In this document: positions 1 through 64,000 of the stretch, one piece after another
Numbering within the stretch: position 1 is the stretch's first letter
How the letters are laid out: the number at the start of each line of letters is the position of its first letter
Assembly: GCF_056712565.1 (NCBI RefSeq)
Contig: NZ_CM160072.1
Length of the DNA stretch: 64,000 bases
Reading direction: 5' to 3' (one strand)
Made by a program: the position numbers and the translations under genes
Notes under the pieces: model-generated
The model's input: only the letters and a program-made list of their open reading frames with translations
Databases searched by the model: none
Told to the model about the DNA's origin: nothing

Positions 1-53
1 ATAAAAAGCATAATTCACCACCGGCATTAGCTATATCTCTTCTGAAACTTGAT

Positions 54-1190
54 GTGTCTGAAAGAAATTACGACTCTTCTGGCAGAAGAATTATCAAACA
101 GACGCGAAATGATGAAAAAGATTTGGGAGGTAAAGTACACCCTGTGTCATCTTCAAGCATCAAACCGGTAGTAGACTACTACATTAATGGAGATAATCTC
201 TATGAACCATTATCAATTCCCCCTTATGGAGTTAGAACTTATAAAGATACTTTTCAACTAATCATCTATAAAGAAGGAATTAGATATAATAAGCCAGCAA
301 TTTATTTTGGTAAAATTCAATCTAATATACGGCTGGAGATAAATTCGAATAGATATTACCTTACTTTTTTAGCCAGAAAGAAAGGTACCAAACAAGCATA
401 TAAACTTGAAATTGATGCTTCAGAATGGGATGAAAGTAAAAAGAGTTTTTTCTGTAGTGAGTATGAAAAACAAAGAGCAGAAGCAAATAAGTATTATAAT
501 GGACTAAAAGACAAGCGCAAAGCAACCAAATATCTTAATATTTTCTTTTTTGGTTTTCCTGATGAGTGCGATAGTTTTTTATTTAAGACTAGTTGTTTTA
601 AATTGATTTATATCGTTTTCTTAGATGATTTTGATGTGACTTATAATGACAAAAACTACAGCATAGAAAAAGAACAGCTAATTAGAGATGAAATTAACAA
701 AGAACATTTGACAGATCATCAAAATAGAATAAACCTTGCTGAGGTTGCTGAGGTTGCTGAGGTTGCTGAGGTTGCTGAGGTTGCTGAGGTTGCTGAGGTT
801 GCTGAGGTTGCTGAGGTTGCTGAGGTTGCTGAGGTTGCTGAGGTTGCTGAGGTTGCTGAGGTTGCTGAGGTTGCTGAGGTTGCTGAGGTTGCTGAGGTTG
901 CTGAGGTTGCTGAGGTTGCTGAGGTTGCTGAGGTTGCTGAGGTTGCTGAGGTTGCTGAGGTTGCTGAGGTTGCTGAGGTTGCTGAGGTTGCTGAGGTTGC
1001 TGAGGTTGCTGAGGTTGCTGAGGTTGCTGAGGTTGCTGAGGTTGCTGAGGTTGCTGAGGTTGCTGAGGTTGCTGAGGTTGCTGAGGTTGCTGAGGTTGCT
1101 GATTTTGACAAGAGCGAATTTAACCCTTCGGATTCTGATAGGAAAATATGGACTGGGATAAGAAAGCTTATTTCATTCTTTAAAAAATAG
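54..1190 (+). CDS. Hypothetical protein with C-terminal (Ala-Glu-Val)n tandem-repeat tract; reading frame is open to window start so the N-terminus may lie upstream
   Basis: 378-aa ORF in AT-rich DNA; about 40 consecutive AEV tripeptides encoded by perfect 9-bp repeat; no stop in frame between position 3 and 54. Confidence 0.45.
   Translation: MSERNYDSSGRRIIKQTRNDEKDLGGKVHPVSSSSIKPVVDYYINGDNLYEPLSIPPYGVRTYKDTFQLIIYKEGIRYNKPAIYFGKIQSNIRLEINSNRYYLTFLARKKGTKQAYKLEIDASEWDESKKSFFCSEYEKQRAEANKYYNGLKDKRKATKYLNIFFFGFPDECDSFLFKTSCFKLIYIVFLDDFDVTYNDKNYSIEKEQLIRDEINKEHLTDHQNRINLAEVAEVAEVAEVAEVAEVAEVAEVAEVAEVAEVAEVAEVAEVAEVAEVAEVAEVAEVAEVAEVAEVAEVAEVAEVAEVAEVAEVAEVAEVAEVAEVAEVAEVAEVAEVAEVAEVAEVAEVADFDKSEFNPSDSDRKIWTGIRKLISFFKK
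737..1100. repeat. Perfect 9-bp tandem repeat (GCTGAGGTT) x about 40, in frame within ORF 54..1190
   Basis: Directly visible in sequence; generates spurious ORFs in other frames (SATSAT.., LRLLRL..). Confidence 0.95.
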
Positions 1191-1221
1191 ATCTATAGCA
1201 GTCATCATATTGGATTATTGG

Positions 1222-1257
1222 TGAAGTGGTACACTGAATTTGCCCACCTGAACAGAG
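1222..1257 (+). mobile_element. Solo IS3-family (IS911-like) terminal inverted-repeat remnant
   Basis: TGAAGTGGTACACTGAATTTGCCCACCTGAACAGAG matches the IS911 terminus seen at about 9880-9915 (reverse complement) with 2 mismatches; no adjacent transposase. Confidence 0.5.
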
Positions 1258-1321
1258 TTGGTTTTATCAAACTTGTAGTTTACTCAATGACGTAAAAATT
1301 GGTGATGTAAAGGATATAAAA

Positions 1322-3106
1322 ATGTGGTCAGACAAAGAGTCATCAGAAGACTACCTAAATTTTGGTGAAGTATCTCAGTTAGCCGTGGATGTACTTACCA
1401 CGAAAGATATGTTACCAGTATCTATCGGAATTTTTGGAAACTGGGGGGCAGGTAAATCCTCTCTGTTAAAACTGATAGAGCAAAAACTTGAGCAAGACGA
1501 CAAAGATTGGATTGTTATCAATTTTGACTCTTGGCTCTATCAGGGGTACGACGACACCCGTGCCGCACTTCTTGAAGTCATCGCTACAGAATTGACAAAA
1601 GCTGCTGAAGGTAATTCAGCCCTTATATCAAAAACTAAGAGACTCCTTAGTCGAGTTGATGGTTTTAGAGCTATGGGATTACTAGCTGAGGGTACAGCTT
1701 TAATGGCAGGATTACCTACTGGCGGTTTGCTTTCTAGGGGGATTGGTGCATTAAGAAATATCACCGATGGCATCCAGAGCCAGGAAGAGTATGAGGCTTT
1801 AGGCAATATAGCTAAAGAAGGTAAAGAAACTGCTTGTGGTTTGATTAAACCACAAACAAAAAAAAGCCCCCCTCAGCAGATTGATGCCTTTCGTAAGGAA
1901 TATGGGGAAATTCTAGAAGAACTTGGAAAGCCACTCATTGTGGTAATAGATAACCTAGACCGCTGTCTCCCTGCCAATGCTATCCATACACTTGAAGCTA
2001 TCAGGCTATTCCTTTTCTTGACTAATACAGCCTTTATTATTGCAGCAGATGAGGACATGATTCGCTCTTCTGTGGCTGATTACTTCAAAGGGGCATCACA
2101 GCGCCATCAAATAGATTATCTGGATAAGCTAATCCAGGTTCCTATTCGGGTGCCTAAGGCTGGGGTCCGTGAGATCCGTTCGTATCTGTTCATGCTTTAT
2201 GCCATTGAACATGGCTTAGAAGGCGAAAAAATAACTATGCTCCGTGAGGGCTTAGAGAAGGCGTTACAGCAATCCTGGAAAGATGAACCAATCTCACGTC
2301 AGGAGGCCTTAAAAATGACTGGTGAAGCGGATGATAGCAACCTCGCGCTGGCGTTTGCGCGTGCTGACCGTATTGCTCCCATTTTAGCCAACTCTCCAAT
2401 TATTCATGGTAATCCCAGGATCGTTAAACGCTTGTTGAATGTTGTGAAAATGCGATCTCAAATTGCGAAGCGACGAGCAATGCCTTTGGATGAAGCAATT
2501 ATTACTAAGCTAGTAATTTTTGAACGCTGTGTTGGAGTGGATGGCACCGCTGATTTATATCATCTCGTGGATATTGAACAAGGTGTTCCCCAGATACTTA
2601 AACAGCTTGACGATAATGGCGGTCAAATACCTACTGATGCACCAAAGACATGGACTGATAGTCCAACGACTAAATCTTTCATCAGTCAATGGGCCCAACT
2701 TGAACCTCGTCTTGGTGGGATTGACTTAAGGGCCGCCATATATCTGTCCCGAGAAACTATGCCAATAGGTGCATATGTGGTTGGTTTATCGCCATCTGGA
2801 CGGGAAGTACTAAATGCACTAATTGAATTGAAAAACACTAGTTCTCCTACAGCAGAAAACCTTTTGAAAGCACTTCCTCGTGAGGAGCAAATACCTGTAA
2901 TGGAAGGTTTAATTAACCAGTTACGGCAGGTATCAGATTGGGATCGTAAGCCCAGAGGCTTTTCCGGTGCATGTCTGTTGGCCCGCTACTCAACAGATGC
3001 AGCCAGCATATTAATTCGTTATCTACAGGAATTACAGTTGGGGATGAAACGACCAGCGTGGATGACTGCAGCATTAAAAGATGAACAATGGAATAAGGAC
3101 GCTTAA
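1322..3106 (+). CDS. qatA: KAP-family P-loop NTPase (QatA-like)
   Basis: Walker A GNWGAGKS, FDSWLYQGYDD motif after P-loop, Walker B VVIDNLDRC; 594 aa; first gene of 4-gene overlapping operon. Confidence 0.75.
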   Translation: MWSDKESSEDYLNFGEVSQLAVDVLTTKDMLPVSIGIFGNWGAGKSSLLKLIEQKLEQDDKDWIVINFDSWLYQGYDDTRAALLEVIATELTKAAEGNSALISKTKRLLSRVDGFRAMGLLAEGTALMAGLPTGGLLSRGIGALRNITDGIQSQEEYEALGNIAKEGKETACGLIKPQTKKSPPQQIDAFRKEYGEILEELGKPLIVVIDNLDRCLPANAIHTLEAIRLFLFLTNTAFIIAADEDMIRSSVADYFKGASQRHQIDYLDKLIQVPIRVPKAGVREIRSYLFMLYAIEHGLEGEKITMLREGLEKALQQSWKDEPISRQEALKMTGEADDSNLALAFARADRIAPILANSPIIHGNPRIVKRLLNVVKMRSQIAKRRAMPLDEAIITKLVIFERCVGVDGTADLYHLVDIEQGVPQILKQLDDNGGQIPTDAPKTWTDSPTTKSFISQWAQLEPRLGGIDLRAAIYLSRETMPIGAYVVGLSPSGREVLNALIELKNTSSPTAENLLKALPREEQIPVMEGLINQLRQVSDWDRKPRGFSGACLLARYSTDAASILIRYLQELQLGMKRPAWMTAALKDEQWNKDA

Positions 3107-3858
3107 TGGGAACATCACAATCAAGTAAAGGTCCAGGAGGTGGCTCTCCGCTGGTTCCACCATGGGCTGATGATCAGCCACAGCAACCGTTACCCTCGCC
3201 GCAAGAAAGGAGGTTTGCGCCATTTCGAGAATCGTTGGGAAATGCGGTATCAAATGGAAATCGAGCAGATTTCAGAAAAGCCATAGGGCACTACGCGCGA
3301 AAAGCCTCCGGAGGGAGCAGTAACGCTGCTCGGCGATTAGGGAGTGTCACGCAAGCTGGGGCCGAATTATTTGGGGCTTTAGTGGGAATGCCTTCGGCTC
3401 CCGGAGAACCAAGCATCGATTTGGGCAGTTTGGCAGGCCTTCCATGCGAAATAGCAATATCAACTATTGCTCAAGCTTTAACATCACAGGATGGTGACTC
3501 AGAAAAGATCTGTGCGGCCATGAACCATGCTTTAGTGGAGGCTCTTGATGGCGTAGAAATTTTCGATCCTCAAAAAATAACTGATGGTGTGATTGTTGAC
3601 ACAATGATTGGTTATCTAGCGGAAAGTATTTTCCTTCAGATGGTAATGGATTCTAATAGGGCATGGAACAAAGCAGATACACCTTCAAAGGCAATTCATG
3701 CAGAAATTGAACTCCGGGAATTGATTAAAGTTGTTGTTGATAAACATATGGCACCAAAACTTGCCGGTAACATAAGATCGTTCACACGAAACCAAATGGT
3801 AAAAATTGAACGTCAGGCCATTATTGAGGCCTGGCAAGAATGGGAGGCATACCAGTGA
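3106..3858 (+). CDS. qatB: Protein of unknown function (QatB-like position)
   Basis: 250 aa, Gly/Pro/Ser-rich N-terminus, no recognisable catalytic motif; start overlaps qatA stop, end overlaps next gene. Confidence 0.55.
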   Translation: MGTSQSSKGPGGGSPLVPPWADDQPQQPLPSPQERRFAPFRESLGNAVSNGNRADFRKAIGHYARKASGGSSNAARRLGSVTQAGAELFGALVGMPSAPGEPSIDLGSLAGLPCEIAISTIAQALTSQDGDSEKICAAMNHALVEALDGVEIFDPQKITDGVIVDTMIGYLAESIFLQMVMDSNRAWNKADTPSKAIHAEIELRELIKVVVDKHMAPKLAGNIRSFTRNQMVKIERQAIIEAWQEWEAYQ

Positions 3859-5159
3859 CACAATTAGTTTTCCATCATAAACATCACCATTTGCCGCCAG
3901 CAAGTGAGAAAGTGTTACCTGTTCAGCTATATGGATTAAGTGGTCAGAGGCGCGGAGATATATCTGTTATCGGGAATCCTGCGATTGATCGGATCAGACG
4001 TTTGGGAGTACAGCTTCCAGCTAAGGTCATGGATTTTCTGAGTGTTGCATTAGCAGTAACTGCAGCAGATACTTTCGTTCAGCGTGAAAGTTCCGAGGAT
4101 GGTTGGACCCGCCAATTGTCGTTACGACTCCCCCTTCATGAACCATCCAGATGGATTAGTCTAAAGAAAGAACTTGAGAGTGCTTTGCATTTTCTTAGTG
4201 GAGACATCTGGGATTTCGAATTTTGTGACGATGGTTATGCACCGCCAGAGCCTTATAGCCAGCATTCAAGGCATCGTCTGATTAAGCTAAAAGGGCTTGA
4301 CTGTGTCAGCTTATTTTCAGGAGGTCTGGATTCAGCTATTGGTGCAATAGATCTTCTGGCTGCAGGGCGCGCTCCACTTTTGGTTAGTCATGCTTATAAG
4401 GGGGACAAGTCTCGTCAAGATCAGATCGCTGAAAAATTAAGTGGCCAATTTTCGCGCTTTGAGATTAATGCTGACCCACACATTTATCAAGGCGTGACTG
4501 ATATTACGATGCGAACTCGTAGCCTCAATTTTCTTGCCTTTGCGGCCGTAGGTGCTTGTGCCGTACAAGAGATATCTCAACAAGAAAAGATTGATTTGTT
4601 CGTACCTGAAAATGGATTTATCTCATTAAATGCACCACTTACTCCACGGCGGATAGGTTCGCTGAGCACACGAACAACACATCCACATTTTATTACGAGC
4701 ATACAAAAGATCTTTGATGCGCTCGGTATTTCTTGTCAAATAATCAATCCATATCAGTTTAAGACAAAAGGAAAAATGATCTCCGAATGTTCAAATAAGC
4801 AGCTCTTATCTAAAATTGTGGAAAGTACAGTATCCTGCAGTCATTGGAAACGAATGGGGCAGCAATGTGGGGTATGTATACCGTGTATCATTCGACGAGC
4901 ATCACTTCATGCAGGGGGAATTAGTAGAGATGTTGAATATATTTTCCAGTCCTTAGCTAAAGTAATGAATGAAATAGATCGCAGGGACGACCTGATCGCC
5001 CTTAGGATTGCGATCACGCAGAAATCGACTTTGAAAATAGGTACATGGATTGCCAAAAGTGGCCCTTTGCCTACGGCAGAATTTGATAATTTCAAGCAAG
5101 TATTTAAGGATGGCCTAGATGAGGTTGAAAGCTATTTACTGAGTGAGAACATAGTATGA
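3840..5159 (+). CDS. qatC: QueC-like PP-loop ATPase family protein (QatC-like)
   Basis: PP-loop SGGLDS; C-terminal Cys cluster CSHWKRMGQQCGVCIPC resembling QueC zinc site; about 150 aa extra N-terminal region; 439 aa. Confidence 0.7.
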   Translation: MGGIPVTQLVFHHKHHHLPPASEKVLPVQLYGLSGQRRGDISVIGNPAIDRIRRLGVQLPAKVMDFLSVALAVTAADTFVQRESSEDGWTRQLSLRLPLHEPSRWISLKKELESALHFLSGDIWDFEFCDDGYAPPEPYSQHSRHRLIKLKGLDCVSLFSGGLDSAIGAIDLLAAGRAPLLVSHAYKGDKSRQDQIAEKLSGQFSRFEINADPHIYQGVTDITMRTRSLNFLAFAAVGACAVQEISQQEKIDLFVPENGFISLNAPLTPRRIGSLSTRTTHPHFITSIQKIFDALGISCQIINPYQFKTKGKMISECSNKQLLSKIVESTVSCSHWKRMGQQCGVCIPCIIRRASLHAGGISRDVEYIFQSLAKVMNEIDRRDDLIALRIAITQKSTLKIGTWIAKSGPLPTAEFDNFKQVFKDGLDEVESYLLSENIV

Positions 5160-5881
5160 GCATCGATATGCACTGTCATCTAGACTTATATCCTCGGCCA
5201 GACCTCGTGGCTGAAGAAAGTAAGCGTCGAGGGACTTATATTCTGTCGGTGACAACAACACCTAAAGCATGGCATGGTACTTCTTTATTGGCTAAAGAAA
5301 GTCAACGAATCCGAACTGCTCTTGGGCTACATCCTCAAATCGCGCATCAAAGATCGCATGAGTTAGACCTGTTTGATTCATTGCTTTCGGAAACTAAGTA
5401 TGTAGGGGAAATAGGGCTTGATGGTGGACAGGGATTTAAAGAACATTGGGATATTCAATTGAAAGTGTTCCGACACATTCTCAACAGTGTAAATCGGGCT
5501 GGTGGCAAGATTATGACTATCCATAGTCGGGGAAGTGCATCAGCGGTGCTTGATGAGATTGAAAATATCGATGGGGTGGCAATATTGCATTGGTTCACTG
5601 GAACACCTAAGCAGCTTGAAAGGGCAATTGATTTAGGATGCTGGTTCTCAGTGGGGCCTGCTATGCTCGATACAATAAAGGGTAAGGCCTTAGTTTTGAA
5701 AATACCCAAATCACGCATTCTTACAGAAACAGATGGGCCATTTGCTAAGTTTCGTAATGACCCACTAATGCCATGGGATAGTGGGATTGCAGAGAAACAG
5801 TTAGCCGCATTATGGGGGATTAGTCAGATGGAGGTTAATGCTCAGCTAGTTGATAATTTTAAGGTATTATGTACATCATAA
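5156..5881 (+). CDS. qatD: TatD-family metal-dependent hydrolase/nuclease (QatD-like)
   Basis: N-terminal DMHCHLD (HxH), EIGLD, C-terminal TETDGPF motifs typical of TatD; 241 aa; start overlaps qatC stop. Confidence 0.75.
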   Translation: MSIDMHCHLDLYPRPDLVAEESKRRGTYILSVTTTPKAWHGTSLLAKESQRIRTALGLHPQIAHQRSHELDLFDSLLSETKYVGEIGLDGGQGFKEHWDIQLKVFRHILNSVNRAGGKIMTIHSRGSASAVLDEIENIDGVAILHWFTGTPKQLERAIDLGCWFSVGPAMLDTIKGKALVLKIPKSRILTETDGPFAKFRNDPLMPWDSGIAEKQLAALWGISQMEVNAQLVDNFKVLCTS

Positions 5882-6433
5882 GAATGAAAAACTTAGATAT
5901 GCATTTACAGTTCAATTCATTTTTCGTCATCAGTTAATTACACATAAAATTAAAAGTAAGAATATATCTACCCTGTGAATGAGTAAGGCGGATTTATATA
6001 GTTTGTAATTAGTTTAAATGTAAGCAGTTCGTCAGAGTGCGTATTCCGCTCTATTCGATCACGGATTGGCCGTTATGACCCGATCTCGATGGAAGTTATT
6101 GGGTGATCCCCTTCCATGAAAATATGCACCGAAGCTCCCGCAGAGGTTTCCGTGGGCGAAGGCATGATTCTGTCCGAGAGCCGGATGTGTTAGAAGCGCA
6201 TGTCCGCTTCGATGAGCGGGGTGTGGAAACAGGATTTATGGTCAGGACAGTAAGGCACCGCCAATCGAAAGAGGCGGCAACAGATATGCCTGACCTGTAA
6301 AATTACCGCGCCACATCTTGACTCTACCCGTTTTCCAAGCGCCCCCCCTTATAGAACGTACACTGGATGGTGATACCGGCTATACATCGCATATTTGACA
6401 GTCAGCTTGCTGAATTTTTCATTGGCTGCAGCA

Positions 6434-7009
6434 TCAGGGCGTTTTCCAGATGACAGCTATAGTAAAAATGATCGCCAGACTGGCGAGAAAGCAGAGCGAA
6501 AGCGGGATTTTGTCCTTCAGTGTCAGGTTCAGCTCTTCTTCAACCCATGCTTTTTCAAATTCACAGTAAAATTTATAATGTGCGTACCAGTTACTTCCGA
6601 AGATCTGTTTGCTGATGACCGTGCCGTAAAACCGGGACATGATAGCGTCGATGGATTGTTGTGTACGCTGATAGTCAAAGTTTGCATCGCTTTTTACGTT
6701 GCGGTAGATGACTTCAAGTTCATTAAAAATTTTGGTCTGCTCAATCCCCGCACTTTCATAACTCTGCTTTTCCGAGTCATAAAACTGAATGTACATTGTA
6801 GCAACACCAAATATAATTAATATCGCGGAAATGACGTTTGTGGCCAGCTCAGGAATAAAAAGGGCGAACACACCGACAGCAAGAGAAATAAAGCTAATCC
6901 AACCGGATGCCTTACAAATCAGATCATAGGTGGCAAAGTTTTTCTTAGCGCCAAATCCAACGTTATAACCATGTCGGGCGATTAATTTCAGCATCTCTGA
7001 TTGCGTCAT
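6434..7009 (-). CDS. Small membrane protein, SLATT-like putative effector partnered with nucleotidyltransferase
   Basis: 191 aa; two central hydrophobic helices (WISFISLAVGVFALFIPELATNVISAILIIFGVATMYIQ) plus C-terminal hydrophobic segment; 7-nt gap after upstream gene. Confidence 0.5.
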   Translation of the reverse strand: MTQSEMLKLIARHGYNVGFGAKKNFATYDLICKASGWISFISLAVGVFALFIPELATNVISAILIIFGVATMYIQFYDSEKQSYESAGIEQTKIFNELEVIYRNVKSDANFDYQRTQQSIDAIMSRFYGTVISKQIFGSNWYAHYKFYCEFEKAWVEEELNLTLKDKIPLSLCFLASLAIIFTIAVIWKTP

Positions 7010-7016
7010 AAAAACC

Positions 7017-8345
7017 TCAGCTTATGGGAACTTCAATCTGGGCCCGGGCAACCACAACCTCATTTTTTATCACATAGCATTCTACCATGTGATCTCCGCG
7101 GAAGTCGGTAGTTTCTTTCTTCGTACAGTAGCCGCCGTCCGAAACGATTTGTCCCCGGATCATATTTCTTCTGCGTGCTTCGTCACCCACGTTCAGTACC
7201 TTCCACATAACGGTGTAGGGTTCCTCTGCCTCCATTTCTGTCAAGTCTGCCCGGAAAAGGAGAGATTTTCGAGCGGAGAGGCGGAATCTTCTGATAAGCA
7301 TCTCCCTCAGGCTTCTGGGAGGGAAACCATCCTGGGTTACGGTACAGTCAAGGTTGAGTGAGTACCTGATATCCACCGGATATTTATCCTCTATAAACTC
7401 TTCGGTATCGGTCCAGGGAACAGCATCTGCCGCATGCGATTCCAGACCAAGACGGGCTTCCATAATACCCACTTTACGTCTGGGGAAGGCTCGTCCGAAC
7501 ACTTTGCGCCAGCGGTCATTTTCACTGGCAGCCCCCTCAGCGTCTAAGGCATCACAACATAATTCATACGCGTGTTTCGCTGCCCGGCCAAACCAGGGAG
7601 ATTTAACACGTACATGCTGATTACTGCCTAACGCGAGATACCTTTCCTTTCTCTCCTCATTTGACAGATATTCAAAAAAGTCTCTGGCGAGGGCTCCCAG
7701 GCTGCCATTTCCGGTATTGTCATAATCTGATGTTGATGAAAGAAAGCGATACGCTAGTGTGTCTATCAGTAAGCCACCCATATTGACGCCATGCAGGTTC
7801 TTCCAGGCTCTGATCATTTTACACAGCTTGCGCAGATTATTGGATTTATCTCGCGAAAATGCGGTCATGGCCGCCTTTTCGTGAAGAGGTTTTGTAATGC
7901 GCCATGCTCCTCCATTATAGCTTTCAGGGAATTTAAAGCTGTCATCATCCTGTCTGAATACAGGTTGAACCTCGACATAAAAGTTTTTAAAGATGATCTG
8001 AACAACCAGTCTGTCCTTTTTCACAGTCTGGTCAGGATATTCTTCCGCCAGAATGTTTCTGACATCTGTAAGCAATGCAGACTGACCATTATCCTTACGG
8101 TTATAATATTCATACTGATTGGGGGGCATAATATAAAGCATATCCAGATCGGATATGCCTTTTATTGCGGTATGTCTGCCTACTGACCCCACTTTCAAGC
8201 GGTTTGCTACCCGGGAACTCGTTCCTCTGAACGCAAGATTTAATGACTTGGTTATTTTTCGATAGTGATAGCTGATCTTTTTTGCCTGTTTGAGGTCAAG
8301 ATTCAAATTTTCAAGAAATTCGCTGAACAATTCCCTGTGGCTCAT
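7017..8345 (-). CDS. SMODS/CD-NTase-like nucleotidyltransferase with about 120-aa C-terminal extension
   Basis: Pol-beta-type NTase signature GSVGRHTAIKGISDLD (GS-x10-[S]DhD) and downstream acidic strand YVEVQP; 442 aa. Confidence 0.55.
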   Translation of the reverse strand: MSHRELFSEFLENLNLDLKQAKKISYHYRKITKSLNLAFRGTSSRVANRLKVGSVGRHTAIKGISDLDMLYIMPPNQYEYYNRKDNGQSALLTDVRNILAEEYPDQTVKKDRLVVQIIFKNFYVEVQPVFRQDDDSFKFPESYNGGAWRITKPLHEKAAMTAFSRDKSNNLRKLCKMIRAWKNLHGVNMGGLLIDTLAYRFLSSTSDYDNTGNGSLGALARDFFEYLSNEERKERYLALGSNQHVRVKSPWFGRAAKHAYELCCDALDAEGAASENDRWRKVFGRAFPRRKVGIMEARLGLESHAADAVPWTDTEEFIEDKYPVDIRYSLNLDCTVTQDGFPPRSLREMLIRRFRLSARKSLLFRADLTEMEAEEPYTVMWKVLNVGDEARRRNMIRGQIVSDGGYCTKKETTDFRGDHMVECYVIKNEVVVARAQIEVPIS

Positions 8346-8448
8346 GGTGTTTCCTTTGGCATGTGAAACATTAGCTTACATTATCATTACACCTTATAAA
8401 AACCAAGATCTTGGGAGGTGAGCGTTCTGCATGGCTTTATGACTTAAA

Positions 8449-8666
8449 CGTAAGCGTTAACGGAGTGCCGTATTGACGCTTATTTATTGGTGAGTACTAC
8501 GTTCCATGGCAGGAGTTCGTCAACTCGGTTGGAAGGCCATTCCGGCAGTACGCTCAGGATATGGCTCAGATACGCTTCCGGATCGATATCGTTCAGTCGG
8601 CAGGTGCCGATCAGCCCGTACAACAGTGCTCCTCGCTCGCCGCCGTGATCGCTGCCGAAGAACATA
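8449..8666 (-). pseudogene. IS66-family transposase 3' fragment with element terminus (GTAAGCG...)
   Basis: 61-aa ORF ending ...LYGLIGTCRLNDIDPEAYLSHILSVLPEWPSNRVDELLPWN resembling IS66 TnpC C-terminus; GTAAGCG terminal motif at about 8449; abutted by IS911. Confidence 0.45.
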
Positions 8667-8685
8667 ATGAATCGCCACGGATAAT

Positions 8686-9498
8686 CTAGACACTTCCGAG
8701 CCGTTGATAATACTGGTTTTCATATTCTGTCGGTGACATCTGTTCGCTAGAACCATGCCGACGCTTACTGTTATAAAACATTTCGATGTAATCAAAAATA
8801 TCACTGCGGGCTTCTTCCCGCATTCCGTAGATCTTTTTCTTTATCCGTTCACGTTTCAACAACTGGAAAAAACTTTCTGCAACCGCATTATCATGGCAGT
8901 TACCGCGACGGCTCATGCTACCCTCCAGGCCGTGTGATTTCAGGAACGACTGCCACTCATGGCTTGTGTACTGACTGCCCTGATCCGAATGAACCAGCAC
9001 CTGTTTTTCGGGATTACGCCGCCATACAGCCATCAGCAGTGCGTTCAGGACAATGTCCTTTGTCATCCGGGATTGCATGGACCAGCCGATAATTTTGCGT
9101 GAGAACAGATCAACAACAACGGCAAGATACAGCCAGCCTTCGTGGGTCCTGATGTAGGTTATGTCCGTTACCCAACGCTCATCAGGAGCATCCGGATTGA
9201 ACTGTCGCTGGAGCCTGTTGGGTGACATGATACTGGCCTCGCCTTTACGTGCCCGCGGGCTTCGGTATCCGACCTGAGCCTTTATTCCGACACGTTTCAT
9301 CAGTCTCCAGACTCTGTTTACTCCGCACTGTTGCCCGCTGTCACGCAGATCCAGATGGATTTTGCGATAACCATAGACGCATCCCGATTCCAGCCAGAAC
9401 TGTTTAATCTGTCCTGTCAGTCTCAGGTCTGCCTGATGGCGTTGTGAATGCGGCTGCTGAAGCCAGGCGTAAAAACCACTGGGATGAACATCCAGCAC
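8686..9498 (-). CDS. IS911 transposase OrfB (DDE integrase domain)
   Basis: 270-aa ORF with IS3-family catalytic region (HSDQGSQYTS.., CHDNAVAESFF). Confidence 0.8.
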   Translation of the reverse strand: MLDVHPSGFYAWLQQPHSQRHQADLRLTGQIKQFWLESGCVYGYRKIHLDLRDSGQQCGVNRVWRLMKRVGIKAQVGYRSPRARKGEASIMSPNRLQRQFNPDAPDERWVTDITYIRTHEGWLYLAVVVDLFSRKIIGWSMQSRMTKDIVLNALLMAVWRRNPEKQVLVHSDQGSQYTSHEWQSFLKSHGLEGSMSRRGNCHDNAVAESFFQLLKRERIKKKIYGMREEARSDIFDYIEMFYNSKRRHGSSEQMSPTEYENQYYQRLGSV

Positions 9499-9554
9499 CC
9501 GACAGAGCAGGCGAACAGGCCAGCAACAGGTGTTGTCACGGATAAAGGCGTACC

Positions 9555-9842
9555 TCAGTCGGACAGCTTTGCGAAGTACGCCGCCTTTTTTAATATTTCA
9601 TTCTCCATTTCAATGCGTTGTAGCTTTTTCCTCAGCTTACGTATTTCGATTTGTTCTGGTGTTATCGGAGAGGCTTTTGGTGTTTTGCCCTGACGCTCAT
9701 CACGCAGTTGTTTGACCCATCTTGTCATTGTGGAAAGGCCAACATCCATAGCTTTGGCGGCATCTGCCACCGTGTATTTCTGGTCAACAACCAGTTGAGC
9801 GGATTCGCGTTTAAACTCTGCGCTAAAATTTCTTTTTTTCAT
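9555..9842 (-). CDS. IS911 OrfA (HTH transposition protein)
   Basis: [49 protein letters not shown].. ; start trimmed to internal Met. Confidence 0.75.
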
Positions 9843-9915
9843 TGGAGCACCTGTGTTGTTCTGAGGTGAGCATATCACCTCTGTTCAGGTGGCCAAATTC
9901 AGTGTGCCACTTCAA

Positions 9916-10289
9916 GCCGGGAGCGGCGTCAGCCAGTCTCCCTTTACCCGCGCTTTTTCGGAAAGCCCACCCCAATGTTTTTCTCCTACACCCCAGCCGG
10001 TCAGCAGGACCTTATCCCCGGTCTGATATTCAGGATGTGAGCTGGCGGACACTGTACCGGCAAAATCAATGCCTGGCACCATTGGAAAGTGCCGGACGAT
10101 AGGCCCGCGGCCCGTAATAGCCAGTGCGTCTTTGTAGTTGATAGATGAACAGTCGACATTGACCTCCACATCCCCCTGTGGCAGCTCGCTTTCAGCGATT
10201 TCAGCAATTTGGGCACTGTGGCGACCATACATCTTACTGATTAATAAGGATTTAAACATTTTTTTCTCGTCTTTCTGGTTTGATGTCAT
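9916..10289 (-). pseudogene. N-terminal fragment of YhdH/AcuI-like NADPH-dependent quinone oxidoreductase, truncated by IS911
   Basis: 125-aa ORF with [34 protein letters not shown] motifs of MDR superfamily; ends at the IS911 terminus. Confidence 0.6.
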
Positions 10290-10859
10290 TGAGCTATAAA
10301 GTAGTCAATAAACAATATTGACCGATCGTCTAATAATCAACGCTGATATCCCAGTGTTTGTCAGAAAACAAGAATTGCTTTTCTTTTCATCAGGTTAAAT
10401 CTATCTTTTTTGATTTATATCAAACCAGATTCGGTCTTCAATTATATAGGCATCAATGTTAGCGGTCCTACAAGATACGCAGTCGATGCTTCAGGGCGTA
10501 CTGATGAAATAAAACAAGTAGGCTGAGATTAGTTGGTCTGCTCATCGCTCACAGCGGACCTTCAGCTTCGTTAGCCAAGCGCTGACATAGTTACCGATGT
10601 AGCGTGTTAATCTGTCGGGAGCATAGCCGAAATCACTTAACCCATTAGACTTCACCTAAAACTGCAAAAATTACCGTCTTTGTCACACTCACCGAGTTTA
10701 ATCAAACTAACACTGTACATAGTGCGAACAAGAGCCAACCAGAAAGACTGTTCAGCATCAACAGTGAAGTTTTTCCCCGCTACTTCCCCGCAATTCTTCC
10801 GCAGTTTTCCCACTAGAGAGTTCGACACATCCCTTGCATACCAACGCTTTGATTCAAAT

Positions 10860-11627
10860 CTCGGTAGTGCATCCAATTAGTAGAATATGTGTTTTTCGAT
10901 AAATGCTCCGATCACTTTTTCGTGGATCTCAACTGAGCGTGAGAAGCAGATTGTTTACGAGCCAACCGCTTAATGTGGGTGCGTAGCGTCAGATTATTAC
11001 GCTCAATGCGTTGGGTGAATATTTTGCCGGTCAGATGCTTATTCTTCGGCACCACCCGGCCATAGCTGTCCCAGTCATCGCTGGTGAGCATGCCGATGTT
11101 GAAGGGTGTAAGCAGTGCCAGTAGCTCCCGGCACGTTTGATCGGTTCGGGGACCAAAAGTGTAGGCCAGTACACCGCCTGTTTTGGTGTTGTACGCGTAC
11201 CAGAGCCAGTGTAGCCGGGCTTTACTGCCAACGTAGCTCCATTGCTCATCAAGCTCGCAGATAAGCGCCACATCAGCATGGGCAACAGGCGAAGAAGTTA
11301 TTTGCGTTGGTGCGAGTTTTTTAAAGTCCGGATGATGGTGTTAATACCAATTTTCAGTGTCCTGGCGGTATCGCGAACCCCGGCACCATTAAAGGCCATT
11401 TCAGTGATCATCTCTTTCATACCCGGCTTACGTGCTTGATAAGTATAAGTGAGCTGAAACACACGGTGGCAGTCACGGCAGCGAAATCTGTCACGGCCTT
11501 TAGGGTTCTGACCATGGCGGTAAACCTGAGCTGACTGACAACGGGGACAATGAATATTAACGCTGGCCATGAGATAACCTCAAAAGCCCGTATTATACAT
11601 CAGATTCAACCAATTAGAGGCATCACC
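10860..11627 (-). mobile_element. Divergent IS1-family insertion sequence
   Basis: InsA-like (11298..11570) and InsB-like (10912..11271) ORFs; ends resemble IS1 IRs (GGTAGTGCATCCAA... / ...GGCATCACC); InsA only about half identical to the canonical IS1 InsA at 17483. Confidence 0.65.
11298..11570 (-). CDS. insA: IS1-family InsA-like protein (divergent isoform)
   Basis: 90 aa, Zn-finger CPRCQS..CRDCHR and HTH resembling IS1 InsA. Confidence 0.7.
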   Translation of the reverse strand: MASVNIHCPRCQSAQVYRHGQNPKGRDRFRCRDCHRVFQLTYTYQARKPGMKEMITEMAFNGAGVRDTARTLKIGINTIIRTLKNSHQRK

Positions 11628-11822
11628 CTTTCCTACATTCGTAGGACTTTGATTACATATAGCAAGGGTTAATTCTTATATACATAGAATAAATTAGGAA
11701 TATAATGAATTTTATCGTGACGACCTTATTTATAATTAATTTATATTGTCAGAGAAATTAGTGTCCACAACATGAAGCCTTACAAAGAGATTCTATGATT
11801 TAAAAAAAATAAGAGCCAGCTT

Positions 11823-13292
11823 ATGCATATCGATTCGACTGAAAAAAATAATAAACAAAAGTTGGGCTTGCTTGCGCTAACATCCATTGTCGTGAGCTCG
11901 ATGATCGGCAGCGGCGTTGACGGACTCCCCCAGAATATGGCGGAGAATTCTGCCGTGGGCCCGGTGGCGATAGCATGGATAGTCTGTGGTATCGGCATGT
12001 TTTTCATCTCCAGAACTTTTATCGTGCTGTCAAACATTAGACCTGATCTCCAGTCAGGAGTTTATATGTATGCCCGGGAAGGGTTCGGCCGATTTACGGC
12101 ATTTAACGTCGCCTGGGGCTACTGGCTGATGACTATATTCAGCAACGTCGCCTTTGCCATTATGGTGATGGATACGCTGAATTATTTCTTACCAGGTGAT
12201 TTCAAGGGAGGGAACAATATTCCTTCCGTTATCGGTGCCTCTTTGCTGATATGGGGATTCAACTTTTTAGTCCTCTCCGGTACCCGCATTGCCGGGTCGA
12301 TTAACATCGTCGGCACGCTGGCCAAACTGATCCCGCTGGTGGCCTTTATTATTATTCTCATGCTGTTTATGAAGTACACCACGTTCGCAGATAACGTCTG
12401 GGGGCACAGCGCGAGTAAGGCCAGTCAGGACCTAGGCTCTATTTTCTCACAGGTAACTTCACCGCTTAGCGTGGCACTCTGGAGCTTCATCGGCGTTGAG
12501 GGGGCTGTCGCTCTTTCCGGTCGGGCCAAAAATAAACGCGACGTGGGTAAAGCCACATTCATTGGCTTCGTTGTATCACTGATTATCTGTCTGCTGGTCT
12601 CCATCCTGCCGTTTGGCGTGCTGACTCAACATGAGCTCAGCGCAATTCCAACCCCATCCACCGCCGGTATTCTGAAGATTGTTGTCGGTGAATGGGGGAA
12701 GATTATGATTATCTTGGGGGTGCTGATTTCGGTGCTTACCAGCTGGCTGGCGTGGACCATCATCTGCGCCGAACTGCCTATGGTGGCCGCGCAGAACGGC
12801 ACATTCCCGAAACCGTTCAGCAAAAAAAATGTGAAGGGTTCGGCCTCGGTTTCGCTTTATATAAGCAGTGCGTTTATGCAAATCGTCGTACTTCTGGTCT
12901 ACTTTTCTAACGATGCCTGGCTTGCAATGCTGGCTATCTCTACCCTGACCGTTTTACCTGCGTATTTAATGACCACGGCATACCTGTTTAAACTATGTAT
13001 TAGCGGCGAGTATGCCAGCTATACCACGAATCACAGCCGCAGCGCCGCGCTGGTCAGCAGTATTATCGGCTTTGTATTCTGCCTGTTTATGTTCTACGCC
13101 AGTGAAATCAAATATCTGGCGATGGTTCCGGTGCTGCTTACGCTGGGCGTGCCCCTGTTTATCTGGGCAAGAAAAAAAGACGATCGCGCAGATAAAATAT
13201 TTACGCTACGCGAACTGGCATTTTTTATTTTACTGCTGGTCCTCGACATCATTGTTTTTATTCTACTGCATTATAAAACGATACATTTTTAG
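11823..13292 (+). CDS. APC-superfamily basic amino acid antiporter, ArcD/YdgI-like (paralog 1)
   Basis: 489 aa polytopic; N-terminal KLGLLALTSIVVSSMIGSGV..LPQNMA and GVYMYAREGFG, FIGVEGAV..SGRAKNKRDVGKAT motifs as in arginine:ornithine-type antiporters. Confidence 0.7.
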   Translation: MHIDSTEKNNKQKLGLLALTSIVVSSMIGSGVDGLPQNMAENSAVGPVAIAWIVCGIGMFFISRTFIVLSNIRPDLQSGVYMYAREGFGRFTAFNVAWGYWLMTIFSNVAFAIMVMDTLNYFLPGDFKGGNNIPSVIGASLLIWGFNFLVLSGTRIAGSINIVGTLAKLIPLVAFIIILMLFMKYTTFADNVWGHSASKASQDLGSIFSQVTSPLSVALWSFIGVEGAVALSGRAKNKRDVGKATFIGFVVSLIICLLVSILPFGVLTQHELSAIPTPSTAGILKIVVGEWGKIMIILGVLISVLTSWLAWTIICAELPMVAAQNGTFPKPFSKKNVKGSASVSLYISSAFMQIVVLLVYFSNDAWLAMLAISTLTVLPAYLMTTAYLFKLCISGEYASYTTNHSRSAALVSSIIGFVFCLFMFYASEIKYLAMVPVLLTLGVPLFIWARKKDDRADKIFTLRELAFFILLLVLDIIVFILLHYKTIHF

Positions 13293-13396
13293 TCCAGATT
13301 AATTCACAGCAAGTTAAGGTGACGATAATGTCTGTTTCTTGGGCATGACATCCTCACAGTTAAATACTATCTGAACAGTAACCGTGGAGACACCTA

Positions 13397-15766
13397 ATGA
13401 AATTTAACCACAATCTTTTATTTATTTCCTCACAATATCTTGATGGCGACAACCCTTCGCAGCAGGTACTGGAAGAGCTTCAAACCGAACTCGCGGAACG
13501 CGGTTTTAAAATTCATATCACGCACCAGATCTCTGATGGATTAAAAATCATCGAAAAAAGCCCCCAATACAGCGGGATTGGTTTTTACTGGGAGCCAGAC
13601 AATCCGACCTTTGCAGAAGAGCTACAGCACTTTATCAGCATATTCCGCAAAAGAAATGCCACGACGCCGCTGATAATTTTCTCAGAACAGAATATTACCG
13701 ATCGTATCCCACTCGACGTCTTAAAAGAGGTCAGCGAATATGTTTATCTGTTCTCTGAATCCGCAGCCTTCACTGCCAATCGACTGTACTCCTTAGTCCA
13801 CCGCTATGCGGATAAGCTTCTTCCTCCCTACTTTAAAACCCTTAAGGACTTTACCGAGGACGGTGACTATTACTGGGACTGCCCGGGGCATATGGGGGGA
13901 ATGGCCTATCTGAAACATCCTGTTGGCATTGAGTTCATTAACTTCTTTGGCGAAAACATGATGCGCGCTGATATTGGCGTGGCTACCGCGGAGATGGGGG
14001 ATTATCTGATCCACGCCGGACCGCCTAAAAAATCGGAAGAAATTGCGGCCCGACTGTTTGGCTCTGATTGGACCTTCTACGGTGTTTCCGGCTCATCGGG
14101 GTCGAACCGTATTGTGGCCCAGGCTGCGGTTGGCGCAGATGAAATTGCCATTATTGACCGAAATTGCCACAAGTCACTTAATCATGGCCTGACCTTGTCT
14201 CAGGCAAGGCCGGTTTACCTGAAACCTACCCGCAACGCGTGGGGGCTGATTGGGCCTATCCCGACCGGGCGCCTGAAGAAGGCCAGTATTGATGCGCTGG
14301 TGGCAAACAGCCGACTGGCATCTGGTGCGGTCAGCCAGTCCCCGTCCTACGCCGTGGTAACCAACTGCACCTATGATGGCTTCTGTTATAACGTGAACGA
14401 TGTAGTCAGACACCTGGGTGAAAGCGCACCGCGCATCCATTTTGATGAAGCATGGTATGCCTATGCGCGTTTCCATCCGCTATACCAGAGTCGCTATGCA
14501 ATGGACGCGGAGGAAACGCCAAATCGTCCAACCCTATTCGCCGTACAGTCCACCCATAAAATGCTGCCCTCACTCTCCATGGCCTCAATGATTCATGTGA
14601 AGAAAAGCGATCGCGCGCCGCTTAATTTCGATGACTTTAACGATGCCTTTATGATGCACGGCACGACCTCACCCTACTACCCGATCATTGCATCAATTGA
14701 TGTGGCAGTAAGCATGATGGAGGGTGAATCCGGTTATTCGCTTGTGCAGGAGTCAATTGAAGAAGCGATTGCCTTCCGTAAAGCCGTGGTCAGCGTCAAG
14801 CGCCAGCTCCAGGAGCAGGAAGGTGGTGACGCCTGGTTCTTCGATGTGCTTCAGCCAACCGAAGTGCAGGACAGCGATTCTGGGCAGCGATACAGTTTTG
14901 AAGAGGCACCCGTATCGCTGCTGAGCCACAGCGCCGACTGCTGGTCGCTGCGCTCCGGTGAGCGCTGGCACGGTTTTGCCGATGATGATCTGGTCGAAAC
15001 CAACAGTATGCTCGATCCAGTAAAAGTGACCCTGACTTGTCCAGGGATCGGCCCGAAGGGAGAATACCAGAAAAACGGTATTCCGGGATATTTGCTGACC
15101 CGTTTTCTCGATGACCGTCGCATTGAAATTGCCCGTACTGGTGACTACACCGTGCTGATCCTGTTCTCCGTCGGCATCACCAAAGGCAAATGGGGAACTC
15201 TGATTGAAAGCCTGCTGGCCTTTAAAAAGCATTACGACAATGACGATCTGGCCACAGATGCTATCCCGTCGCTGAAAGCGCATTCTCCACACTACGACAC
15301 GCTAACCCTCAAGGAGCTATGTCAGATAATGCATGAAAAAATGGATGAGCTGGAGCTGATGTCGCATATCAACGACGCGGTAAACACCGATCCGGAACCA
15401 GTTATGACCCCGGCAGAAGCCTATCAGAAAGTCGTACGCTACAAAACCGAGCATATCCGGCTGGATGATTTTAGCGGCAGAATTGCCGCCAGCATGCTCG
15501 TCCCATATCCCCCAGGCATTCCTGTACTGATGCCGGGCGAACGGATGCCGCAAGGTAACAAGGGCATTATTGGCTATCTGCGCGCCCTGCAGGAATTCGA
15601 TAAGCAATTCCCAGGTTTTGAACATGAGATCCAGGGCGTTAACGTCGATGAAAACGGGGACTTCTGGGTCAGAGCGATTGTGGAAGAAGAACGCGATGGG
15701 CAGTCGCTACCCGGCCACATAACCTTTAAACGCCAGGTCTCTGGTATTAAAAAGGGCCGCCAGTAG
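13397..15766 (+). CDS. PLP-dependent Orn/Lys/Arg decarboxylase, AdiA-like (biodegradative arginine decarboxylase family)
   Basis: 789 aa; DRNCHKS, VTNCTYDGFCYN, HFDEAWYAYARF, QSTHKMLP (PLP lysine), GKWGTLIESLLAFKKHYD closely parallel recalled AdiA motifs, less so CadA/SpeF. Confidence 0.8.
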   Translation: MKFNHNLLFISSQYLDGDNPSQQVLEELQTELAERGFKIHITHQISDGLKIIEKSPQYSGIGFYWEPDNPTFAEELQHFISIFRKRNATTPLIIFSEQNITDRIPLDVLKEVSEYVYLFSESAAFTANRLYSLVHRYADKLLPPYFKTLKDFTEDGDYYWDCPGHMGGMAYLKHPVGIEFINFFGENMMRADIGVATAEMGDYLIHAGPPKKSEEIAARLFGSDWTFYGVSGSSGSNRIVAQAAVGADEIAIIDRNCHKSLNHGLTLSQARPVYLKPTRNAWGLIGPIPTGRLKKASIDALVANSRLASGAVSQSPSYAVVTNCTYDGFCYNVNDVVRHLGESAPRIHFDEAWYAYARFHPLYQSRYAMDAEETPNRPTLFAVQSTHKMLPSLSMASMIHVKKSDRAPLNFDDFNDAFMMHGTTSPYYPIIASIDVAVSMMEGESGYSLVQESIEEAIAFRKAVVSVKRQLQEQEGGDAWFFDVLQPTEVQDSDSGQRYSFEEAPVSLLSHSADCWSLRSGERWHGFADDDLVETNSMLDPVKVTLTCPGIGPKGEYQKNGIPGYLLTRFLDDRRIEIARTGDYTVLILFSVGITKGKWGTLIESLLAFKKHYDNDDLATDAIPSLKAHSPHYDTLTLKELCQIMHEKMDELELMSHINDAVNTDPEPVMTPAEAYQKVVRYKTEHIRLDDFSGRIAASMLVPYPPGIPVLMPGERMPQGNKGIIGYLRALQEFDKQFPGFEHEIQGVNVDENGDFWVRAIVEEERDGQSLPGHITFKRQVSGIKKGRQ

Positions 15767-15840
15767 GCGGGGGAAAGAACAATACCGTCGGATCGCCTGC
15801 AATCCGACGGCAATATTATAGAATAGCTGAGGGAAACGTT

Positions 15841-17340
15841 ATGGCAGAGCAATCTTCAGATGTAAAAAATAGTGACAATAGCGCCGGAGGACATAAGCTG
15901 GGGCTTATATCCCTCATCGCTATTGTCGTTAGCTCCATGCTGGGAGGCGGCGTTTTCAGTCTGCCGCAAAACACGGCGGCCTCTTCTGCACTAGGGCCAG
16001 TAATCATTGCATGGATTATTGCCGGGATCGGTATTTATTTTATCGCAAACTCCTTTCGCGTACTATCAGATCTGCGCCCGGACCTTCAGGCTGGAGTGTA
16101 TATGTATGCCCAGGAAGGTTTTGGTTCCTTTATTGGCTTTAACGTCGCCTGGGGCTACTGGCTGATGACCGCATTTGGCAACGTTGCCTTTGCGGTAATT
16201 TTAATGGATGCTTTTAATCAGTTTATGCCGGGGGTTTTTACGGATGGTAATAATCTGAACTCCATTATCTGCGGCTCAGTGCTGATCTGGGGCTATAATT
16301 TTCTTGTTCTGTCCGGGACGAAAGTGGCCGGATTTGTTAACACCTTGGGAACCATCGCCAAGCTCGTCCCTCTGATCCTATTCGTATTACTGCTGGGTGT
16401 GCTGATCGATTATTCGGACCTGTTTAAAAACTTTTGGGGAGAATCACCCGCGATCCTCAGTGGCAACGGAAATGACGCCGCACCAGTATCGCTGCTGTCT
16501 CAGATTCTGGCACCGATGACCGTAACGCTCTGGGCCTTTATTGGCGTCGAGGGAGCGGTTGTTCTATCCGGACGTGCCAAAAATAAACAGGACGTAGGGA
16601 AAGCCACACTGATCGGCTTTCTGCTGGCGCTAATTATTTATATGTTAATGTCCATTCTGCCGTTCGGTGTAATGCCTCAGGCAGAACTAGCGCAGGTCAG
16701 TAACCCCTCTACCGCAGGCGTGCTCGCCCACGTTGTCGGTCAGTGGGGCGACTGGCTGATGAGCGCGGGGCTGATTATTTCTGTTCTGGCCGGCTGGCTT
16801 GCCTGGACCATGCTATGCGCTGAAATACCGATGGTCGCAGGACAGAAAGGCGCTTTCCCGCGCGCGTTTGCCCGAACGAACAGTAAACAGGCGGCCAATG
16901 TGTCACTGTGGGTTAGTAGCTTTGTGATGCAGGCGGCCATGTTACTTGTTTATTTTTCAAATAATGCTTGGACCACCATGTATAATATCAGTGCGCTGAT
17001 GGTTGTTCCGGCCTATATTACCACCACGCTGTATCTGACCAGTATTTGCAGAAACGGAAAATATGATCAGTATGCAAAAAAAGGCCGCAGGCTGGCTTTG
17101 TCCAGCGGTGTTTTAGGCTCGCTATTCTGTCTGTTTATTCTTTACGCCAGCCAGATTGAGTATGTTGCATTAATTCCTATCCTGTTGACCTGTGGTCTGC
17201 CGGTCTTTATCTGGTCAAGAAAAGAAAAAAATGATGGTCAGCCGATATTTACCAAAAAAGAGCTGATTTATCTGATTATGCTGTTGCTGTGCGATATTAT
17301 CGTCGTTGCCCTGTTTATTGGTGGATATTTAAAGGTATAA
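15841..17340 (+). CDS. APC-superfamily basic amino acid antiporter, ArcD/YdgI-like (paralog 2)
   Basis: 499 aa; same motif set as 11823..13292 (KLGLISLIAIVVSSMLGGGVFSLPQN..). Confidence 0.7.
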   Translation: MAEQSSDVKNSDNSAGGHKLGLISLIAIVVSSMLGGGVFSLPQNTAASSALGPVIIAWIIAGIGIYFIANSFRVLSDLRPDLQAGVYMYAQEGFGSFIGFNVAWGYWLMTAFGNVAFAVILMDAFNQFMPGVFTDGNNLNSIICGSVLIWGYNFLVLSGTKVAGFVNTLGTIAKLVPLILFVLLLGVLIDYSDLFKNFWGESPAILSGNGNDAAPVSLLSQILAPMTVTLWAFIGVEGAVVLSGRAKNKQDVGKATLIGFLLALIIYMLMSILPFGVMPQAELAQVSNPSTAGVLAHVVGQWGDWLMSAGLIISVLAGWLAWTMLCAEIPMVAGQKGAFPRAFARTNSKQAANVSLWVSSFVMQAAMLLVYFSNNAWTTMYNISALMVVPAYITTTLYLTSICRNGKYDQYAKKGRRLALSSGVLGSLFCLFILYASQIEYVALIPILLTCGLPVFIWSRKEKNDGQPIFTKKELIYLIMLLLCDIIVVALFIGGYLKV

Positions 17341-17482
17341 GTCCGAGTTAAATCTTTACTGGGCTAGTAATGCCGCCTTTTAAACAAGAAGGGCGGCAAT
17401 CTTACTGAAATTAGTATGCTGCAAATCGGTAATGCTGCCAACTTACTGATTTAGTGTATGATGGTGATTTTAAGGTGCTTGC

Positions 17483-17758
17483 GTGGCTTCCATTTCCATC
17501 AGATGTCCTTCCTGCTCCGCTACTGAAGGCGTGGTGCGTAACGGCAAAAGCACTGCCGGACATCAGCGCTATCTCTGCTCTCATTGCCGTAAAACATGGC
17601 AACTGCAGTTCACTTACACCGCTTCTCAACCCGGTACGCACCAGAAAATCATTGATATGGCCATGAATGGCGTTGGATGCCGGGCAACTGCCCGCATTAT
17701 GGGCGTTGGCCTCAACACGATTTTACGTCACTTAAAAAACTCAGGCCGCAGTCGGTAA
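17483..17758 (+). CDS. insA: IS1 InsA
   Basis: [40 protein letters not shown]... 91 aa. Confidence 0.9.
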
Positions 17759-18180
17759 CCTCGCGCATACAGCCGGGCAGTGACGTCATCGTCTGCGCGG
17801 AAATGGGCGAACAGTGGGGCTATGTCGGGGCTAAATCGCGCCAGCGCTGGCTGTTTTACGCGTATGACAGGCTCCGGAAGACGGTTGTTGCGCACGTATT
17901 CGGTGAACGCACTATGGCGACGCTGGGGCGTCTTATGAGCCTGCTGTCACCCTTTGACGTGGTGATATGGATGACGGATGGCTGGCCGCTGTATGAATCC
18001 CGCCTGAAGGGAAAGCTGCACGTAATCAGCAAGCGATATACGCAGCGAATTGAGCGGCATAACCTGAATCTGAGGCAGCACCTGGCACGGCTGGGACGGA
18101 AGTCGCTGTCGTTCTCAAAATCGGTGGAGCTGCATGACAAAGTCATCGGGCATTATCTGAACATAAAACACTATCAATAA
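17677..18180 (+). CDS. insB: IS1 InsB (transposase frame; expressed as InsAB' by frameshift)
   Basis: 167-aa ORF overlapping insA in -1 frame. Confidence 0.85.
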
Positions 18181-18646
18181 GTTGGAGTCATTACCGACAT
18201 TGTCAAGATGAACAGCATGCATTGTAACAGTCTGCAGTTTATGTTCTCCGTGGATAATTATTCTTATTTCATGGTGATTTTTGTTATATTTTAAAATGCA
18301 TATCTCACCATTTAGTTTTTTATATCACAAAAACATAGTGATGCAATCATACACACCTGCCTCTATCGTACAGAGAAAACGGGCAATTATTTGTATTATT
18401 CCTTCATAACGACTTCAGTATACAGGATGACCGCAACCACGCTCCTTCTCCTGCCCGGGCGAAGTGCCTGGTTCAGACAATTACATTAACTGGCTGAAAT
18501 TTTCGACGCGGTACAAGCCTCCCTGCTTTGAAAGGTGGCCTGGCGCTGCAATTTTTTACTTTTGTTTTTGTATCCGGAAAAACACATCTGCAAGAATCAT
18601 TATTCTCTTGCCTGAAGCTATCCAGCATCCTCAGATATTTCGCACT

Positions 18647-19162
18647 TTATGAGCTGGCATCAGAAAAATGTGCCAGTAATTTTTTATTAATGACTTCAAA
18701 CAGTTCCTGTTCATCATGAGTCAGATAATCCCAGATTTCTTTCAGATACATGCTTTGTGCAAGAGTGAGCCTCTGAATAAAAAACATACCTTCAGATGTC
18801 AGACTGATTTTTTTAGCACGGCGATCCTCCCTGCTATCCGTCCTTTTTACATATCCGGCTTTTTCTAAAAAATCTGTAATGCGGGTAATATTAGTTCTGG
18901 TAAACTGAAGTTTCTGGCTTATCTCTGAAGGTGACAGACAATGGTTCTCCGCTGCGAATAATGTGGTGAGAACCATATATGCTGAGTGATTTATTCCATA
19001 CGCCCCCAGAAATTCAGATATATTATCCTGCATTCTTTTATTTGTGCGAATACAGAGCTGCATCAACAAATGTTCCCGAAAGGGATATGCGGGGTCTTTG
19101 TTTTTTTGGTGTCTGATTATTTTTTCTAATGTGTCTGTGTTATTCATTTCATTATTCTCCAT
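18647..19162 (-). CDS. MarR-family transcriptional regulator, PapX/SfaX-like (fimbrial-operon-associated)
   Basis: winged-HTH region LSPSEISQKLQFTRTNITRITDFLEKAGYVKR; recalled similarity to 17-kDa PapX-type proteins; start trimmed to MENNEM. Confidence 0.6.
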   Translation of the reverse strand: MENNEMNNTDTLEKIIRHQKNKDPAYPFREHLLMQLCIRTNKRMQDNISEFLGAYGINHSAYMVLTTLFAAENHCLSPSEISQKLQFTRTNITRITDFLEKAGYVKRTDSREDRRAKKISLTSEGMFFIQRLTLAQSMYLKEIWDYLTHDEQELFEVINKKLLAHFSDASS

Positions 19163-19364
19163 ATTACTGAAACACACTGTCTGTGTACAAGCGCGCATCA
19201 GTCATCCGGTAAACATCGACTTTCCACTACAATTTATTCCTACCTGATTTCTGTATGACAGAGTAGTCCCGACAGGCAGACGGATAAATTCCCGCAGGTA
19301 AAAGAACATAAATGCTGGCTGCTGACAAGTCTGTGAAAAAGGATTATTGTAGTGGTTCACAAAA

Positions 19365-20157
19365 TCAGGACACCGGAATAACCTGTTTCCACTTTTCTTC
19401 ATGTAAGCAAGGCGGTAAACCATCGTTGTTCGTGTGAGGTCGATAAACGTTGTAATAACCATTAATCCACTGGTTTATATCACGTACCGCATGGATAAAA
19501 TCACCATAACCACCTTTCGGAAGCCATTCATTTTTAAGGCTGCGAAAGACTCTTTCCATCGGCGAATTATCCAGGCCATTCCCTCTGCAACTCATACTTT
19601 GCATTACCCCATAACGCCAGAGTAACTTTCTGTATTTATTGCTTTTATACTGAACACCTTGATCTGAATGAAACAGCAGACGGCCATCACGTGATCGTGT
19701 TTCCAGTGCATTACGCAAAGCCCTACACACCAACTCAGCATCAGCGGTTAATGAGAGGGCTGAACCGGTAATCCGCCGTGAATATAAATCAACAACGAGC
19801 GCGAGCTAACACCATTTGTCATGCAGGCGAATAAAACTGATGTCGCCGCACCAGACGCGGTCTGGTGCGGCGGGGTGAAATTGCCGGTTCAGTAAATTTG
19901 GCAATGGCGGACTTTTGTCTTCGTTGACCCGGTAGTGATGTTTAACCATCTGTCGACTTGTCAGCCCGCATTCCCGCATCAGTCGTCGTGCCAGCCACCG
20001 GCCTGCATCAACGCTACTCTGGCGCAACATCTGACTGATTGCACGGCTACCGGCTGCGCCACGACTGAGAGCATGGAAAGCCCTCACCCGACTTCGTAAG
20101 TCAATTCTTTGCACATTAACAGGACGCGTCACCTGCGCGTAATAAACGCTACGGTTA
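19365..20157 (-). pseudogene. IS3-family transposase OrfB remnant (split into two frames, 5' end cut by IS1)
   Basis: ORFs 19806..20171 and 19365..19733 carry IS3-family OrfB motifs ([26 protein letters not shown]); frame break near 19740-19800; abuts IS1 end at 20158. Confidence 0.6.
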
Positions 20158-20172
20158 GGTAATGACTCCAAC

Positions 20173-20676
20173 TTATTGATAGTGTTTTATGTTCAGATAA
20201 TGCCCGATGACTTTGTCATGCAGCTCCACCGATTTTGAGAACGACAGCGACTTCCGTCCCAGCCGTGCCAGGTGCTGCCTCAGATTCAGGTTATGCCGCT
20301 CAATTCGCTGCGTATATCGCTTGCTGATTACGTGCAGCTTTCCCTTCAGGCGGGATTCATACAGCGGCCAGCCATCCGTCATCCATATCACCACGTCAAA
20401 GGGTGACAGCAGGCTCATAAGACGCCCCAGCGTCGCCATAGTGCGTTCACCGAATACGTGCGCAACAACCGTCTTCCGGAGCCTGTCATACGCGTAAAAC
20501 AGCCAGCGCTGGCGCGATTTAGCCCCGACATAGCCCCACTGTTCGCCCATTTCCGCGCAGACGATGACGTCACTGCCCGGCTGTATGCGCGAGGTTACCG
20601 ACTGCGGCCTGAGTTTTTTAAGTGACGTAAAATCGTGTTGAGGCCAACGCCCATAATGCGGGCAGTTGCCCGGCAT
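20173..20676 (-). CDS. insB: IS1 InsB
   Basis: identical 167-aa product. Confidence 0.85.
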
Positions 20677-20870
20677 CCAACGCCATTCATGGCCATATCA
20701 ATGATTTTCTGGTGCGTACCGGGTTGAGAAGCGGTGTAAGTGAACTGCAGTTGCCATGTTTTACGGCAATGAGAGCAGAGATAGCGCTGATGTCCGGCAG
20801 TGCTTTTGCCGTTACGCACCACGCCTTCAGTAGCGGAGCAGGAAGGACATCTGATGGAAATGGAAGCCAC
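20595..20870 (-). CDS. insA: IS1 InsA
   Basis: identical 91-aa product. Confidence 0.9.
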
Positions 20871-21399
20871 GCAAGCACCTTAAAATCACCATCATACACT
20901 AAATCAGTAAGTTGGCAGCATCACCCAATCTGCTGACAGACGAAGATAATGAACCCGTTATGGTTTTTAACGGAGAGAGGAATGTACTGGCAGACAGTCT
21001 GAAACCACAGCCTCTGATTCTTCCGGTCAAGGGAAAATAAGCGTAATGTTCATCACCAGATTATGTACGATGAGTTTTCCACTGTTTATAGCAATTATCT
21101 TGCTAATAACCAGACAGGAGTAACCAGACCAACCGAAAACACCGGGAAGGTGATTACCCGCTGGCAGAGGAAATCCGGTTTTTTTTGATGTCAGCCATAA
21201 CGTGTTTGACAATAAAGCATCATGAAAGGGTGTTAATGAGTCCATGGGATAATTCATAAAAATAATTTACTGTGTTATCCTTTTCAAAAGAAATATTCAG
21301 AAGATAACCCCTGGCTGACAACCAGGGGAAGGGAGCATTAACAGTGTTATTATTGGTGAATAAATTATTACTTGTGTGCAGGATACACTAATGCAATAT

Positions 21400-22473
21400 C
21401 TACTGATACTGTATGCCAGTATGTTTCATGCCTGCCGCTGAAAACGGCAATATCCAGGGCCAGACATATTCACCATTCATATTTCTGCATTTCTGTACAA
21501 TTTTCTCAGAAAGCGTCTCATCAATTCTTTCACGCAACTTCTCCTGCTGTCTTAAAATACTTTCGCATATTTCGAAATCATCTTCCTGCATCAGCATTTC
21601 GGCGCATTTAATGATTTCTGCCCGTTCATGCAGCACAGAGGAATGATTATAGAGCCAGTTTACAAACAGCAATGCTTCCGGATATTGCCCCCATAACGGG
21701 TGGTATGTGGCATAATAATCTTCGGCAGTATCCGGACCGCCTGAAAAGTTATGCCATACAGCAAGTGGAAATGGATGCAGATTTCCGCACAGTATTTCTG
21801 CGATGTAAGTATTTGCCGCAAAGCCGCGACGAAATGCAGTTGCAGCTTTTACCAGTTCCCCATTAAGAAAATGCAGAAGGCCGAGTTCATACCAGTAAGG
21901 TGAAAATTCATCTGCATGTTCCTGCAGTATATGGCGTGCCTGTTCATGAGCGCCAGTGCGTAACAGTTCCGGTCCCAGTAGCCAGCGTGCACCATGATTA
22001 TCTTCGGGATTGTAATCCAGTATTTTTTCAATGAGCATGATGGCATCCTGATGACGCCGTAAATGTGCATTTGCCAGGATTGCCGCATAGAGGGCACGAA
22101 GAAAAGGTCGGTTGTCAGGATGTATCCAGATGATTCTGCCACTGAAACCTTCAGGGATAAGACGATTGCCAACTGCCAGCCCTTTAAGGGCAGCATTCAG
22201 CGCCTTACGCGGGGCATTCTGCTCCAGAAATACGTATGCCAAGTGAGCGTGTACATCAATAAAGTCATTCTCCTGTCGGGCAAGGCGCCTGAGTTTGTTG
22301 ATGTAACTTGTTTCGCTGATTTCATCCGCATCGTATGCATCAATCAGTTCTTCAAACTCATCCAGCAACGAGCCAAACCAGGTTTCCGGAAATATGAAAC
22401 AGCCCTGGTTATCGTTCACTTCAAAGCGTAATTTGCCAGTCATATTCTGAACCTGTAAAAAAGGATGGACCAT
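21400..22473 (-). CDS. Hypothetical protein (helical-repeat-like), island cargo next to integrase
   Basis: 357-aa ORF, no motif I can assign; good coding length and position. Confidence 0.4.
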   Translation of the reverse strand: MVHPFLQVQNMTGKLRFEVNDNQGCFIFPETWFGSLLDEFEELIDAYDADEISETSYINKLRRLARQENDFIDVHAHLAYVFLEQNAPRKALNAALKGLAVGNRLIPEGFSGRIIWIHPDNRPFLRALYAAILANAHLRRHQDAIMLIEKILDYNPEDNHGARWLLGPELLRTGAHEQARHILQEHADEFSPYWYELGLLHFLNGELVKAATAFRRGFAANTYIAEILCGNLHPFPLAVWHNFSGGPDTAEDYYATYHPLWGQYPEALLFVNWLYNHSSVLHERAEIIKCAEMLMQEDDFEICESILRQQEKLRERIDETLSEKIVQKCRNMNGEYVWPWILPFSAAGMKHTGIQYQ

Positions 22474-22698
22474 AACCTGCAGGCTATAAAAATTGTGATG
22501 CCTGGCATCGGTGTCCTTTTATTGTCCGGGATTAACGTTGCCCATGATAATACAGTGAATTCTGTTCTGTGGTAAGACGTTGAGTTATTGAATGAGAACC
22601 TCAGCCTGGCTGATGGTTCCGCCGGCATAAAAAAGAAATTGATTGAGGCGGGTGCTCTTCCCCTTAAGAGGAAGAGCATGTGTGTAAATGGCGTTCAG

Positions 22699-23964
22699 TC
22701 ACCTTTTCAGTGGATTGTTAACTTTTGCATATTCAAACGGACTGATACACTCCTCCCTGTTTGCATCCAGAAAATCTGCCCACCATTGCAGCATAAGCCG
22801 ACGTTCTTCCAGATGTTCTGCTTTATGAATATACGCGGCACGTACTCCGTTGCGCTCCTGATGACTCATCTGACGTTCAACCGCATCTCTTGACCATAAG
22901 CCGGATTCAATCAATGCACTGCACGCCATCGCCCGGAATCCATGGCCACAGACTTCCTTGGTTGTGTCATACCCCATCACTCTGAGGGCCTTATTTACGG
23001 TATTTTCACTGATTGGTTTACGTGGGTCGTGTGCTCCCGTAAAGATCAGACCATTTTCACCTGCCCATGTCTGAAGTTCTGCCAGTATGGCTACAGCCTG
23101 TTGGCTGAGTGGCACAAGATGTGGTGTTCGCATCTTGGAGCCCCGGTATGAAAATTTTACGCCTGGCAGAGGTTCGCGTTCGGCTGGAATAGTCCACATG
23201 GCATTGTCAATATCAATTTCAGACCAGCGGGCATATCTGAGTTCACTGGAACGAATAAAAACCAGTAAATTCAGCATAACTGCCAGTCGGGTGACAGGCT
23301 GGCCTTTATAACCGTCAATACGCGACAGAAGTTCAGGCAGGCGTGAAAGATCCAGAGCAGGGCGATGCTGGCGTTTTACCGTGGTCAATGCACCAGCCAT
23401 ATCCAGAGCCGGGTTATATCTGATGATGCCAGACTGTACGGCATAACGCATTACAGCAGATATTCTTTGCTGCAGACGACTGGCGATTTCATAAATTTGT
23501 TTAACTTCTGCAGCACGAACAGGGATAAGCAGATCCGGGGTACTGAGTGTTGTGATATCCCGGTTGCCGATAAAGGGGAAAACGTGAGTCTCGAGGCTTT
23601 TGAGTACTTTATCGCTGTGTGATTGTGCCCATTGTTTATTACTGGCATGCCAGCGTCGTGCAATATGTTCAAAAGAGAGCTGTAAATCAGGGACTACTTT
23701 TTTAGCTCTTTTCTGTTCGCAAGGGTCAACCCCCTCCGAAATCAGTTTTCGGGCCTCATCCCGTTTTGTACGAGCTTCGGAGAGAGAAACTTCCGGATAC
23801 ACACCAAGTGCCAGGGTTTTCTCCTTACCCAGAATACGATAACGGAGACGCCAGTAACGGGAACCATTAGGATGTACCAGCAGGAACATGCCAGCCCCGT
23901 CAGTGAGTTTATAAGCCTTGTCAGTGGGCTTTGCAGCCCGGATTTTTGCGTCAGTCAGTGCCAT
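22699..23964 (-). CDS. int: P4-type (CP4-like) tyrosine integrase
   Basis: 421 aa; N-terminal MALTDAKIRAAKP..KAYKLTDGAGMFLLVHPNGSRYWRLRYR typical of P4-family integrases; C-terminal HGFRAMACSALIESG and R..Y region; adjacent to tRNA 3' end. Confidence 0.85.
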   Translation of the reverse strand: MALTDAKIRAAKPTDKAYKLTDGAGMFLLVHPNGSRYWRLRYRILGKEKTLALGVYPEVSLSEARTKRDEARKLISEGVDPCEQKRAKKVVPDLQLSFEHIARRWHASNKQWAQSHSDKVLKSLETHVFPFIGNRDITTLSTPDLLIPVRAAEVKQIYEIASRLQQRISAVMRYAVQSGIIRYNPALDMAGALTTVKRQHRPALDLSRLPELLSRIDGYKGQPVTRLAVMLNLLVFIRSSELRYARWSEIDIDNAMWTIPAEREPLPGVKFSYRGSKMRTPHLVPLSQQAVAILAELQTWAGENGLIFTGAHDPRKPISENTVNKALRVMGYDTTKEVCGHGFRAMACSALIESGLWSRDAVERQMSHQERNGVRAAYIHKAEHLEERRLMLQWWADFLDANREECISPFEYAKVNNPLKR

Positions 23965-24127
23965 AGTTCAGCCTTCTGAATGCGTTAAAGAGGGTACAAA
24001 TTCTGTCGAACTGGGGTATACCCGCAATTATACCCACACAATGGGGTTGATGTGGGGGGAATCTGGTTGAGTTCGGTAGAATTGATTTGGAGGCAGAACG
24101 CTTAAATTGTGGCGTTCTGAAACGAAA

Positions 24128-24160
24128 AACGGACCTCCGTGGAGGTCCGTTGATATGAAC
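24128..24160 (-). terminator. Rho-independent terminator downstream of tRNA-Phe
   Basis: GGACCTCCacGGAGGTCC hairpin followed by T-run on minus strand. Confidence 0.6.
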
Positions 24161-24161
24161 T

Positions 24162-24237
24162 TGGTGCCCGGACTCGGAATCGAACCAAGGACACGGGGAT
24201 TTTCAATCCCCTGCTCTACCGACTGAGCTATCCGGGC
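24162..24237 (-). tRNA. pheU: tRNA-Phe (GAA)
   Basis: Reverse complement reads GCCCGGATAGCTCAGTCGGTAGAGCAGGGGATTGAAAATCCCCGTGTCCTTGGTTCGATTCCGAGTCCGGGCACCA. Confidence 0.95.
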
Positions 24238-24343
24238 AACGGGGCGCATTAAACCGTAATCTGCACATCTCGTCAACCTAATTTCAGTAAAAGCGATTCA
24301 ACTGCTTAAGATTGCGGCAAATCGCTTCTTTTCTGTGTTTCTG

Positions 24344-24919
24344 TCAGGTCAGTGCACCACCCTGACGGCAGCGGGCGAAGCGCAGGATATCTTCCGCCAG
24401 CCGATGTGCGGTGTCGACATCCGCCTGGCTACGATTCACCAGCATTCGGCTTAAACAGCCTTCCAGCACCAGTTCCATCTGCTTTGCTACCATCGCCGGA
24501 TCGTCAACTTCCAGCGTGGTTAACAGTTCGTGGGTGAAATCGTAGGCCGCGCTTTTTTGCTGATCGGCCAGTTGATGAATAGGGTGGCCAGGATCGGGGT
24601 AAAACGTACAGGCAGCGATAAACAGACAGCCCGGATAGCGGTTGTTTTTAACGCACTCCGATAACGCCTGATAACGTGCCAGCAACTTTTGTTCGGCGGT
24701 TTGCGTTTCGTCCAGCATCAGCTGACGACGCCAGACATCTATCTGTTGGCTAAGATAACGCAGCGCATCGTAGAGGATTGCCTCTTTGTCTGGCCAGAAG
24801 CGGCGTAGCTCGTCCAGTGGATAATCCACACGTTCAGCAACCATCTCCAGCGTGGTGTTGGCAATCCCTTGTAATTCTAATAATTTCAGGGCTTCTCCCA
24901 GTACATCTTCACGTTGCAC
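24344..24919 (-). CDS. yjdC: TetR-family transcriptional regulator YjdC
   Basis: recalled YjdC sequence; GTG start assumed. Confidence 0.8.
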
Positions 24920-24955
24920 GCTATTTTCCTCCGTCTTTCCCACTGCAAGTGTCGT

Positions 24956-26653
24956 TCACGGTTGGCGATCGCGCAAATGTGCGCTGAAGGTTTCAGCATC
25001 CATAAAGCCCGTGACGCGTGCTTGTGGATGCTCCTGGCCTTGTCCGTCAAAAAAGAGAATTGTCGGTAGGCCAAGGACATTAAGATGCTTTAACAGCGCC
25101 ACATCTTGTGCGTCGTTGGCAGTGACGTTGGCCTGAAGTAAGACCGTATCTGCTAACGCTTTTTGCACCTGCGGGTCGCTGAAGGTGTATTTCTCAAACT
25201 CTTTACAGGCGACGCACCAGTCGGCATAGAGATCTAACATCACTGGTTTGCCTTTGGCTTCAACGAGCGCCTGATTTAACTCATCTACTGTTTTGATTTG
25301 TGTAAAGTTGAGATGCGTCTGAGTTTGCGCGGTATGTGTTTCACCAAATGCCCAATCCTGAAGTGGGCGCACGCTAACCAATGCCGCTGCCAGCAGGATT
25401 ATTTGCACCACGCGCATCCAGCCGCGTTTGGCCTGTAGGCTGGTGATAAAGGCCCAGCCAAAGAATGCGACACCAAGCGCCGACCACAAGCGTAATCCCC
25501 ATATATCACCAATCACTCGCTCCAGCAGGAAGACCGGCAGTGCGAGGATCACAAAACCAAACGCGGTTTTGACTTGTTCCATCCACGGGCCGCTTTTCGG
25601 CAGCAAGCGGTTACCAAAGACGGTAATTAGCATCAGCGGCAGGCCCATGCCCAGCGCATAAAGATAAAGCGTGCCGCCGCCCAGCCACATGTTCCCGCTT
25701 TGGGCGATATACAGCAGAATCGCGCTAAGCGGTGCAGTGGTGCATGGTGAACAGATCAGTCCGGCAATCGCCCCCATAATAAACACACCGCCAGGTGAGC
25801 CGCCCTGTTGGCGATTGCTCATCAGCGTGAGACGTGTTTGCAGCGAAGAGGGGAGTTGCAGAGTAAACAAGCCAAACATTGACATCGCCAGCAAGGTAAA
25901 GACGATGGCGAGGCCAATGAGCACGTATGGGTGCTGTAGCGCCGCCTGGAACTGTAACCCTGCGGCGGCAACCACCAGACCCAGCGCCGTGTAAGTCAGC
26001 GCCATCCCCTGCACATAAATAAAGGTCAGCAACAATGCTCTGGCAGTGGAAAGCCGCTGTTTACCGCCCAGCACGATGCCAGAAATCAGTGGGTACATTG
26101 GCAGCACGCATGGCGTAAAGGCGATACCAATACCGATCAACAACGCCCAGAGCGCGGAAAAGGGCAATTGCGCGGTGGGCTGCTCTTGCTGCGGAACAGA
26201 CACAGGCTGTGACGCTTCGTTGTTAGCGACCACTTCGCTTAACGGAACGGTTTTGGTTTCTGGCGGATAACAGAAACCGGCATCAGCACAGCCCTGGTAG
26301 GTGACAGTTAACGTTGCTCCCGCACTCGCCTGGTTGATGGTTACGGGAAGCGTCAGCCGATCGCGGTAAATCTCGCTTTTGCCGTAAAACTCATCTTCAT
26401 GCCAGACGCCTTGCGGCAGCTGCACGTCAGCAATTTTCGCGTGTTCCGGCGTAATGCGGATCTGTTTACGGTAGAGGTAGTAACCGTCTTTGATCTGCCA
26501 GGTCAGATTCAGATCATGTTGATTTTGCTGAAAATCAAAAGCAAAGGCTTGATCCGCGGGGACAAATTGTGAACGTCCCGGCGCGTCGAATAATCCGGCA
26601 AAAACGGAAGTGCTGCAAAGTAGCAGGATCAGCGTAAAGATGCGTTGAGCCAT
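24956..26653 (-). CDS. dsbD: Thiol:disulfide interchange protein DsbD
   Basis: [19 protein letters not shown].. ; ORF-track start trimmed by 27 codons. Confidence 0.9.
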
Positions 26654-26967
26654 GAGAGGTAATCTGTGTCTCCGTGTGTAACAGGTAAAACCAGAAGTTC
26701 CGGGGTTTGATATGGATGATGAGACTTCAGGCATTCCAGCAGCGCCTGCTGGTGAGATACGGTAGTTTTTAAAATCATCTGCACTTCGTATTCTTGCTCC
26801 AGCTTACCTTCCCAGTAATAGAGAGAGGTAGCGCCGGGGATCAAGGTCGCGCAGGCCGCCAGTTTTTCCGCCAGCACTTTGGCGGCTAAATCCTGGGCTG
26901 TCGCTTCATCCGGTGCCGTACATAGCACCACGACAGACGTGGTATTCGAACTTTTTTCATCAAGCAT
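26629..26967 (-). CDS. cutA: Divalent-cation tolerance protein CutA
   Basis: [32 protein letters not shown].. Confidence 0.9.
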
Positions 26968-27082
26968 AAACACCTCGCAAGAACAGATGGAACCGCAAGA
27001 GAGAGGTCACTATACAACGGACGGGGAAAGGATGTTAGTCGGCGGGAAAGAAAGCGGGGCGTGAACGCCCCGCGATGGGTCA

Positions 27083-28384
27083 TTACAGCATGAAGCTACC
27101 CAGCACGAAGCCGAAGCAAACGGCCAGGGCAACGCCCAGAGTACCCGGGATGAAGAACGGATGGTTGAAGACGAATTTACCGATACGGGTAGTACCCGTG
27201 TCATCCATCTGTACCGCAGCAACCAGTGTCGGGTAGGTCGGCAGAATGAACAGACCAGACACCGCAGCGAAAGAAGCAACAGCGGTCAGCGGAGAAACGT
27301 TCAGTGCCAGAGCCATCGGCATCAGTGCTTTTGCGGTTGCAGCCTGAGAGTACAGCAGAGCAGAAGCAAAGAAGAAGATGACGGCCAGCAGCCACGGATG
27401 ACCCTGAATCACTTCACCAGCGGTATCTTTGATCCAGTCGATGTTGTTGGAAACGAAAGTATCGCCCAGCCACGCAACACCCAGGATACAAATACAGGCG
27501 CTCATACCTGCTTTGAAGGTGCTGGAGTTGAGAATGTTGTCGGTATCGACTTTACAGATAACGGTGGTCAGAGTTGCAACGCTGAGCATGATGATCAGGA
27601 TTGCGTTGGTGGTGTTCATCAGCGGTTTTTCAACCAGACCCATGCTTGGGCTGTTGATGATTGCATAGATAACCACGCCAACTACGCCCAGCAGGAACAG
27701 CCAGACGGACGTTTTTGCACCGGATTTGATTTCAATCTGCTTTTCACCGCGCAGTTCAACCAGGCCCTCTTCCAGACGCTTGCGATAAATCGGATCGTCA
27801 GAGAGTTTGGAGTTGAACAGCATAGTGACCAGGAAGGACATCACCAGAACCGCCAGCAGGGTGGACGGGATGACCACGGAGAGCAGATGGAGGTAGCTGA
27901 TGCCATGACCTTCCATTACGGAAGACATGTAAACCACTGCCGCTGAGATTGGCGATGCGGTGATCGCAATCTGCGCGGATACCACTGCAGTAGACAGCGG
28001 ACGGCAAGGTTTAACGCCTTGTTCCTTCGCAACTTCAGCGATAACTGGCAGTGTCGCCAGAGAGATGTTGCCAGTACCAGCAAAGATTGTCAGGAAATAG
28101 GTCACGATCGGTGCGAGGATCGTGATGTATTTCGGGTTACGGCGCAGCAGCTTTTCTGTCTGATGAACCAGATAGTCCAGACCGCCAGCAACCTGCATGG
28201 CAGAAATAGCGGCGATAACCGCCATGATAATGGAAATGACATCGAACGGGATGTTACCGGGTTTAACGCCAATAGCGGCAAGAACCAGCACCCCCAATCC
28301 GCCTGCAAAACCAATACCTATTCCCCCCAATCTGGCGCCCAAGAAGATCGCCAGCAAAACTATGATGAGTTCTACAACTAGCAT
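27083..28384 (-). CDS. dcuA: Anaerobic C4-dicarboxylate transporter DcuA
   Basis: 433 aa polytopic, recalled DcuA sequence. Confidence 0.9.
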   Translation of the reverse strand: MLVVELIIVLLAIFLGARLGGIGIGFAGGLGVLVLAAIGVKPGNIPFDVISIIMAVIAAISAMQVAGGLDYLVHQTEKLLRRNPKYITILAPIVTYFLTIFAGTGNISLATLPVIAEVAKEQGVKPCRPLSTAVVSAQIAITASPISAAVVYMSSVMEGHGISYLHLLSVVIPSTLLAVLVMSFLVTMLFNSKLSDDPIYRKRLEEGLVELRGEKQIEIKSGAKTSVWLFLLGVVGVVIYAIINSPSMGLVEKPLMNTTNAILIIMLSVATLTTVICKVDTDNILNSSTFKAGMSACICILGVAWLGDTFVSNNIDWIKDTAGEVIQGHPWLLAVIFFFASALLYSQAATAKALMPMALALNVSPLTAVASFAAVSGLFILPTYPTLVAAVQMDDTGTTRIGKFVFNHPFFIPGTLGVALAVCFGFVLGSFML

Positions 28385-28501
28385 ATTAGCCTTCCTTGTT
28401 TTTTAACAAGTTGATATTAAATCGTTATTTTTAAGTTACTACTCACAAGAAAAAAGGCACGCCATCTGACGTGCCTTCTTTATTTGTACTACCCTGTACG
28501 A

Positions 28502-29938
28502 TTACTGTTCGCTTTCATCAGTATAGCGTTTTGCTTTGTAAGCCGGGTGCATCAGATTCTGTACGGAGAAAATATCGTCAAGTTCCGCTTCAGTCAACAG
28601 ACCGCGTTCCAGAACGACTTCACGTACACTCTTACCGGTTTCGGCACAGATTTTACCCACGATGTCACCGTTGTGGTGACCGATGAACGGGTTCAGGTAA
28701 GTAACGATACCGATAGAGTTGTAAACGTAACCTTCGCACACTTCTTTGTTAGCAGTGATGCCGTTAATGCATTTTTCCAGCAGGTTGTAGCAAGCGTTGG
28801 TCAGAATGTGAACGGATTCGAACATGGCCTGGCCAATGACTGGCTCCATAACGTTCAACTGCAGCTGACCTGCTTCTGCTGCCATGGTAACAGTGGTGTC
28901 GTTACCGATGACTTTGAAGCATACCTGGTTAACCACTTCCGGAACAACCGGGTTTACTTTAGCTGGCATGATGGAAGAGCCTGCCTGCAGTTCCGGCAGG
29001 TTGATCTCGTTCAGGCCGGCACGTGGACCAGAAGAGAGCAAGCGCAGGTCGTTACAGATTTTGGACATCTTCACAGCCAGGCGTTTCAGCGCGCCGTGAA
29101 CCATAACATAAGCGCCGCAGTCGGAGGTCGCTTCGATCAGGTCTTCAGCCGGTACGCATGGGAAGCCAGTGACTTCAGCCAGTTTTTTCACTGCCAGCGG
29201 AGAGTACTCTTTCGGCGTGTTCAGACCAGTACCGATTGCTGTTGCGCCAAGGTTAACTTCCAGCAGCAGTTCAGCGGTACGTTGGATATTTTTCACTTCT
29301 TCTTTCAGCAAGATGCTGAAGGCGCGGAATTCCTGACCGAGGGTCATCGGTACTGCGTCCTGCAGCTGGGTACGACCCATTTTCAGGATGTCCTGGAATT
29401 CGACAGCTTTACGTTCAAAGCCTTCACGCAGTTGGTTAATCGCATCTACCAGTTTAATCAGGGAAGAGTAAACTGCGATACGGAAACCGGTCGGGTAGGC
29501 GTCGTTAGTGGACTGACATTTGTTAACATGGTCGTTCGGGTTCAGGTACTGATATTCACCTTTCTGGTGACCCATCAGTTCCAGACCGATATTGGCCAGC
29601 ACTTCGTTGGTGTTCATGTTTACGGAAGTACCTGCGCCGCCCTGGTAGACGTCTACCGGGAACTGATCCATGCATTTTCCGTTGTTCAGGACTTCATCAC
29701 ATGCGGCAATGATGGCATTCGCTACACTTTTAGGAATGGTTTGCAGCTCTTTGTTTGCCATAGCTGCGGCTTTTTTAACCATTACCATACCGCGAACAAA
29801 TTCAGGAATATCACTGATTTTGTTGTTGCTGATATAGAAGTTTTCAATCGCTCTCAGAGTGTGAACACCATAGTAGGCATCAGCTGGAACTTCCCTGGTA
29901 CCCAACAGATCTTCTTCGATACGAATGTTGTTTGACAT
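28502..29938 (-). CDS. aspA: Aspartate ammonia-lyase
   Basis: [34 protein letters not shown].. ; fumarase/aspartase signature [11 protein letters not shown]. Confidence 0.95.
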
Positions 29939-30274
29939 GTGAACCTTCTTTTTCAAGCTGCCAATGATTTGCTTTAAACACACAGAATATATGTGGTTTC
30001 GAATGTTTTTCGGCCGACGATTATCCCCTGCATCGACCGAATACCCGAGATCATATGCTGCTTGAGGATTTCTACCGTAACCTGGATCACTTTAAGTGTC
30101 GGTTTTTACCCCTTAATTATTAATTTGTGAAATGGATCACCGCTTTGGGATTACTACCAAAAATAGTTGCGCAAACATCTTGAAATTTTGCTAATGACCA
30201 CAATATAAGCTAAACGCGATTCGCAACCCATTCAGGTAGCCGGGTTTAACCGGCTGCTATTACAGGAGAAACCT

Positions 30275-30751
30275 TTGCGCTGGTTACCTTTTATTGCCAT
30301 TTTCCTTTATGTCTATATTGAGATTTCAATCTTTATTCAGGTTGCTCATGTATTGGGGGTATTGCTGACCCTCGTGCTGGTTATATTCACGTCAGTTATC
30401 GGTATGTCACTGGTACGCAACCAGGGCTTTAAGAATTTCGTGCTGATGCAGCAAAAAATGGCGGCGGGTGAAAACCCAGCGGCGGAGATGATTAAAAGTG
30501 TTTCGCTGATCATTGCCGGTTTGCTGCTTTTATTACCGGGCTTTTTCACCGACTTCCTCGGTCTTCTGCTTTTATTGCCGCCGGTGCAAAAGCATCTGAC
30601 AGTGAAGTTGATGCCTCATCTGCGTTTTTCCCGTATGCCAGGCGGCGGTTTTAGCGCCGGGACCGGTAGCGGTAATACTTTTGATGGTGAGTACCAGCGA
30701 AAGGATGATGACCGCGACCGCCTTGATCATAAAGACGATCGCCAGGATTAA
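30275..30751 (+). CDS. fxsA: Inner membrane protein FxsA
   Basis: 158 aa, recalled FxsA. Confidence 0.85.
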   Translation: MRWLPFIAIFLYVYIEISIFIQVAHVLGVLLTLVLVIFTSVIGMSLVRNQGFKNFVLMQQKMAAGENPAAEMIKSVSLIIAGLLLLLPGFFTDFLGLLLLLPPVQKHLTVKLMPHLRFSRMPGGGFSAGTGSGNTFDGEYQRKDDDRDRLDHKDDRQD

Positions 30752-30766
30752 TGTCGAAACGCCGGA

Positions 30767-32023
30767 TTATGTGGTTATGCCATTTCCCGGCGTTTTTCGT
30801 TTTGGCAGAAACAGCCATAACCCCGCCAGCATGATCAGCGCGTAGAGACTTTTCCAGCCGACCATTGCCAGTAACAGAACGCATAATAGCCCGCCAACCA
30901 CTGCCAGTAGTCGATAACGTCCTTGCAATAATTTACAGCCTGCCAGCATGCATAACAGATAAATCATAATAAAGATGCCATTGGCATAAATAATAAGAGC
31001 GTCCAGATTGATCTCTAAAGCATGAATCACCAACGTGCTCACCACGCAGCAGCCGAGCACCGCATTGAGGGCATTATTCGGAATATGGCGAGAAGAGAGG
31101 CGTGCCAGGTAGTGGTCAGGATTATGTTGCGCCTGCGACCAGACCAGGCGGGCGAAGCTCTGTATATAAATGTTGAGACTGGCAAAGCAGGCCAGATAGC
31201 CAATTACGCAGGCAATCCATAACGCTCCTACACCGAACAACTGCACTACAATTTTGGGAAGCGATGCTGCCGCCGCCATTTGTTCACCATAGGCGTCGAA
31301 GTGTAAGACGACTACCGTACAGCCCCAATAGACTAATCCTGCCAGCAGCAGGCCAATCATCAAAGCACGAGGAAAATCACGCTCTGGATTTTTAAATTCC
31401 GAGGCAAGATGGGCAAATGCTTCCAGACCGACAAAACACCAGAACATCACTGATAACGCAGCGAATAACCCGGTAAGTTCGATATTTCCTGGCGCAGGGA
31501 AGGGGATATTCGCAGGTTTGATATCGCCCGCCCACCAGATAGCGACAATCAGTGCGACGATAAGTCCGGCAATAACTGTTTGTAGATTAGCACTGGAACT
31601 GGCACCGCGAGTACCGATATACCACACCAGCGCCAGCGTACCGAGTTCTGCCAACAACAGTTGCTCGCTATGCCAGCCAAACATTGCCTGGCCGAATCCG
31701 GCAGCAATTTGTAGCGCGGCAGGCAAACCCACGGGAATGACCGATAAAAACAACCAGCCGGTGACTCGCTCAAGCCGCGAACCAAACGCCATACCGACGA
31801 AGTGTGCGACGCCGCCTGCGCTGGGATAGTGGCGACCCAGAATCGCAAACACAATCGCAATCGGGAACACTAAGATAATCAAAACGGGCCACGCCCACAG
31901 GCTGTTATTGCCTGCTACTAGCGCAGCTAACGCAGGAACGGCAAACACGCCAGTGCCTAATAATGACGTCGATAGCAGGCCGATGCCCTGGGCCAGCCCC
32001 AGTTCTTGTTTGAGTCCACTCAT
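30767..32023 (-). CDS. yjeH: APC-family amino acid exporter YjeH
   Basis: MSGLKQELGLAQGIGLLSTSLLGTGVF.. Confidence 0.85.
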   Translation of the reverse strand: MSGLKQELGLAQGIGLLSTSLLGTGVFAVPALAALVAGNNSLWAWPVLIILVFPIAIVFAILGRHYPSAGGVAHFVGMAFGSRLERVTGWLFLSVIPVGLPAALQIAAGFGQAMFGWHSEQLLLAELGTLALVWYIGTRGASSSANLQTVIAGLIVALIVAIWWAGDIKPANIPFPAPGNIELTGLFAALSVMFWCFVGLEAFAHLASEFKNPERDFPRALMIGLLLAGLVYWGCTVVVLHFDAYGEQMAAAASLPKIVVQLFGVGALWIACVIGYLACFASLNIYIQSFARLVWSQAQHNPDHYLARLSSRHIPNNALNAVLGCCVVSTLVIHALEINLDALIIYANGIFIMIYLLCMLAGCKLLQGRYRLLAVVGGLLCVLLLAMVGWKSLYALIMLAGLWLFLPKRKTPGNGITT

Positions 32024-32247
32024 GGGTTGATGTCCGATTGCGCCCAAATTTTGGGCAACTGCGTAGATTTTCGATGGTAGCACAATCAGATTCGCTTATG
32101 ACGGTGATGAAGAAATAGCGATGAAATGTGAGGTGAATCAGGGTTTTCACCCGATTTTGTGCTGATCAGAATTTTTTTTCTTTTTCCCCCTTGAAGGGGC
32201 GAAGCCTCATCCCCATTTCTCTGGTCACCAGCCGGGAAACCACGTAA

Positions 32248-32592
<345 letters not shown>

Positions 32593-32623
32593 TCCGCGCA
32601 CGACACTGAACATACGAATTTAA

Positions 32624-34282
<1,659 letters not shown>

Positions 34283-34307
34283 TTGCCCTGCACCTCGCAG
34301 AAATAAA

Positions 34308-34342
34308 CAAACCCCCGGGCAGAAATGTCTGGGGGTTTTTCT
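34308..34342 (+). terminator. Rho-independent terminator after groEL
   Basis: AAACCCCCGGGCAGAAATGTCTGGGGGTTTTT hairpin plus T-run. Confidence 0.7.
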
Positions 34343-34419
34343 TTTGGTCATCTTTCTAGTATAAGATTCAGACACGGACGACGCGAGTGGCGTCCAGCTC
34401 ATTGATTATGGGGAATAAC

Positions 34420-34773
34420 ATGCACGTAAAATACTTAGCAGGGATTGTCGGTGCCGCGCTACTGATGGCGGGTTGTAGCTCCAGCAACGAATTGAGTGCT
34501 GCCGGTCAGAGTGTACGCATTGTGGACGAGCAACCAGGTGCAGAGTGCCAGCTGATTGGTACTGCGACAGGTAAGCAAAGCAACTGGCTTTCCGGGCAAC
34601 ACGGAGAAGAAGGCGGTTCTATGCGCGGCGCAGCAAACGATCTGCGCAACCAGGCGGCTGCAATGGGCGGTAACGTGATTTATGGCATCAGCAGCCCGTC
34701 GCAGGGAATGTTGTCCAGTTTTGTCCCGACGGATAGCCAGATTATCGGTCAGGTTTATAAGTGCCCGAACTGA
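34420..34773 (+). CDS. yjeI: Lipoprotein YjeI
   Basis: MHVKYLAGIVGAALLMAGCSS lipobox. Confidence 0.8.
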   Translation: MHVKYLAGIVGAALLMAGCSSSNELSAAGQSVRIVDEQPGAECQLIGTATGKQSNWLSGQHGEEGGSMRGAANDLRNQAAAMGGNVIYGISSPSQGMLSSFVPTDSQIIGQVYKCPN

Positions 34774-34822
34774 TGTGATCCAGAGGCTGGATACTTCCAG
34801 CCTCGTAGTAAAACAGATGAGA

Positions 34823-35692
34823 TTATTTCGCCTGTGGTGCAGTTTTGCTGGTGGATTGAACACGTAAGTGATGCAGCGCGCGTAAGCATTGATCCTGGGT
34901 TAGCGGTTGGGCGTTATTTGCCGCTACGGTGCGAACATAGACCTGACATGGCACACCCGCGAGTTTTTTCAGTCGGGGGCTGAAATCAAGCATTCGGCGA
35001 GTGATCGCCTCCACTTCTTTACCCGGCGTTGCTTCACGCGTTTTCACCACTGCGCCGCTAAATTGTTCATTGCCACTTTCATCTTTAAAGCGGTAAAGCA
35101 CCGCCAGATAATGGTTGAACAAGTTATGTTTCCATTCCGGTTGGGAATAGGTGTCATATTCCAGATTGCCATTTTCCTGGCAGTCAACGTCGTATAACGG
35201 CAGGAAATCTAACAGTGAGGTAATACGTAATGCCAGTTCACGCATTTCCGCATTATTAATTGCATGAATGATTGCTCGCGCCAGCATTTCAATCTGCAAC
35301 TCATTGACGACTAACTCACATTTGCTACCGTCATGTAGCGTTAATACGAAGGTAAGATTTTCGCCCTGATCATCGGTAAGTTCCAGCGTGTTAACCCGAC
35401 GATTAATATCGGCATTTTTAAGCTCATCAACCAGAATTTCTGGGATATTTTCTGCCATTTTCTTAATGACTTTATCGCGAGCTTGTTCATACTGAAGGCG
35501 TGCAGCAGCATCCAGTTTATGCTTTTGATGCAGACGACTTTCCAGCGCAATCAGAAGGTCGCGCAATTCCATGGCAGACATAAAGAACAACGATTCTTTA
35601 TTGCGAGGTTCTTTAATTTTCAGCGCCAGTGCAATGAAATTATTACTCTTGCGAATAACACCGGTATTAACACCCTTGATGCTTATGGCCAT
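34823..35692 (-). CDS. yjeJ: Uncharacterized protein YjeJ
   Basis: 289-aa ORF in conserved position. Confidence 0.75.
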   Translation of the reverse strand: MAISIKGVNTGVIRKSNNFIALALKIKEPRNKESLFFMSAMELRDLLIALESRLHQKHKLDAAARLQYEQARDKVIKKMAENIPEILVDELKNADINRRVNTLELTDDQGENLTFVLTLHDGSKCELVVNELQIEMLARAIIHAINNAEMRELALRITSLLDFLPLYDVDCQENGNLEYDTYSQPEWKHNLFNHYLAVLYRFKDESGNEQFSGAVVKTREATPGKEVEAITRRMLDFSPRLKKLAGVPCQVYVRTVAANNAQPLTQDQCLRALHHLRVQSTSKTAPQAK

Positions 35693-35926
35693 GTAGGTTC
35701 TCCCTAACCATTTCTCAATTAAATAATTAATTTTAGTTTATAAGCCAGATAAATGGGCTTGGTAGTAATAGTTGTTAAAATAACATAAATAGCCGTGCTC
35801 ACTCTATATAAACAGAAAAGAAAGGTTAATTATTGGTGTTGGTTATATAAAGAGTAACAACAGCAATGTATATGAATAATTAAAGGTTATGCAACGGGCA
35901 AAGATTAAACTTCCCTGTTTAATCAG

Positions 35927-36955
35927 TTACTGCTGGCGTAGCTGGAGATCCAGCGGCGTTTTGCTGGGTTCGCCGCCAATTTCTCGCGCCAGTTTAGGCA
36001 CCAGATATCCCGACACCAGTGTCAGCAACTCACGCATAATCTGCCGTGCTTCGTCATCACTCACCATAAAATGCGCCGCGCCCTGTACTTTATCGAGCAC
36101 ATGCAGGTAATACGGCATCACGCCCGCATCGAACAACGCATTACTCAGGTTTGCCAGCGTTTGCGCGTTATCGTTCACACCACGTAACAGAACGCTCTGG
36201 TTCAGCAAAGTAACGCCCACCCGGCGCAACTTAGCCATCGCCTGACGGAATGTTTCATCTACCTCATTGGCATGGTTGATGTGATTCACCAGCAAGATTT
36301 GCAGCGTAGAATGAGAAAAGCGTTCAACCAGCGCATCTGTGATGCGTGCCGGGATCACAATCGGCAGACGGCTGTGAATCCGCAGACGTTTGATATGCGG
36401 GATGGCTTCCAGTTGTGTGAGCAACCAGTCCAGCTCGTGATCTTTCGCCATCAGCGGATCGCCGCCGGAGAAAATCATCTCGTCCAGTTCCGGATGCGCA
36501 GCAACATACTCAAGTGCAGTCTGCCAGTTACGCTTATTGCCCTGATTTTCGGCATAGGGGAAGTGGCGACGGAAGCAATAGCGGCAATTTACCGCGCAGC
36601 CGCCTTTGACCAGCAAAAGCGCCCGGTTGTGGTATTTATGCAACAAACCAGGCACTACGCTATGCTGTTCTTCCAGCGGGTCGGTGGAGAATCCGGGCGC
36701 GACGACAAACTCATCTTGCGAGGTAAGTACCTGACGCAAAAGCGGATCGTTCGGATTGCCTTTCTCCATGCGATCGATAAATGAGCGGGGCACACGCAGG
36801 GCAAACAGCTTTTTGGCGCTGCGTCCGGCCAACAGTTTTTCGTCCGCGTCTATATTCAAAAGACGCAGAAGTTCATCAGGATCGGTCACAACATCGGCAA
36901 GTTGCGTTAACCAATCTTCTCTGGATGGGGTATTTAGGGTTACAATATGCGCCAT
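35927..36955 (-). CDS. epmB: EF-P beta-lysylation protein EpmB (lysine 2,3-aminomutase-like radical SAM)
   Basis: CAVNCRYCFRRHF radical-SAM Cys motif; 342 aa. Confidence 0.9.
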   Translation of the reverse strand: MAHIVTLNTPSREDWLTQLADVVTDPDELLRLLNIDADEKLLAGRSAKKLFALRVPRSFIDRMEKGNPNDPLLRQVLTSQDEFVVAPGFSTDPLEEQHSVVPGLLHKYHNRALLLVKGGCAVNCRYCFRRHFPYAENQGNKRNWQTALEYVAAHPELDEMIFSGGDPLMAKDHELDWLLTQLEAIPHIKRLRIHSRLPIVIPARITDALVERFSHSTLQILLVNHINHANEVDETFRQAMAKLRRVGVTLLNQSVLLRGVNDNAQTLANLSNALFDAGVMPYYLHVLDKVQGAAHFMVSDDEARQIMRELLTLVSGYLVPKLAREIGGEPSKTPLDLQLRQQ

Positions 36956-36996
36956 TTTGTGGCTTAGCTACCAATTAACAAATTTCAGAGGGCCTT

Positions 36997-37563
36997 ATGG
37001 CAACGTACTATAGCAACGATTTTCGTGCTGGTCTTAAAATCATGTTAGACGGCGAACCTTACGCGGTTGAAGCGAGTGAATTCGTAAAACCGGGTAAAGG
37101 CCAGGCATTTGCTCGCGTTAAACTGCGTCGTCTGCTGACCGGTACTCGCGTAGAAAAAACCTTCAAATCTACTGATTCCGCTGAAGGCGCTGATGTTGTC
37201 GATATGAACCTGACTTACCTGTACAACGACGGTGAGTTCTGGCACTTCATGAACAACGAAACTTTCGAGCAGCTGTCTGCTGACGCAAAAGCAATTGGCG
37301 ACAACGCTAAATGGTTGCTGGATCAGGCAGAGTGTATCGTAACTCTGTGGAATGGTCAGCCGATCTCCGTTACTCCGCCGAACTTCGTTGAACTGGAAAT
37401 CGTTGATACCGATCCGGGCCTGAAAGGTGATACCGCAGGTACTGGCGGCAAACCGGCTACCCTGTCTACTGGCGCTGTGGTTAAAGTTCCGCTGTTTGTA
37501 CAAATCGGCGAAGTCATCAAAGTGGATACCCGCTCTGGTGAATACGTCTCTCGCGTGAAGTAA
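36997..37563 (+). CDS. efp: Elongation factor P
   Basis: [58 protein letters not shown].. Confidence 0.97.
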
Positions 37564-37614
37564 TGCGGTTGTGGTGCGGCCTGCAGGCTGCACCATCACT
37601 TATTCAGGTCAGAG

Positions 37615-37740
37615 ATGATGAAACGCCTTATCGTTCTTGTTTTGCTTGCCAGCACGCTGCTTACGGGCTGTAACACCGCTCGCGGTTTCGGCGAAGATAT
37701 CAAACACCTCGGCAACTCCATCTCCCGCGCTGCCAGCTAA
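37615..37740 (+). CDS. ecnA: Entericidin A lipoprotein
   Basis: [41 protein letters not shown]; too short for ORF track. Confidence 0.8.
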
Positions 37741-37850
37741 TTTTTCTTCTCTTCCGAAAAATCATCAGATTTCCATCATTTTTGGCGATGTTGTCTATTA
37801 TTAATTTGCTATAGGCAAACATAAATAACATTACCTAAAAGGAAGACGTT

Positions 37851-37997
37851 ATGGTGAAGAAGACAATTGCAGCGATCTTTTCTGTTCTGGTGCTTTCAAC
37901 AGTATTAACTGCCTGCAACACCACGCGTGGCGTTGGTGAAGACATTTCTGATGGCGGTAACGCGATTTCTGGCGCAGCAACGAAAGCGCAGCAATAA
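37851..37997 (+). CDS. ecnB: Entericidin B lipoprotein
   Basis: [48 protein letters not shown]. Confidence 0.8.
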
Positions 37998-38104
37998 GCA
38001 ATAACGGTACGACAGCTGTGTCGTGCCGTTTGTTTTTTCTGCGATAGTTACATAGGTAATAGTTGAAATTCCCCTGCCACCTGGCAAAATATCCGTTCAA
38101 CCAT

Positions 38105-38157
38105 CAGCTTTGCAGGACGACCTGCAAACGCGTCTTTTCACCGGGGACGGCCCCAAT
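38105..38157 (+). promoter_or_regulatory. Guanidine-II (mini-ykkC) riboswitch-like tandem hairpins in sugE 5' leader
   Basis: Two stem-loops each with ACGR loop: TTGCAGG-ACGA-CCTGCAA and GGGG-ACGG-CCCC, just upstream of the SMR guanidinium exporter gene. Confidence 0.6.
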
Positions 38158-38172
38158 TTTCCGGAGCCTGAT

Positions 38173-38490
38173 ATGTCCTGGATTATCTTAGTTATTGCTG
38201 GTCTGCTGGAAGTGGTATGGGCCGTTGGCCTGAAATATACTCACGGCTTTAGTCGTTTGACGCCAAGTGTTATTACCGTGACGGCGATGATTGTCAGTCT
38301 GGCGCTACTTGCCTGGGCGATGAAATCGTTACCAGTAGGGACGGCTTATGCCGTGTGGACGGGTATTGGCGCAGTCGGCGCGGCCATCACCGGCATTGTG
38401 CTGCTCGGTGAGTCCGCTAACCCGATGCGCCTGGCGAGTCTGGCGTTAATCGTATTGGGGATTATTGGTCTGAAACTCAGCACTCATTAA
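38173..38490 (+). CDS. sugE: SMR-family guanidinium exporter SugE/Gdx
   Basis: [26 protein letters not shown].. 105 aa. Confidence 0.9.
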
Positions 38491-39020
38491 CTACCGGGCT
38501 GCTGTACCCAAATAAACTTACTGACATCAAACCCTTCCCGGGTCGCGACTGCCAGCATCTCCTGTTTCACTTCGTCAGAAATGGTTGGCGTGCGGGAGAG
38601 TATCCACAGGTAGTCGCGGTCCGGGCCGCAAACCAGCGCATGGCGGTATTCCCGATCGAGTGCAATAACGTTATAACCGCCATAGAAAGGACCAAAGAAT
38701 GACACTTTCAGCGCAGCGCGAGTTGGTGCTCCGGTAAAGTACGCTTTCCCTTCACTCTGCTGCCACATTTCTCTGTCAGGGTTATAGCCTTTATTAATGA
38801 CATTCAGGCCGCCGTCATCACGCAGGCTGTATGTTGCGGTGACTTTTTCCAGTCCACGTTCAAAGCGGTGATCAAAACGGGCAATCTCATACCAGGTACC
38901 GAGATAACGTTTAGCGTCGAAATTATTCACTACGGTCACGCCACGCGGCGGCGTAGGGGAACTGCAGGCAACGACCAGAAATGCAGCTGTCGCTGCGGCA
39001 ACGAGAGGGAGCAGGCGCAT
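38487..39020 (-). CDS. blc: Outer-membrane lipocalin Blc
   Basis: [21 protein letters not shown]..; 177 aa. Confidence 0.9.
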
Positions 39021-39108
39021 AAATGTTTCCTTACTGGTTTTTTTCTAAGTGTAGATGACAGCAAGGAAAAGCGGAGAAAAGGTCCGAAAATTCGGACCCG
39101 ATGAAATT

Positions 39109-40664
<1,556 letters not shown>

Positions 40665-40674
40665 CTCAGGCTCC

Positions 40675-41807
<1,133 letters not shown>

Positions 41808-41815
<8 letters not shown>

Positions 41816-43616
41816 TCGCCTTCTCCTTCTTATTGGCTGCTTCCGCCTTATCGGCTGCATCCGCTTCGCCACCGTAAACACGTTTAGCTGGCGGCAGCGT
41901 AGTAATCTTCACGTCGCTGTACTCCAGGCGAGTCGTGCCATCAGCATCGCGGAAGGCGAGGGTGTGTTTGAGGAAGTTGACGTCGTCACGCTCGGTGCAA
42001 CCTTCGTCCAGACGCTGGTGCGCGCCGCGGGACTCTTTACGTGCCATTGCGGAGTGCGCCATACATTCAGCAACGTTCAGACCGTGGCCCAGCTCAATGG
42101 TGTAGAGCAGGTCGGTGTTGAACACGCTGGAAGTGTCGGTGATGCGCACGCGCTTGAAGCGTTCCTGCAGCTCTGCCAGCTTGTCGATGGTTTTCTGCAT
42201 CAGTTCCGGCGTACGGTAGATACCGCAGCCTTCTTCCATGGCCATGCCCATTTCGTCGCGGATCTTAGCCCAGTTTTCGCCGCCATCCTGGTTAACCAGA
42301 TCTTTCAGACGTTGTTCAACGCCAGCTGCCTGCGCTTCAATTGCCGCTTCGTTGCCATTACCGGCAGTTGCTGCACGCTCTGTCGCTTGTTCACCGGCCA
42401 GACGACCGAAGACCACCAGTTCCGCCAGCGAGTTGGAGCCCAGACGGTTCGCACCGTGCAGACCAACAGAGGAACATTCACCCACGGCGAACAGACCTTT
42501 AATGCGGGTTTCACAGTTCTGATCGGTTTCGATACCGCCCATGGTGTAGTGTGCGGTCGGACGTACCGGAATCGGTTCTTTAACCGGATCGACGCCAACG
42601 TACGCTTTCGCCAGTTCGCAGATGAACGGCAGACGTTCATGCAGTTTTTTCTCGCCGAGGTGACGCAGGTCGAGGTAAACCACATCGCCACGTGGCGTGG
42701 AGATGGTGTTGCCTTTACGCCATTCGTGCCAGAAGGCCTGAGAAACTTTGTCGCGTGGACCCAGTTCCATATATTTGTTTTTCGGCTCGCCCAGCGGAGT
42801 TTCCGGGCCCATGCCGTAATCTTGCAGATAACGGTAGCCATTTTTGTTGACCAGAATACCACCTTCACCGCGGCAGCCTTCGGTCATCAGGATACCGGAA
42901 CCTGGTAGACCGGTTGGGTGATACTGAACGAATTCCATGTCACGCAGCGGAACGCCGTGGCTTAGCGCCATACCCATACCGTCACCGGTAACGATGCCGC
43001 CGTTGGTGTTGTAACGATAAACGCGACCCGCACCGCCGGTAGCCATAACGACCGCGTTAGCACGGATCTGCACCAGCGTGCCTTCCATCATGTTCATTGC
43101 TACCAGGCCGCGAACATGACCATCATCAACCAGAATATCCAGCACGAAATGTTCGTCAAAACGCTGGATCTGCGGGAATTGCAGAGAGGTCTGGAACAGC
43201 GTGTGCAGCATATGGAAGCCGGTCTTATCGGCGGCGAACCAGGTACGCTCGATTTTCATGCCGCCGAAGCGACGTACGTTGACGCTACCATCCGGACGAC
43301 GGCTCCATGGGCACCCCCACAGTTCCAGTTGGGTCATTTCGGTTGGGCAGTGGTGGACGAAATAATCCACGACATCCTGCTCACACAACCAGTCGCCACC
43401 CGCTACTGTATCGTGAAAGTGATATTCGAAGCTGTCATGATCCTGCGCGACAGCGGCGGAGCCCCCTTCTGCAGCAACGGTATGGCTACGCATCGGGTAT
43501 ACTTTTGAGATTAGTGCGATTTTTGCATTTGGATTTGCCTGCGCGGCAGCAATTGCAGCACGTAATCCCGCGCCACCGGCGCCTACAATGGCAAGATCGG
43601 CTTGAAAGGTTTGCAC
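41808..43616 (-). CDS. frdA: Fumarate reductase flavoprotein subunit FrdA
   Basis: [26 protein letters not shown].. FAD-binding. Confidence 0.97.
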
Positions 43617-43940
43617 GACATTCCTCCAGATTGTTTTTATCCCACAGCCCCGTACTTCAGGGTAAGTGCCTGAAAGTTACGGTCTGCGAACGCTATTCCA
43701 CTGCTCCTTTATAGGTAAAACAGTATAGTCTGATGGATAGGTCTGAAATTTGACGAGATCGATTTTTTTAGTGCGCAAGAGGGCTAAATTATCACTGAAG
43801 ATGATTAATTTAATTACTAAACCATCAGATCGTGCTTTTTTTAGTCACTGCCCACCGTTGTTTTATTCCTGCGTAAAATTTGTCTCGCCGTCGCGTTGCG
43901 AGTAGACTTCGTGCCCTTGTCAAAAACTGGAGATTTAACT

Positions 43941-44918
43941 ATGAGCGAAACGGCATCCTGGCAGCCGAGCGCATCCATTCCTAACTTATTAAAACGCGCG
44001 GCGATTATGGCGGAGATCCGTCGTTTCTTTGCCGATCGTGGAGTGCTGGAGGTGGAGACGCCTTGTATGAGCCAGGCGACGGTAACCGATATTCATTTGG
44101 TCCCGTTTGAGACACGTTTCGTTGGCCCCGGGCATTCGCAGGGGATGAATCTCTGGTTAATGACCAGCCCGGAATACCATATGAAGCGCCTGCTGGTTGC
44201 CGGTTGTGGGCCGGTATTCCAGCTGTGCCGCAGCTTCCGTAATGAAGAGATGGGGCGTTATCACAACCCTGAGTTCACTATGCTTGAGTGGTATCGACCG
44301 CACTATGATATGTACCGGTTGATGAACGAGGTGGACGATCTCTTGCAACAGGTGCTGGACTGTCCGGCAGCAGAAAGCCTTTCTTATCAACAAGCTTTCT
44401 TGCGTTATCTGGAAATTGACCCACTATCTGCCGACAAAACGCAACTGCGGGAAGTGGCAGCGAAACTGGATTTGAGCAACGTTGCCGATACTGAAGAAGA
44501 CCGCGACACGCTTCTACAATTGCTGTTTACCTTTGGCGTAGAGCCAAATATTGGCAAAGAAAAACCGACCTTTGTGTACCACTTTCCAGCCAGCCAGGCA
44601 TCACTGGCGCAAATCAGTACCGAAGATCATCGGGTCGCTGAACGCTTTGAGGTTTATTATAAAGGTATTGAGCTGGCGAATGGTTTCCATGAATTGACGG
44701 ATGCCCGTGAGCAGCAACAACGCTTTGAACAAGATAACCGTAAGCGCGCGGCGCGCGGTTTGCCGCAGCACCCCATTGACCAGAATCTGATTGAAGCCTT
44801 GAAAGTCGGTATGCCTGACTGCTCCGGCGTGGCATTAGGTGTTGATCGTCTGGTGATGTTGGCGCTGGGCGCGGAGACACTGGCTGAAGTCATCGCCTTT
44901 AGCGTTGACCGGGCATAA
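43941..44918 (+). CDS. epmA: EF-P lysine-lysyltransferase EpmA (PoxA)
   Basis: [41 protein letters not shown].. class II aaRS-like. Confidence 0.9.
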
Positions 44919-45136
44919 TTCTGAAAAATTACTGAATTAACAGCGAAGAATGGCGTGATAAGCGCCATTCTGTAGCATATGTTTTCATTTTTCCGCTAAA
45001 GGCCACAATTTAAGACTGGATATTTGATATCATCCAGGTATCAATTCTGTATTGGTTTTTACGCTGCCCGCTCAATGTTGGGCAGTGCAGTTCAGTGGGC
45101 GCGTTTTATACACGCGCTGAAATGAAGGATGGTTTC

Positions 45137-46639
45137 ATGCCTCACTCGATAAAAAAGATGAGTCTGATAGGACTCATATTGATGATCTTTACTTCTGTAT
45201 TTGGATTTGCCAATAGCCCATCGGCTTATTACTTAATGGGTTATAGTGCGATTCCCTTTTATATATTTTCTGCATTGTTATTCTTTATTCCATTCGCCTT
45301 AATGATGGCTGAAATGGGAGCTGCTTATCGCAAAGAAGAAGGCGGTATCTATTCCTGGATGAATAATAGTGTCGGACCACGTTTTGCCTTCATTGGTACG
45401 TTTATGTGGTTTTCCTCTTATATCATCTGGATGGTGAGTACCTCCGCGAAAGTTTGGGTACCGTTCTCAACATTCCTCTACGGTAGCGACATGACCCAGC
45501 ACTGGCATATTGCCGGACTGGAGCCTACGCAGGTGGTTGGTCTGCTGGCAGTGGCATGGATGATTCTGGTCACCGTCGTTGCTTCAAAAGGGATTAATAA
45601 AATTGCCCGCATTACTGCGGTGGGCGGTATTGCAGTAATGTGTCTGAATTTAGTATTGCTGTTAGTAAGCATTACTATTTTGTTATTAAATGGTGGGCAT
45701 TTCGCGCAGGATATTAATTTCCTTGCATCACCGAACCCAGGTTATCAGTCCGGTCTGGCAATGCTATCGTTTGTGGTATTTGCCATTTTTGCCTATGGCG
45801 GAATTGAAGCGGTTGGTGGTCTAGTTGATAAAACGGAAAATCCAGAAAAGAACTTTGCCAAAGGTATTGTTTTTGCCGCTATTGTTATTTCAATCGGTTA
45901 TTCGCTGGCAATATTTTTATGGGGCGTCAGCACAAACTGGCAGCAGGTATTAAGTAATGGTTCCGTTAACCTCGGCAATATTACCTATGTGCTGATGAAG
46001 AGCCTCGGGGTGACGCTGGGTAACGCACTGCATTTGTCACCTGAAGCGTCATTGTCGCTGGGCGTATGGTTTGCGCGTATTACCGGACTGTCGATGTTCC
46101 TCGCTTATACCGGTGCGTTCTTTACACTTTGCTATTCACCGCTGAAAGCCATCATCCAGGGGACGCCGAAAGCATTGTGGCCGGAACCGATGACGCGCCT
46201 GAATGCGATGGGGATGCCGTCTATCGCCATGTGGATGCAGTGTGGGTTGGTTACTGTCTTCATCCTGCTGGTTTCGTTTGGTGGCGGTACCGCATCGGCG
46301 TTCTTTAACAAGCTGACGCTGATGGCGAACGTGTCTATGACGCTTCCTTACCTGTTCCTCGCGCTGGCTTTCCCATTTTTTAAAGCACGTCAGGATCTCG
46401 ACAGACCGTTTGTGATTTTCAAAACGCATATGTCGGCAATGATTGCAACAGTGGTTGTCGTACTGGTGGTGACATTTGCGAACGTCTTCACCATCATTCA
46501 ACCTGTGGTTGAAGCTGGAGACTGGGACAGCACATTGTGGATGATTGGCGGCCCTGTCTTCTTCTCGCTGTTAGCGATGGCGATTTACCAGAACTATTGC
46601 AGTCGCATGGCGAACAAACCTGAGTTAGCTCTCGACTGA
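45137..46639 (+). CDS. yjeM: APC-family inner membrane transporter YjeM
   Basis: polytopic 500 aa; start chosen at MPHSIKK. Confidence 0.8.
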   Translation: MPHSIKKMSLIGLILMIFTSVFGFANSPSAYYLMGYSAIPFYIFSALLFFIPFALMMAEMGAAYRKEEGGIYSWMNNSVGPRFAFIGTFMWFSSYIIWMVSTSAKVWVPFSTFLYGSDMTQHWHIAGLEPTQVVGLLAVAWMILVTVVASKGINKIARITAVGGIAVMCLNLVLLLVSITILLLNGGHFAQDINFLASPNPGYQSGLAMLSFVVFAIFAYGGIEAVGGLVDKTENPEKNFAKGIVFAAIVISIGYSLAIFLWGVSTNWQQVLSNGSVNLGNITYVLMKSLGVTLGNALHLSPEASLSLGVWFARITGLSMFLAYTGAFFTLCYSPLKAIIQGTPKALWPEPMTRLNAMGMPSIAMWMQCGLVTVFILLVSFGGGTASAFFNKLTLMANVSMTLPYLFLALAFPFFKARQDLDRPFVIFKTHMSAMIATVVVVLVVTFANVFTIIQPVVEAGDWDSTLWMIGGPVFFSLLAMAIYQNYCSRMANKPELALD

Positions 46640-46701
46640 TCATATGAAATCCTGCAACTCATCGTCTCTCCGGCGATGAGTTGTCTGGAAAGGAAGACGT
46701 T

Positions 46702-47016
46702 ATGGACGACGCTAGTCGGGATCCAGTGATAACCGAAGATGAAATCAGGGAGCTGCAATTTTCTGCCGGGGATGTGGCGGAAATAGAGCAAACGGTCCTC
46801 TCTTTTGTCGATACCCGCCACACCCGCAAAGTAGCGATGGTGGTGGGTAACACTATTAATACCCTCAAAGAGCGCGATGGTCCGCGGTGGGGAAACCTGC
46901 CGGATATCTATTGCGCTTATCTTATTAGATGTCTGGTTTTTCGCGGAGAATTAGTGGGATACGGCGATTTGTTTCGTATACGCTATAGCGAAATTAAGCG
47001 ACCGATTATCTCATGA
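46702..47016 (+). CDS. yjeN: Uncharacterized protein YjeN
   Basis: MDDASRDPVITEDEIRELQFSAGDVAEIEQ.. Confidence 0.7.
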   Translation: MDDASRDPVITEDEIRELQFSAGDVAEIEQTVLSFVDTRHTRKVAMVVGNTINTLKERDGPRWGNLPDIYCAYLIRCLVFRGELVGYGDLFRIRYSEIKRPIIS

Positions 47017-47327
47017 GTGCGCGCATGTTTATCTTGTGCTGCATCTGGTTTATTGTGGCGTTCCTCTGGATAACCATCACTTCCGCGCTGGACAAAGAGT
47101 GGATGATTGATGGACGCGGGATTAATAACGTCTGCGATGTGCTGATGTATCTCGAAGATGACGATACCCGTGATGTCGGTGTGATAATGACGTTACCGCT
47201 CTTTTTCCCTTTTCTCTGGTTCGCTTTGTGGCGAAAAAAACGCGGCTGGTTTATGTACGCCACCGCGCTGGCTATTTTCGGCTATTGGCTGTGGCAGTTT
47301 TTTCTGCGCTATCAGTTTTGCTTATAA
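47013..47327 (+). CDS. yjeO: Inner membrane protein YjeO
   Basis: 104 aa, hydrophobic. Confidence 0.7.
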   Translation: MSARMFILCCIWFIVAFLWITITSALDKEWMIDGRGINNVCDVLMYLEDDDTRDVGVIMTLPLFFPFLWFALWRKKRGWFMYATALAIFGYWLWQFFLRYQFCL

Positions 47328-47357
47328 GCCGGATGGGTTCATCCGGCCACAAAGACC

Positions 47358-50300
47358 TTACAAACTTCCCGCCTGACGACCTTTGCCCGCAGAAGTTAAT
47401 GTTCTCCCCGTTTGTTTACCGTTGAGGCTTTCCAGACGCATCTGGAAGGGCGGGAATGGCATATCGATACCGTGGGCGTGGAAGCCCGCCAGAATTAGTT
47501 GGTGGATCTCATGGCGTAGCGGCATACGGTGACCCATCTCAGCGGCGTAAATACGCAGCTCGAAAATCTGAATCCCCTGCTGCAGATCCACCAGGAAGAC
47601 TTCCGGTGCTGGGTTGTCGATCACCAGTGAGCAGCGACGCGCTGCGGTGAGCAGGATTTCCGTCACTTCTTCACTGTTGGCATCGGCAGGGGCCGGAATT
47701 GTCAACACCACACGCGTGACCGAGTCAGAGAGCGACCAGTTGATAAACTGCTCGGTAATAAACGCCTTGTTCGGCACGATAATTTCTTTGCGGTCCCAGT
47801 CGCTGATGGTGGTGGCGCGGGTGTTAATTTTCGTCACACTACCGGTAAGATCGCGGATCGTTACCGTATCGCCAATGCGAATCGGTTTTTCGAACAGGAT
47901 GATCAGGCCAGAGATAAAGTTGGCGAAAATTTCCTGCAAACCAAAACCGAGACCAACACCGAGCGCGGCAACCAGCCACTGCAATTTCGACCACTCAATA
48001 CCAATCATTGAGAAGCCGACCAGCCCGCCAATCAGCATCAGCAGATATTTGGTGATGGTGGTGATGGCGTAGCCCGTACCCGGCGTTAAATCCAGGTGCT
48101 GCAGAATCGCCAGTTCCAGCAGCGCGGGCAGGTTGCGCACCAGCTGCGTGGTGATGATAAACACCAGAATGGCAATCAGTACCGCACCGAGGGTAATCGG
48201 CTCCAGGCTTTCTACGCCCTGTACCGTGGAAGTGACATCCCACAGCGAAATATTTTCGAGGAAGCCGAAAGCGGAATGGATTTCTGACCACAGCACAATG
48301 ACCGAAAGCAGGGCGATCAACATCAAAATTGAGCGCACCAGCCGCAAGGATTGCGCACTGATGGCATCGAGATCGACTTCGCTTTCATCGACTTCAATTG
48401 CTCCTTCCGGGCTACTGTGATGATGCGCTTCCTCTTCGCCACGCGCACGCTGCGCTAACATCTCTGCCCGGCGATGCTTCGCCCGGTCAAACGCCAGCCT
48501 GCGGCGCTGGATCAGCATCCAGCGGCGGATAACGTGATAAACCACCAGTAGCAGGAACCAGATGGCAACCGAGGTTTCAAGCCTCGCTAACAGTGCCTGC
48601 GCCGTTGCCAGATAACCCACCGCCGACGCCAGAATGGCAACCAGAGGTGCGCCAATCATCATGTTCCACAGCATATGGTTGGTAATGTTGTCGCCGCTGC
48701 CCTCTTTGTTGAGATACAGCGGGATCCCGGCCTTTTTCAGGCTGAGGGTGACCACCGCCAGCGCACCGCAAATGAGGATAAAGCAAAGCCGTCCCAGCGA
48801 ACCGGAAAATTCGCGGTCGTCGAGGTTATCGAACATCATCAGCGCCATAATCAGCGGCACAATAAGCCCGATGCTCATCAGGTAGTAACGCATCCCACGG
48901 GAAACACGTTCGCGCGGCCAGCCAAAATGAGCGATAAACAAGCCGTTCGGGCGAGCAAAGGTGGCGCAAATCATCACTACCCACAGCAGCGGCACGGTGG
49001 CTGTTACGCCATCACCAATCGCGACCGCCAGCGGATAAGGCCACGCCTCGCGCAAGCCGTAACCCAGCGTCATCCACAGCACAGGCAGCGGTGACGCGAC
49101 GAGAATCGACCAGAAAAGAGTGCGTAACGTCAGCCAGAAGTGATCCTGAGTCACTTTGCCGACTTTCGCCGCCGAACGTTCAAGAAAACGGGTGAAATAG
49201 CGGCGCGAGTAAATACTGCAACCGACCAGAATCAACGCGCCAAACAGCGGCAAAATCGTCTCCTTACTGGTCAGCATCATCACACTGGCTTTGCCCAACT
49301 GACTGAAGGTGTCCAGCGAAATGAGACGACGCAGATCCTGGGCGATTTCCAGCGGCCAGGCGATGGTCATCGGGCGCACGTCAGAGGTCCAGAACAGATA
49401 GCGGTGCGTCGCTTCGTTCACCTCTTTCAGCGCATCCTCCAGTTGCCCGTTGGAGACTTTCAGCTTGGTCAGCTCCAGCAGTAGCGTGTCGCCACCCTGC
49501 AACAATGAGTTTAGCAACTCACGCTGAGTGCGTAGCTGTGCTTCCAGAATACGGTTTTGCTCGGCGGTCAGCGGCTGACCGTCGGCCTGATGGATTTGCC
49601 GTAGCAGCGGCTGTTTATTAAGCAGATCCTCATAACGTAACCGTTGCACACGTAACTGCGCCATTTCGGTATCAAGCTGTTGTGGTTTTGGCATTTCCGG
49701 TAGCCGTGCCACCTGCGCCCGCAACGCTTCGCCGAGCAGGTTAGATGATCCCAGCCATTGCGACTGTTCACGCAGCGTATTCAACGCCTGCCGGACCTGT
49801 AACGTCTGGCTGGCAGCCTGACGCTGTTGCGAGGCAACGAGATCCATCCGCTGCGCCTGTTGATTCAGTGCCGCCGATAGTTCGCGGTTAATTTTAAACT
49901 GGGCGACGATATCTTTTGGCAAATCGGCGCTACTTTCCGCCAGTTGCTCGGTACTTTCCAGAGCCCGTTCCGCTTCCTGTTGGCGTTGACTATTCAACTG
50001 GTTGCGTAGTGCTTGCAAATATGCATCCAGCTGCTGGCTCTCTTTTTCCGCCAGCTCAGAGCGCAAGCGCGCTAATTCCTGGCGGTTATTGGCAGATAGC
50101 TGCGCCAGCTCCAGTTCATCAACGAGCGCTTTCAGACGTGCGGAGTCAGACTGCAACGCGAAATTTTGTGCCTGATTGAGCGGGGTATTGCCGGTAAGCG
50201 TCCCCAGGCGGCGCTCGATTTCATTCAACTGACGGCGGGCATCGGTTTGCTGTTGCGGCAGTTGATTCAGCGAATCGGCAATCTCGCGGGCGCGCTCCTG

Positions 50301-50681
50301 CTCTTGCTGGGCCTGACGGCTTTTATCCAGCAACTGACTGCTGATCTGGAGAATTTCCTGATTCAGCGCATCGTTAGACATTCCCGGCGACACGCTGCGT
50401 GGCTCGTCACGCATGTTGTTTAACTGCGCGCGCAGAGTGGCGGAAAGTTTCGGATAATTATCAATGACTTCTTGATATTGCTTGATGCGCTCAAGGGAAC
50501 CTTTTCGTTCCTCAAGCGCATTTAAGGCAGACTGGAGCGCCTCTACGACTTCCGGCTGCGCAGGTTTCGCCGCTTTTGCCTGCTCCAGTTCCTGGGTGAT
50601 TTGTTTGCTATCGGGGGCCGTCGCGGCGTACGCCCCCCAACTGAGGCACCAGGCCATCAGAAAAGTGATAATCAGGCGCAC
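47358..50681 (-). CDS. mscM: Miniconductance mechanosensitive channel MscM (YjeP)
   Basis: 1107 aa; signal peptide, long coiled-coil periplasmic region, C-terminal MscS-like channel domain. Confidence 0.9.
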   Translation of the reverse strand: MRLIITFLMAWCLSWGAYAATAPDSKQITQELEQAKAAKPAQPEVVEALQSALNALEERKGSLERIKQYQEVIDNYPKLSATLRAQLNNMRDEPRSVSPGMSNDALNQEILQISSQLLDKSRQAQQEQERAREIADSLNQLPQQQTDARRQLNEIERRLGTLTGNTPLNQAQNFALQSDSARLKALVDELELAQLSANNRQELARLRSELAEKESQQLDAYLQALRNQLNSQRQQEAERALESTEQLAESSADLPKDIVAQFKINRELSAALNQQAQRMDLVASQQRQAASQTLQVRQALNTLREQSQWLGSSNLLGEALRAQVARLPEMPKPQQLDTEMAQLRVQRLRYEDLLNKQPLLRQIHQADGQPLTAEQNRILEAQLRTQRELLNSLLQGGDTLLLELTKLKVSNGQLEDALKEVNEATHRYLFWTSDVRPMTIAWPLEIAQDLRRLISLDTFSQLGKASVMMLTSKETILPLFGALILVGCSIYSRRYFTRFLERSAAKVGKVTQDHFWLTLRTLFWSILVASPLPVLWMTLGYGLREAWPYPLAVAIGDGVTATVPLLWVVMICATFARPNGLFIAHFGWPRERVSRGMRYYLMSIGLIVPLIMALMMFDNLDDREFSGSLGRLCFILICGALAVVTLSLKKAGIPLYLNKEGSGDNITNHMLWNMMIGAPLVAILASAVGYLATAQALLARLETSVAIWFLLLVVYHVIRRWMLIQRRRLAFDRAKHRRAEMLAQRARGEEEAHHHSSPEGAIEVDESEVDLDAISAQSLRLVRSILMLIALLSVIVLWSEIHSAFGFLENISLWDVTSTVQGVESLEPITLGAVLIAILVFIITTQLVRNLPALLELAILQHLDLTPGTGYAITTITKYLLMLIGGLVGFSMIGIEWSKLQWLVAALGVGLGFGLQEIFANFISGLIILFEKPIRIGDTVTIRDLTGSVTKINTRATTISDWDRKEIIVPNKAFITEQFINWSLSDSVTRVVLTIPAPADANSEEVTEILLTAARRCSLVIDNPAPEVFLVDLQQGIQIFELRIYAAEMGHRMPLRHEIHQLILAGFHAHGIDMPFPPFQMRLESLNGKQTGRTLTSAGKGRQAGSL

Positions 50682-50702
50682 GTCAGCGTTTCCTTTGATG
50701 GA

Positions 50703-51671
50703 TTAGACCTGGTCTTTTTTGTCGTCAACCAATGGGCTGGCGTCGTGTTCTGCTTCGATCTCTTCAGCAGGAAGCGGGGCTGGTTCAGCGTCTGGCGTAA
50801 CAAAGGTTTCGGTAGATACTGCCAGCGGCTGGCCAATTTTCGTGACAGACAGGCTTTCCAGTTGCTCAACCAGGTTCACTTTACCTGGTGCAAACAGGTT
50901 GATAACGGTAGAGCCAAGTTTAAAGCGACCCATTTCCTGGCCTTTCAGCAATGCCACAGAATCGTCGTTTTCCCCGGCAGGCCAGGTCCAGCGCTTGATG
51001 ATGCCTTCGCGCGGCGGCGTAATGGTGCCCGCCCAGACCGTCTCAATGCTGCCTACAATCGTCGCACCGACCAGAATCTGCGCCATCGGGCCAAATTCGG
51101 TATCGAACAGGCAGATCACGCGTTCGTTACGGGCAAACAGATTCGGCACGTTCTGAGCAGTGAGATGGTTAACGGAGAAGAGATCGCCCGGCACGTAGAT
51201 CATTTCACGCAGAATACCGTTGCACGGCATGTGTACGCGGTGGTAGTCACGTGGGGAGAGGTAAGTGGTCACAAACGTACCGTTACGGAAGAGATCCGCC
51301 ATCAGATAGTTGCCTGCCAGCAGGGCTTCGAGGCTGTAGTTGTGGCCTTTGGCTTGCAGGATTTTATCTTCTTCGATTTTACCCAACTGGCTGATAACGC
51401 CATCGGCAGGCATAACCAGTACATTCGGATCGGTATCGATTGGGCGTACTTCGTCACGCAGCGGACGGACAAAGAATTCGTTAAAGGTGCGGTAGCTGGC
51501 GGTGTCCGGCTTTTGCGCCTCTTTCATGTCGACCTTGTAGTATTTAACGAACAGATCGATAACCAGTTTTGTCAGCCATCCTGCCCGCTTGCTTGCGCCC
51601 CAACCCGCCAGGCGAGTAAGCCATAGTTTCGGCAGAATGTACTGTAGCGAAAGTTTAAATGAATTTAACAA
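50703..51671 (-). CDS. psd: Phosphatidylserine decarboxylase proenzyme
   Basis: 322 aa, LGST self-cleavage motif ([11 protein letters not shown]). Confidence 0.95.
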
Positions 51672-51767
51672 GGTAGCCTCCAGGCCATTGTTTTGTCGTT
51701 CCTGATCCGGCCTACATGCCGGATCCTGAAAAAAAGGGGACGATTCTAACGACGGTTAGCTTAATTG

Positions 51768-52820
51768 TCAGTCATCCGTATCAGAAAAGTTTTTACGCGT
51801 TTTTACCTGCGCCATGCTTTCCAGAATACGGTGATAGTTTTCGAAACGGGTTTCCGCGATTTTTCCTTCCTCAACCGCTTCCCGGATAGCGCAGCCCGGA
51901 TCGGTATCGTGTTTGCAATCGCGATATTTACACAGACCTAAATAGTCATGGAATTCGACAAAGCCCTGAGTGATTTGTTCCGGCTCCAGGTGCCAGAGAC
52001 CAAACTCACGCACACCTGGGGAATCAATCACATCACCGCCGTGCGGGAAGTGATACAGTCGTGCGGCGGTCGTGGTGTGCTGACCAAGCCCCGAGTTGTC
52101 AGAGACATCGTTGGTCAGGATCTCTTTTTGCAGCCCCAGCAACGCGTTCAGCAGGCTGGATTTGCCAACGCCAGACTGCCCGGCAAAAATGCTGATGCGC
52201 CCGGTCAACGCCTCTTCCAGCGGTTTCAGCCCATCCTGAGTATGACTGGAAACCATCAATACGCGATAACCGATATTGCGGTAGATATCCATCTGCTCGT
52301 TGACGAACTCCATGCCTTCGTCGTCCAGCAGGTCTATCTTGTTGAGCACAATAATCGGCTCAATCTGCAAGGTTTCGCAGGCCACCAGGTAACGGTCGAT
52401 AATATTGAGCGACAGCTCCGGCAAAATGGCGGAGACAATGACAATCTGGTCGATGTTGGCAGCAATAGGTTTCACACCGTCGTAAAAATCCGGGCGCGTC
52501 AACACTGAGGTGCGCTCATGCACCGCTTCCACGATCCCTTTGACATTTACGCCTTCCGCCGCTGGTTTACCCGGACGCCAGACTACGCGGTCGCCGGTCA
52601 CCAACGAACGGATGGTACGGCGAATATTGCAGCGGTGAACGTCGCCATCGGCGGATTCCACATCAGCGTGCATACCAAAGCGGCTGATGACGATACCTTC
52701 ATCAGGCTCGCCAAACAGATTGTCGTCGTAGTCGGGCTTCTCCTTAGACGTTTTAAGACGACGCTGGTGATTGGCGTTCACGCGGCGCTGCTGGCCTTTG
52801 GAGAGTTTATTTTTACTCAA
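51768..52820 (-). CDS. rsgA: Ribosome small-subunit biogenesis GTPase RsgA
   Basis: [16 protein letters not shown]-loop, C-terminal Cys cluster; start trimmed (non-ATG start assumed). Confidence 0.85.
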
Positions 52821-52914
52821 TCGTACAGACTCCTGGTCGCCCCTGATGGGCAAAACATCTATGATACACGCAATTGTGGATCAATATAGTCACTGTGAAT
52901 GGGTGGAAAATAGC

Positions 52915-53460
52915 ATGAGTGCCAATGAAAACAACCTGATTTGGATCGATCTTGAGATGACCGGTCTGGATCCCGAGCGCGATCGCATTATTGAGATTGC
53001 CACGCTGGTGACCGATGCCAACCTGAATATTCTGGCAGAAGGGCCGACCATTGCAGTACATCAGTCCGATGAACAGCTGGCGCTGATGGATGACTGGAAC
53101 GTGCGCACCCATACCGCCAGCGGGCTGGTAGAGCGTGTGAAAGCGAGCACGATGGGCGATCGTGAAGCTGAACTGGCAACGCTCGAATTCTTAAAACAGT
53201 GGGTGCCTGCGGGAAAATCGCCGATTTGTGGTAACAGCATCGGTCAGGACCGTCGCTTCCTGTTTAAATACATGCCGGAGCTGGAAGCCTACTTCCACTA
53301 CCGCTATCTCGATGTTAGCACCCTGAAAGAGCTGGCGCGCCGCTGGAAGCCGGAAATTCTTGACGGCTTTACCAAGCAGGGGACGCATCAGGCGATGGAT
53401 GATATCCGTGAATCGGTGGCGGAGTTGGCTTACTACCGCGAGCATTTTATCAAGCTGTAA
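52915..53460 (+). CDS. orn: Oligoribonuclease
   Basis: [34 protein letters not shown].. DEDDh exonuclease; ORF-track start trimmed by 48 codons. Confidence 0.95.
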
Positions 53461-53670
53461 AATTTTTCCTGGTCACGTAAGCGCCGGAATCCACTTGCGG
53501 CGGCGTGATTTTGACGCTAAATTGAACGTCTTGCTGATAATTTCAGCACTTGAGATAAAAACTCAAAAAAAATTTTTTAGGGGGGTTGCAGAGGGAAAGA
53601 TTTCTCGTATAATGCGCCTCCCGTAACGACGCAGAAATGCGAAAATTACGAAAGCAAAATTAAGTAGTAC

Positions 53671-53746
<76 letters not shown>

Positions 53747-53782
53747 AAATTTGAAAAGTGCTGTAAAGCACAGACCACCCAA

Positions 53783-53858
<76 letters not shown>

Positions 53859-53893
53859 AAATTTGAAAGTGCTGTAAAGCACAGACCACCCAA

Positions 53894-53969
<76 letters not shown>

Positions 53970-54238
53970 AATTCTTCTCTCAATAAAATATCCACAGCGA
54001 CGCGATGCGTTATTGCTGGTTTTTGTTGTCTCTGACAAACTCTTGTAAACAGAGTTATCCACAGTCTCAGGCTGTAATCTTAATTTCAAAGAAACTTCGC
54101 ACGGTGAATAGTATTTTTTTAACCTATTGATAGATAAGTTAAAAATTAAGATTCCGTTTTGTCGAGTCGATCACTTGACGATTTTATTCATCTTGAATTG
54201 CAATGCGTTTTTATTTTTATTCACAGGCTGTGGATGAA

Positions 54239-55376
54239 TCAGGCGTCACGCGGTAACCCTTTTTCAATCACCCGAACCAGACGCTGTTTTTTCGGTAATT
54301 GCACTTCGACTATGCACGCATTTCGCCTCTCGATTTGCTGCGCAATCGCCCACGCTATGTGCTCATCGAGAAGTGGGTGCTCACCTTTACGACTTTCCAG
54401 CGCTGTCAAAATCGTTTCATCCCAGGGGGCATTGCCTAATGCTACGGCGATATTACGCAGCCAACGCAGGTGACCTATACGGCGAATCGCCGAACCTTCC
54501 GTGACTTTTAAAAACTGCTCTTCGCTCCAGGCGAATAACTCAATGAGTTCCGGAGCGTGTAGCGGCTTACGCGGGCTGAAATCGTCTTCTGTAGTGAGTT
54601 GCGAATAGCGATTCCACGGGCAGATAAGCTGGCAGTCATCGCAACCATAAATACGATTTCCCATTAACGGTCGCAACTCTTCCGGGATCGCCCCCTCCAG
54701 TTCGATGGTGAGATAAGAGATACAGCGGCGAGCATCGACGGTATATGGCTCGACGATGGCACCGGTCGGGCAAATCGTCATACAGGCCACGCATTTACCG
54801 CATCCTTCCTCGACTGGTTGATCCACGGGCAGCGGAATATCGACCAGCAATTCGCCTAAAAAGAAGAACGAACCGGCCTCGCGATTGAGGATAAGTGAGT
54901 GCTTACCTGTCCAGCCAAGACCTGCTTTTTCAGCTAACGGGCGCTCGAGAATAGGCGCAGAATCGACAAACGGTCTAAAATTCAGCGAAACACAATGTTG
55001 CTGAATCATCTCGCCCAGCTTTTTGAGTCGGTTGCGCAGAAGCTTGTGATAGTCACGGCCCAGCGCATAACGGCTAACATAGCCGAGTTTGGGATTTTTC
55101 AGCGTGCTGGCAAATGCGGCGTTAGCAGGAAGGTAATTCATCCGAACGCTGATCACGCGCAGCGTACCGGGCAATAATTCGTGAGGACGAGCACGCAGCA
55201 TACCGTGACGCGCCATCCAGTCCATTTCGCCGTGGTATTGTTTGTCCAGCCATGCTTGCAGTTTGGGCTCGGACGCGCTGAGATCGGTATCGGTAATACC
55301 TACCTGCTGAAAGCCCAGTTCCAGCCCCCACTGTTTAATATTTTGCGCTAATTGATTGAGATCGAGGGGCTCTGAC

Positions 55377-55378
<2 letters not shown>
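54239..55378 (-). CDS. queG: Epoxyqueuosine reductase QueG
   Basis: MSEPLDLNQLAQNIKQWGLELGF..; 4Fe-4S Cys motifs CGKCVACMTICP, CDDCQLICP. Confidence 0.9.
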
Positions 55379-57357
<1,979 letters not shown>

Positions 57358-57375
57358 CCTTTGAAAGGTGGCGGG

Positions 57376-58713
57376 ATGATGTATCGCATCAGAAATTGGT
57401 TGGTAGCGACGTTGCTGCTGCTGTGCGCGCAGGTGGGTGCCGCGACGCTCTCTGATATTCAGGTTTCTAACGGCAACCAACAGGCGCGGATAACGTTGAG
57501 TTTTATTGGCGATCCTGATTATGCGTTTAGCCATCAAAGCAAACGCACCGTGGCGCTCGATATCAAACAAACGGGCGTGATTCAGGGACTGCCGTTGTTG
57601 TTCAGCGGCAATAATCTGGTGAAGGCGATTCGCTCTGGAACGCCTAAAGATGCACAAACGCTACGGCTGGTGGTCGATCTTACCGAAAATGGTAAAACCG
57701 AAGCGGTGAAGCGGCAGAATGGCAGCAATTACACTGTCGTCTTTACGATTAACGCCGATGTGCCGCCACCGCCTCCTCCGCCGCCTGTGGTTGCGAAACG
57801 CGTTGAAACGCCTGCGGTTGTCGCACCGCGCGTCAGCGAACCGGCGCGCAATCCGTTTAAAACGGAAAGTAACCGCACTACGGGTGTTATCAGCAGTAAT
57901 ACGGTAACGCGTCCGGCAGCGCGCGCGACGGCTAACACAGGCGATAAAATTATCATCGCTATTGATGCCGGACACGGCGGTCAGGATCCTGGCGCTATCG
58001 GCCCCGGTGGTACGCGGGAGAAAAATGTCACCATCGCCATCGCGCGTAAATTGCGTACTTTGCTCAATAACGATCCGATGTTTAAAGGCGTTTTAACCCG
58101 TGACGGGGATTACTTTATCTCGGTGATGGGGCGCAGTGATGTGGCACGTAAGCAAAACGCCAATTTCCTTGTATCGATTCATGCCGATGCCGCACCAAAC
58201 CGTAGTGCCACCGGTGCCTCTGTATGGGTGCTCTCAAACCGTCGCGCCAACAGCGAAATGGCAAGCTGGCTGGAACAGCATGAGAAGCAGTCGGAGCTGC
58301 TGGGCGGGGCGGGTGATGTGCTGGCGAACAGTCAGTCTGACCCCTATTTAAGCCAGGCGGTGCTGGATTTACAGTTCGGTCATTCCCAGCGGGTAGGGTA
58401 TGATGTAGCGACCAGTATGATCAGTCAGTTGCAACGCATTGGCGAAATACATAAACGCCGACCAGAACACGCGAGTCTCGGCGTTCTGCGTTCGCCGGAT
58501 ATTCCGTCAGTACTGGTCGAAACCGGTTTTATCAGTAACAACAGCGAAGAACGTTTGCTGGCGAGCGACGATTACCAACAACAGCTGGCAGAAGCCATTT
58601 ACAAAGGCCTGCGCAATTACTTCCTTGCGCATCCGATGCAATCTGCGCCGCAGGGTGCAACGGCACAAACGGCCAGTACGGTGACGACGCCAGATCGCAC
58701 GCTGCCAAACTAA
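57376..58713 (+). CDS. amiB: N-acetylmuramoyl-L-alanine amidase AmiB
   Basis: [23 protein letters not shown] signal; proline-rich linker PPPPPPPP; amidase_3 motifs. Confidence 0.9.
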
Positions 58714-58722
58714 GGACGATTG

Positions 58723-60570
58723 ATGCCAATTCAGGTCTTACCGCCACAACTGGCGAACCAGATTGCCGCAGGTGAGGTGGTCGAGCGACCTGCGTCGGTA
58801 GTCAAAGAACTGGTGGAAAACAGCCTCGATGCAGGTGCGACGCGTATCGATATTGATATCGAACGCGGTGGGGCGAAACTTATTCGCATTCGTGATAACG
58901 GCTGCGGTATCAAAAAAGACGAGCTGGCGCTGGCGCTGGCGCGTCATGCCACCAGTAAAATCGCCTCTCTGGACGATCTCGAAGCCATTATCAGTCTGGG
59001 CTTTCGCGGTGAGGCGCTGGCGAGTATCAGTTCGGTTTCCCGCCTGACGCTCACTTCACGCACCGCAGAACAGCAGGAAGCCTGGCAGGCCTATGCCGAA
59101 GGGCGCGATATGGACGTGACGGTTAAACCGGCGGCGCATCCGGTGGGAACGACGCTGGAGGTGCTGGACCTGTTCTACAACACCCCGGCGCGGCGCAAAT
59201 TCCTGCGCACCGAGAAAACCGAATTTAACCATATCGATGAAATCATCCGCCGCATTGCGCTGGCGCGTTTCGACGTCACTATCAGTCTGTCGCATAACGG
59301 CAAAATCGTACGCCAGTATCGTGCAGTGCCGGAAGGCGGGCAAAAAGAACGGCGTTTAGGCGCGATTTGCGGCACCGCTTTTCTCGAACAAGCGCTGGCG
59401 ATTGAATGGCAACACGGCGATCTCACGCTGCGCGGCTGGGTGGCCGATCCAAATCACACTACGCCCGCACTGGCAGAAATTCAGTATTGCTACGTGAACG
59501 GTCGCATGATGCGCGATCGCCTGATCAATCACGCGATCCGCCAGGCCTGCGAAGACAAACTGGGGGCCGATCAGCAACCGGCATTTGTGTTGTATCTGGA
59601 GATCGACCCGCATCAGGTGGACGTCAACGTGCACCCTGCCAAACACGAAGTGCGTTTCCATCAGTCGCGTCTGGTGCATGACTTTATCTATCAGGGCGTG
59701 CTGAGCGTGCTACAACAGCAACTGGAAACGCCGCTACCGCTGGACGATGAACCACAACCTGCACCGCGTGCCATTCCGGAAAATCGCGTGGCGGCTGGGC
59801 GCAATCACTTTGCTGAACCGGCAGTTCGTGAGCCGGTAGCTCCGCGCTACTCTCCTGCGCCCGCCTCAGGCAGTCGTCCGGCTGCCTCCTGGCCGAATGC
59901 GCAGCCTGGTTACCAGAAACAGCAAGGTGAAGTGTATCGCCAGCTTTTGCAAACGCCCGCTCCGATGCAAAAACCAAAAGCGCCAGAACCGCAGGAACCT
60001 GCACTTGCGGCGAACAGTCAGAGTTTTGGTCGGGTACTGACTATCGTCCATTCCGACTGTGCGTTGCTTGAGCGCGATGGCAACATTTCACTTTTATCCT
60101 TGCCAGTGGCAGAACGTTGGCTGCGTCAGGCACAATTGACGCCGGGTGAAGTGCCAGTTTGCGCCCAACCGCTGCTTATTCCGTTGCGGCTAAAAGTTTC
60201 TGGCGAAGAAAAATCGGCATTAGAAAAAGCGCAGTCTGCCTTGGCGGAACTGGGTATTGATTTCCAGTCCGATGCGCAGCATGTGACCATCAGGGCCGTG
60301 CCTTTACCCTTACGCCAACAAAATTTACAAATCTTGATTCCTGAACTGATAGGCTACCTGGCGAAGCAGTCCGTATTCGAACCTGGCAATATTGCGCAGT
60401 GGATTGCACGAAATCTGATGAGCGAACATGCGCAGTGGTCAATGGCACAGGCCATAACCCTGCTGGCGGACGTGGAACGGTTATGTCCGCAACTTGTGAA
60501 AACGCCGCCGGGTGGTCTGTTACAATCTGTTGATTTACATCCGGCGATAAAAGCCCTGAAAGATGAGTGA
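58723..60570 (+). CDS. mutL: DNA mismatch repair protein MutL
   Basis: [44 protein letters not shown].. GHKL ATPase. Confidence 0.97.
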
Positions 60571-61513
60571 TATCAGTAAGGCGAGCCTGCCTAAGGCGAT
60601 TTTTTTGATGGGGCCGACGGCCTCCGGTAAAACAGCGTTAGCCATTGAGCTGCGTAAAATTTTACCAGTAGAGTTGATAAGCGTTGATTCTGCCCTTATT
60701 TACAAAGGGATGGATATCGGGACGGCGAAGCCGAACGCTGAAGAGTTACTCGCCGCGCCGCACCGATTGCTGAATATTCGCGATCCGTCGCAGGCTTACT
60801 CGGCTGCTGATTTTCGCCGCGATGCGCTGGCGGAAATGGCCGATATCACCGCGGCGGGGCGGATCCCACTATTAGTGGGCGGTACGATGTTGTATTTCAA
60901 GGCATTGCTGGAAGGGTTGTCGCCGCTACCGTCGGCAGACCCGGAAGTACGGGCCAGAATTGAGCAACAGGCGGCAGAGCAAGGTTGGGAGTCATTGCAT
61001 CGTCAACTTCAGGAGGTAGATCCGGTTGCGGCAGCAAGGATTCATCCAAATGATCCACAAAGGCTTTCCCGGGCACTGGAAGTTTTTTTCATTTCGGGTA
61101 AAACTTTAACGGAACTGACGCAAACGTCAGGAGACGCTCTACCGTATCAGGTGCATCAGTTCGCCATCGCCCCGGCGAGCCGTGAACTGCTCCATCAACG
61201 AATTGAGCAGCGTTTTCATCAGATGTTGGCTTCAGGTTTTGAAGCAGAAGTCCGGGCGCTTTTTGCCCGAGGAGATTTGCATACGGATTTGCCTTCCATT
61301 CGTTGCGTGGGTTATCGCCAGATGTGGTCTTACCTTGAAGGCGAAATCTCATACGATGAAATGGTTTATCGAGGTGTTTGCGCCACGAGACAGTTGGCGA
61401 AGCGGCAGATAACCTGGCTGCGTGGTTGGGAAGGGGTTCACTGGCTTGACAGTGAAAAACCAGAACAGGCGCGTGACGAAGTATTACAGGTTGTTGGTGC
61501 TATCGCAGGCTGA
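60563..61513 (+). CDS. miaA: tRNA dimethylallyltransferase MiaA
   Basis: GPTASGKT P-loop; 316 aa. Confidence 0.95.
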
Positions 61514-61586
61514 ATGTGTACAATTGAGACGTATCGTGCGCAATTTTTTCAGAATCGAAAGGTTCAAAGTACAAATAAGCATATAA

Positions 61587-61907
<321 letters not shown>

Positions 61908-61982
61908 GGTTTCGGGCTATTTTTTTACACGGGGAGCCAGCGATCCTGCGTTCCCCGCTGATCTATTTAGAGGGTTATACGC

Positions 61983-63263
61983 TTGTTTGACCGTTATGAT
62001 GCTGGTGAGCAGGCGGTACTGGTACACATCTATTTTACGCAAGACAAAGATATGGAAGACCTCCAGGAGTTTGAATCTCTGGTCTCTTCCGCCGGTGTCG
62101 AAGCATTGCAGGTGATTACCGGTAGCCGTAAAGCGCCGCACCCAAAGTATTTTGTAGGTGAAGGTAAAGCAGTTGAAATTGCGGAAGCCGTAAAAGCGAC
62201 AGGAGCTTCGGTCGTTCTTTTTGACCATGCCCTGAGCCCGGCGCAGGAGCGTAACCTGGAGCGTTTGTGCGAGTGTCGTGTCATCGACCGCACCGGCCTT
62301 ATTTTAGATATTTTCGCCCAACGTGCGCGTACCCATGAGGGTAAGTTGCAGGTTGAGTTGGCGCAGTTGCGCCATCTGGCTACGCGCCTGGTGCGTGGCT
62401 GGACCCACCTTGAAAGACAGAAAGGCGGGATTGGTTTGCGTGGTCCGGGTGAAACCCAGCTCGAAACCGACCGTCGTTTGTTGCGTAATCGCATCGTGCA
62501 GATACAGTCGCGCCTGGAAAGAGTTGAAAAGCAGCGTGAGCAGGGGCGGCAATCGCGTATCAAAGCCGACGTTCCTACTGTTTCGCTGGTGGGATATACC
62601 AACGCCGGTAAATCTACTCTTTTCAATCGCATCACCGAAGCGCGGGTCTACGCGGCAGACCAGTTGTTTGCCACCCTCGACCCGACGTTGCGGCGTATTG
62701 ACGTTGCGGATGTCGGTGAAACCGTGTTGGCAGATACCGTAGGGTTTATTCGCCACCTGCCGCACGATCTGGTGGCGGCATTTAAAGCCACGTTACAAGA
62801 GACGCGGCAAGCCACATTGCTGCTGCACGTCATTGACGCGGCGGATGTGCGTGTACAAGAAAACATCGAAGCGGTGAATACGGTTCTTGAAGAGATTGAT
62901 GCTCACGAGATCCCAACCCTGCTGGTGATGAACAAGATCGATATGCTGGACGATTTCGAACCGCGTATTGACAGAGATGAAGAGAACAAACCGATCCGTG
63001 TCTGGCTTTCTGCGCAGACCGGAGCGGGGATACCACAGCTTTTTCAGGCTTTGACGGAGCGTCTTTCCGGCGAGGTGGCGCAGCATACATTGCGTCTGCC
63101 GCCGCAGGAAGGGCGCCTGAGAAGTCGTTTTTATCAGCTTCAGGCAATAGAAAAAGAGTGGATGGAGGAGGACGGCAGCGTAAGTCTGCAAGTTCGTATG
63201 CCGATCGTTGACTGGCGTCGCCTCTGCAAACAAGAACCGGCGTTGATCGATTACCTGATCTAA
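61983..63263 (+). CDS. hflX: GTPase HflX
   Basis: [13 protein letters not shown]1 motif; 426 aa. Confidence 0.95.
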
Positions 63264-63348
63264 CGGCGTAGCGTCTGAAGCGTGGAGTCATATCCTCTGG
63301 CGTCGAAAGACAACAGGGATCACCGCATAACAAATATGGAGCACAAAC

Positions 63349-64000
63349 ATGGCGTGGAATCAGCCCGGTAATAACGGACAAGACCGCGACCCGTGGGGAA
63401 GCAGCAAACCTGGCGGCAACTCTGAGGGAAATGGAAACAAAGGCGGTCGCGATCAAGGGCCACCTGATTTAGATGATATCTTCCGCAAACTGAGCAAAAA
63501 GCTCGGTGGTCTGGGCGGCGGTAAAGGCACCGGATCTGGCGGTGGCAGTTCATCGCAAGGCCCGCGCCCGCAGCTTGGCGGTCGCGTCGTTACCATCGCA
63601 GCGGCAGCGATTGTCATTATCTGGGCGGCCAGTGGTTTCTATACCATTAAAGAAGCCGAACGCGGCGTGGTAACACGCTTTGGTAAATTCAGCCATCTGG
63701 TTGAGCCGGGTCTGAACTGGAAACCGACGTTTATCGACGAAGTCAAACCGGTGAACGTGGAAGCCGTGCGTGAACTGGCAGCTTCTGGTGTGATGCTGAC
63801 GTCGGACGAGAACGTAGTGCGCGTTGAGATGAACGTGCAGTACCGCGTCACCGATCCGGAAAAATATCTGTATAGCGTGACCAGCCCGGATGACAGTCTG
63901 CGTCAGGCTACCGACAGCGCCCTGCGCGGGGTTATCGGTAAATACACCATGGACCGCATTCTGACGGAAGGTCGTACCGTGATTCGTAGCGATACTCAGC
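63349..64000 (+). CDS. hflK: Modulator of FtsH protease HflK (3' end beyond window)
   Basis: MAWNQPGNNGQDRDPWGSSKPGGN..GGLGGGKGTGSGGGSS.. ; not in ORF track because no stop inside window. Confidence 0.85.
   Translation, partial: MAWNQPGNNGQDRDPWGSSKPGGNSEGNGNKGGRDQGPPDLDDIFRKLSKKLGGLGGGKGTGSGGGSSSQGPRPQLGGRVVTIAAAAIVIIWAASGFYTIKEAERGVVTRFGKFSHLVEPGLNWKPTFIDEVKPVNVEAVRELAASGVMLTSDENVVRVEMNVQYRVTDPEKYLYSVTSPDDSLRQATDSALRGVIGKYTMDRILTEGRTVIRSDTQ

What the first reader, a model, noticed from the sequence alone, without database searches (positions are those of the whole stretch)
1..1190. Coding microsatellite: about 40 perfect in-frame copies of a 9-bp unit giving a (Ala-Glu-Val)n tract in a low-GC ORF
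The repeat GCTGAGGTT is iterated about 40 times without a single substitution (737-1100) inside a 378+ aa ORF whose N-terminal 230 residues are Lys/Tyr/Asn-rich with no recognisable domain. Perfect copies imply recent expansion or ongoing slipped-strand or recombinational length variation. Because the unit is 9 bp, copy-number changes alter tract length without breaking the frame, as in contingency-type variable proteins. The reading frame is open to the window edge, so the true start and any upstream partners are not visible.
Basis: seen in the sequence. Interest (0 to 1): 0.6.

Follow-up and report, generated by a model that had tools for sequence, protein, structure and literature searches.

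The report
Hypervariable repeat linker, defence-island protein
A perfect 9-base repeat in an uncharacterised E. coli gene encodes a flexible acidic spacer whose length differs hugely between near-identical strains, the same trick used by a sister gene whose repeat has long served as an O157 typing marker, but what the protein does is still unknown.

Summary
There are 40.8 perfect copies of a 9-bp unit at 736-1102, read in frame as (AEV)40, in a low-GC gene that starts 247 nt upstream of the window edge (478 aa in full).

The tract is hypervariable. About 5 to 60 copies occur among E. coli complete genomes, always pure. Strains with 0 SNPs in about 9 kb of flanks carry 4.8, 5.8, 7.8 or 45.8 copies.

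It is not an ON/OFF contingency switch, because the frame never breaks. The tract is the linker of a three-part protein:
- an N-terminal domain of about 300 aa with an invariant C-C-H-C cluster and a confident predicted fold, homologous to Avs8B (PD-lambda-4 gene B, function unknown), with weak OB-fold resemblance;
- a low-complexity acidic spacer;
- a C-terminal basic amphipathic helix resembling the FtsA membrane-targeting sequence.

Relatives carry independent perfect microsatellites at the same spot. Vibrio pVA1 plasmids have (AEV)3-29. Yersinia and E. coli O157:H7 have (PE)n, and the O157 tract is the MLVA marker TR2.

The gene lies beside QatABCD and CBASS in a pheV island. Relatives sit beside many other defence systems or in plasmid transfer regions.

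Verdict: a new member of a known kind (coding VNTR), in an undescribed protein architecture. Function is inferred, not shown.

The parts
1..735 (+). Part of the N-terminal folded domain (residues 83-327 of the 478-aa protein) of an Avs8B-superfamily protein. The first 82 residues, including the invariant Cys33/Cys38/His63/Cys67 cluster, lie upstream of the window.
   Evidence: Open frame to the window edge. Full CDS in CFT073 at L001:8754-10046. Homologues in many Enterobacterales and Vibrio. Remote homologues are full-length PD-Lambda-4_B matches, E 1e-33 to 1e-92. AF2 model has pLDDT 86 and pTM 0.83. Invariant C-C-H-C.
736..1102 (+). Perfect 9-bp microsatellite, 40.8 copies (TTGCTGAGG in TRF register, GCTGAGGTT in codon register). 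It is translated as (AEV)40 at 738-1097, followed by Ala at 1098-1100. It forms the acidic low-complexity linker of the protein and is hypervariable between strains.
   Evidence: TRF. 4.8-59.8 copies among E. coli genomes. Identical flanks with different copy numbers. The tract is predicted as low-confidence coil.
1101..1187 (+). C-terminal tail DFDKSEFNPSDSDRKIWTGIRKLISFFKK. Its last 16 residues (1140-1187) are a predicted basic amphipathic helix, inferred to be a membrane-targeting sequence.
   Evidence: Best 11-mer hydrophobic moment is 0.86 with net charge +4. The E. coli FtsA membrane-targeting sequence gives 0.78 and +4, and the maximum in the protein's own N-domain is 0.75. Analogous basic/aromatic amphipathic tails end the long forms across the family despite no sequence identity. 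Modelled as a helix at residues 367-378 of the short allele, at low confidence.
1188..1190 (+). Stop codon of the gene. It is followed by a 131-nt spacer before qatA (1322), with no terminator-like or promoter-like consensus on the + strand.

Best explanation
The repeat is an in-frame coding VNTR. It forms the variable-length acidic spacer of a three-part cytoplasmic protein.

Part 1 is a folded N-terminal domain of about 300 aa. It has a probable zinc-binding C-x4-C...H-x3-C module and a beta-rich body that weakly resembles OB-fold nucleic-acid binders. It is homologous to Avs8B, the function-unknown second gene of the PD-lambda-4/Avs8 defence operon.

Part 2 is the (AEV)n tract, a flexible acidic tether.

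Part 3 is a C-terminal basic amphipathic helix. This most likely pins the protein to the inner face of the cytoplasmic membrane, as in FtsA and MinD.

Replication slippage within the perfectly homogeneous array adds and removes whole 9-bp units much faster than point mutations accumulate. That keeps the array pure and makes its length differ between near-clonal strains. Because the unit is three codons, the protein stays intact and only the tether length changes (15 to 180 residues).

The gene is cargo of mobile and defence islands. It is not a dedicated Qat component.

Shown: the array, its hypervariability, the homology, the architecture, and the recurrence of microsatellites at this position in other lineages. 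Inferred: zinc binding, nucleic-acid binding, membrane tethering, slippage as the mechanism, and tolerance rather than tuning of linker length.
For: Array and frame.

Hypervariability with purity. Identical flanks with 40.8/42.8/45.8/53.8 copies and with 4.8/5.8/7.8/45.8 copies.

Family architecture of domain, low-complexity linker and amphipathic tail, holding in homologues down to 25% identity from what look like diverse phyla.

Independent perfect microsatellites at the same position:
- Vibrio pVPGX1, (AEV)26.2, unit GCTGAAGTT, N-domain only about 31% identical; 3.2-29.2 copies among pVA1-type plasmids.
- Yersinia pseudotuberculosis plasmid, (PE)20.8.
- E. coli O157:H7, (PE)40.7. Both published MLVA TR2 primers match exactly on either side of this tract. 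TR2 had the highest diversity index, 92.2%, in PMC2246123.

Avs8B homology. Invariant C33/C38/H63/C67.

Confident fold and disordered linker. OB-fold-only resemblance.

Not Qat-specific. QatBC alone defends (PMC13279940).
Against: No experiment or expression data bear on this protein.

Membrane targeting rests on a hydrophobic-moment calculation and analogy. The terminal helix is modelled at low pLDDT.

Avs8B was reported dispensable for Avs8 defence and inactive alone, so even the homologue gives no function.

The same AEV peptide recurs in E. coli and Vibrio proteins that are only 31% identical. This hints that the tract's sequence, not just its presence, may be under selection, which a pure 'neutral spacer' view does not explain.

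Copy numbers come from assemblies, and some short alleles could be collapsed repeats.
Confidence: 0.6

Rival explanations
1. Adaptive contingency locus: linker length is a tuning knob. Slippage generates within-population diversity in how far the N-domain reaches from the membrane, or how strongly the acidic tract auto-inhibits it. Selection, for example by phages or incoming DNA, then picks among lengths.
For: There is extreme length diversity with perfect purity. Perfect microsatellites evolved at the same position repeatedly, with different units (9-bp AEV, 6-bp PE), in at least four lineages. The AEV peptide is conserved between E. coli and Vibrio proteins despite 31% domain identity, and the units differ only by a synonymous base. 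The gene sits in defence islands, where diversifying selection is common.
Against: No phenotype is linked to length. Many family members have ordinary non-repetitive linkers of very different lengths, which argues for tolerance. Acidic low-complexity DNA is intrinsically prone to microsatellite birth. The frame never changes, so there is no switch.
Confidence: 0.2
2. The gene is a fifth, regulatory or sensory component of this E. coli QatABCD locus, co-transcribed with qatA.
For: It lies on the same strand, 131 nt upstream of qatA, with no terminator-like site between them. In E. coli the two occur in essentially the same genomes, 252 against 251. Its homologue Avs8B is likewise paired with an NTPase-based defence gene.
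Against: Homologues occur without Qat in Xenorhabdus, Providencia, Enterobacter, Yersinia, Vibrio and O157:H7. E. coli 88_1577 keeps the gene at the same site, but it is followed by other cargo. PADLOC defines Qat with four genes. QatBC alone from P. aeruginosa and E. coli protects against lambda-vir (PMC13279940). The E. coli co-occurrence is explained by one vertically inherited pheV island.
Confidence: 0.1
3. It is a mobile-element establishment or transfer protein. It would be a membrane-tethered DNA-binding factor acting on DNA entering or leaving the cell during conjugation, for example in leading-region protection or anti-defence. The E. coli copy would be a relic of an integrated element.
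For: In Yersinia it sits between the relaxase gene and traD/pilV. In Vibrio pVA1-type plasmids it lies inside the transfer gene cluster, after the TraF peptidase and a lytic transglycosylase. In O157:H7 and Enterobacter cloacae it follows a pair of tyrosine recombinases. There is weak OB-fold resemblance.
Against: Other members sit next to chromosomal defence systems with no transfer genes nearby. There were no hits in phage genomes. The position relative to oriT was not determined.
Confidence: 0.15
4. It is a non-functional remnant, or the length variation is an assembly artefact.
For: One allele (EC200461) has small indels inside the array that split the CDS. The Yersinia pseudotuberculosis plasmid copy and the pVA1 strain 3HP copy are disrupted. 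Repeats longer than short reads are hard to assemble, and many database entries are 'partial', ending at the tract.
Against: The ORF is intact and annotated in nearly all of about 250 complete genomes. The N-domain is conserved to 25% identity, with four invariant metal-ligand-type residues and a confident fold. The differences are exact multiples of 9. PCR-based MLVA has shown real polymorphism of the homologous O157 tract since 2003.
Confidence: 0.05

Closest known systems
E. coli O157:H7 MLVA locus TR2 (unit TGGCTC; scheme cited in PMC2246123)
   Same: It lies in a paralogous gene, with the N-domain 57% identical. It sits at the same position, between the folded domain and the ...W..LKKI.TFFKK tail. 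It is a perfect in-frame microsatellite with extreme copy-number diversity.
   Different: The unit is 6 bp and encodes (Pro-Glu)n rather than a 9-bp (Ala-Glu-Val)n. It lies in a different genomic element, a tyrosine-recombinase island next to a prophage. It is known only as a typing marker, and I found no link to the protein family in the literature searched.
Avs8B / PD-lambda-4 gene B (PADLOC PDLC03992)
   Same: It has a homologous N-terminal domain. Remote homologues retrieved with this protein match the profile end to end, and the protein itself matches the profile's C-terminal part at E 3.8e-6. It is encoded next to a defence NTPase.
   Different: Avs8B-type proteins are about 300 aa and lack the linker and the amphipathic tail. 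The neighbour here is QatA (KAP NTPase), not the Avs8A STAND-Mrr protein. Avs8B itself has no known function and was dispensable.
FtsA / MinD C-terminal amphipathic membrane-targeting sequences
   Same: It is a short C-terminal basic amphipathic helix separated from the folded body by a flexible linker. The hydrophobic moment and charge are comparable to the FtsA sequence.
   Different: There is no sequence homology and the body is unrelated. Membrane binding has not been tested here.
Repeat spacers in bacterial proteins: TonB (Glu-Pro)n/(Lys-Pro)n, staphylococcal Clf/Sdr Ser-Asp repeats (from my own knowledge, not looked up here)
   Same: They are low-complexity, charged di- or tri-peptide repeats acting as spacers. 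They are encoded by short tandem DNA repeats that vary in number between strains without breaking the frame.
   Different: Those proteins span the periplasm or cell wall. This one has no signal peptide and is predicted to be cytoplasmic, with the spacer between a membrane-binding helix and a cytosolic domain.
Classical contingency loci (phase-variable simple sequence repeats of Haemophilus and Neisseria; from my own knowledge, not looked up here)
   Same: It is a hypermutable simple sequence repeat inside a gene of the accessory genome.
   Different: The unit length is a multiple of three, so there is no ON/OFF switching and only the protein length changes.

Membership tests
In-frame coding VNTR (MLVA-type tandem repeat) | Head-to-tail copies of a short unit inside an ORF, with unit length a multiple of 3 | tested here: met
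   40.8 perfect copies of 9 bp inside the + strand ORF.
In-frame coding VNTR (MLVA-type tandem repeat) | Copy number polymorphic among strains of the species | tested here: met
   42 lengths in 75 genomes, 4.8-59.8 copies. 0-SNP flanks with different copy numbers.
Avs8B / PD-Lambda-4_B protein superfamily | Significant match to the PADLOC PDLC03992 profile | tested here: inconclusive
   The direct match is partial: E 3.8e-6, residues 209-288 against profile positions 222-296 of 303. The link is transitive. Ten proteins found by phmmer with this domain (E 1e-5 to 1e-11) match the profile full length at E 1e-33 to 1e-92. Homology of the domain is well supported, but the protein belongs to a divergent, longer subfamily.
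PD-lambda-4 / Avs8 defence system | Encoded in an operon with Avs8A (Mrr nuclease + STAND NTPase) | tested here: not met
   The downstream gene is QatA, a KAP NTPase. No Avs8A-like gene is present in the locus.
QatABCD defence system | One of the four defining proteins, or a partner conserved with them across taxa | tested here: not met
   It matches no Qat profile. Homologues occur without Qat in at least six other genera and in other E. coli. QatBC is sufficient for defence.
Contingency (phase-variable) locus | Repeat changes switch expression on or off, by frameshift or promoter spacing | tested here: not met
   The unit is 9 bp, and 74 of 75 alleles differ by multiples of 9 and keep the ORF. 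The array is internal to the CDS.
Contingency (phase-variable) locus | Hypermutable simple sequence repeat | tested here: met
Contingency (phase-variable) locus | Variants differ in a selectable phenotype | not testable with these tools
   This needs isogenic alleles and phenotype assays.
Amphipathic-helix membrane-targeting sequence (FtsA/MinD type) | C-terminal helix of about 10-16 residues with high hydrophobic moment and net positive charge | tested here: met
   Hydrophobic moment 0.86 and charge +4, against 0.78 and +4 for FtsA. This feature recurs in 19 family tails. A helix is predicted at the C-terminus at low confidence.
Amphipathic-helix membrane-targeting sequence (FtsA/MinD type) | Demonstrated membrane binding | not testable with these tools
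   This needs localisation or liposome assays.
OB-fold nucleic-acid-binding proteins | Five-stranded closed beta-barrel superposable on known OB folds with significant scores | tested here: inconclusive
Trypanosome procyclin (Pfam Trypan_PARP), the name some database entries give to relatives | Homology beyond the EP low-complexity tract | tested here: not met
   Only 1 of 41 members hits PF05887, and that hit comes through its (PE)n tract. The names in AFDB are annotation artefacts.

The most novel reading that the evidence does not exclude
The Avs8B-like domain is a membrane-proximal sensor or modulator that accompanies many unrelated defence systems and conjugative elements. In its long forms, the microsatellite linker would be a selected 'evolvable ruler'. 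Slippage would continuously generate subpopulations whose sensor domain reaches different distances from the membrane, or is auto-inhibited to different degrees by the acidic tract. This would be a length-based, non-ON/OFF form of contingency variation in bacterial immunity or DNA-entry surveillance. The recurrence of the same AEV peptide in E. coli and Vibrio would then reflect selection on the tract itself.
Probability: 0.15. Interest if true: 0.75.

Novelty: new member of a known kind. Interest (0 to 1): 0.42.

Why it matters
There are three practical points.

First, this 9-bp tract is a ready-made, very high-resolution typing marker for ExPEC/B2-type E. coli that carry the pheV island. It is equivalent to the O157 marker TR2.

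Second, it explains why the gene is truncated ('partial') in hundreds of draft assemblies.

Third, it links three previously unconnected observations to one protein family with a definable architecture: the O157 TR2 VNTR, a variable repeat on the shrimp-pathogen pVA1 plasmids, and the orphan Avs8B gene of a phage-defence operon. That gives a concrete, testable handle on a function-unknown gene that keeps turning up beside defence systems.

If linker length proved to matter, it would be an unusual mode of rapid variation in a defence-associated protein.

Tried and rejected
Pfam, NCBIfam and PHROGs scans of the repeat-trimmed protein gave nothing usable.

A profile search of the family against PDB sequences gave 0 hits. 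tblastn against phage genomes gave no match.

I recalled a published '9-bp SSR' genotyping marker on pVA1 (Han et al. 2015). I could not find or verify it in the held library. The one paper retrieved used '9-bp' for IS target duplications. The Vibrio tract's polymorphism therefore rests on my own measurement.

No paper in the library contains the peptide AEVAEVAEV or the 9-bp unit as a VNTR. A first literature search on hexamer rotations alone was swamped by unrelated hits. Adding 'O157' found TR2.

I considered and rejected membership in the Qat system and in the Avs8 system (see the membership tests). I also rejected the database names 'procyclic acidic repetitive protein' and 'Ribonucleases G and E' for relatives, as low-complexity artefacts.

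One AFDB relative is labelled as WYL-domain-containing (rank 35). I did not pursue a BrxR/CapW-like regulator reading because no HTH or WYL match was found by Pfam.

Two context look-ups (P0023, P0035) landed on contigs too short to be informative.
Full report
**1. The observation**

Tandem Repeats Finder finds one outstanding array in the window. It lies at 736-1102, with period 9, 40.8 copies, 100% matches and no indels.

In the sequence the long + strand frame has codons at 3, 6, 9 and so on. It reads Leu (735-737), then GCT GAG GTT forty times (738-1097), then Ala. A 29-residue tail DFDKSEFNPSDSDRKIWTGIRKLISFFKK follows, and the stop codon is at 1188-1190. The other two phases of the array give only short ORFs.

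The frame is open to the first base of the window. In E. coli CFT073 the same gene is annotated as starting 247 nt further upstream, at a GTG preceded by AAGGAG. The protein in the window strain is therefore 478 aa, as in the equal-length allele of strain Eco_23-2678.

The non-repeat part is 30.7% GC. The window as a whole is 49.8% GC. The description is confirmed in every respect.

**2. The array is hypervariable**

The 1.3-kb region occurs in 252 of 5,426 complete E. coli genomes. In 75 records covering the full query, the matched span ranges from 996 to 1,491 bp. That gives 42 different lengths, equivalent to 4.8 to 59.8 copies. 74 of the 75 differ from the query by an exact multiple of 9.

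I fetched eleven alleles and read their arrays. Ten are 100% pure at every length from 4.8 to 59.8 copies. One (EC200461) has small indels inside the array that split the CDS, and this may be an assembly error.

Flanking sequence barely differs. The window, SF-468, 268.2 and E10 have no SNP in 3.6 kb of flanks, yet they carry 40.8, 45.8, 53.8 and 42.8 copies. Four strains with zero SNPs in 8.7-9.0 kb of flanks carry 4.8, 5.8, 7.8 and 45.8 copies.

The array therefore turns over far faster than point substitution. This is what replication slippage in a homogeneous array is expected to give (established knowledge; the mechanism was not tested here).

There is a caveat. The numbers come from assemblies, and a few short alleles could be collapsed repeats.

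**3. What the gene is**

The repeat-trimmed protein hits nothing in Pfam, NCBIfam or PHROGs. It gives a weak partial match to PADLOC's PD-Lambda-4_B profile (E 3.8e-6).

Homologues at 53-82% identity exist in Klebsiella, Citrobacter, Serratia, Xenorhabdus, Providencia, Pectobacterium, Yersinia and Enterobacter. Homologues at about 31-34% identity exist in Vibrio. Many are annotated 'partial' and end exactly where the tract begins. In two cases I confirmed that the gene runs off a contig end. Short-read assemblies evidently break at this repeat.

An exhaustive search of 1.8 billion representative proteins gave 69 hits. Ten of the remote hits of about 300 aa are end-to-end matches to PD-Lambda-4_B, at E 1e-33 to 1e-92. 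The N-terminal domain is thus homologous to Avs8B, the second gene of the PD-lambda-4/Avs8 operon.

[quoted passage not shown] It was dispensable for defence and inactive on its own (bioRxiv 10.1101/2025.07.02.662641).

Alignments of 41-55 members show four invariant residues: Cys33, Cys38, His63 and Cys67. This is the signature of a small zinc-binding module (inference).

**4. The tract is a linker**

The longer family members (350-550 aa) come from what look like diverse phyla, judging by their sequences. They share one plan:
- the folded domain of about 300 aa;
- 50-200 residues of acidic, proline- or serine-rich low-complexity sequence;
- a C-terminal end in a short basic, aromatic-rich segment, for example ...KKRSWIRRLFW, ...SIFSKILNFFRK, ...MRKIISWLRKFIRK.

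For the E. coli tail the best 11-residue hydrophobic moment is 0.86 with net charge +4. The membrane-targeting helix of E. coli FtsA gives 0.78 and +4. The maximum anywhere in the protein's own folded domain is 0.75. Nineteen family tails give 0.54-0.93.

A full-length model of a short allele keeps the domain confident. It models the AEV tract and the following residues as coil with pLDDT below 50. It places a helix on the last 12 residues, at low confidence.

There is no N-terminal signal peptide in the sequence.

The simplest reading is a cytoplasmic domain tethered to the inner face of the membrane through a flexible acidic spacer. The microsatellite is that spacer. Membrane binding is inferred, not shown.

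**5. The same position carries independent microsatellites in other lineages**

(a) Vibrio pVA1-type AHPND plasmids. The homologue in pVPGX1 has an N-domain only about 31% identical, yet it carries (AEV)26.2. Its unit is GCTGAAGTT, one synonymous base different from the E. coli unit. Its tail is ...KVKTFMRKIGNFIFK. Among 17 plasmids the tract ranges from 3.2 to 29.2 copies, and 15 of 17 are in steps of 9.

(b) A Yersinia pseudotuberculosis plasmid carries (PE)20.8, as a perfect GCCAGA array. Xenorhabdus and other Yersinia copies have short (PE)n tracts.

(c) A second E. coli lineage is 57% identical and present in 314 genomes, listed mainly as O157:H7 with O55:H7 and O121 also among them. It carries (PE)40.7 in strain SS52.

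The published O157 MLVA locus TR2 has unit TGGCTC, which is the reverse complement of a rotation of GCCAGA. It had the highest Simpson diversity (92.2%) of seven loci in PMC2246123. Both TR2 primers match exactly on either side of this tract. The hypervariability of this family's linker has therefore been exploited for typing for two decades. I found nothing in the searched literature that connects it to the protein.

**6. Genomic context**

In the window the gene is followed by these features:
- QatABCD at 1322-5881, with full-length PADLOC matches;
- a type I CBASS on the minus strand, with the cyclase at 7017-8345 and a 2TM/SLATT effector at 6434-7009;
- IS elements;
- an amino-acid decarboxylase/antiporter cluster;
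- an integrase;
- tRNA-Phe at 24162-24237, next to yqgA, which identifies it as pheV.

The gene therefore lies at the far end of a pheV island whose first 8 kb is a defence island.

No terminator-like or promoter-like consensus lies in the 131 nt before qatA. In E. coli the two genes occur in the same genomes, 252 against 251.

The association is not general, however:
- E. coli 88_1577 has the gene at the same site, followed by different cargo: a Bro-N protein, then a DEAD/DEAH helicase and a methyltransferase.
- The Providencia copy is near a type I R-M system.
- A member matching Avs8B best lies beside Hachiman (HamA plus helicase).
- A tailed metagenomic member follows a GASH/DO-GTPase/GAP1 conflict system.
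- The Xenorhabdus copy is isolated.
- The O157 and Enterobacter copies follow paired tyrosine recombinases.
- The Yersinia and Vibrio copies lie among relaxase and transfer genes.

Published work shows that QatB plus QatC alone protect against lambda-vir (PMC13279940).

The gene is thus recurrent cargo of defence and mobile islands. It is not a Qat component.

**7. Mechanism and rivals**

The best-supported account is a length-tolerant acidic tether. It is kept perfectly homogeneous and hypervariable by slippage, in a membrane-tethered, probably metal-binding and possibly nucleic-acid-binding accessory protein of mobile and defence islands.

The main rival is that length is functionally tuned, a non-ON/OFF contingency mechanism. 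Two observations favour it. Perfect repeats were invented repeatedly at this one position. The AEV peptide is conserved between E. coli and Vibrio proteins that have otherwise diverged to 31% identity.

Two observations count against it. Many relatives have non-repetitive linkers of very different lengths. No phenotype is available.

A Qat-accessory role, a role in conjugative DNA entry or exit, and a pseudogene or artefact reading are less likely, for the reasons given in the rival entries.

**8. Novelty and verdict**

In-frame coding VNTRs are well known, and the sister locus is the classic O157 marker TR2. The finding as stated is therefore a new member of a known kind.

As far as the tools and the searched literature show, three things appear to be new:
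- recognising that TR2, the pVA1 repeat and this ExPEC repeat are the same structural element of one protein family;
- recognising that this family is homologous to the orphan defence-operon gene Avs8B;
- recognising that the element is a linker ahead of a probable membrane-targeting helix.

Interest is moderate. It is a tidy explanation with practical typing value and a testable lead into a function-unknown, defence-associated family. There is no evidence yet that the variation does anything.

Noticed in passing
window 1322-5881 (+): A complete QatABCD anti-phage system lies immediately downstream: qatA 1322-3106, qatB 3106-3858, qatC 3840-5159, qatD 5156-5881. All four are full-length PADLOC matches.
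   Followed up: partly
window 6434-8345 (-): A type I CBASS pair: an oligonucleotide cyclase (7017-8345, PADLOC E 1.8e-176) and a 2TM/SLATT effector (6434-7009, E 2.7e-82). It converges on Qat, so the first 8 kb of the window is a defence island.
   Followed up: partly
window 22700-24237: tRNA-Phe (24162-24237, minus strand) lies next to yqgA, which identifies it as pheV. A tyrosine integrase sits just inside it. GC rises from about 0.39-0.48 to about 0.52 beyond it. The repeat gene therefore sits at the distal end of a roughly 24-kb (or larger) pheV genomic island full of IS1/IS3 fragments.
   Followed up: partly
window 11823-17340 (+): A cluster of two basic amino acid/polyamine antiporters flanking an Orn/Lys/Arg decarboxylase, bracketed by IS1 copies inside the island (annotation taken from the identical region of strain SF-468).
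   Followed up: no
window 53671-53969 (+): Three tandem tRNA-Gly(GCC) genes, which TRF reports as a 111-bp repeat of 2.7 copies. This is an ordinary tRNA gene array (from memory it resembles glyVXY; not checked).
   Followed up: no
window 34241-34276 and 41829-41864: Two short, imperfect tandem repeats (9 bp x4 and 18 bp x2, 88% matches). They have low scores and are probably insignificant.
   Followed up: no
L021 (E. coli O157:H7 SS52) 6001-7359: The O157:H7 paralogue carries (PE)40.7, and it is the MLVA typing locus TR2 (primers at 6716 and 7397). It is followed by a convergent BamE-domain gene, as is the Xenorhabdus homologue (L002). This is a possible conserved neighbour in the (PE)n clade.
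   Followed up: partly
L018 (E. coli EC200461) about 4736-5110: This is the only allele with indels inside the array (units TTGCTTGAG and GTTGAGGTT). They split the gene into two annotated CDSs. It is either a sequencing error or a real inactivation.
   Followed up: no
L008 (Y. pseudotuberculosis pYPSE1-1) 6001-7233; L007 (pVA1 strain 3HP) 5001-5916: Two disrupted copies of the family gene. The Yersinia plasmid copy is split into two ORFs and left unannotated. The pVA1 3HP copy is cut by an ISVa2 insertion just before the repeat.
   Followed up: no
L001 7695-8515 and L010 1486-6561 (upstream of the gene in E. coli): Fragments of type VI secretion genes (VasL, a POTRA-domain protein, the small sheath subunit, ImpA N-terminal domain) and a DUF4222 gene lie between the gene and the grp propanediol microcompartment operon. 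They look like remnants of a decayed T6SS cluster at this island border.
   Followed up: no
protein clusters P0001 (907 members) and P0006 (1019 members): Hundreds of database entries for this gene and its O157 paralogue are 'partial' proteins that end exactly at the start of the repeat. This is a systematic truncation caused by short-read assemblies breaking in the array.
   Followed up: partly

Follow-up and report, generated by a model that had tools for sequence, protein, structure and literature searches.

A solo IS911-type inverted repeat and a chimeric IS3-family element around Qat and CBASS genes in an Escherichia coli pheV island: probably a fossil and an independent scar rather than the ends of a composite transposon

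Introduction

Defence genes that lie between two matching insertion sequence (IS) ends raise the question of whether the ends have moved the genes or happen to lie beside them. The question is posed by the window analysed here, a 64,000-nucleotide stretch of contig NZ_CM160072.1 (NCBI RefSeq assembly GCF_056712565.1), in which a 36-bp sequence upstream of a Qat operon recurs in inverted orientation at the end of an IS located downstream of a CBASS module. A preliminary description of the sequence had offered two readings, namely capture or mobilisation of the defence genes as a composite unit, or an older IS911-like copy that had lost its body. IS911 belongs to the IS3 family, is 1250 bp long, transposes by a copy-out/paste-in route and produces OrfA and OrfAB by -1 frameshifting, and its target-site duplications are of 3 bp, sometimes 4 bp.

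The window represents the pheV (tRNA-Phe) island of E. coli. The integration site spans 22699-24237 on the minus strand, where a tyrosine integrase adjoins the tRNA-Phe gene pheV (24162-24237 according to ARAGORN) at one border of the island, beside yqgA; the integrase and yqgA are annotated by PGAP in the identical SF-468 record.

Results

The repeat at 1222-1257

The sequence at 1222-1257 of the plus strand, TGAAGTGGTACACTGAATTTGCCCACCTGAACAGAG, was identical at 34 of 36 positions to the reverse complement of 9879-9914, confirming the reported match with two mismatches, which fall at IR positions 9 and 22. The partner, earlier placed at 9871-9915, occupies 9879-9914, the IS itself ending at 9914. 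These were the only two sites in the whole window with three or fewer mismatches to the IR, and none of 100 shuffles gave a match at that level (chance expectation 0). The IR of IS911 is 36 bp long (PMC2909936), and the solo copy is a complete 36-bp IR. Compared with both ends of the downstream IS, it resembles the left (IRL) and not the right (IRR) repeat, with its outer tip at 1222 and the former IS interior having faced right, toward qatA. Similarity starts at the IS tip, and past IR positions 36-39 no IS similarity was detected on either strand, so that the relic stops at the IR boundary. The variant carried by the solo copy is T9/C22, and the sequence following it is TTGGTTTTATC.

The solo IR is flanked by a 4-bp direct repeat resembling a target-site duplication, TTGG, read directly at 1218-1221 and 1258-1261, which was unchanged in 10 of 10 further assemblies. 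Target-site duplications of 4 bp fall within the range of this IS family, and the chance of a coincidental TTGG pair is approximately 1/256. Intergenic DNA unrelated to any IS extends from the right TTGG to the ATG of qatA at 1322. To the left lies a gene for a hypothetical protein (54-1190, plus strand) whose perfect (AEV)n repeat is built from a 9-bp unit present in 40.8 copies at 736-1102; the copy number differs among strains, and the protein ranges from 328 to 529 aa in other genomes. In 238 of 250 genomes it is this gene that precedes the solo IR. In Z142-6 and two metagenome contigs the left flank is instead a truncated cdiA, fused to the IR precisely at its tip, and this version keeps the same inner junction between IR and TTGG. 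Since two different left flanks meet the same base, the tip of the solo IR is a true junction.

In CU42ET-1 a full 1249-bp IS911-group element, followed by a 72-bp qatA remnant, is located 2 bp from the solo-IR site in the same orientation. It was considered as the intact version of the solo-IR insertion and rejected on account of the 2-bp offset, its TGTAG tips and its C9/G22 variant. The position of its tip, 2 bp outside the solo IR, is the geometry expected for strand transfer beside an IR.

These results support reading 1222-1257 as the remnant of an IS911-group copy once located between the repeat-protein gene and qatA, the body of which was subsequently lost. The second of the two earlier readings is thereby upheld by the exact 36-bp IR, the TTGG pair, the tip as a true junction and the nearby IS911-group element of CU42ET-1, offset by 2 bp. 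That AT-rich intergenic DNA has come to resemble an IS3-family end by accident is so improbable as to be negligible: the short length of the match is the one point in its favour, whereas the identity and the shuffle control, the alignment running from the exact IS tip to the IR boundary, the use of the tip as a rearrangement breakpoint in other genomes and the neighbouring full IS in CU42ET-1 all stand against it.

The downstream element is a chimera

The element at 8668-9914 is 1247 bp long and full length, with orfA at 9555-9842, the orfB frame at 8686-9570, an A6G frameshift site (AAAAAAG at approximately 9585-9591) and a programmed frameshift annotated by PGAP, the organisation and approximate length of 1250 bp of IS911. 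The preliminary description had called it a complete IS911; the completeness stands, but only the first 332 bp are IS911, the remainder belonging to another IS3-family element. The IS911-derived 5' third (9583-9914, minus strand) comprises the IRL at 9879-9914, identical to that of IS911, and orfA up to the A6G motif, and element positions 1-332 are 99.4% identical in nucleotide sequence to a PGAP-labelled IS911 (L014). The 3' two-thirds (8668-9582, minus strand) comprise orfB and the terminal repeat TGAATCGCCACGG... of an IS3-family element here termed ISx; these 915 bp, element positions 331-1247, are 97-99.6% identical to ISx copies elsewhere. The deduced proteins divide in the same manner, residues 1-86 of OrfA being 98.8% identical to IS911 and the OrfB frame 98.3% identical to ISx versus 35.7% to IS911. 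Thus one end is an IS911 36-bp IR (TGAAGTGG...) while the other reads TGAATCGCCACGGATAATC... versus TGAAGTGGTCAACAAAAACTGG in IS911, and identity to IS911 at the isoform level, set at approximately 90% or more of nucleotides as in ISfinder practice, is confined to positions 1-332 and does not extend over the full length.

The flanks of the element differ (TAA at 8665-8667 versus AGC at 9915-9917), with no target-site duplication. At 9914|9915 the IS911 IRL meets the N-terminal fragment (9915-10289, minus strand; NCBIfam acrylyl_AcuI 1-114 of 325) of an acuI/yhdH-like gene for acrylyl-CoA reductase, the truncation coinciding with the IS tip. Full-length copies of the chimera were found in 197 genomes, approximately equal to the 191 complete E. 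coli genomes with the junction between IS66 fragment and IS described below, and occur essentially at this locus only. Judged from these identities, the element joins a 5' fragment of IS911 to the 3' portion of another IS3-family element, forming a single-locus chimera. In other genomes, IS30 ends abut the IS911 half and the ISx half at nearly the same position.

Content between the repeats

The Qat system is a four-gene operon at 1322-5881, all genes on the plus strand and named as such by PGAP, in which PADLOC models fit QatA (1322-3106; model positions 1-593 of 593), QatB (3106-3858; 1-248 of 248), QatC (3840-5159; 7-445 of 453) and QatD (5156-5881; 6-248 of 250). Homology to other Qat loci covers 1308-5876 only, with 84-85% nucleotide identity to the Qat loci of ET734 and Xenorhabdus. 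The second module, on the minus strand, consists of a 2TM/SLATT effector (6434-7009; PDLC00695 1-191 of 195) and a CD-NTase/SMODS cyclase (7017-8345; PDLC00796 1-430 of 432); a cyclase and a transmembrane effector at 6434-8345 with neither Cap2 nor Cap3 correspond to type I CBASS. Apart from ORF 6103-6300, the ORFs of 5882-8449 gave no further defence matches with PADLOC. The module shared with plasmid p30EVA2-3 spans 6343-8449 at 96.6% identity, the homology stopping exactly at 8449.

The interval had been described as exactly the Qat operon and the SMODS/SLATT pair. Both are present at full length, but IS debris accompanies them. The spacer between Qat and CBASS contains a 35-bp IS-end-like relic (6037-6071, plus strand) that recurs with 100% identity at hundreds of unrelated loci on chromosomes and plasmids, and in L020 the same sequence adjoins istB of the IS21-like element ISSso4; it probably represents an IS21-like terminal repeat and would be another IS relic at a module seam. 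A 218-bp terminal fragment of an IS66-family element (8450-8667, minus strand; NCBIfam transpos_IS66 positions 348-385 of 387) carries the end motif GTAAGCG at 8450 and encodes the C-terminus of the transposase at 8480-8665; the chimeric IS interrupts it at 8667, and in genomes without that IS it runs 258 bp further. As had been stated, no housekeeping genes lie between the solo IR and the downstream IRL.

Distribution of the parts and the composite-transposon reading

The solo IR is identical in all of the approximately 250 complete E. coli genomes carrying this Qat block, and its exact variant is confined to this locus among 5,426 E. coli genomes. No match to the exact variant was found in 100,044 species representatives or in viral contigs, and none with the IS911 interior attached in metagenome contigs. 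The block at 1221-8667, comprising IR, Qat, CBASS and IS66 fragment, is present with 99.8% identity in approximately 50 genomes that have no downstream IS, where identity breaks exactly at 8667|8668 and CBASS is followed by the longer IS66 fragment, the integrase and tRNA-Phe. The junction of IS66 fragment and IS occurs in 191 complete E. coli genomes. That of IS and acuI fragment occurs in 365, versus approximately 250 with Qat, and it is found without the Qat block in approximately 170 genomes (for example L012 and L013). Elsewhere Qat occurs without CBASS (ET734 and a Xenorhabdus plasmid) and CBASS without Qat (p30EVA2-3), in each case without these repeats; as read from these loci, the adjacency of Qat and CBASS is not obligatory.

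These data bear on the proposal of an 8.7-kb unit, bounded by the solo IRL on one side and the IRL at 9914 on the other, that captured Qat and CBASS and has moved them together, or still does so, by means of the internal IS transposase. The geometry is suitable, in that the two IRLs are inverted with their tips outward and enclose only defence genes and IS debris. The chimeric transposase has the DNA-binding N-terminus of IS911, and because its own other end is not of the IS911 type, 1222 and 9914 are the sole nearby cognate ends. The pair consists, however, of one full element and one 36-bp IRL that differs from the IRL of that element at two positions. Target-site duplications at its flanks and its presence or absence as a whole in related genomes had been suggested as checks. 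Its flanks are TGG (TTGG) at 1222 and AGC at 9914, with no direct repeat; the 1221-8667 block exists without the IS and the junction of IS and acuI without the block; all 191 chimera-carrying genomes share their flanks; and no second context was found in E. coli genomes, plasmids, species representatives, metagenomes or viral contigs, the whole unit being limited to a single context. Qat and CBASS at separate loci without these IRs had been named beforehand as grounds for abandoning the proposal. The composite-transposon history is largely refuted by these results and is very improbable.

Discussion

A fossil IRL and an independent scar in a mosaic island

The results are best explained by a fossil 36-bp IRL and an independent chimeric scar, which probably came to lie in the same mosaic pheV island without having been the ends of a composite transposon. 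From the anatomy, junctions and distribution documented above, the following order of events may be reconstructed. An IS911-group element would have inserted in the intergenic region of approximately 95 bp between the repeat-protein gene and qatA, duplicating TTGG, and would then have lost everything from IS position 37 through the right tip, either through a deletion started by transposase, with the right tip as its anchor, or through illegitimate deletion. We know of no deterministic pathway that leaves exactly one IR. No empty site, in which the repeat-protein gene is followed directly by qatA with a single TTGG, was found among the E. coli genomes compared, so that the order of insertion and then loss is drawn from the 4-bp repeat. 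The fossil would have been fixed before the Qat-CBASS block spread among E. coli lineages. In many islands lacking Qat, an IS911 5' fragment would already have adjoined the truncated acuI-like gene, and the chimera may mark the seam at which, in B2-type lineages, the block of IR, Qat, CBASS and IS66 fragment was joined to another island module consisting of the acuI fragment, IS1 and a decarboxylase/antiporter cluster. The defence genes would then spread as part of the pheV island and through homologous exchange among its variants, the inverted IRL pair being a by-product of island mosaicism.

The cdiA flank and the uniformity of the block could alternatively be attributed to a one-ended or trans-mobilised unit that an IS911-group transposase delivered into pheV islands, the solo IRL being the functional left end of the unit. 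Two distinct left flanks meeting exactly at the IR tip and a block 99.8% identical across distant lineages would fit such a unit, as would a second, IR-targeted mode of insertion reported for IS911 (cited in PMC9333248). Both flank types, however, occupy one chromosomal locus and share their right side as far as tRNA-Phe, which indicates that the block did not move and only its left neighbour changed. In addition, these genomes have no partner IR on the right, and the TTGG duplication encloses the 36-bp IR, not the block. Delivery of this kind is therefore considered unlikely. Since the cdiA flank shares the inner junction between IR and TTGG, the tip was either reused after the loss of the body or joined by recombination at very short homology. 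A junction precise to the tip is not predicted by a purely inert fossil.

A further and still less probable possibility is that the fossil IRL continues to be recognised by IS911-group transposases and, as a cis-acting site, initiates rearrangements at the islet boundary, with the 8.7-kb Qat-CBASS segment constituting a latent IRL-IRL transposon. An active IRL would account both for cdiA being fused exactly to the tip in some strains and for the full IS911-group element of CU42ET-1 having its tip 2 bp outside the fossil. In B2 strains the chimera encodes an IS911-type DNA-binding domain, for which its own IRL and the fossil are the only cognate ends.

Taking the fossil and the independent scar as the preferred reading, the main value of the analysis is a correction, in that defence genes framed by matching IS ends can mimic a transposon; comparison of approximately 250 genomes revealed that the two ends have separate histories and that the locus is an ordinary IS-scarred mosaic island. 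It furnishes natural examples of an IS footprint in which a single complete inverted repeat survives between the intact copies of its duplication, of a chimeric IS3-family element called intact by annotation pipelines, and of IS relics at each seam between defence modules. If transposases do still use the fossil repeat, which is speculative, relics of this kind would destabilise the surroundings of defence systems in a way so far overlooked.

Comparison with known systems

The locus agrees with pheV islands and E. coli defence hotspots in its integrase beside tRNA-Phe and yqgA and in its mixture of defence modules, metabolic modules and many IS fragments, and differs from them in nothing essential. 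A survey of E. coli pan-genome hotspots includes Qat and CBASS among its mapped systems, and its main text makes no mention of yqgA, pheV or this IR (PMC10121019). The six defence proteins fit the PADLOC models of QatABCD and type I CBASS end to end, with no difference detected. With IS911 the locus shares the two IS911-type IRLs, the solo relic and 9879-9914, and the first 332 bp of the chimera; the chimera departs from IS911 in its other end (TGAATCGCC... versus TGAAGTGGTCAAC...), in an OrfB from a different IS3-family lineage, in the lack of a 3-bp duplication and in being found at full length only here.

Decaying compound transposons such as Tn6330 (ISApl1-mcr-1-ISApl1) lose the flanking IS on one or both sides, with short scars left behind (10.1101/2023.06.07.543989). 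The present locus is similar in having cargo beside a short IS scar and a deletion about as long as an IS, one end of which coincides with the IS boundary. There is no evidence that an IS ever carried the Qat-CBASS cargo and, unlike in Tn6330, the duplication encloses the scar itself, indicating a simple insertion beside pre-existing cargo; moreover, Tn6330-type scars are of a few bases and the scar here is a whole IR. The deletions of IS3-family elements ascribed to the IS-excision enhancer (IEE) or to sloppy strand transfer (10.1101/2023.06.07.543989) are comparable in the loss of the IS body with one endpoint exactly at the tip, and the cdiA junction resembles a tip-anchored adjacent deletion. 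The products described for IEE are precise excisions or larger deletions, whereas at this locus the complete IR has been retained.

Identity of the repeat upstream of qatA

Alignment of the 36-bp sequence at 1222-1257 (plus strand; TGAAGTGGTACACTGAATTTGCCCACCTGAACAGAG) to the IS identified it as an IRL-type end with a likeness that stops at the IR boundary, and the flanks at 1258-1321 and 1190-1221 gave no alignment to the IS on either strand. Since the IR of IS911 has a defined length of 36 bp (PMC2909936), this solo repeat, referred to here as the fossil, is one complete IR. The fossil was identical at 34 of 36 positions to the reverse complement of 9879-9914 (TGAAGTGGCACACTGAATTTGGCCACCTGAACAGAG), the two mismatches falling at IR positions 9 and 22. 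With up to three mismatches allowed, the 64-kb window contained no site besides these two, and 100 dinucleotide shuffles gave no match at this threshold. The near-identical IS911 end with two mismatches reported in the preliminary description is upheld by these values and is not a product of chance; the partner, placed there at 9871-9915, was slightly off, the true position being 9879-9914 with the element ending at 9914.

The fossil is flanked on each side by TTGG (1218-1221 and 1258-1261), as it is in ten further assemblies. The pair is what a simple insertion into ...GGATTA[TTGG]TTTTATC... would leave, coincidence being expected at about 1/256. An empty site, with a single TTGG and no IR, was not found among 20 further assemblies with the two QatA variants, the 131-bp gap containing the fossil being present in all 20. 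An older IS911-like copy that lost its body, one of the origins suggested initially, is well supported by the complete IR, the TTGG pair and the end of likeness at the IR boundary.

No surviving IS with the T9/C22 IRL of the fossil was found in species representatives, metagenome contigs or viral contigs. The exact T9/C22 variant of the IR gave 0 matches in 100,044 species representatives, this IRL joined to an IS911 interior was absent from metagenome contigs, and the variant was not found in viral contigs. Within E. coli the variant is confined to this locus, and the Qat upstream sequence on the fossil side (1258-1292) had no matches in other species. A role for the fossil as qatA promoter was without support, as a consensus scan of 1100-1400 revealed no sigma-70-like site or terminator.

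Content of the islet

Both qatABCD (1322-5881) and a pair encoding a CD-NTase and a 2TM/SLATT effector (6434-8345, minus strand) were identified by PADLOC with end-to-end matches. The claim that exactly Qat and the SMODS/SLATT pair lie between the two ends was correct in that both are present, but an IS66-family end fragment of 218 bp (8450-8667) and a 35-bp relic (6037-6071) are also included. The 35-bp sequence, located in the spacer between Qat and CBASS, has 100% identical counterparts at hundreds of unrelated loci on E. coli chromosomes and plasmids. In plasmid p1_ST866 it adjoins istB of the IS21-like ISSso4, and it is therefore probably another IS-end relic, a solo terminal repeat of the IS21 family that marks the Qat/CBASS seam; the second end of the IS21-like element was not in the stretch of that plasmid examined. 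A group II intron fragment was considered for the spacer at 5882-6433 and rejected, with no Rfam match at E <= 0.01.

To the left of the fossil, the ORF at 54-1190 encodes a hypothetical protein with an (AEV)n tract, a perfect 9-bp tandem repeat of 40.8 copies at 736-1102. This hypervariable VNTR, which adjoins T6SS gene remnants (VasL/ImpA), differs widely in copy number between strains, the proteins ranging from 328 to 529 aa. The repeat protein was unconvincing as a conserved Qat neighbour, the only match being a weak one (28% over 72 aa) to the gene upstream of the Qat system of E. coli ET734.

The downstream element is a chimera

The element at 8668-9914 (minus strand, 1247 bp), with orfA, orfB and an AAAAAAG frameshift site, had been taken for a complete IS911. 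Only positions 1-332 (IRL and orfA) matched a PGAP-labelled IS911, at 99.4% nucleotide identity, and the rest was unmatched. Residues 1-86 of OrfA were 98.8% identical to IS911, whereas the OrfB frame was 35.7% identical to IS911 versus 98.3% to an unnamed IS3-family element, here ISx, with an OrfA of its own that is only 38.5% identical to that of the chimera. The second terminal repeat (TGAATCGCCACGG...) is likewise of the ISx type, the IS911 counterpart being TGAAGTGGTCAAC..., and the IS911/ISx junction lies in frame at the frameshift motif. The two halves were found apart thousands of times in 5,426 complete E. coli genomes; the full-length chimera was present in only 197, essentially the 191 with the same junction of IS66 fragment and IS. 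Apparent independent plasmid copies were rejected, the two-piece matches being neighbouring separate elements.

An IS30 end abuts IS911 at approximately position 336 in two Qat-less islands (L012 and L013) and abuts ISx fragments at approximately position 331 in two ISx loci (L015 and L016). The abutment and junction sites are at 9583-9590 of the window, ∼6765-6772 of L012, ∼280-1500 of L015 and ∼1450-1500 of L016. Both positions, in IS911 and in ISx, coincide with the A6G frameshift region and suggest that IS30 has a hot spot at this point. Considering that IS30 ends abut both halves and that the IS911 of K-12 is itself split by IS30A (PMC9333248), IS30-related events may be the source of the fusion.

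Island setting and distribution of the block

The first 10.4 kb of the window match E. coli SF-468 and numerous further ExPEC/B2 chromosomes at 100% identity, and belong to a genomic island at tRNA-Phe (24162-24237) beside yqgA, with the integrase just inside. Other lineages (ETEC, STEC, O157:H16, NCTC9100 and others), with ∼50 genomes in all, have the same block without the chimera; in these, a longer IS66 fragment comes after CBASS, and then further IS debris, the integrase and tRNA-Phe. Identity of these genomes to the window is 99.8% over 1221-8667, halts exactly at 8667/8668 and resumes only at the integrase, at 95%. Conversely, the 9914/9915 junction between the IS911 IRL and a truncated acuI/yhdH-like gene is present in 365 genomes versus ∼250 with Qat, and Qat-less islands carry an IS911 fragment followed by an IS30 end. 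The occurrence of the block without the chimera and of the acuI junction without Qat indicates that the chimera is the seam of two island modules with different histories.

The composite unit proposed earlier failed three of its defining tests, with the 1.2-9.9 kb block not kept as a unit in these relatives and the acuI junction present also in genomes without Qat. The flanks of the chimera are TAA and AGC, hence there is no target duplication. Nor did the linkage of Qat and the nucleotidyltransferase module hold: Qat without CBASS and without the IR occurs in different surroundings in E. coli ET734 and on a Xenorhabdus IncC plasmid (84-85% identical, homology over 1308-5876 only), and the CBASS module occurs alone on plasmid p30EVA2-3 (96.6%, spanning 6343-8449).

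The integrase/tRNA-Phe end (22705-24285) is 95% identical between island types versus 99.8% for the Qat-CBASS block, in comparison with Z142-6 and EC529. This difference indicates that diverged pheV islands have recently exchanged the defence block.

Further into the window, genes for two basic amino-acid/polyamine antiporters and an Orn/Lys/Arg decarboxylase are clustered at 11823-17340, bounded by a frameshifted IS1 (∼10877-11570) on one side and an intact one (17428-18195) on the other. The intact IS1 has a perfect inverted copy of 768 bp, also intact, at 20158-20925, and a fragment of the IS3 family lies with a MarR gene between these two. The IS1-bounded region within 10877-20925 could be an IS1 composite or an invertible segment.

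Rearrangements at the fossil and decay of the islet

A truncated cdiA forms the left flank in Z142-6, in one further complete genome and in two metagenome contigs. Its fusion point is exactly at the first T of the fossil IR, while the inner IR/TTGG junction and all sequence rightward to tRNA-Phe are unchanged. The cdiA fragment of Z142-6 (8606-9001 of that locus), an orphan with a VENN pre-toxin domain, belongs to a minority island variant with an arc (arginine deiminase) operon. Because the cdiA sequences of the two contigs diverge beyond the final ∼35 bp next to the fusion, the junction is not a single occurrence. TTGG is missing from the cdiA side and this form therefore looks derived; the fusion looks like a tip-anchored rearrangement that would have followed loss of the IS body.

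A synthetic query joining the left flank to the IS911 5' end matched one genome, CU42ET-1, which carries a full 1249-bp IS911-group element (91% identical to IS911; tips TGTAGTGG) in the same orientation, its left tip lying outside the fossil-tip position by 2 bp. After the element come an IS630 fragment, a qatA remnant of 72 bp (1735-1806 of the window), a piece of IS110 and an inverted piece of IS66, and the islet (9099-11426 of that locus) is an almost completely eroded version. The element is a different insertion from the parent of the fossil and shows that IS911-group ends are drawn to this site. An IR-targeted insertion mode is attributed to IS911 (Loot et al. 2002, as cited in PMC9333248). 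The cdiA junction and the CU42ET-1 element are not fully explained by an inert fossil; that the fossil IR is a live cis-site, which would form a latent IRL-IRL unit with the IRL of the chimera in B2 strains, is nonetheless regarded as very improbable.

Defence genes were inactivated in independent events in three strains. EC529 lacks 1385-3188, resulting in a qatA-qatB fusion (∼9190 of its locus); in MINF_1A (6042-7236 of its locus) ISKpn26 replaces qatA, qatB and part of qatC directly after the fossil; and GYB01 (NZ_CP125731.1) has IS1414 inside the SLATT effector gene.

Origin of the fossil

Returning to an old copy with a lost body, an IS911-group element would have entered the gap between the repeat-protein gene and qatA, which the TTGG pair suggests were already adjacent at that time. 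The element would later have lost position 37 to the right tip by a deletion with one endpoint at the transposase cleavage site of the right tip and the other at the inner boundary of the IRL bound by transposase. No described deletion pathway is known to leave exactly one IR, and for this reason the proposed mechanism of body loss is given low confidence. Tip-anchored transposase-dependent deletions of the IS3 family ("sloppy" strand transfer, enhanced by IEE) and IS-length microhomology deletions during copy-out of IS629 and ISApl1 have been described (10.1101/2023.06.07.543989). A scan for a partner IR with IS911-IRL, IS911-IRR and ISx-type ends (at least 23/36 matches) covered the window and the chimera-less loci. 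Beyond the two ends of the chimera, the only other site in the window was 19348, a terminus of an unrelated IS3 fragment; the chimera-less loci of Z142-6 and EC529 contained none at this threshold.

Overall, this is an ordinary modular pheV island scarred by IS elements, with relics of these at almost all of its module boundaries: the IS911 IRL, the probable IS21-type end, the IS66 end and the IS911/ISx chimera. It is a fresh example of kinds already known and adds little that is new.

What the first reader, a model, noticed from the sequence alone, without database searches (positions are those of the whole stretch)
1322..5881. Four-gene Qat-type anti-phage operon (KAP NTPase, unknown protein, QueC-like protein, TatD-like nuclease)
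Four co-directional genes with overlapping stop/start codons (3106, 3840-3858, 5156-5159) encode, in order: a KAP P-loop NTPase (GNWGAGKS, FDSWLYQGYDD, VVIDNLDRC), a 250-aa protein with no assignable domain, a QueC-like PP-loop protein (SGGLDS plus C-terminal Cys cluster CSHWKRMGQQCGVCIPC) carrying an extra N-terminal region of about 150 aa, and a TatD-family hydrolase (HCH and TETDGP motifs). To my recollection this is the architecture published as the Qat defence system, whose mechanism is still unknown. The QueC-like component suggests ATP-dependent nucleobase or small-molecule adenylation chemistry, and the TatD component a nuclease effector. The operon sits in lower-GC DNA inside a tRNA-Phe island, immediately after an IS inverted-repeat remnant.
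Basis: partly seen in the sequence, partly recalled or inferred. Interest (0 to 1): 0.85.

Follow-up and report, generated by a model that had tools for sequence, protein, structure and literature searches.

The report
Known QatABCD anti-phage operon in E. coli
This is an intact copy of the already described QatABCD anti-phage defence operon, identical to one found in about 250 sequenced E. coli genomes and already cloned and tested by others, so it is real but ordinary.

Summary
Four co-directional, overlapping genes at 1322-5881 match the PADLOC QatA, QatB, QatC and QatD models end to end (E from 0 to 6e-97). All the cited motifs are present. The DNA is 100% identical to a locus in E. coli ATCC 11775, APEC O1 and others, where RefSeq already labels qatC and qatD. 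Primers published for cloning "qatABCD of E. coli 46-1" bind the window at 697-717 and 6518-6537, so this locus type has already been tested. It gave about 10-fold protection against cytosine-containing T4, and QatD H59A or D193A abolished that protection.

The statement that the mechanism is unknown is partly out of date. Three structural studies from 2025-26 show a 1:1 QatB-QatC core, with the QatB N-terminus (MGTS, Gly2) inserted in the QatC PP-loop active site. The ligated substrate is still unidentified.

New here, but minor:
- This is a diverged clade. QatC is 37-38% identical to both crystallised QatCs. QatB is 250 aa and about 17% identical. QatA and QatB fall below the NCBIfam cut-offs.
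- The operon sits next to a type I CBASS in 239 of 242 genomes.
- It lies 53 nt downstream of a solo IS3-family end.

Verdict: already known, low interest.

The parts
1322..3106 (+). qatA: KAP-family P-loop NTPase, 594 aa. Walker A is GNWGAGKS (aa 39-46). Walker B is VVIDNLDRC (aa 207-215), with D210.
   Evidence: PADLOC QatA PDLC02210 scores 1129.9 bits over 1-593 of 593. Pfam KAP_NTPase is 2.9e-53. NCBIfam QatA scores 383.8 bits, below its 600 cut-off. Orthologues in Pseudomonas, Shewanella and Xenorhabdus align without gaps at 70-89% identity.
3106..3858 (+). qatB: 250 aa. N-terminal MGTS motif (Gly2), a conserved tail MGTSQSS.GPGG.SPLVPPWADDQPQQP, then an all-alpha globular domain. It is the presumed protein substrate of QatC.
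   Evidence: PADLOC QatB PDLC02212 scores 432.9 bits over 1-249 of 248. NCBIfam QatB scores 74.6 bits, below its 100 cut-off. Relatives carry PF28083, named QatB. The alignment of 18 relatives is A2. The AF2 model has pLDDT 85 with residues 1-25 disordered. Foldseek against PDB hits only QatB chains 9y01_A and 9y02_A (probability 1.00, TM 0.58/0.66).
3840..5159 (+). qatC: QueC-like PP-loop ATP pyrophosphatase, 439 aa, or 434 aa if it starts at GTG 3855. Key residues: SGGLDS 160-165, H184, R227, F231, T277 and T279 (within STRTTHP), and Zn ligands C333/C343/C346/C349. It has N- and C-terminal extensions around the QueC core.
   Evidence: PADLOC QatC scores 466.8 bits. NCBIfam QatC scores 413.4 bits against a 280 cut-off, while canonical QueC TIGR00364 scores only 21.2 against 150.3. 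PDB QatC 9zee_B matches at 2.9e-63 and 9vlk_A at 6.6e-54. Identity to them is 37.8% and 36.9%.
5156..5881 (+). qatD: TatD-family metal-dependent nuclease, 241 aa. Key residues: H6, H8, H59, E85, H123, H145 and D193.
   Evidence: PADLOC QatD scores 322 bits. NCBIfam QatD scores 331.5 bits against a 230 cut-off. Pfam TatD_DNase is 3e-43. PDB 9xsn_A matches at 5.6e-75 and 3gg7_A at 6e-66. H59 and D193 are the residues mutated in bioRxiv 10.1101/2022.06.16.496414.
1222..1269 (+). Solo IS3-family terminal inverted repeat, a left-end remnant that points towards qatA. It marks the left boundary of the cassette in E. coli and is not part of the Qat system itself.
   Evidence: It forms a 48-nt inverted repeat with 9867-9914 at 85% complementarity. 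Pattern search found 2 matches against 0 expected by chance. The same stretch hits IS3-family ends on Escherichia and Shigella plasmids at 86.5-93%. Homology with the Xenorhabdus qat cassette begins only at about 1308.

Best explanation
This is an intact QatABCD anti-phage defence operon. It lies in the tRNA-Phe genomic island of a phylogroup-B2-type E. coli.

Shown here or in the literature:
- QatC is a QueC-derived PP-loop ATP pyrophosphatase that has lost preQ0 synthesis.
- QatC forms a 1:1 complex with QatB.
- After Met1 is removed, the QatB N-terminus (Gly2 of the MGTS motif) sits in the QatC active site.
- The QatC PP-loop, the T-x-T pair that replaces the Tyr/Asp deazaguanine-recognition residues, and QatB Gly2 are all essential for defence.

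Inferred:
- During infection QatC adenylates a still unidentified carboxylate or keto substrate and ligates it to the alpha-amine of QatB Gly2. This parallels Cap9 deazaguanylating the CD-NTase in type IV CBASS.
- The modified QatB tail also binds QatD. The modification then changes what QatB does to QatD, and the TatD nuclease degrades phage DNA.
- QatA is a DNA-binding ring ATPase that widens or tunes the phage range.

My probabilities: that this is a Qat system, about 0.97. That a QatBC-centred N-terminal modification is the core mechanism, about 0.6. That QatD is the executing nuclease in this clade, about 0.5.
For: Identity of the locus:
- Full-length PADLOC matches to QatA, B, C and D.
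- NCBIfam QatC and QatD pass their cut-offs.
- Pfam KAP_NTPase and TatD_DNase match.
- The DNA is 100% identical to annotated qat loci, and 259 of 5426 complete E. coli genomes hold a match.

Features required by the published model are all present in this copy:
- QatB MGTS and LVPPW, with tail residues 1-28 nearly invariant across 18 diverse relatives.
- A disordered tail followed by the QatB fold.
- QatC SGGLDS, T277/T279 and Cys4.
- QatD H59 and D193.

Literature:
- QatBC complex, and the requirement for Gly2 and the PP-loop: PMC13279940, PMC13376578, bioRxiv 10.1101/2025.11.03.686418.
- QatC does not complement a queC deletion: PMC13329287.
- The same locus type was cloned with primers matching 697-717 and 6518-6537. 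It gave about 10-fold defence against T4(C), which QatD H59A or D193A abolished, and purified QatD degrades DNA.
Against: - No modification of QatB has been detected in vivo or in vitro, and no ATP pyrophosphatase activity was found with CDG.
- In the P. aeruginosa system, QatB and QatC alone protect against lambda-vir. A nuclease effector is therefore not always needed.
- This clade is only 37-38% (QatC) and about 17% (QatB) identical to the proteins that were crystallised. Transferring structural detail to it is an inference.
- The reported activity of this locus type is weak, at 10-fold and only against unmodified T4.
- No sigma-70-like promoter was found on the + strand between 1000 and 1322, and an IS end lies 53 nt upstream. 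Expression in this strain is untested.
Confidence: 0.9

Rival explanations
1. A restriction-like model. QatC makes a 7-deazaguanine (or other) modification of host DNA that marks self, and QatD degrades unmodified phage DNA. This was the early reading of QueC plus TatD and is part of the PhageMaP model.
For: QatC belongs to the QueC superfamily. QatD degrades DNA in vitro, and only T4 with unmodified cytosine is restricted. The PhageMaP preprint proposes protection of the host genome by the QueC-like protein.
Against: - QatC scores 21.2 bits against the 150.3 cut-off for canonical QueC.
- The Tyr/Asp deazaguanine-recognition residues are replaced by T277/T279.
- QatC does not restore queuosine in a queC deletion strain.
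- There is no CDG-dependent activity.
- The conserved four-gene cassette contains no transglycosylase (TGT or DpdA-like) gene.
- Purified QatD cut modified and unmodified T4 DNA equally.
Confidence: 0.05
2. An abortive-infection model through the membrane. QatB depolarises the membrane, in the manner of RexAB, and this triggers dormancy and QatD activity.
For: Bas63 genes 84 and 85 are RIIA/RIIB homologues. They counter qatABCD, and deleting either lowers plating by 10^4 to 10^5.
Against: - QatB is a soluble all-alpha globular protein that crystallises 1:1 with QatC.
- The model made here has no membrane-like features and matches only QatB chains.
- Growth curves for this locus type were read as direct targeting rather than abortive infection.
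Confidence: 0.05
3. The operon is a silent passenger in this strain. It is structurally intact but poorly expressed or not expressed, because an IS insertion replaced its native upstream region.
For: - A solo IS3-family end at 1222-1269 lies 53 nt before the qatA ATG.
- Homology to other qat cassettes starts only at about 1308.
- No promoter-like site was found on the + strand upstream.
- The locus cloned with its 'native' upstream region gave only 10-fold protection.
Against: - All four ORFs are intact, with catalytic residues conserved.
- The sequence is at least 99% identical in 253 records, although that is also what recent clonal spread would give.
- The upstream gene is co-directional with no terminator-like site between it and qatA on the + strand, so read-through is possible.
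- Some activity was measured.
Confidence: 0.15

Closest known systems
QatABCD of E. coli 46-1 (Wang et al., bioRxiv 10.1101/2022.06.16.496414; J Virol 2023)
   Same: Apparently the same locus type. The published cloning primers match the window at 697-717 (1 mismatch) and 6518-6537 (exact). The mutated QatD residues H59 and D193 exist at those numbers here.
   Different: The reported amplicon is 5635 bp, against 5841 bp between the primer sites here. The 206-bp difference is within one base of 23 units (207 bp) of the 9-nt tandem repeat at 736-1102. The sequence of 46-1 itself was not available for comparison.
QatABCD of E. coli NCTC9009 (Gao et al. 2020; structures 9vlk and 9vll, and the Zhang-group QatBC)
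   Same: Same four-gene order and the same domains. Shared motifs are the MGTS N-terminus of QatB, SGGxDS, T-x-T and Cys4 of QatC, Walker B D210 in QatA, and the TatD catalytic residues.
   Different: - QatC is 36.9% identical.
- QatB is detectable only at E 1.2e-08 and is 250 aa here, against a 282-aa chain there.
- The Zn loop is C-x9-CGxCxxC here, against the C-x19 consensus reported in PMC13329287.
- QatA and QatB score below the NCBIfam cut-offs.
- PADLOC holds separate QatA and QatB models for the two clades.
QatABCD of Pseudomonas aeruginosa (PMC13279940; 9zee/9zef in the sequence search, and most likely 9y01/9y02 in the fold search, whose titles match that paper although the entries name no organism)
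   Same: QatBC core, active-site residues and the conserved LVPxW tail motif. The predicted QatB fold matches 9y01_A.
   Different: QatC is 37.8% identical and QatB about 17%. That QatB and QatC alone suffice against lambda-vir was shown there, not for this clade.
Type IV CBASS Cap9-CdnD deazaguanylation
   Same: A QueC-family enzyme holds the Gly2 N-terminus of a partner protein in its PP-loop active site.
   Different: - There is no Cap10 or TGT-like gene.
- QatC lacks the Tyr/Asp CDG-recognition pair.
- QatB is unrelated to CD-NTases.
- No NDG was detected on QatB.
- The CD-NTase next door (7017-8345) starts MSHREL rather than MGGS, and it belongs to a type I CBASS.

Membership tests
QatABCD anti-phage system | Four co-directional genes in the order KAP ATPase, QatB, QueC-like protein, TatD nuclease, tightly coupled | tested here: met
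   The same gene sizes (594, 250, 434 or 439, 237 or 241 aa) and order occur in Pseudomonas, Shewanella, Xenorhabdus and metagenomic loci.
QatABCD anti-phage system | QatA: KAP-family P-loop NTPase with Walker A and Walker B (D210) | tested here: met
   PADLOC PDLC02210 scores 1129.9 bits. Pfam PF07693 is 2.9e-53. GNWGAGKS is at aa 39-46 and VVID at 207-210.
QatABCD anti-phage system | QatB: N-terminal MGTS (Gly2) on a long disordered tail carrying the conserved LVPxW, then an all-alpha domain with the QatB fold | tested here: met
   The sequence starts MGTSQSSKGPGGGSPLVPPW. These positions are invariant across 18 relatives. In the AF2 model residues 1-25 have pLDDT below 50 and the rest is helical. 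Foldseek hits only QatB chains. PADLOC QatB scores 432.9 bits.
QatABCD anti-phage system | QatC: SGGxDS PP-loop, Cys4 zinc site, T-x-T in place of the QueC Tyr/Asp pair, and N- and C-terminal extensions | tested here: met
   SGGLDS is at 160-165, T277 and T279 are present, and the zinc ligands are C333/C343/C346/C349. The alignment to 9zee_B and 9vlk_A spans residues 46-434. NCBIfam QatC scores 413.4 bits against a 280 cut-off.
QatABCD anti-phage system | QatD: TatD-family hydrolase with intact metal-binding and catalytic residues | tested here: met
   NCBIfam QatD scores 331.5 bits against a 230 cut-off. Pfam TatD_DNase is 3e-43. H6, H8, H59, E85, H123, H145 and D193 are all present.
QatABCD anti-phage system | Confers phage resistance when expressed | not testable with these tools
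   Literature only. The locus type amplified by primers that match this window gave about 10-fold protection against T4(C).
QatABCD anti-phage system | QatB-QatC 1:1 complex with the QatB N-terminus in the QatC active site | not testable with these tools
   This was shown for the NCTC9009 and P. aeruginosa proteins. No complex-prediction tool was available here.
NCBIfam NF041923 (QatA) and NF041924 (QatB) equivalogs, which are narrower models | Score at or above the curated cut-off | tested here: not met
   QatA scores 383.8 against 600, and QatB scores 74.6 against 100. These models evidently represent the other clade, which explains the RefSeq labels 'KAP family P-loop NTPase fold protein' and 'hypothetical protein'. 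One newer record does name QatB.
Canonical QueC (preQ0 synthase, TIGR00364 / PF06508) | Full-length match above the cut-off, and the Tyr/Asp CDG-binding residues | tested here: not met
   TIGR00364 scores 21.2 bits against 150.3. Pfam QueC matches only as fragments, at 3.3e-4 and 0.22. T277 and T279 replace Tyr and Asp.
Type IV CBASS (CD-NTase + Cap9 + Cap10) | A CD-NTase with an MGGS N-terminus, a minimal QueC-like Cap9 and a TGT-like Cap10 in one operon | tested here: not met
   The adjacent cyclase is on the opposite strand and starts MSHREL. Its partner is a SLATT/2TM effector, which makes the pair a type I CBASS. None of the genes called or annotated in the cassette or next to it is TGT-like.

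The most novel reading that the evidence does not exclude
The 250-aa-QatB clade represented here may be a mechanistically distinct Qat subtype. Its features are:
- QatC is about 37% identical to both crystallised QatCs.
- The zinc loop is 10 residues shorter.
- The 28-residue QatB N-terminal tail is nearly invariant from Escherichia to Nitrosomonas and Desulfobulbaceae.
- QatA aligns without gaps at 70-89% identity across genera.

A distinct subtype could, for example, use a different first substrate, or depend strictly on QatD as its effector. Separately, its near-obligate pairing with a type I CBASS in E. coli (239 of 242 genomes) could reflect functional cooperation rather than hitch-hiking on one island.
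Probability: 0.12. Interest if true: 0.5.

Novelty: already known. Interest (0 to 1): 0.15.

Why it matters
Qat is interesting as a system. What QatC ligates to the QatB N-terminus, and how that stops phage, is still an open question. This finding does not advance that question, because the locus is a textbook copy that is already annotated, counted in surveys and cloned.

Three practical points do come out of the check:
1. NCBIfam's QatA and QatB models miss this clade, which is common in E. coli, so most RefSeq records still call QatB 'hypothetical'.
2. Anyone cloning it 'with native promoter' from about 1250 would start inside an IS remnant, with only about 50 nt of upstream sequence. A promoter may well be missing from such a clone.
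3. This clade would be a useful second, diverged test case for the QatB-modification model.

Tried and rejected
- **QatA structure.** An AF2 model from a 6-sequence alignment had mean pLDDT 49.9 and pTM 0.33. That is too poor for a fold search, so I say nothing about the C-terminal domain. QatA also has no sequence relative in the PDB.
- **Composite transposon.** I asked whether 1222-9914 (qat, CBASS and the IS) is a transposable unit bracketed by the two IS ends. The flanking bases (TGG on the left, AGC on the right) are not a target-site duplication. The Xenorhabdus cassette lacks both the IS end and the CBASS. I treat the arm at 1222 as the remnant of a second IS copy.
- **True qatC start.** I tried to settle it from homologous loci. 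Both ATG and GTG are conserved, because they overlap the invariant QatB C-terminus EWEAYQ*. Gene callers split between 439 and 434 aa. This stays unresolved.
- **Papers not held.** Gao et al. 2020 (Science), Wang et al. 2023 (J Virol) and Wassarman et al. 2025 (Science) are not in the library. Their content is cited second-hand or from the preprint.
- **Rfam.** Only the tRNA was found in 1-26000.
- **Promoter scan.** Nothing was found on the + strand upstream of qatA.
Full report
**1. Observation**

The window holds four + strand ORFs at 1322-3106 (594 aa), 3106-3858 (250 aa), 3840-5159 (439 aa) and 5156-5881 (241 aa).

- A/B is TAATG, a 1-nt overlap at 3106.
- B/C is a 19-nt overlap between qatB and the qatC ATG at 3840.
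- C/D is ATGA at 5156-5159.

One refinement concerns the qatC start. A GTG at 3855 gives the classic 4-nt GTGA overlap, and a GGGAGG Shine-Dalgarno lies 7 nt upstream of it. Gene callers choose 434 aa or 439 aa in different homologous loci. Both starts are conserved because they overlap the invariant QatB C-terminus, so the true start is undecided.

The operon has 43.8% GC, against 52.0% for the part of the window beyond tRNA-Phe. The tRNA-Phe lies at 24162-24237 on the - strand. In the identical APEC O1 region an integrase sits beside it. That tRNA is followed by dicD and dsbD, so I take it to be pheU; the record labels it only tRNA-Phe. The 'IS inverted-repeat remnant' is also real (see section 5).

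**2. What it is**

- All four proteins match the PADLOC Qat models essentially end to end. QatA scores 1129.9 bits, QatB 432.9, QatC 466.8 and QatD 322.
- NCBIfam QatC (413.4 bits against a 280 cut-off) and QatD (331.5 against 230) pass their curated thresholds.
- Pfam gives KAP_NTPase at 2.9e-53, TatD_DNase at 3e-43 and only fragmentary QueC matches.
- The 250-aa protein has no hit in the Pfam copy used by profile_search. Its relatives, however, carry the newer PF28083, named QatB.
- An AF2 model of QatB (pLDDT 85, residues 1-25 disordered, otherwise helical) has only two significant PDB neighbours. Both are QatB chains from QatB-QatC crystals, with probability 1.00 and TM 0.58/0.66.

**3. 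It is already known**

- The 4.75-kb stretch is 100% identical to loci in E. coli ATCC 11775, APEC O1 and many ST95-type genomes. It matches in 259 of 5426 complete genomes, and 253 records are at least 99% identical. RefSeq already names qatC and qatD there.
- A survey preprint reports qatABCD enriched in E. coli subgroup B2-2, and both co-occurring and co-localising with type I CBASS.
- The primers published for cloning 'qatABCD from E. coli 46-1' bind this window at 697-717 (one mismatch) and 6518-6537 (exact).
- The residues that study mutated, QatD H59 and D193, exist at exactly those positions here.
- That clone protected about 10-fold against T4 with unmodified cytosine only. H59A or D193A abolished the protection, and purified QatD degraded DNA.

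This locus type has therefore been tested experimentally.

**4. How it works (current knowledge)**

Three structural studies cover the E. coli NCTC9009 and P. aeruginosa systems. They show the following:
- QatB and QatC form a 1:1 complex.
- Met1 of QatB is removed, and Gly2 of the conserved MGTS motif sits in the QatC PP-loop active site.
- QatB G2D, QatC SGGxDS mutants and QatC T-x-T mutants all lose defence.
- The QatB tail also binds QatD.
- QatA binds DNA and forms a heptamer or octamer.
- In P. aeruginosa, QatB and QatC alone protect against lambda-vir.

QatC does not complement a queC deletion. It shows no CDG-dependent ATP pyrophosphatase activity, and no adduct on QatB has been detected.

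The best-supported model is therefore this: QatC adenylates an unidentified first substrate and transfers it to the QatB N-terminal amine, analogous to Cap9 and CdnD in type IV CBASS. The downstream steps are inferred. I think the likeliest route is through QatD, which is bound to the same tail.

Every residue this model needs is intact in the window:
- QatB: MGTS and LVPPW.
- QatC: S160/D164/S165, H184, R227, F231, T277/T279, and C333/C343/C346/C349.
- QatA: K45 and D210.
- QatD: H6, H8, H59, E85, H123, H145 and D193.

**5. What is specific to this copy**

It belongs to a clade distinct from both crystallised systems:
- QatC is 36.9% identical to the NCTC9009 protein and 37.8% to the P. aeruginosa protein.
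- QatB is about 17% identical in structural alignment, and is detectable only at E 1e-8 and 2e-4 by sequence.
- The QatC zinc loop is C-x9-CGxCxxC rather than the reported C-x19 consensus.
- NCBIfam QatA (383.8 against 600) and QatB (74.6 against 100) fall below their cut-offs. That explains the 'hypothetical protein' label in most RefSeq records.
- PADLOC holds separate QatA and QatB models, and this clade matches one of each perfectly.

Within the clade the cassette is strikingly uniform. QatA (594 aa) aligns without gaps at 70-89% identity across Pseudomonas, Shewanella, Xenorhabdus and an environmental genome. QatB is 250 aa at 60-90% identity, with residues 1-28 nearly invariant. The cassette rides on different vehicles: a Tn3-family context on an IncC conjugative Xenorhabdus plasmid, an integrase cluster on a Shewanella plasmid, and chromosomal islands elsewhere.

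**6. Surroundings**

- Convergent with qatD lies a type I CBASS. It comprises a cyclase at 7017-8345 (-), matching PADLOC at 585.7 bits, and a SLATT/2TM effector at 6434-7009 (-), matching at 273.1 bits.
- Of 242 genomes holding at least 80% of the qat operon, 239 hold the contiguous qat-plus-CBASS segment.
- The cyclase begins MSHREL rather than MGGS, so it is not an obvious QatC substrate.
- A 48-nt IS3-family end at 1222-1269 is inverted relative to the end (9867-9914) of an intact IS3-family element. Together the two ends bracket qat, CBASS and the IS.
- I saw no target-site duplication, and other genera lack this arrangement. I read the arm at 1222 as the remnant of a second IS copy.
- Homology with other qat cassettes starts only at about 1308, and no sigma-70-like site was found upstream on the + strand. 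The promoter used in E. coli is therefore unknown.

**7. Verdict**

Interest is low (0.15). The residual novelty is that this is a diverged, uncrystallised clade and is almost always paired with CBASS I. Either point could hide a mechanistic difference. I put that at about 0.12.

Noticed in passing
window 6434-8345 (- strand): A type I CBASS lies convergent with qatD. It comprises a CD-NTase-like cyclase (7017-8345, PADLOC Cyclase 585.7 bits) and a SLATT/2TM effector (6434-7009, 273.1 bits; NCBIfam SLATT_6 223 bits). RefSeq labels them only 'nucleotide-binding domain-containing protein' and 'SLATT domain-containing protein'. The pair is contiguous with qat in 239 of the 242 E. coli genomes that hold the operon.
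   Followed up: yes
window 1222-1269 and 9867-9914: A 48-nt inverted repeat, 85% complementary. One arm is a solo IS3-family end 53 nt upstream of qatA. The other is the orfA-proximal end of an intact IS3-family element at about 8630-9914. Together they bracket qat, CBASS and the IS. No target-site duplication was seen.
   Followed up: partly
window 736-1102 (within the + strand ORF that runs from the window start to 1190): A perfect 9-nt tandem repeat of 40.8 copies at 100% identity. It encodes (AEV)n inside a hypothetical protein of about 480 aa just upstream of qatA. There are 40 AEV units here and 42 in APEC O1. The annotated CDS is 144 nt longer in isolate AF18, and the published 46-1 amplicon is 206 bp shorter, so this looks like a variable-number repeat. 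Its function is unknown. There is one weak PADLOC hit, to PD-Lambda-4_B at 1.2e-4.
   Followed up: partly
window 3840-3858: The qatC start codon is ambiguous. ATG 3840 gives a 19-nt overlap with qatB. GTG 3855 gives a GTGA overlap, with a GGGAGG Shine-Dalgarno 7 nt upstream. Annotations of homologous loci split between 439 and 434 aa.
   Followed up: partly
window 1322-3858 (qatA, qatB): The NCBIfam equivalog models for QatA and QatB miss this common E. coli clade (383.8 against 600 bits, and 74.6 against 100). Most RefSeq records therefore call QatB 'hypothetical protein'. One newer record (NZ_OZ547212.1) does name it QatB.
   Followed up: yes
window about 6034-6071 (intergenic, between qatD and the SLATT gene): A stretch of about 35 nt is 100% identical to sites on many unrelated E. 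coli plasmids and chromosomes. One such site lies under an IS110-family transposase annotation. It is probably the end or scar of a small mobile element. A 65-aa ORF at 6103-6300 lies beside it.
   Followed up: no
window 8480-24237: The rest of the tRNA-Phe island holds IS3-family and IS1 copies and fragments, a basic amino acid/polyamine antiporter - Orn/Lys/Arg decarboxylase - antiporter cluster (11823-17340), a MarR-family regulator, and the integrase (22699-23964) beside tRNA-Phe (24162-24237). In APEC O1 the island continues to the left of the window into a grp glycyl-radical propanediol microcompartment locus and a group II intron reverse transcriptase/maturase.
   Followed up: no
window 53671-53969: Three tandem tRNA-Gly(GCC) genes. 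They are probably the E. coli glyV-glyX-glyY cluster, though no annotated record was checked for this part of the window. The region is ordinary core genome.
   Followed up: no

Follow-up and report, generated by a model that had tools for sequence, protein, structure and literature searches.

A spacer between the QatABCD and type I CBASS modules of an Escherichia coli island, composed largely of mobile-element relics

Two defense modules and the gap between them

What lies between two adjacent anti-phage modules where no gene can be called? The window analyzed here, a stretch of 64,000 nucleotides, is E. coli DNA with 99.9% identity to an island of strain CFT073, minus the IS30 copy of CFT073, whose insertion falls at the equivalent of 9583/9584. 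The original prediction, made from the sequence alone, pointed to an unassigned spacer between the Qat operon and a convergent nucleotidyltransferase module and offered convergent terminators, a small RNA or a decayed gene fragment as its possible contents. The gap at 5882-6433 is real, is 552 bp long and lies where it had been placed: on its left qatD ends at 5881 on the + strand (PADLOC QatD, E 5.8e-97), and on its right lies, at 6434, the stop of a SLATT_6 two-transmembrane (2TM) effector gene encoded on the - strand. The naming of the nucleotidyltransferase module was likewise correct; it is more exactly a type I CBASS in which a SMODS + AGS_C CD-NTase is paired with a SLATT_6 effector. 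The described change from AT-rich to GC-rich sequence holds as well, with 30.7% GC in 5882-6060 and 51.5% GC in 6061-6433. No RefSeq/PGAP feature lies under 5882-6433 in any of 30 listed fully matching E. coli genomes, CFT073 included. Comparison with plasmids and complete genomes resolves the region into the following segments, listed with the neighboring genes:

5882-6037, no strand: AT-rich tail of 156 bp (28% GC) directly after the qatD stop
6038-6070, - strand: outer 33 bp of the ISSso4 right inverted repeat (istB-side end), with the terminus TGCGTATT at 6038; the interior would point rightward
6072-6128, - strand: outer ~57 bp of an ISEc12-like left inverted repeat (istA-side end), with the terminus AATATGCA at 6128
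6129-6327, + strand: 3'-terminal 199 nt of a class F group II intron, from homology to intact introns; E.c.F10 in the literature
6129-6167, + strand: end of the reverse transcriptase/maturase gene, last 12 codons (PKLPQRFPWAKA) plus stop, from tblastn with the Buttiauxella LtrA
6178-6210, + strand: mutated intron domain V, from Rfam Intron_gpII and alignment to intact copies
6214-6327, + strand: unusually long domain VI with an internal GGTCAGG...CCTGACC hairpin, from Rfam structure alignment and minimum free energy (MFE) fold
6328-6342, + strand: about 15 intron-linked nt, common to the Buttiauxella and Xenorhabdus sequence just downstream of the intron
6343-6433, - strand: sequence beyond the SLATT stop that forms the 3' flank of the CBASS cassette, from IncX plasmid homology
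6434-7009, - strand: SLATT_6 two-transmembrane effector
7017-8345, - strand: SMODS + AGS_C CD-NTase
9912-10289: acrylyl-CoA reductase pseudogene, acuI/yhdH-type (NCBIfam NF051456, N-terminal ~114 residues only)

These assignments have led us to propose that the spacer is very probably a rearrangement scar where QatABCD and a type I CBASS, anti-phage modules acquired separately, meet in a genomic island of E. coli B2 type. By homology, about 72% of it is assignable, to IS ends, an intron tail, an exon remnant and the CBASS flank, and each assignable part falls within a family that already has a name (ISSso4, ISEc12, the class F intron fragment E.c.F10 or the IncX-type CBASS flank). In a search of 5,426 complete E. 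coli genomes, the full locus was found in about 245 at identities of at least 99%, a near-identity that fits clonal descent and is also compatible with selection; several hundred further E. coli genomes match only a short multi-copy piece. A search of the spacer for inverted and direct repeats returned nothing beyond short, for the most part imperfect pairs of 10-19 nt, judged to be chance.

The surrounding DNA has several further features. The window carries a tRNA-Phe gene at 24162-24237 (- strand) and three tandem tRNA-Gly(GCC) genes at 53671-53969 (+ strand), from which the island would seem to occupy a pheU-type site, like the arrangement in S88 and APEC O1 (PMC3522654), and not the selC site of CFT073. 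A Guanidine-II (mini-ykkC) riboswitch lies at 38109-38155 (+ strand). The gene upstream of qatA is annotated in CFT073 as a frameshifted hypothetical protein. Alignment of window positions 880-958 with CFT073 (locus L001, 2999-3221) gives two overlapping blocks offset by 143 bp, indicating a 143-bp difference in tandem-repeat copy number in this gene.

The second unexplained gap that had been pointed out, at 10290-10859, also exists and is present in 402 E. coli genomes. It is bounded by the truncated acuI/yhdH-type pseudogene start and by an IS1 copy that begins near 10863. No annotation lies under it in 30 records sampled from the 402 matching genomes, it has no Rfam match, and its two ORFs are without an NCBIfam match. 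In some strains an IS66-like element breaks this gap at about 10544.

Identity of the segments

The AT-rich tail at 5882-6037 belongs to this locus only. A search in sensitive mode recovered it at this place in 250 of the 5,426 complete E. coli genomes and found no relatives elsewhere in E. coli, leaving 28% of the spacer without a homolog beyond the locus. When qatD 3' end and tail together (5650-6040) were searched against plasmids, only qatD was matched. The qatD gene of a Xenorhabdus nematophila plasmid is 88.5% identical to that of the window, with the match ceasing at about the stop codon (window 5876), which places the tail outside the Qat cassette on that plasmid. Within 5882-6037 there is no ORF, predicted terminator or RNA family, and folding of the AT-rich part showed no notable hairpin. 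An IS66-type end starting with GTAAGC at 6020 was considered for a time and was dropped once the multi-copy match had been mapped to 6038-6070 and ISSso4.

The GC-rich portion begins with two fused termini of IS21-family elements. Positions 6038-6070 are identical at 33/33 positions to the istB-adjacent end of ISSso4 copies and are the source of the multi-copy matches, which occupy up to 33 places per genome, many of them on plasmids. The adjoining 6072-6128 shows 92.5% identity over 53 bp to the ISEc12 region between istA and the left terminus, and this second multi-copy piece was present in 2,297 genomes in a more sensitive E. coli search. Together they form a 91-bp, ends-only element at 6038-6128, TGCGTATT...AATATGCA, with termini facing outward and zero interior. 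Its ends have the hallmarks of the IS21 family, that is, terminal inverted repeats with TG...CA ends together with subterminal repeats, and the subterminal motifs of the two halves are those of two different family members, with one such repeat kept on the ISSso4 side. Neither istA nor istB is present in the 91 bp between the termini, the ISSso4 match being confined to 33 bp and the ISEc12 match to the outer ~57 bp. No target-site duplication flanks the stub, which is bordered by ...GTCAGAG on the left and CCGAAGC... on the right. The 91-bp stub is thus a relic and no longer an IS, unable to transpose on its own because istAB is gone.

A Salmonella enterica plasmid, pCFSAN017963_01, carries at 245490-245701 (locus L010, 3001-3212) a 212-bp ends-only IS21-family element with the same hybrid layout. 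In this element, ~105 bp of the ISSso4 right end, reaching about the istB stop, is joined directly to an ISEc12-like left end starting a short way upstream of the start of istA. The stub was at first read as a purely local deletion between two neighboring IS, a reading weakened by this element of like layout; since the 212-bp version shares the hybrid layout, the stub could instead descend from a hybrid non-autonomous element. The hybrid ends may have arisen once, as such an element, or twice, by similar deletions. On the chromosome of E. coli Nord1 (locus L003, 2412-3536), an ISSso4 terminus lies ~75 bp from another, truncated ltrA pseudogene, a site that may represent a second IS21-family interruption of a group II intron.

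Directly to the right of the ISEc12-like terminus begins the 3' end of a group II intron. In a plasmid search, the 223 nt of 6129-6351 proved 95.5% identical to an intact intron carried by plasmid pBTX_57 of Buttiauxella sp. 3AFRM03, the homology starting 39 nt before the ltrA stop. Other close matches of the intron tail were found in Xenorhabdus TH1 (94%) and Enterobacter ludwigii (92%), and there are no other relatives of 6129-6351 on E. coli chromosomes. At ~79% identity, 6150-6328 matches ltrA-linked copies in many Proteobacteria, Bradyrhizobium, Burkholderia and Sinorhizobium among them; where copies of the segment are annotated, they sit under or beside "ltrA, group II intron reverse transcriptase/maturase." The Buttiauxella intron is ~2 kb long, starts with GTGCG, has a 3' end of ...CUCUAC and scores 104 bits against the Rfam model group-II-D1D4-4 and 38.8 bits against Intron_gpII. 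Its LtrA protein is intact at 464 aa, with RVT_1 and GIIM domains (TIGR04416). In tblastn, residues 453-464 of this protein match 6129-6167 at 11/12 positions, and no other part of LtrA, including the reverse transcriptase and maturase (X) domains, is found in the whole window. Collinear nucleotide homology to an intact, validated intron establishes the descent of the fragment.

The structural landmarks of the intron 3' end can still be followed. Domain V at 6178-6210 retains a recognizable AGC triad and scores 17.3 bits against Intron_gpII (E 0.69, gathering score 40). The score is low because domain V carries three substitutions relative to intact copies, one of which leaves C-C in place of a C-G pair in the lower helix; the predicted energy of the hairpin is -11.9 kcal/mol, compared with -18.2 kcal/mol in an intact relative. 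This sub-threshold match is unconvincing alone and is given meaning by the plasmid homologs. Domain VI contains a bulged branch-point A at 6321 and terminates in ...CUCUAC at 6327. The 3' boundary at this base is marked by the distant relatives, which cease aligning at 6327-6331, and by the published fragment, which ends at the same position. The 5' GUGYG end and domains I-IV were not found: group-II-D1D4 models had no match in 5000-12000, nor in the whole window at gathering score. Because D1-D4 and the intron-encoded protein (IEP) are missing, the piece cannot splice or move.

This fragment has been published before. Leclercq & Cordaux (PLoS One 2012, PMC3522654) described E.c.F10a as a 177-bp class F fragment at 4296437-4296613 of NC_004431, in the selC island, and gave D.a.I1 as its nearest reference, at 77% similarity (Tables S2/S3). 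The same authors listed this fragment, as E.c.F10b, also in APEC O1 and S88, where the island occupies a different site (PMC3522654). The published CFT073 coordinates of E.c.F10a map to window 6151-6327.

On the other side of the intron, the spacer merges into the CBASS cassette. Positions 6343-6433 and the SLATT gene share ~96% identity with IncX1/X3 plasmids of Salmonella, E. coli and Shigella, and because this homology begins at 6343-6345, the segment is assigned as the 3' flank of the cassette itself. The IncF plasmid pEC507_1 (the copy compared is locus L009, 3440-5557) carries the CBASS cassette with window 6228-6433 only, an IS2 cutting at the equivalent of 6228; at the seam, the intron tail can therefore be placed with CBASS and not with Qat. 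The 15 nt between intron and flank, 6328-6342, are not matched in the intron-free CBASS flank of IncX plasmids and, to judge from these alignments, are probably a remnant of the intron 3' exon, the homing site. The IncX plasmids were considered as an empty intron site and proved unclean in this role, as ~15-20 nt beside the intron differ and the flank is common only from 6343.

The ~96% identical SLATT_6 + CD-NTase cassette is found widely among small conjugative IncX plasmids, with carriers in Salmonella, E. coli, Shigella and Klebsiella, and on IncX1/X3 plasmids (loci L011, 2501-4503, and L012, 2501-4501) it adjoins two HEPN-domain genes. Flanking the intact introns of Buttiauxella and Xenorhabdus are a common stretch of ~20 nt of 5' exon, CTTAACGTA..ATAA.TT (loci L007/L008, ~1690-1712), and another of ~20 nt of 3' exon, CG..TTCCAAGCG.C.CCC (L007/L008, 3700-3718). 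That both introns have these exon flanks in common suggests a specific homing site.

Function or scar

A spacer between convergent operons might be thought to serve their transcription, with hairpins of the relic or of the AT-rich part stopping or insulating Qat and CBASS transcripts in a shared 3' region. Convergent operons need some means of stopping, the relic forms long stable helices (MFE -71.5 kcal/mol), and pEC507_1 has retained this flank beside its CBASS cassette. The convergent terminators that had been suggested were nevertheless not found: a consensus scan of 5600-6800 placed no intrinsic terminator within 5882-6433, where no hairpin is followed by a T-run, and its sole prediction, at 6486-6472 inside the SLATT ORF, equals the shuffle expectation of 0.9. 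Counts from the promoter and terminator scan as a whole did not exceed those of shuffled sequence. The folding energy of the relic is also no better than that of shuffled sequence (6129-6340, z -1.6 on the + strand and -1.1 on the - strand, not significant). Moreover, IncX plasmids bear the CBASS cassette without any intron relic, so the cassette does not need it. A role for the spacer as terminator or insulator is accordingly unlikely. The same folding result, together with the Rfam scans, bears on the suggestion of a dedicated small RNA, which is not supported: there were no matches in 5000-12000 at E <= 1, none in the spacer when the whole window was scanned at gathering score, and only sub-threshold group II domain V matches when the spacer alone was scanned at E <= 10. 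Its companion, that the 65-aa ORF encodes a real small protein, starts from an uninterrupted frame (6103-6300, + strand) with a GTG start and from a comparable "hypothetical protein" ORF annotated over the intron 3' end in Xenorhabdus. The earlier distrust of this Arg-rich ORF, in which 12 residues (18%) are Arg, was justified. It begins within the IS relic, passes the stop codon of ltrA out of register with that gene and continues through domains V and VI; the conservation of its sequence is explained by this overlap with intron RNA, the frame of ltrA being a different one. It has no Pfam or NCBIfam match, and PGAP calls it in none of the 30 E. coli genomes listed. The ORF is therefore judged spurious, a by-product of reading through GC-rich intron RNA, and the notion that it is a real protein, or the region a dedicated small RNA, is extremely improbable.

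A different view makes the 91-bp stub and its 212-bp Salmonella counterpart a live IS21-family MITE, mobilized in trans by resident IstA/IstB. The stub has kept its two termini, TG...CA ends included, and some of the subterminal repeats, and the Salmonella plasmid provides a second locus where an ISSso4-type right end is joined to an ISEc12-type left end. A MITE is recognized by multiple dispersed copies with target-site duplications, and these were not found for the 91-bp unit in E. coli: the full unit occupies a single locus across the 5,426 genomes, and the 212-bp form was found in 2 Salmonella plasmid records only and in 0 E. coli genomes. The stub has no target-site duplication, its ends carry the repeat motifs of two elements and a single subterminal repeat remains on the ISSso4 side. 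Mobilization as a live MITE is thus highly improbable, and whichever its origin, the hybrid stub layout is not that of a proliferating MITE. A more speculative reading would have a hybrid ends-only IS21 mini-element (91 bp/212 bp), mobilized or recombined by ISSso4 and ISEc12, join defense cassettes, or would have the domain VI hairpin co-opted as a Qat/CBASS insulator; we consider it very unlikely.

The preferred reading remains that the spacer is a scar between separately acquired modules, and we propose the following model for its formation. A class F group II intron would have resided ~106 bp downstream of the SLATT gene. An IS21-family element would next have inserted into this intron, 39 nt ahead of the stop codon of ltrA, killing it; such an insertion is suggested by the exact junction of IS terminus and intron at 6128/6129. 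Through IS-mediated recombination or deletion, the interior of the IS would then have been lost together with the 5' 90% of the intron and the DNA beyond, an event that would have brought the remainder beside the AT-rich qatD tail. Homology establishes the identities of the segments; the order of events is inferred rather than shown, because the stub lacks a target-site duplication (CAGAG on the left, CCGAA on the right). On this model, the adjacency of Qat and CBASS results from IS-mediated rearrangement, and the pair is not a designed unit. From the sequence, no gene, ribozyme or mobile-element activity would be expected in the spacer, and at most passive read-through transcription from either operon.

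For annotation, this means that about 72% of an unannotated gap is accounted for and that a candidate small RNA and a candidate small protein can be dropped from consideration; RefSeq misses both relics, the IS stub and the intron tail. The suggestion of a decayed gene fragment survives once it is widened: what has decayed in the GC-rich half is mobile-element DNA, in which the remains of a gene, the ltrA tail, adjoin fused IS21-family ends.

Comparison with known elements

The ends of the stub match the termini of ISSso4 and ISEc12, with the TG...CA of the family. Unlike either element, the stub is without istA, istB, interior or target-site duplication, and its ends come from two family members. 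Compared with the intact Buttiauxella intron, the intron tail is a relic that has lost D1-D4 and almost the whole IEP gene and retains domain V in mutated form.

The intron tail has the same sequence as the published E.c.F10, with an exactly matching 3' end. Two points differ from the published description: intact relatives at 92-96% identity extend the fragment to 199 nt (6129-6327), and the 5' break is now recognized as an IS21-family terminus. E.c.F10 can thereby be linked to intact, near-identical copies in Buttiauxella, Xenorhabdus and Enterobacter. The new details are modest, consisting of the extension to 6129, the nature of the break, the existence of these close intact introns in other Enterobacterales and a CBASS cassette boundary at ~6343. 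The intron fragment is already published, and the scar is a real but ordinary finding. Mobile-element fragments are known to border horizontally acquired cassettes, a pattern that this locus illustrates clearly, base by base, and the arrangement here, with Qat on one side and an IncX-type CBASS on the other, is likewise nothing unusual.

Follow-up and report, generated by a model that had tools for sequence, protein, structure and literature searches.

On the minus strand of the window, by which we mean the whole 64,000-nucleotide stretch of DNA analysed here, two open reading frames follow each other with a gap of 7 nt (7010-7016, GGTTTTT on the coding strand). The first gene (7017..8345) encodes a 442-aa cyclase of CD-NTase (SMODS)-AGS-C architecture, as judged by PADLOC, Pfam, RefSeq and fold match, and the second (6434..7009) encodes a 191-aa SLATT_6 effector recognised by Pfam, NCBIfam and PADLOC; the sizes, positions and spacing given in the initial annotation are exact. 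RefSeq assigns both products generic names only, "nucleotide-binding domain-containing protein" (WP_000019624.1) and "SLATT domain-containing protein" (WP_000194395.1), which leaves an annotation gap. For the cyclase, the generic name is explained by its score with NCBIfam CBASS_cyclase_b, which at 100 bits lies under the curated cutoff of 200 bits. A full-text literature search for the two RefSeq accessions returned no mention of either.

The limits of the cassette were obtained from an independent copy on plasmid p30EVA2-3. Comparison of window positions 5800-8800 with this plasmid by blastn gave one 2107-bp alignment of 96.6% identity, corresponding to 6343..8449 on the minus strand, a unit that begins 104 bp before the cyclase start and ends 91 bp past the effector stop. 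Outside this common unit the flanks are unlike: the plasmid has HEPN genes and dqlB, the window Qat genes and insertion sequence (IS) remnants. The 5' leader (8346..8449, minus strand) is the only upstream DNA kept in the plasmid copy, which suggests that it holds the promoter. Reading of the sequence places an AGGA Shine-Dalgarno 6 nt before the cyclase ATG and a GAGG Shine-Dalgarno for the effector gene at 7015..7018 (minus strand); the latter overlaps the stop codon of the cyclase gene, implying that translation of the effector is coupled to that of the cyclase. No stable terminator was found in the 3' tail by RNA folding (MFE z-score +1.1).

On the plus strand, the QatABCD operon (1322..5881) is an independent neighbour that lies outside the CBASS unit; its presence beside the two genes, already reported in the initial annotation, is borne out by full-length PADLOC matches to QatA, QatB, QatC and QatD and by the RefSeq annotation. 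The remaining surroundings are mobile DNA: a remnant of an IS21-type end at about 6032-6071 and, adjoining the upstream region, an IS66 transposase fragment (8480-8665) followed by IS3-family and IS1 copies. Rfam gave nothing in 1-12000 at the gathering threshold, nor in 5880-6440 at E<=1. The segment 6040-6300 was also considered as the 5' end of a group II intron, a reading left unsupported by the absence of an Rfam match and by the fact that its repeated piece matches the IS21-type end.

The cyclase and its C-terminal domain

The whole cyclase (residues 1-442) is matched by the PADLOC model Cyclase PDLC00796 (1.8e-176), and residues 1-161 by Pfam SMODS PF18144 (1.3e-39). The catalytic core, residues 1-288 (7482..8345, minus strand), is modelled by AlphaFold2 with a pLDDT mostly above 80, the mean for the entire protein being 83. 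When the model was compared with the PDB using Foldseek, the top 50 matches were all CD-NTases or cGAS, P. aeruginosa CdnD (6p82) among them with a TM-score of 0.77, and the fold comparison suggested in the initial annotation thus points, at the level of a predicted structure, to a CD-NTase.

The nucleotidyltransferase signature that had been read from the sequence is confirmed in both its parts. The active-site motif G53-S54-x11-D66-x-D68 (8142..8189, minus strand; G53-S54...D66-L-D68 within GSVGRHTAIKGISDLD) aligns with the GS...DxD motif of P. aeruginosa CdnD. The third catalytic acid, E125 (codon 7971..7973, minus strand), lies in the VEVQP strand, within YVEVQP; in the alignment with P. 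aeruginosa CdnD (chain 6p8u_A) it falls on the third catalytic Asp (VDAVP). G53, S54, D66, D68 and E125 are invariant among 35 homologues, down to 51% identity. With a SMODS and a PADLOC match, a predicted CD-NTase fold and invariant catalytic residues, the protein has the features of a CBASS cyclase; the published description of E. coli CdnF04/F05, which carry AGS-C and are paired with SLATT6, makes clade F its probable place by analogy.

Between the core and the C-terminal domain runs a disordered, hypervariable linker (residues 289-312; 7410..7481, minus strand), delimited by pLDDT, column entropy and gaps. In the AlphaFold2 model pLDDT falls below 50 at residues 293-310, and the column entropy of 2.5 bits is the highest in the protein, compared with 1.0 in the core and 1.2 in AGS-C; gaps amount to 17%. 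A semi-conserved hydrophobic-x-E-[AS] motif was nevertheless discernible in this segment. The shorter pattern [IL]xE occurs in 29 of 100 unique linkers and in 10.7 +/- 2.9 after shuffling, a count that ignores phylogeny, and the linker of the window carries it as I295-M296-E297. The same pattern is the preference of phage T4 gp21.

Residues 313-442 (7020..7409, minus strand) are predicted to be rich in beta structure and match Pfam AGS_C PF18134 (2.1e-44) over positions 2-129 of the 129 of the model, so that the domain is present in full. The initial annotation had noted a C-terminal extension of about 120 residues of unknown function. The extension is there; it consists, however, of a 24-aa linker and a 130-aa AGS_C domain that already has a name, "Adenylyl/Guanylyl and SMODS C-terminal sensor domain". 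The profile is matched by 1168 representatives of 50%-identity clusters at E<=1e-3. Conservation was assessed on 48 such representatives, in which W381, K382, N385, G387, R397, G398, G417 and H419 are invariant or near-invariant; E315 (48/49), E411 (48/49), E422 (45/49) and C423 (46/49) are near-invariant as well. A profile search by sequence for solved relatives of AGS-C gave zero matches at E<=10.

Both H419 and C423 are near-invariant in AGS-C. A Cys/His/Cys metal site was considered for this domain and rejected, since 13 of 49 sequences have A, G, S or T in place of C334.

The SLATT6 effector and the proposed mechanism

Residues 1-173 of the effector match positions 1-173 of the 176 of Pfam SLATT_6 PF18169 (5.6e-63); NCBIfam NF033630 gives 223 bits against a cutoff of 100, and PADLOC Effector 2TM PDLC00695 gives 2.7e-82. 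Together with the SMODS assignment of the large protein, these are the outcomes expected from the initial annotation, which had proposed a candidate CBASS-type module and named SMODS and SLATT as the families to look for: PADLOC returns a CBASS cyclase for the one and a 2TM effector of CBASS for the other, both at full length. An unrelated nucleotidyltransferase family with a non-membrane partner, the combination named there as contrary evidence, was not found. Across four libraries the domain and family assignments agree, with HMM E-values from 1e-39 to 1e-176, far beyond chance.

In addition to its profile match, above threshold, the effector has the paired transmembrane (TM) hairpin of the SLATT_6 family (6782..6907, minus strand), formed by TM1 (residues 35-53) and TM2 (57-76) on the Kyte-Doolittle scale and corresponding to helices 3-51 and 58-107 of the AlphaFold2 model. 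A third hydrophobic helix at residues 168-189 (6443..6508, minus strand), seen on the Kyte-Doolittle scale and in the model, is found family-wide, in 35 of 35 homologues. The adjacent pair and the C-terminal third helix had thus been correctly noticed, although the pair lies in the N-terminal third of the protein and is not central. The model as a whole is all-helical, with a pLDDT of 88.

Two stretches stand out by conservation. The N-terminal cytoplasmic motif, residues 10-33 (IA..GYNVGFGAKK.FATYD...K; 6911..6982, minus strand), is made of invariant or near-invariant columns, and the cytoplasmic motif at residues 134-148 (KQI.GSNWYAHYKFF; 6566..6610, minus strand) contains the columns I136, S139, W141, Y142, A143, H144, Y145, K146 and F147, all invariant in the homologue alignment. 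Judged from this conservation, both motifs are candidate signal-binding elements. No solved relative of SLATT6 was found in the PDB by phmmer or by profile search, and Foldseek with the effector model found none either (best E 0.47, TM-score below 0.35). As the initial annotation noted, the effector shows no recognisable nucleotide-binding domain, and the sequence reveals neither the signal nor the site that receives it.

What we observe is the family membership of both proteins, an intact set of catalytic residues, the membrane topology, a pairing that is conserved and a lack of accessory genes; regarding the way in which the system would act, we propose the following sequence of events. In the uninfected cell the cyclase would be held inactive. 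A cue arising late in infection, with a probable link to the assembly of the capsid or prohead, would activate it, most likely through AGS-C and the flexible linker, and the D66/D68/E125 active site would then make from NTPs what is presumably a cyclic oligonucleotide. This signal may bind the cytoplasmic helical part of SLATT6, where motifs 10-33 and 134-148 are the candidate site. SLATT6 would in turn oligomerise or rearrange its TM helices and permeabilise the inner membrane, leading to death or arrest of the cell before phage release (abortive infection). Because SLATT6 has neither a recognisable nucleotide-binding domain nor a solved structural relative, the binding and membrane steps are drawn by analogy with CBASS membrane effectors.

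For the activation step, a more specific possibility is that the linker (289-312) is a protease-sensitive tripwire and the strongly conserved AGS-C an autoinhibitory clamp, so that a cut by a phage prohead protease would free AGS-C and turn the cyclase on. Several hints support this reading: the low pLDDT of the linker, its top entropy, the excess of [IL]xE, and the partial cross-resistance to prohead-protease and scaffold escape mutants reported for AGS-C-bearing operons (bioRxiv 10.1101/2023.05.21.541620). We nevertheless regard it as unlikely. If true, it would extend protease sensing from clades A, D and G to the AGS-C-bearing cyclases, approximately 40% of those of Type I CBASS.

Class, distribution and alternative readings

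The unit common to the window and the plasmid copy contains two genes only, and this identifies the system as Type I CBASS, defined by Millman et al. (2020) as cyclase and effector with neither Cap2/Cap3 (E1/E2/JAB) nor HORMA/TRIP13. The effector gene adjoins the cyclase gene in one operon, no accessory gene was found in 6343-8449, and the surroundings consist of Qat genes and IS fragments. Type II and Type III CBASS were rejected, since the locus consists of cyclase and effector without Cap2/Cap3 or HORMA/TRIP13. We conclude, with a probability of about 0.9, that the cassette is an intact Type I CBASS in which a CD-NTase-AGS-C fusion is translationally coupled to a SLATT6 membrane effector.

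Among 5426 complete E. coli genomes, the cassette is present at full length in 257 (~5%); 254 records match it with an identity of 99% or more. It was found on plasmids in 15 places, and E. coli S88, APEC O1 and the type strain ATCC 11775 carry it with 100% identity. The variant of the window is by far the dominant SMODS-AGS_C/SLATT_6 lineage among complete E. coli genomes. Beyond E. coli, eight different genomic contexts in Acinetobacter and Vibrio vulnificus hold the SMODS+AGS_C/SLATT_6 pair, with a gap of 2-7 nt between the genes; these loci consist of the pair only, plus a DUF2188 gene in Vibrio. A search of 50,697 phage records for close copies gave only two Listeria phages, with 31% identity over half the protein. 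Full-length PHROG families exist for both proteins.

A first alternative sees the cassette as a silent or decaying remnant whose expression ceased when the native promoter or context was lost to IS insertions. IS debris does lie on both sides (the IS21-type end on one, IS66, IS3-family and IS1 on the other), a sigma-70 consensus scan of 8346-8449 on the operon strand gave no strong site, and IS1414 interrupts the effector gene of strain GYB01, so that the system can be lost. In the window, however, both reading frames are intact and keep all invariant catalytic and motif residues, the 104-bp upstream segment is retained in the independent plasmid copy, and the identity of at least 99% across 254 records comes with no build-up of frameshifts. 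We therefore consider such a remnant improbable.

Still less probable is an inverse guard logic as in Panoptes, a system that pairs a minimal CRISPR polymerase (mCpol) as cyclase with a 2TM-beta protein as effector. Under this logic a constitutively made nucleotide would keep the effector off, and phage sponges or nucleases would release the effector by depleting it. The Panoptes layout is also that of a cyclase with a small TM effector, and the Panoptes report describes indirect detection of phage through decoy cyclic nucleotides (Nature 2025, PMC12657218). Against this, the cyclase of the window is a SMODS/CD-NTase with a SLATT6 partner, unlike the Panoptes pair, and related operons restrict five phage families, while escape mutations for Type I CBASS fall in capsid-assembly genes and not in sponge genes, which is the pattern expected of infection-activated synthesis.

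Finally, an addiction or stress module, with a TA-like membrane toxin under nucleotidyltransferase control stabilising the island or plasmid, might be imagined from the plasmid copies and the mobile DNA alongside, given that the HEPN-MNT toxin-antitoxin family includes minimal nucleotidyltransferase (MNT) antitoxins, but it is the least probable reading of all, since the cyclase has a predicted bilobed CD-NTase fold of ~290 aa plus AGS-C and not an MNT of ~100 aa, Pfam NTP_transf_2 matches it with only 0.032, its partner is a SLATT effector and not a HEPN protein, and direct phage-defence data exist for the same architecture. For the large protein taken by itself, an antibiotic nucleotidyltransferase or a minimal nucleotidyltransferase/antitoxin was likewise rejected on the predicted bilobed CD-NTase fold and the SLATT partner.

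Returning to Type I CBASS as the preferred reading, the system type, the domains and the defence phenotype are all published already, and PADLOC-type tools detect the cassette. The locus carries little weight as a discovery and its practical value is modest, the system being known and its phenotype published. The identical cassette in the well-studied ATCC 11775, S88 and APEC O1, on the other hand, makes these strains tractable native hosts, suited to questions that concern the whole class: which nucleotide AGS-C cyclases make, what cue AGS-C responds to, and how SLATT6 reads the signal and kills.

Comparison with known systems

Pycsar likewise consists of two genes, a cyclase and a TM effector. 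Pycsar cyclases adopt a class III adenylate/guanylate cyclase fold and produce cCMP or cUMP, whereas the window cyclase has no class III cyclase Pfam domain and its catalytic domain is SMODS/CD-NTase. AGS-C is shared ground here, being also fused to some Pycsar cyclases (bioRxiv 10.1101/2023.05.21.541620).

On the effector side, Cap15 and other CBASS membrane effectors resemble SLATT6 in being small proteins of the inner membrane whose genes come immediately after that of the cyclase. Binding of the nucleotide signal presumably leads them to disrupt the membrane, and Cap15 reportedly has a C-terminal beta-barrel ligand-binding domain. SLATT6 differs in this respect, since it is predicted to be all-helical and has no beta-barrel domain.

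The closest solved CD-NTases, P. aeruginosa CdnD (6P82/6P8U) and E. coli MS115-1 CdnC (6P80), have the same catalytic fold and active-site residues as the window cyclase (Foldseek TM-score 0.77, E 1e-15; 21-22% identity over ~316 columns). The third catalytic acid is, however, Glu in the window cyclase and Asp in the solved enzymes. Unlike the window system, which has no HORMA/TRIP13 genes, CdnD and CdnC belong to Type III CBASS, are regulated by HORMA/TRIP13, act with nuclease effectors and have no AGS-C.

The CD-NTases of clades A, D and G are activated by proteases through a loop of ~30 aa inside the core, the mechanism having been mapped only in these clades (Hobbs & Kranzusch, bioRxiv 2026, PMC12991175). 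Like them, the window cyclase has a disordered segment of variable sequence. Its position differs: in the predicted structure the only long low-confidence segment, 293-310, lies at the junction of core and AGS-C, and none is seen within the core. Type I CBASS systems with AGS-C are genetically linked to the phage prohead protease or scaffold.

The nearest tested operons are EcCdnF04-SLATT6, from E. coli BIDMC103, and EcCdnF05-SLATT6 (also Cell Host Microbe 2024), which have the layout of the window: CD-NTase-AGS-C, then SLATT6, with no accessory genes. EcCdnF04-SLATT6 restricts phages at least 10^4-fold across five families, and protection against phage is reported for the CdnF04/F05-SLATT6 operons of E. 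coli (Richmond-Buccola et al., bioRxiv 10.1101/2023.05.21.541620). As of this 2023 preprint, no nucleotide product of clade F CD-NTases had been observed in vitro. The pairing of synthase and membrane effector, described in the initial annotation as a predicted arrangement, was rightly recognised and is more than predicted, as phage restriction has been demonstrated for E. coli operons built in the same way. Taking into consideration this shared architecture and the dominance of the window variant among E. coli lineages, the operon described here is probably identical, or nearly so, to one of the EcCdnF04/F05-SLATT6 operons that were tested.

Operon layout and cyclase identity

As the initial annotation had claimed, ORF listing gave two minus-strand genes separated by 7 nt, one encoding 442 aa (7017..8345) and the other 191 aa (6434..7009). 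The GAGG Shine-Dalgarno of the second gene, encoding the effector, overlaps the stop codon of the first, encoding the cyclase. The G+C content of this region is 45-48%, compared with 50-55% from ~13.5 kb onward in the window.

The nucleotidyltransferase motifs expected in the larger protein were both found (GSVGRHTAIKGISDLD, residues 53-68; YVEVQP, residues 123-128), and a Kyte-Doolittle analysis of its 442 residues revealed no hydrophobic segment. Pfam assigned residues 1-161 to SMODS (PF18144, 1.3e-39) and residues 313-442 to AGS_C (PF18134, 2.1e-44, model positions 2-129 of 129), with the generic NTP_transf_2 reaching a mere 0.032, and the PADLOC "Cyclase" CBASS model PDLC00796 spans residues 1-442 (model 1-430 of 432, 1.8e-176). 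The uninformative RefSeq name of this protein, "nucleotide-binding domain-containing protein", is explained by the NCBIfam model CBASS_cyclase_b, which scores 100 bits and so falls under its curated cutoff of 200 bits.

In an alignment of 35 homologues sharing 51-88% identity, from Enterobacterales, Vibrio, Neisseria, Aeromonas, Chitinophagaceae and metagenomes, residues G53, S54, D66, D68 and E125 are invariant. A phmmer alignment matches the GS and DxD motifs to those of P. aeruginosa CdnD (6p8u_A) and places E125 (VEVQP) opposite the catalytic Asp (VDAVP) of that enzyme. An AlphaFold2 model built from the 35-homologue alignment (mean pLDDT 83) has a bilobed helical/beta core at 1-288, a disordered stretch at 293-310 (pLDDT <50) and a beta-rich C-terminal domain. 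When this fold was compared with the PDB by Foldseek, the top 50 matches were solely CD-NTases, DncV and cGAS, the best being P. aeruginosa CdnD (6P8U, E 7.8e-16; 6P82, TM 0.77, 21% identity).

The AGS-C domain and the linker preceding it behave differently in alignments. The domain is strongly conserved, with a column entropy of 1.2 bits versus 1.0 for the catalytic core, and 1168 AGS-C domains were retrieved at E<=1e-3 when 1.84 billion cluster representatives were searched with its profile; among solved structures, a sequence-level profile search detected none. Across 48 representatives of 35-58% identity, E315, W381-K382, N385, G387, R397-G398, E411, G417, H419 and E422-C423 are invariant or nearly so, while C334 is not conserved. 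Such a fixed polar signature speaks for a conserved pocket or intramolecular contact rather than for an antibody-like recognition surface that diversifies rapidly. The linker (residues 289-312) is the most variable and the sole disordered part of the cyclase (2.5 bits), and despite this variability a hydrophobic-x-E-[AS] motif is semi-conserved in it. Of 100 unique linkers, 29 contain [IL]xE, compared with 10.7 ± 2.9 after shuffling; the linkers being related, no probability is attached to this comparison. Phage prohead proteases cut an internal disordered loop and thereby activate CD-NTases of clades A, D and G (Hobbs and Kranzusch 2026, PMC12991175), a study whose coverage lies outside clade F and AGS-C; by analogy, and speculatively, the linker might serve as a protease tripwire.

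The SLATT6 effector

The smaller protein belongs to SLATT_6 (PF18169, 5.6e-63), which together with the SMODS assignment gives the pair of families that had been proposed. NCBIfam NF033630 (223 bits, cutoff 100) and the PADLOC CBASS model "Effector 2TM" (PDLC00695, 2.7e-82) also match it. The Kyte-Doolittle profile shows a double hydrophobic segment at ~30-77 and a third at ~166-191, and an AlphaFold2 model agrees; the adjacent helix pair and third C-terminal helix foreseen from the sequence were recovered. The model is all-helical (pLDDT 88): helix 3-51 starts in the cytoplasm and leads into TM1, helix 58-107 makes up TM2 and re-enters the cytoplasm, three short helices occupy 113-160, and a last hydrophobic helix lies at 170-189. 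Residues 1-34 carry five K+R versus two D+E and the loop at 54-56 has no positive charge; this distribution fits an N-in topology with a cytoplasmic helical region of ~90 residues and the C-terminus outside. All 35 homologues possess the third hydrophobic helix, and the family name "2TM" therefore understates the hydrophobic content.

Conservation in the homologue alignment peaks outside the membrane helices, in two cytoplasmic motifs, IA..GYNVGFGAKK.FATYD...K (residues 10-33) and KQI.GSNWYAHYKFF (residues 134-148). From this pattern we infer that both motifs together form a candidate signal-binding site, in which the Gly-rich and Lys-Lys element might hold phosphates and the aromatic cluster might stack bases. 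Relatives in the PDB were found neither by sequence (phmmer and profile) nor by fold (Foldseek, best E 0.47).

Boundaries, distribution and surroundings

Copies with 100% identity to the 2.2-kb region occur in E. coli S88, APEC O1 and the type strain DSM 30083/ATCC 11775. Among 5426 complete E. coli genomes, 257 have matches over most of the query, 15 of the places being plasmid-borne. A sensitive E. coli search returned 254 records at >=99%, 17 at 95-99% and four at <90%, and so revealed almost no second lineage of the pair in this species. The 96.6% identical copy on plasmid p30EVA2-3 overlaps the chromosome at exactly 6343-8449 of the window and nowhere outside, which marks out a self-contained cassette of two genes plus 104 bp of leader and 91 bp of tail. 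On the plasmid (1627-3794) it adjoins two HEPN-domain genes and DinQ-like dqlB type I toxins, which may be another small defence/toxin cluster. In E. coli GYB01 (NZ_CP125731.1, 840133-843635), the IS256-like IS1414 splits the SLATT gene of an otherwise identical cassette, a natural effector knockout.

The SMODS+AGS_C/SLATT_6 pair, with a 2-7 nt gap, also occurs in Acinetobacter and Vibrio vulnificus (four contexts each), and for many homologue pairs the longest contig listed is equal in size for both partners, consistent with co-location. Cap2/Cap3, HORMA and TRIP13 genes were found beside the pair at none of the loci examined, which makes this a Type I CBASS architecture. The four V. vulnificus contexts share a conserved 77-aa DUF2188 gene (4758-4991 in the coordinates of the Vibrio loci) lying 9 nt upstream of the cyclase (5001-6290 in the same loci). 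This gene, which the cassettes of E. coli and Acinetobacter lack, may be a third component or regulator; the Vibrio SLATT_6 protein is longer (238 aa). Both E. coli proteins match full-length PHROG families of unassigned function (cyclase phrog_17525, 1.8e-112; effector phrog_23029, 2.3e-37), so the cassette also exists in phage or prophage genomes; in the INPHARED phage set, matches were confined to two Listeria phages and were distant and partial (31% identity).

In the window the cassette lies between QatABCD and IS debris. The description of a defence islet was right, QatABCD (1322-5881) having full-length PADLOC matches. Upstream of the cyclase, 8480-11570 is a heap of mobile-element debris. 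Next to the cyclase lie a C-terminal piece of an IS66 transposase (8480-8665) and an IS3-family element whose frameshift is programmed (8686-9878); these are followed by a truncated alcohol dehydrogenase gene (9912-10289) and then by an IS1 copy that is frameshifted (10912-11570). On the other side, a ~35-40-bp piece at ~6032-6071 is also found on many other chromosomes and plasmids of E. coli, in up to 33 places per genome; it is probably an IS21-type terminal-repeat remnant, because one genome has it ~65 bp past the istB end of an ISSso4-family, IS21-like element. Elsewhere in the 460-bp spacer between qatD and the cassette (5882-6342) there is a 65-aa ORF (6103-6300); nothing there is annotated or matches Rfam. 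Directly upstream of qatA, a hypothetical protein gene (ORF 54..1190, plus strand) carries a perfect 9-bp tandem repeat (736-1102, 40.8 copies, 100% match), in frame as (AEV)n and likely a hypervariable VNTR; its S88 version is 1599 bp, and the protein has a weak PADLOC match alone (PD-Lambda-4_B, 1.2e-4).

Proposed mechanism and known relatives

Pfam, PADLOC and Foldseek support the proposed reading of a CBASS-type synthase with a membrane effector, and the analysis shows the protein families, the intact catalytic residues, the topology and the operon structure. A late-infection cue would activate the AGS-C cyclase, whose D66/D68/E125 site would make a cyclic oligonucleotide. Binding of this product to the helical cytoplasmic region of SLATT6 would be followed by permeabilisation of the membrane, aborting infection. 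Three other readings are improbable even when taken together. The intact ORFs and conserved leader speak against a silent remnant that is no longer expressed. A Panoptes-like inverse logic conflicts with a cyclase of another family and with escape genetics that fit activated synthesis. A toxin-antitoxin-like addiction module has the wrong fold and the wrong partner.

Operons of this architecture have been described before. SLATT6 is among the standard CBASS membrane effector classes (2025 survey), and 17 gammaproteobacterial Type I operons have been cloned, including EcCdnF04-SLATT6 (E. coli BIDMC103) and EcCdnF05-SLATT6 (Richmond-Buccola et al., bioRxiv 10.1101/2023.05.21.541620). In that study EcCdnF04-SLATT6 restricted phages of five families at least 10,000-fold; the ~18-kDa AGS-C fusion, predicted to be Ig-like and without known function, was present on ~40% of Type I CD-NTases; protection against Drexlerviridae was broader with AGS-C operons; prohead protease/scaffold escape mutations gave partial cross-resistance across AGS-C-bearing operons, including F04 and F05; and, according to the authors, clade F CD-NTases had until then never yielded an observed product in vitro. 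We infer that the cyclase studied here belongs to clade F, and the cassette is likely one of the two tested operons. The defence phenotype of the CD-NTase-AGS-C plus SLATT6 architecture has been demonstrated in the literature. What remains of value are family-wide questions, for which the E. coli type strain offers a native model. The system is a Type I CBASS of an already-known kind, a CD-NTase-AGS-C cyclase with a SLATT6 effector; it is common in E. coli, and experiments on near relatives have validated it.
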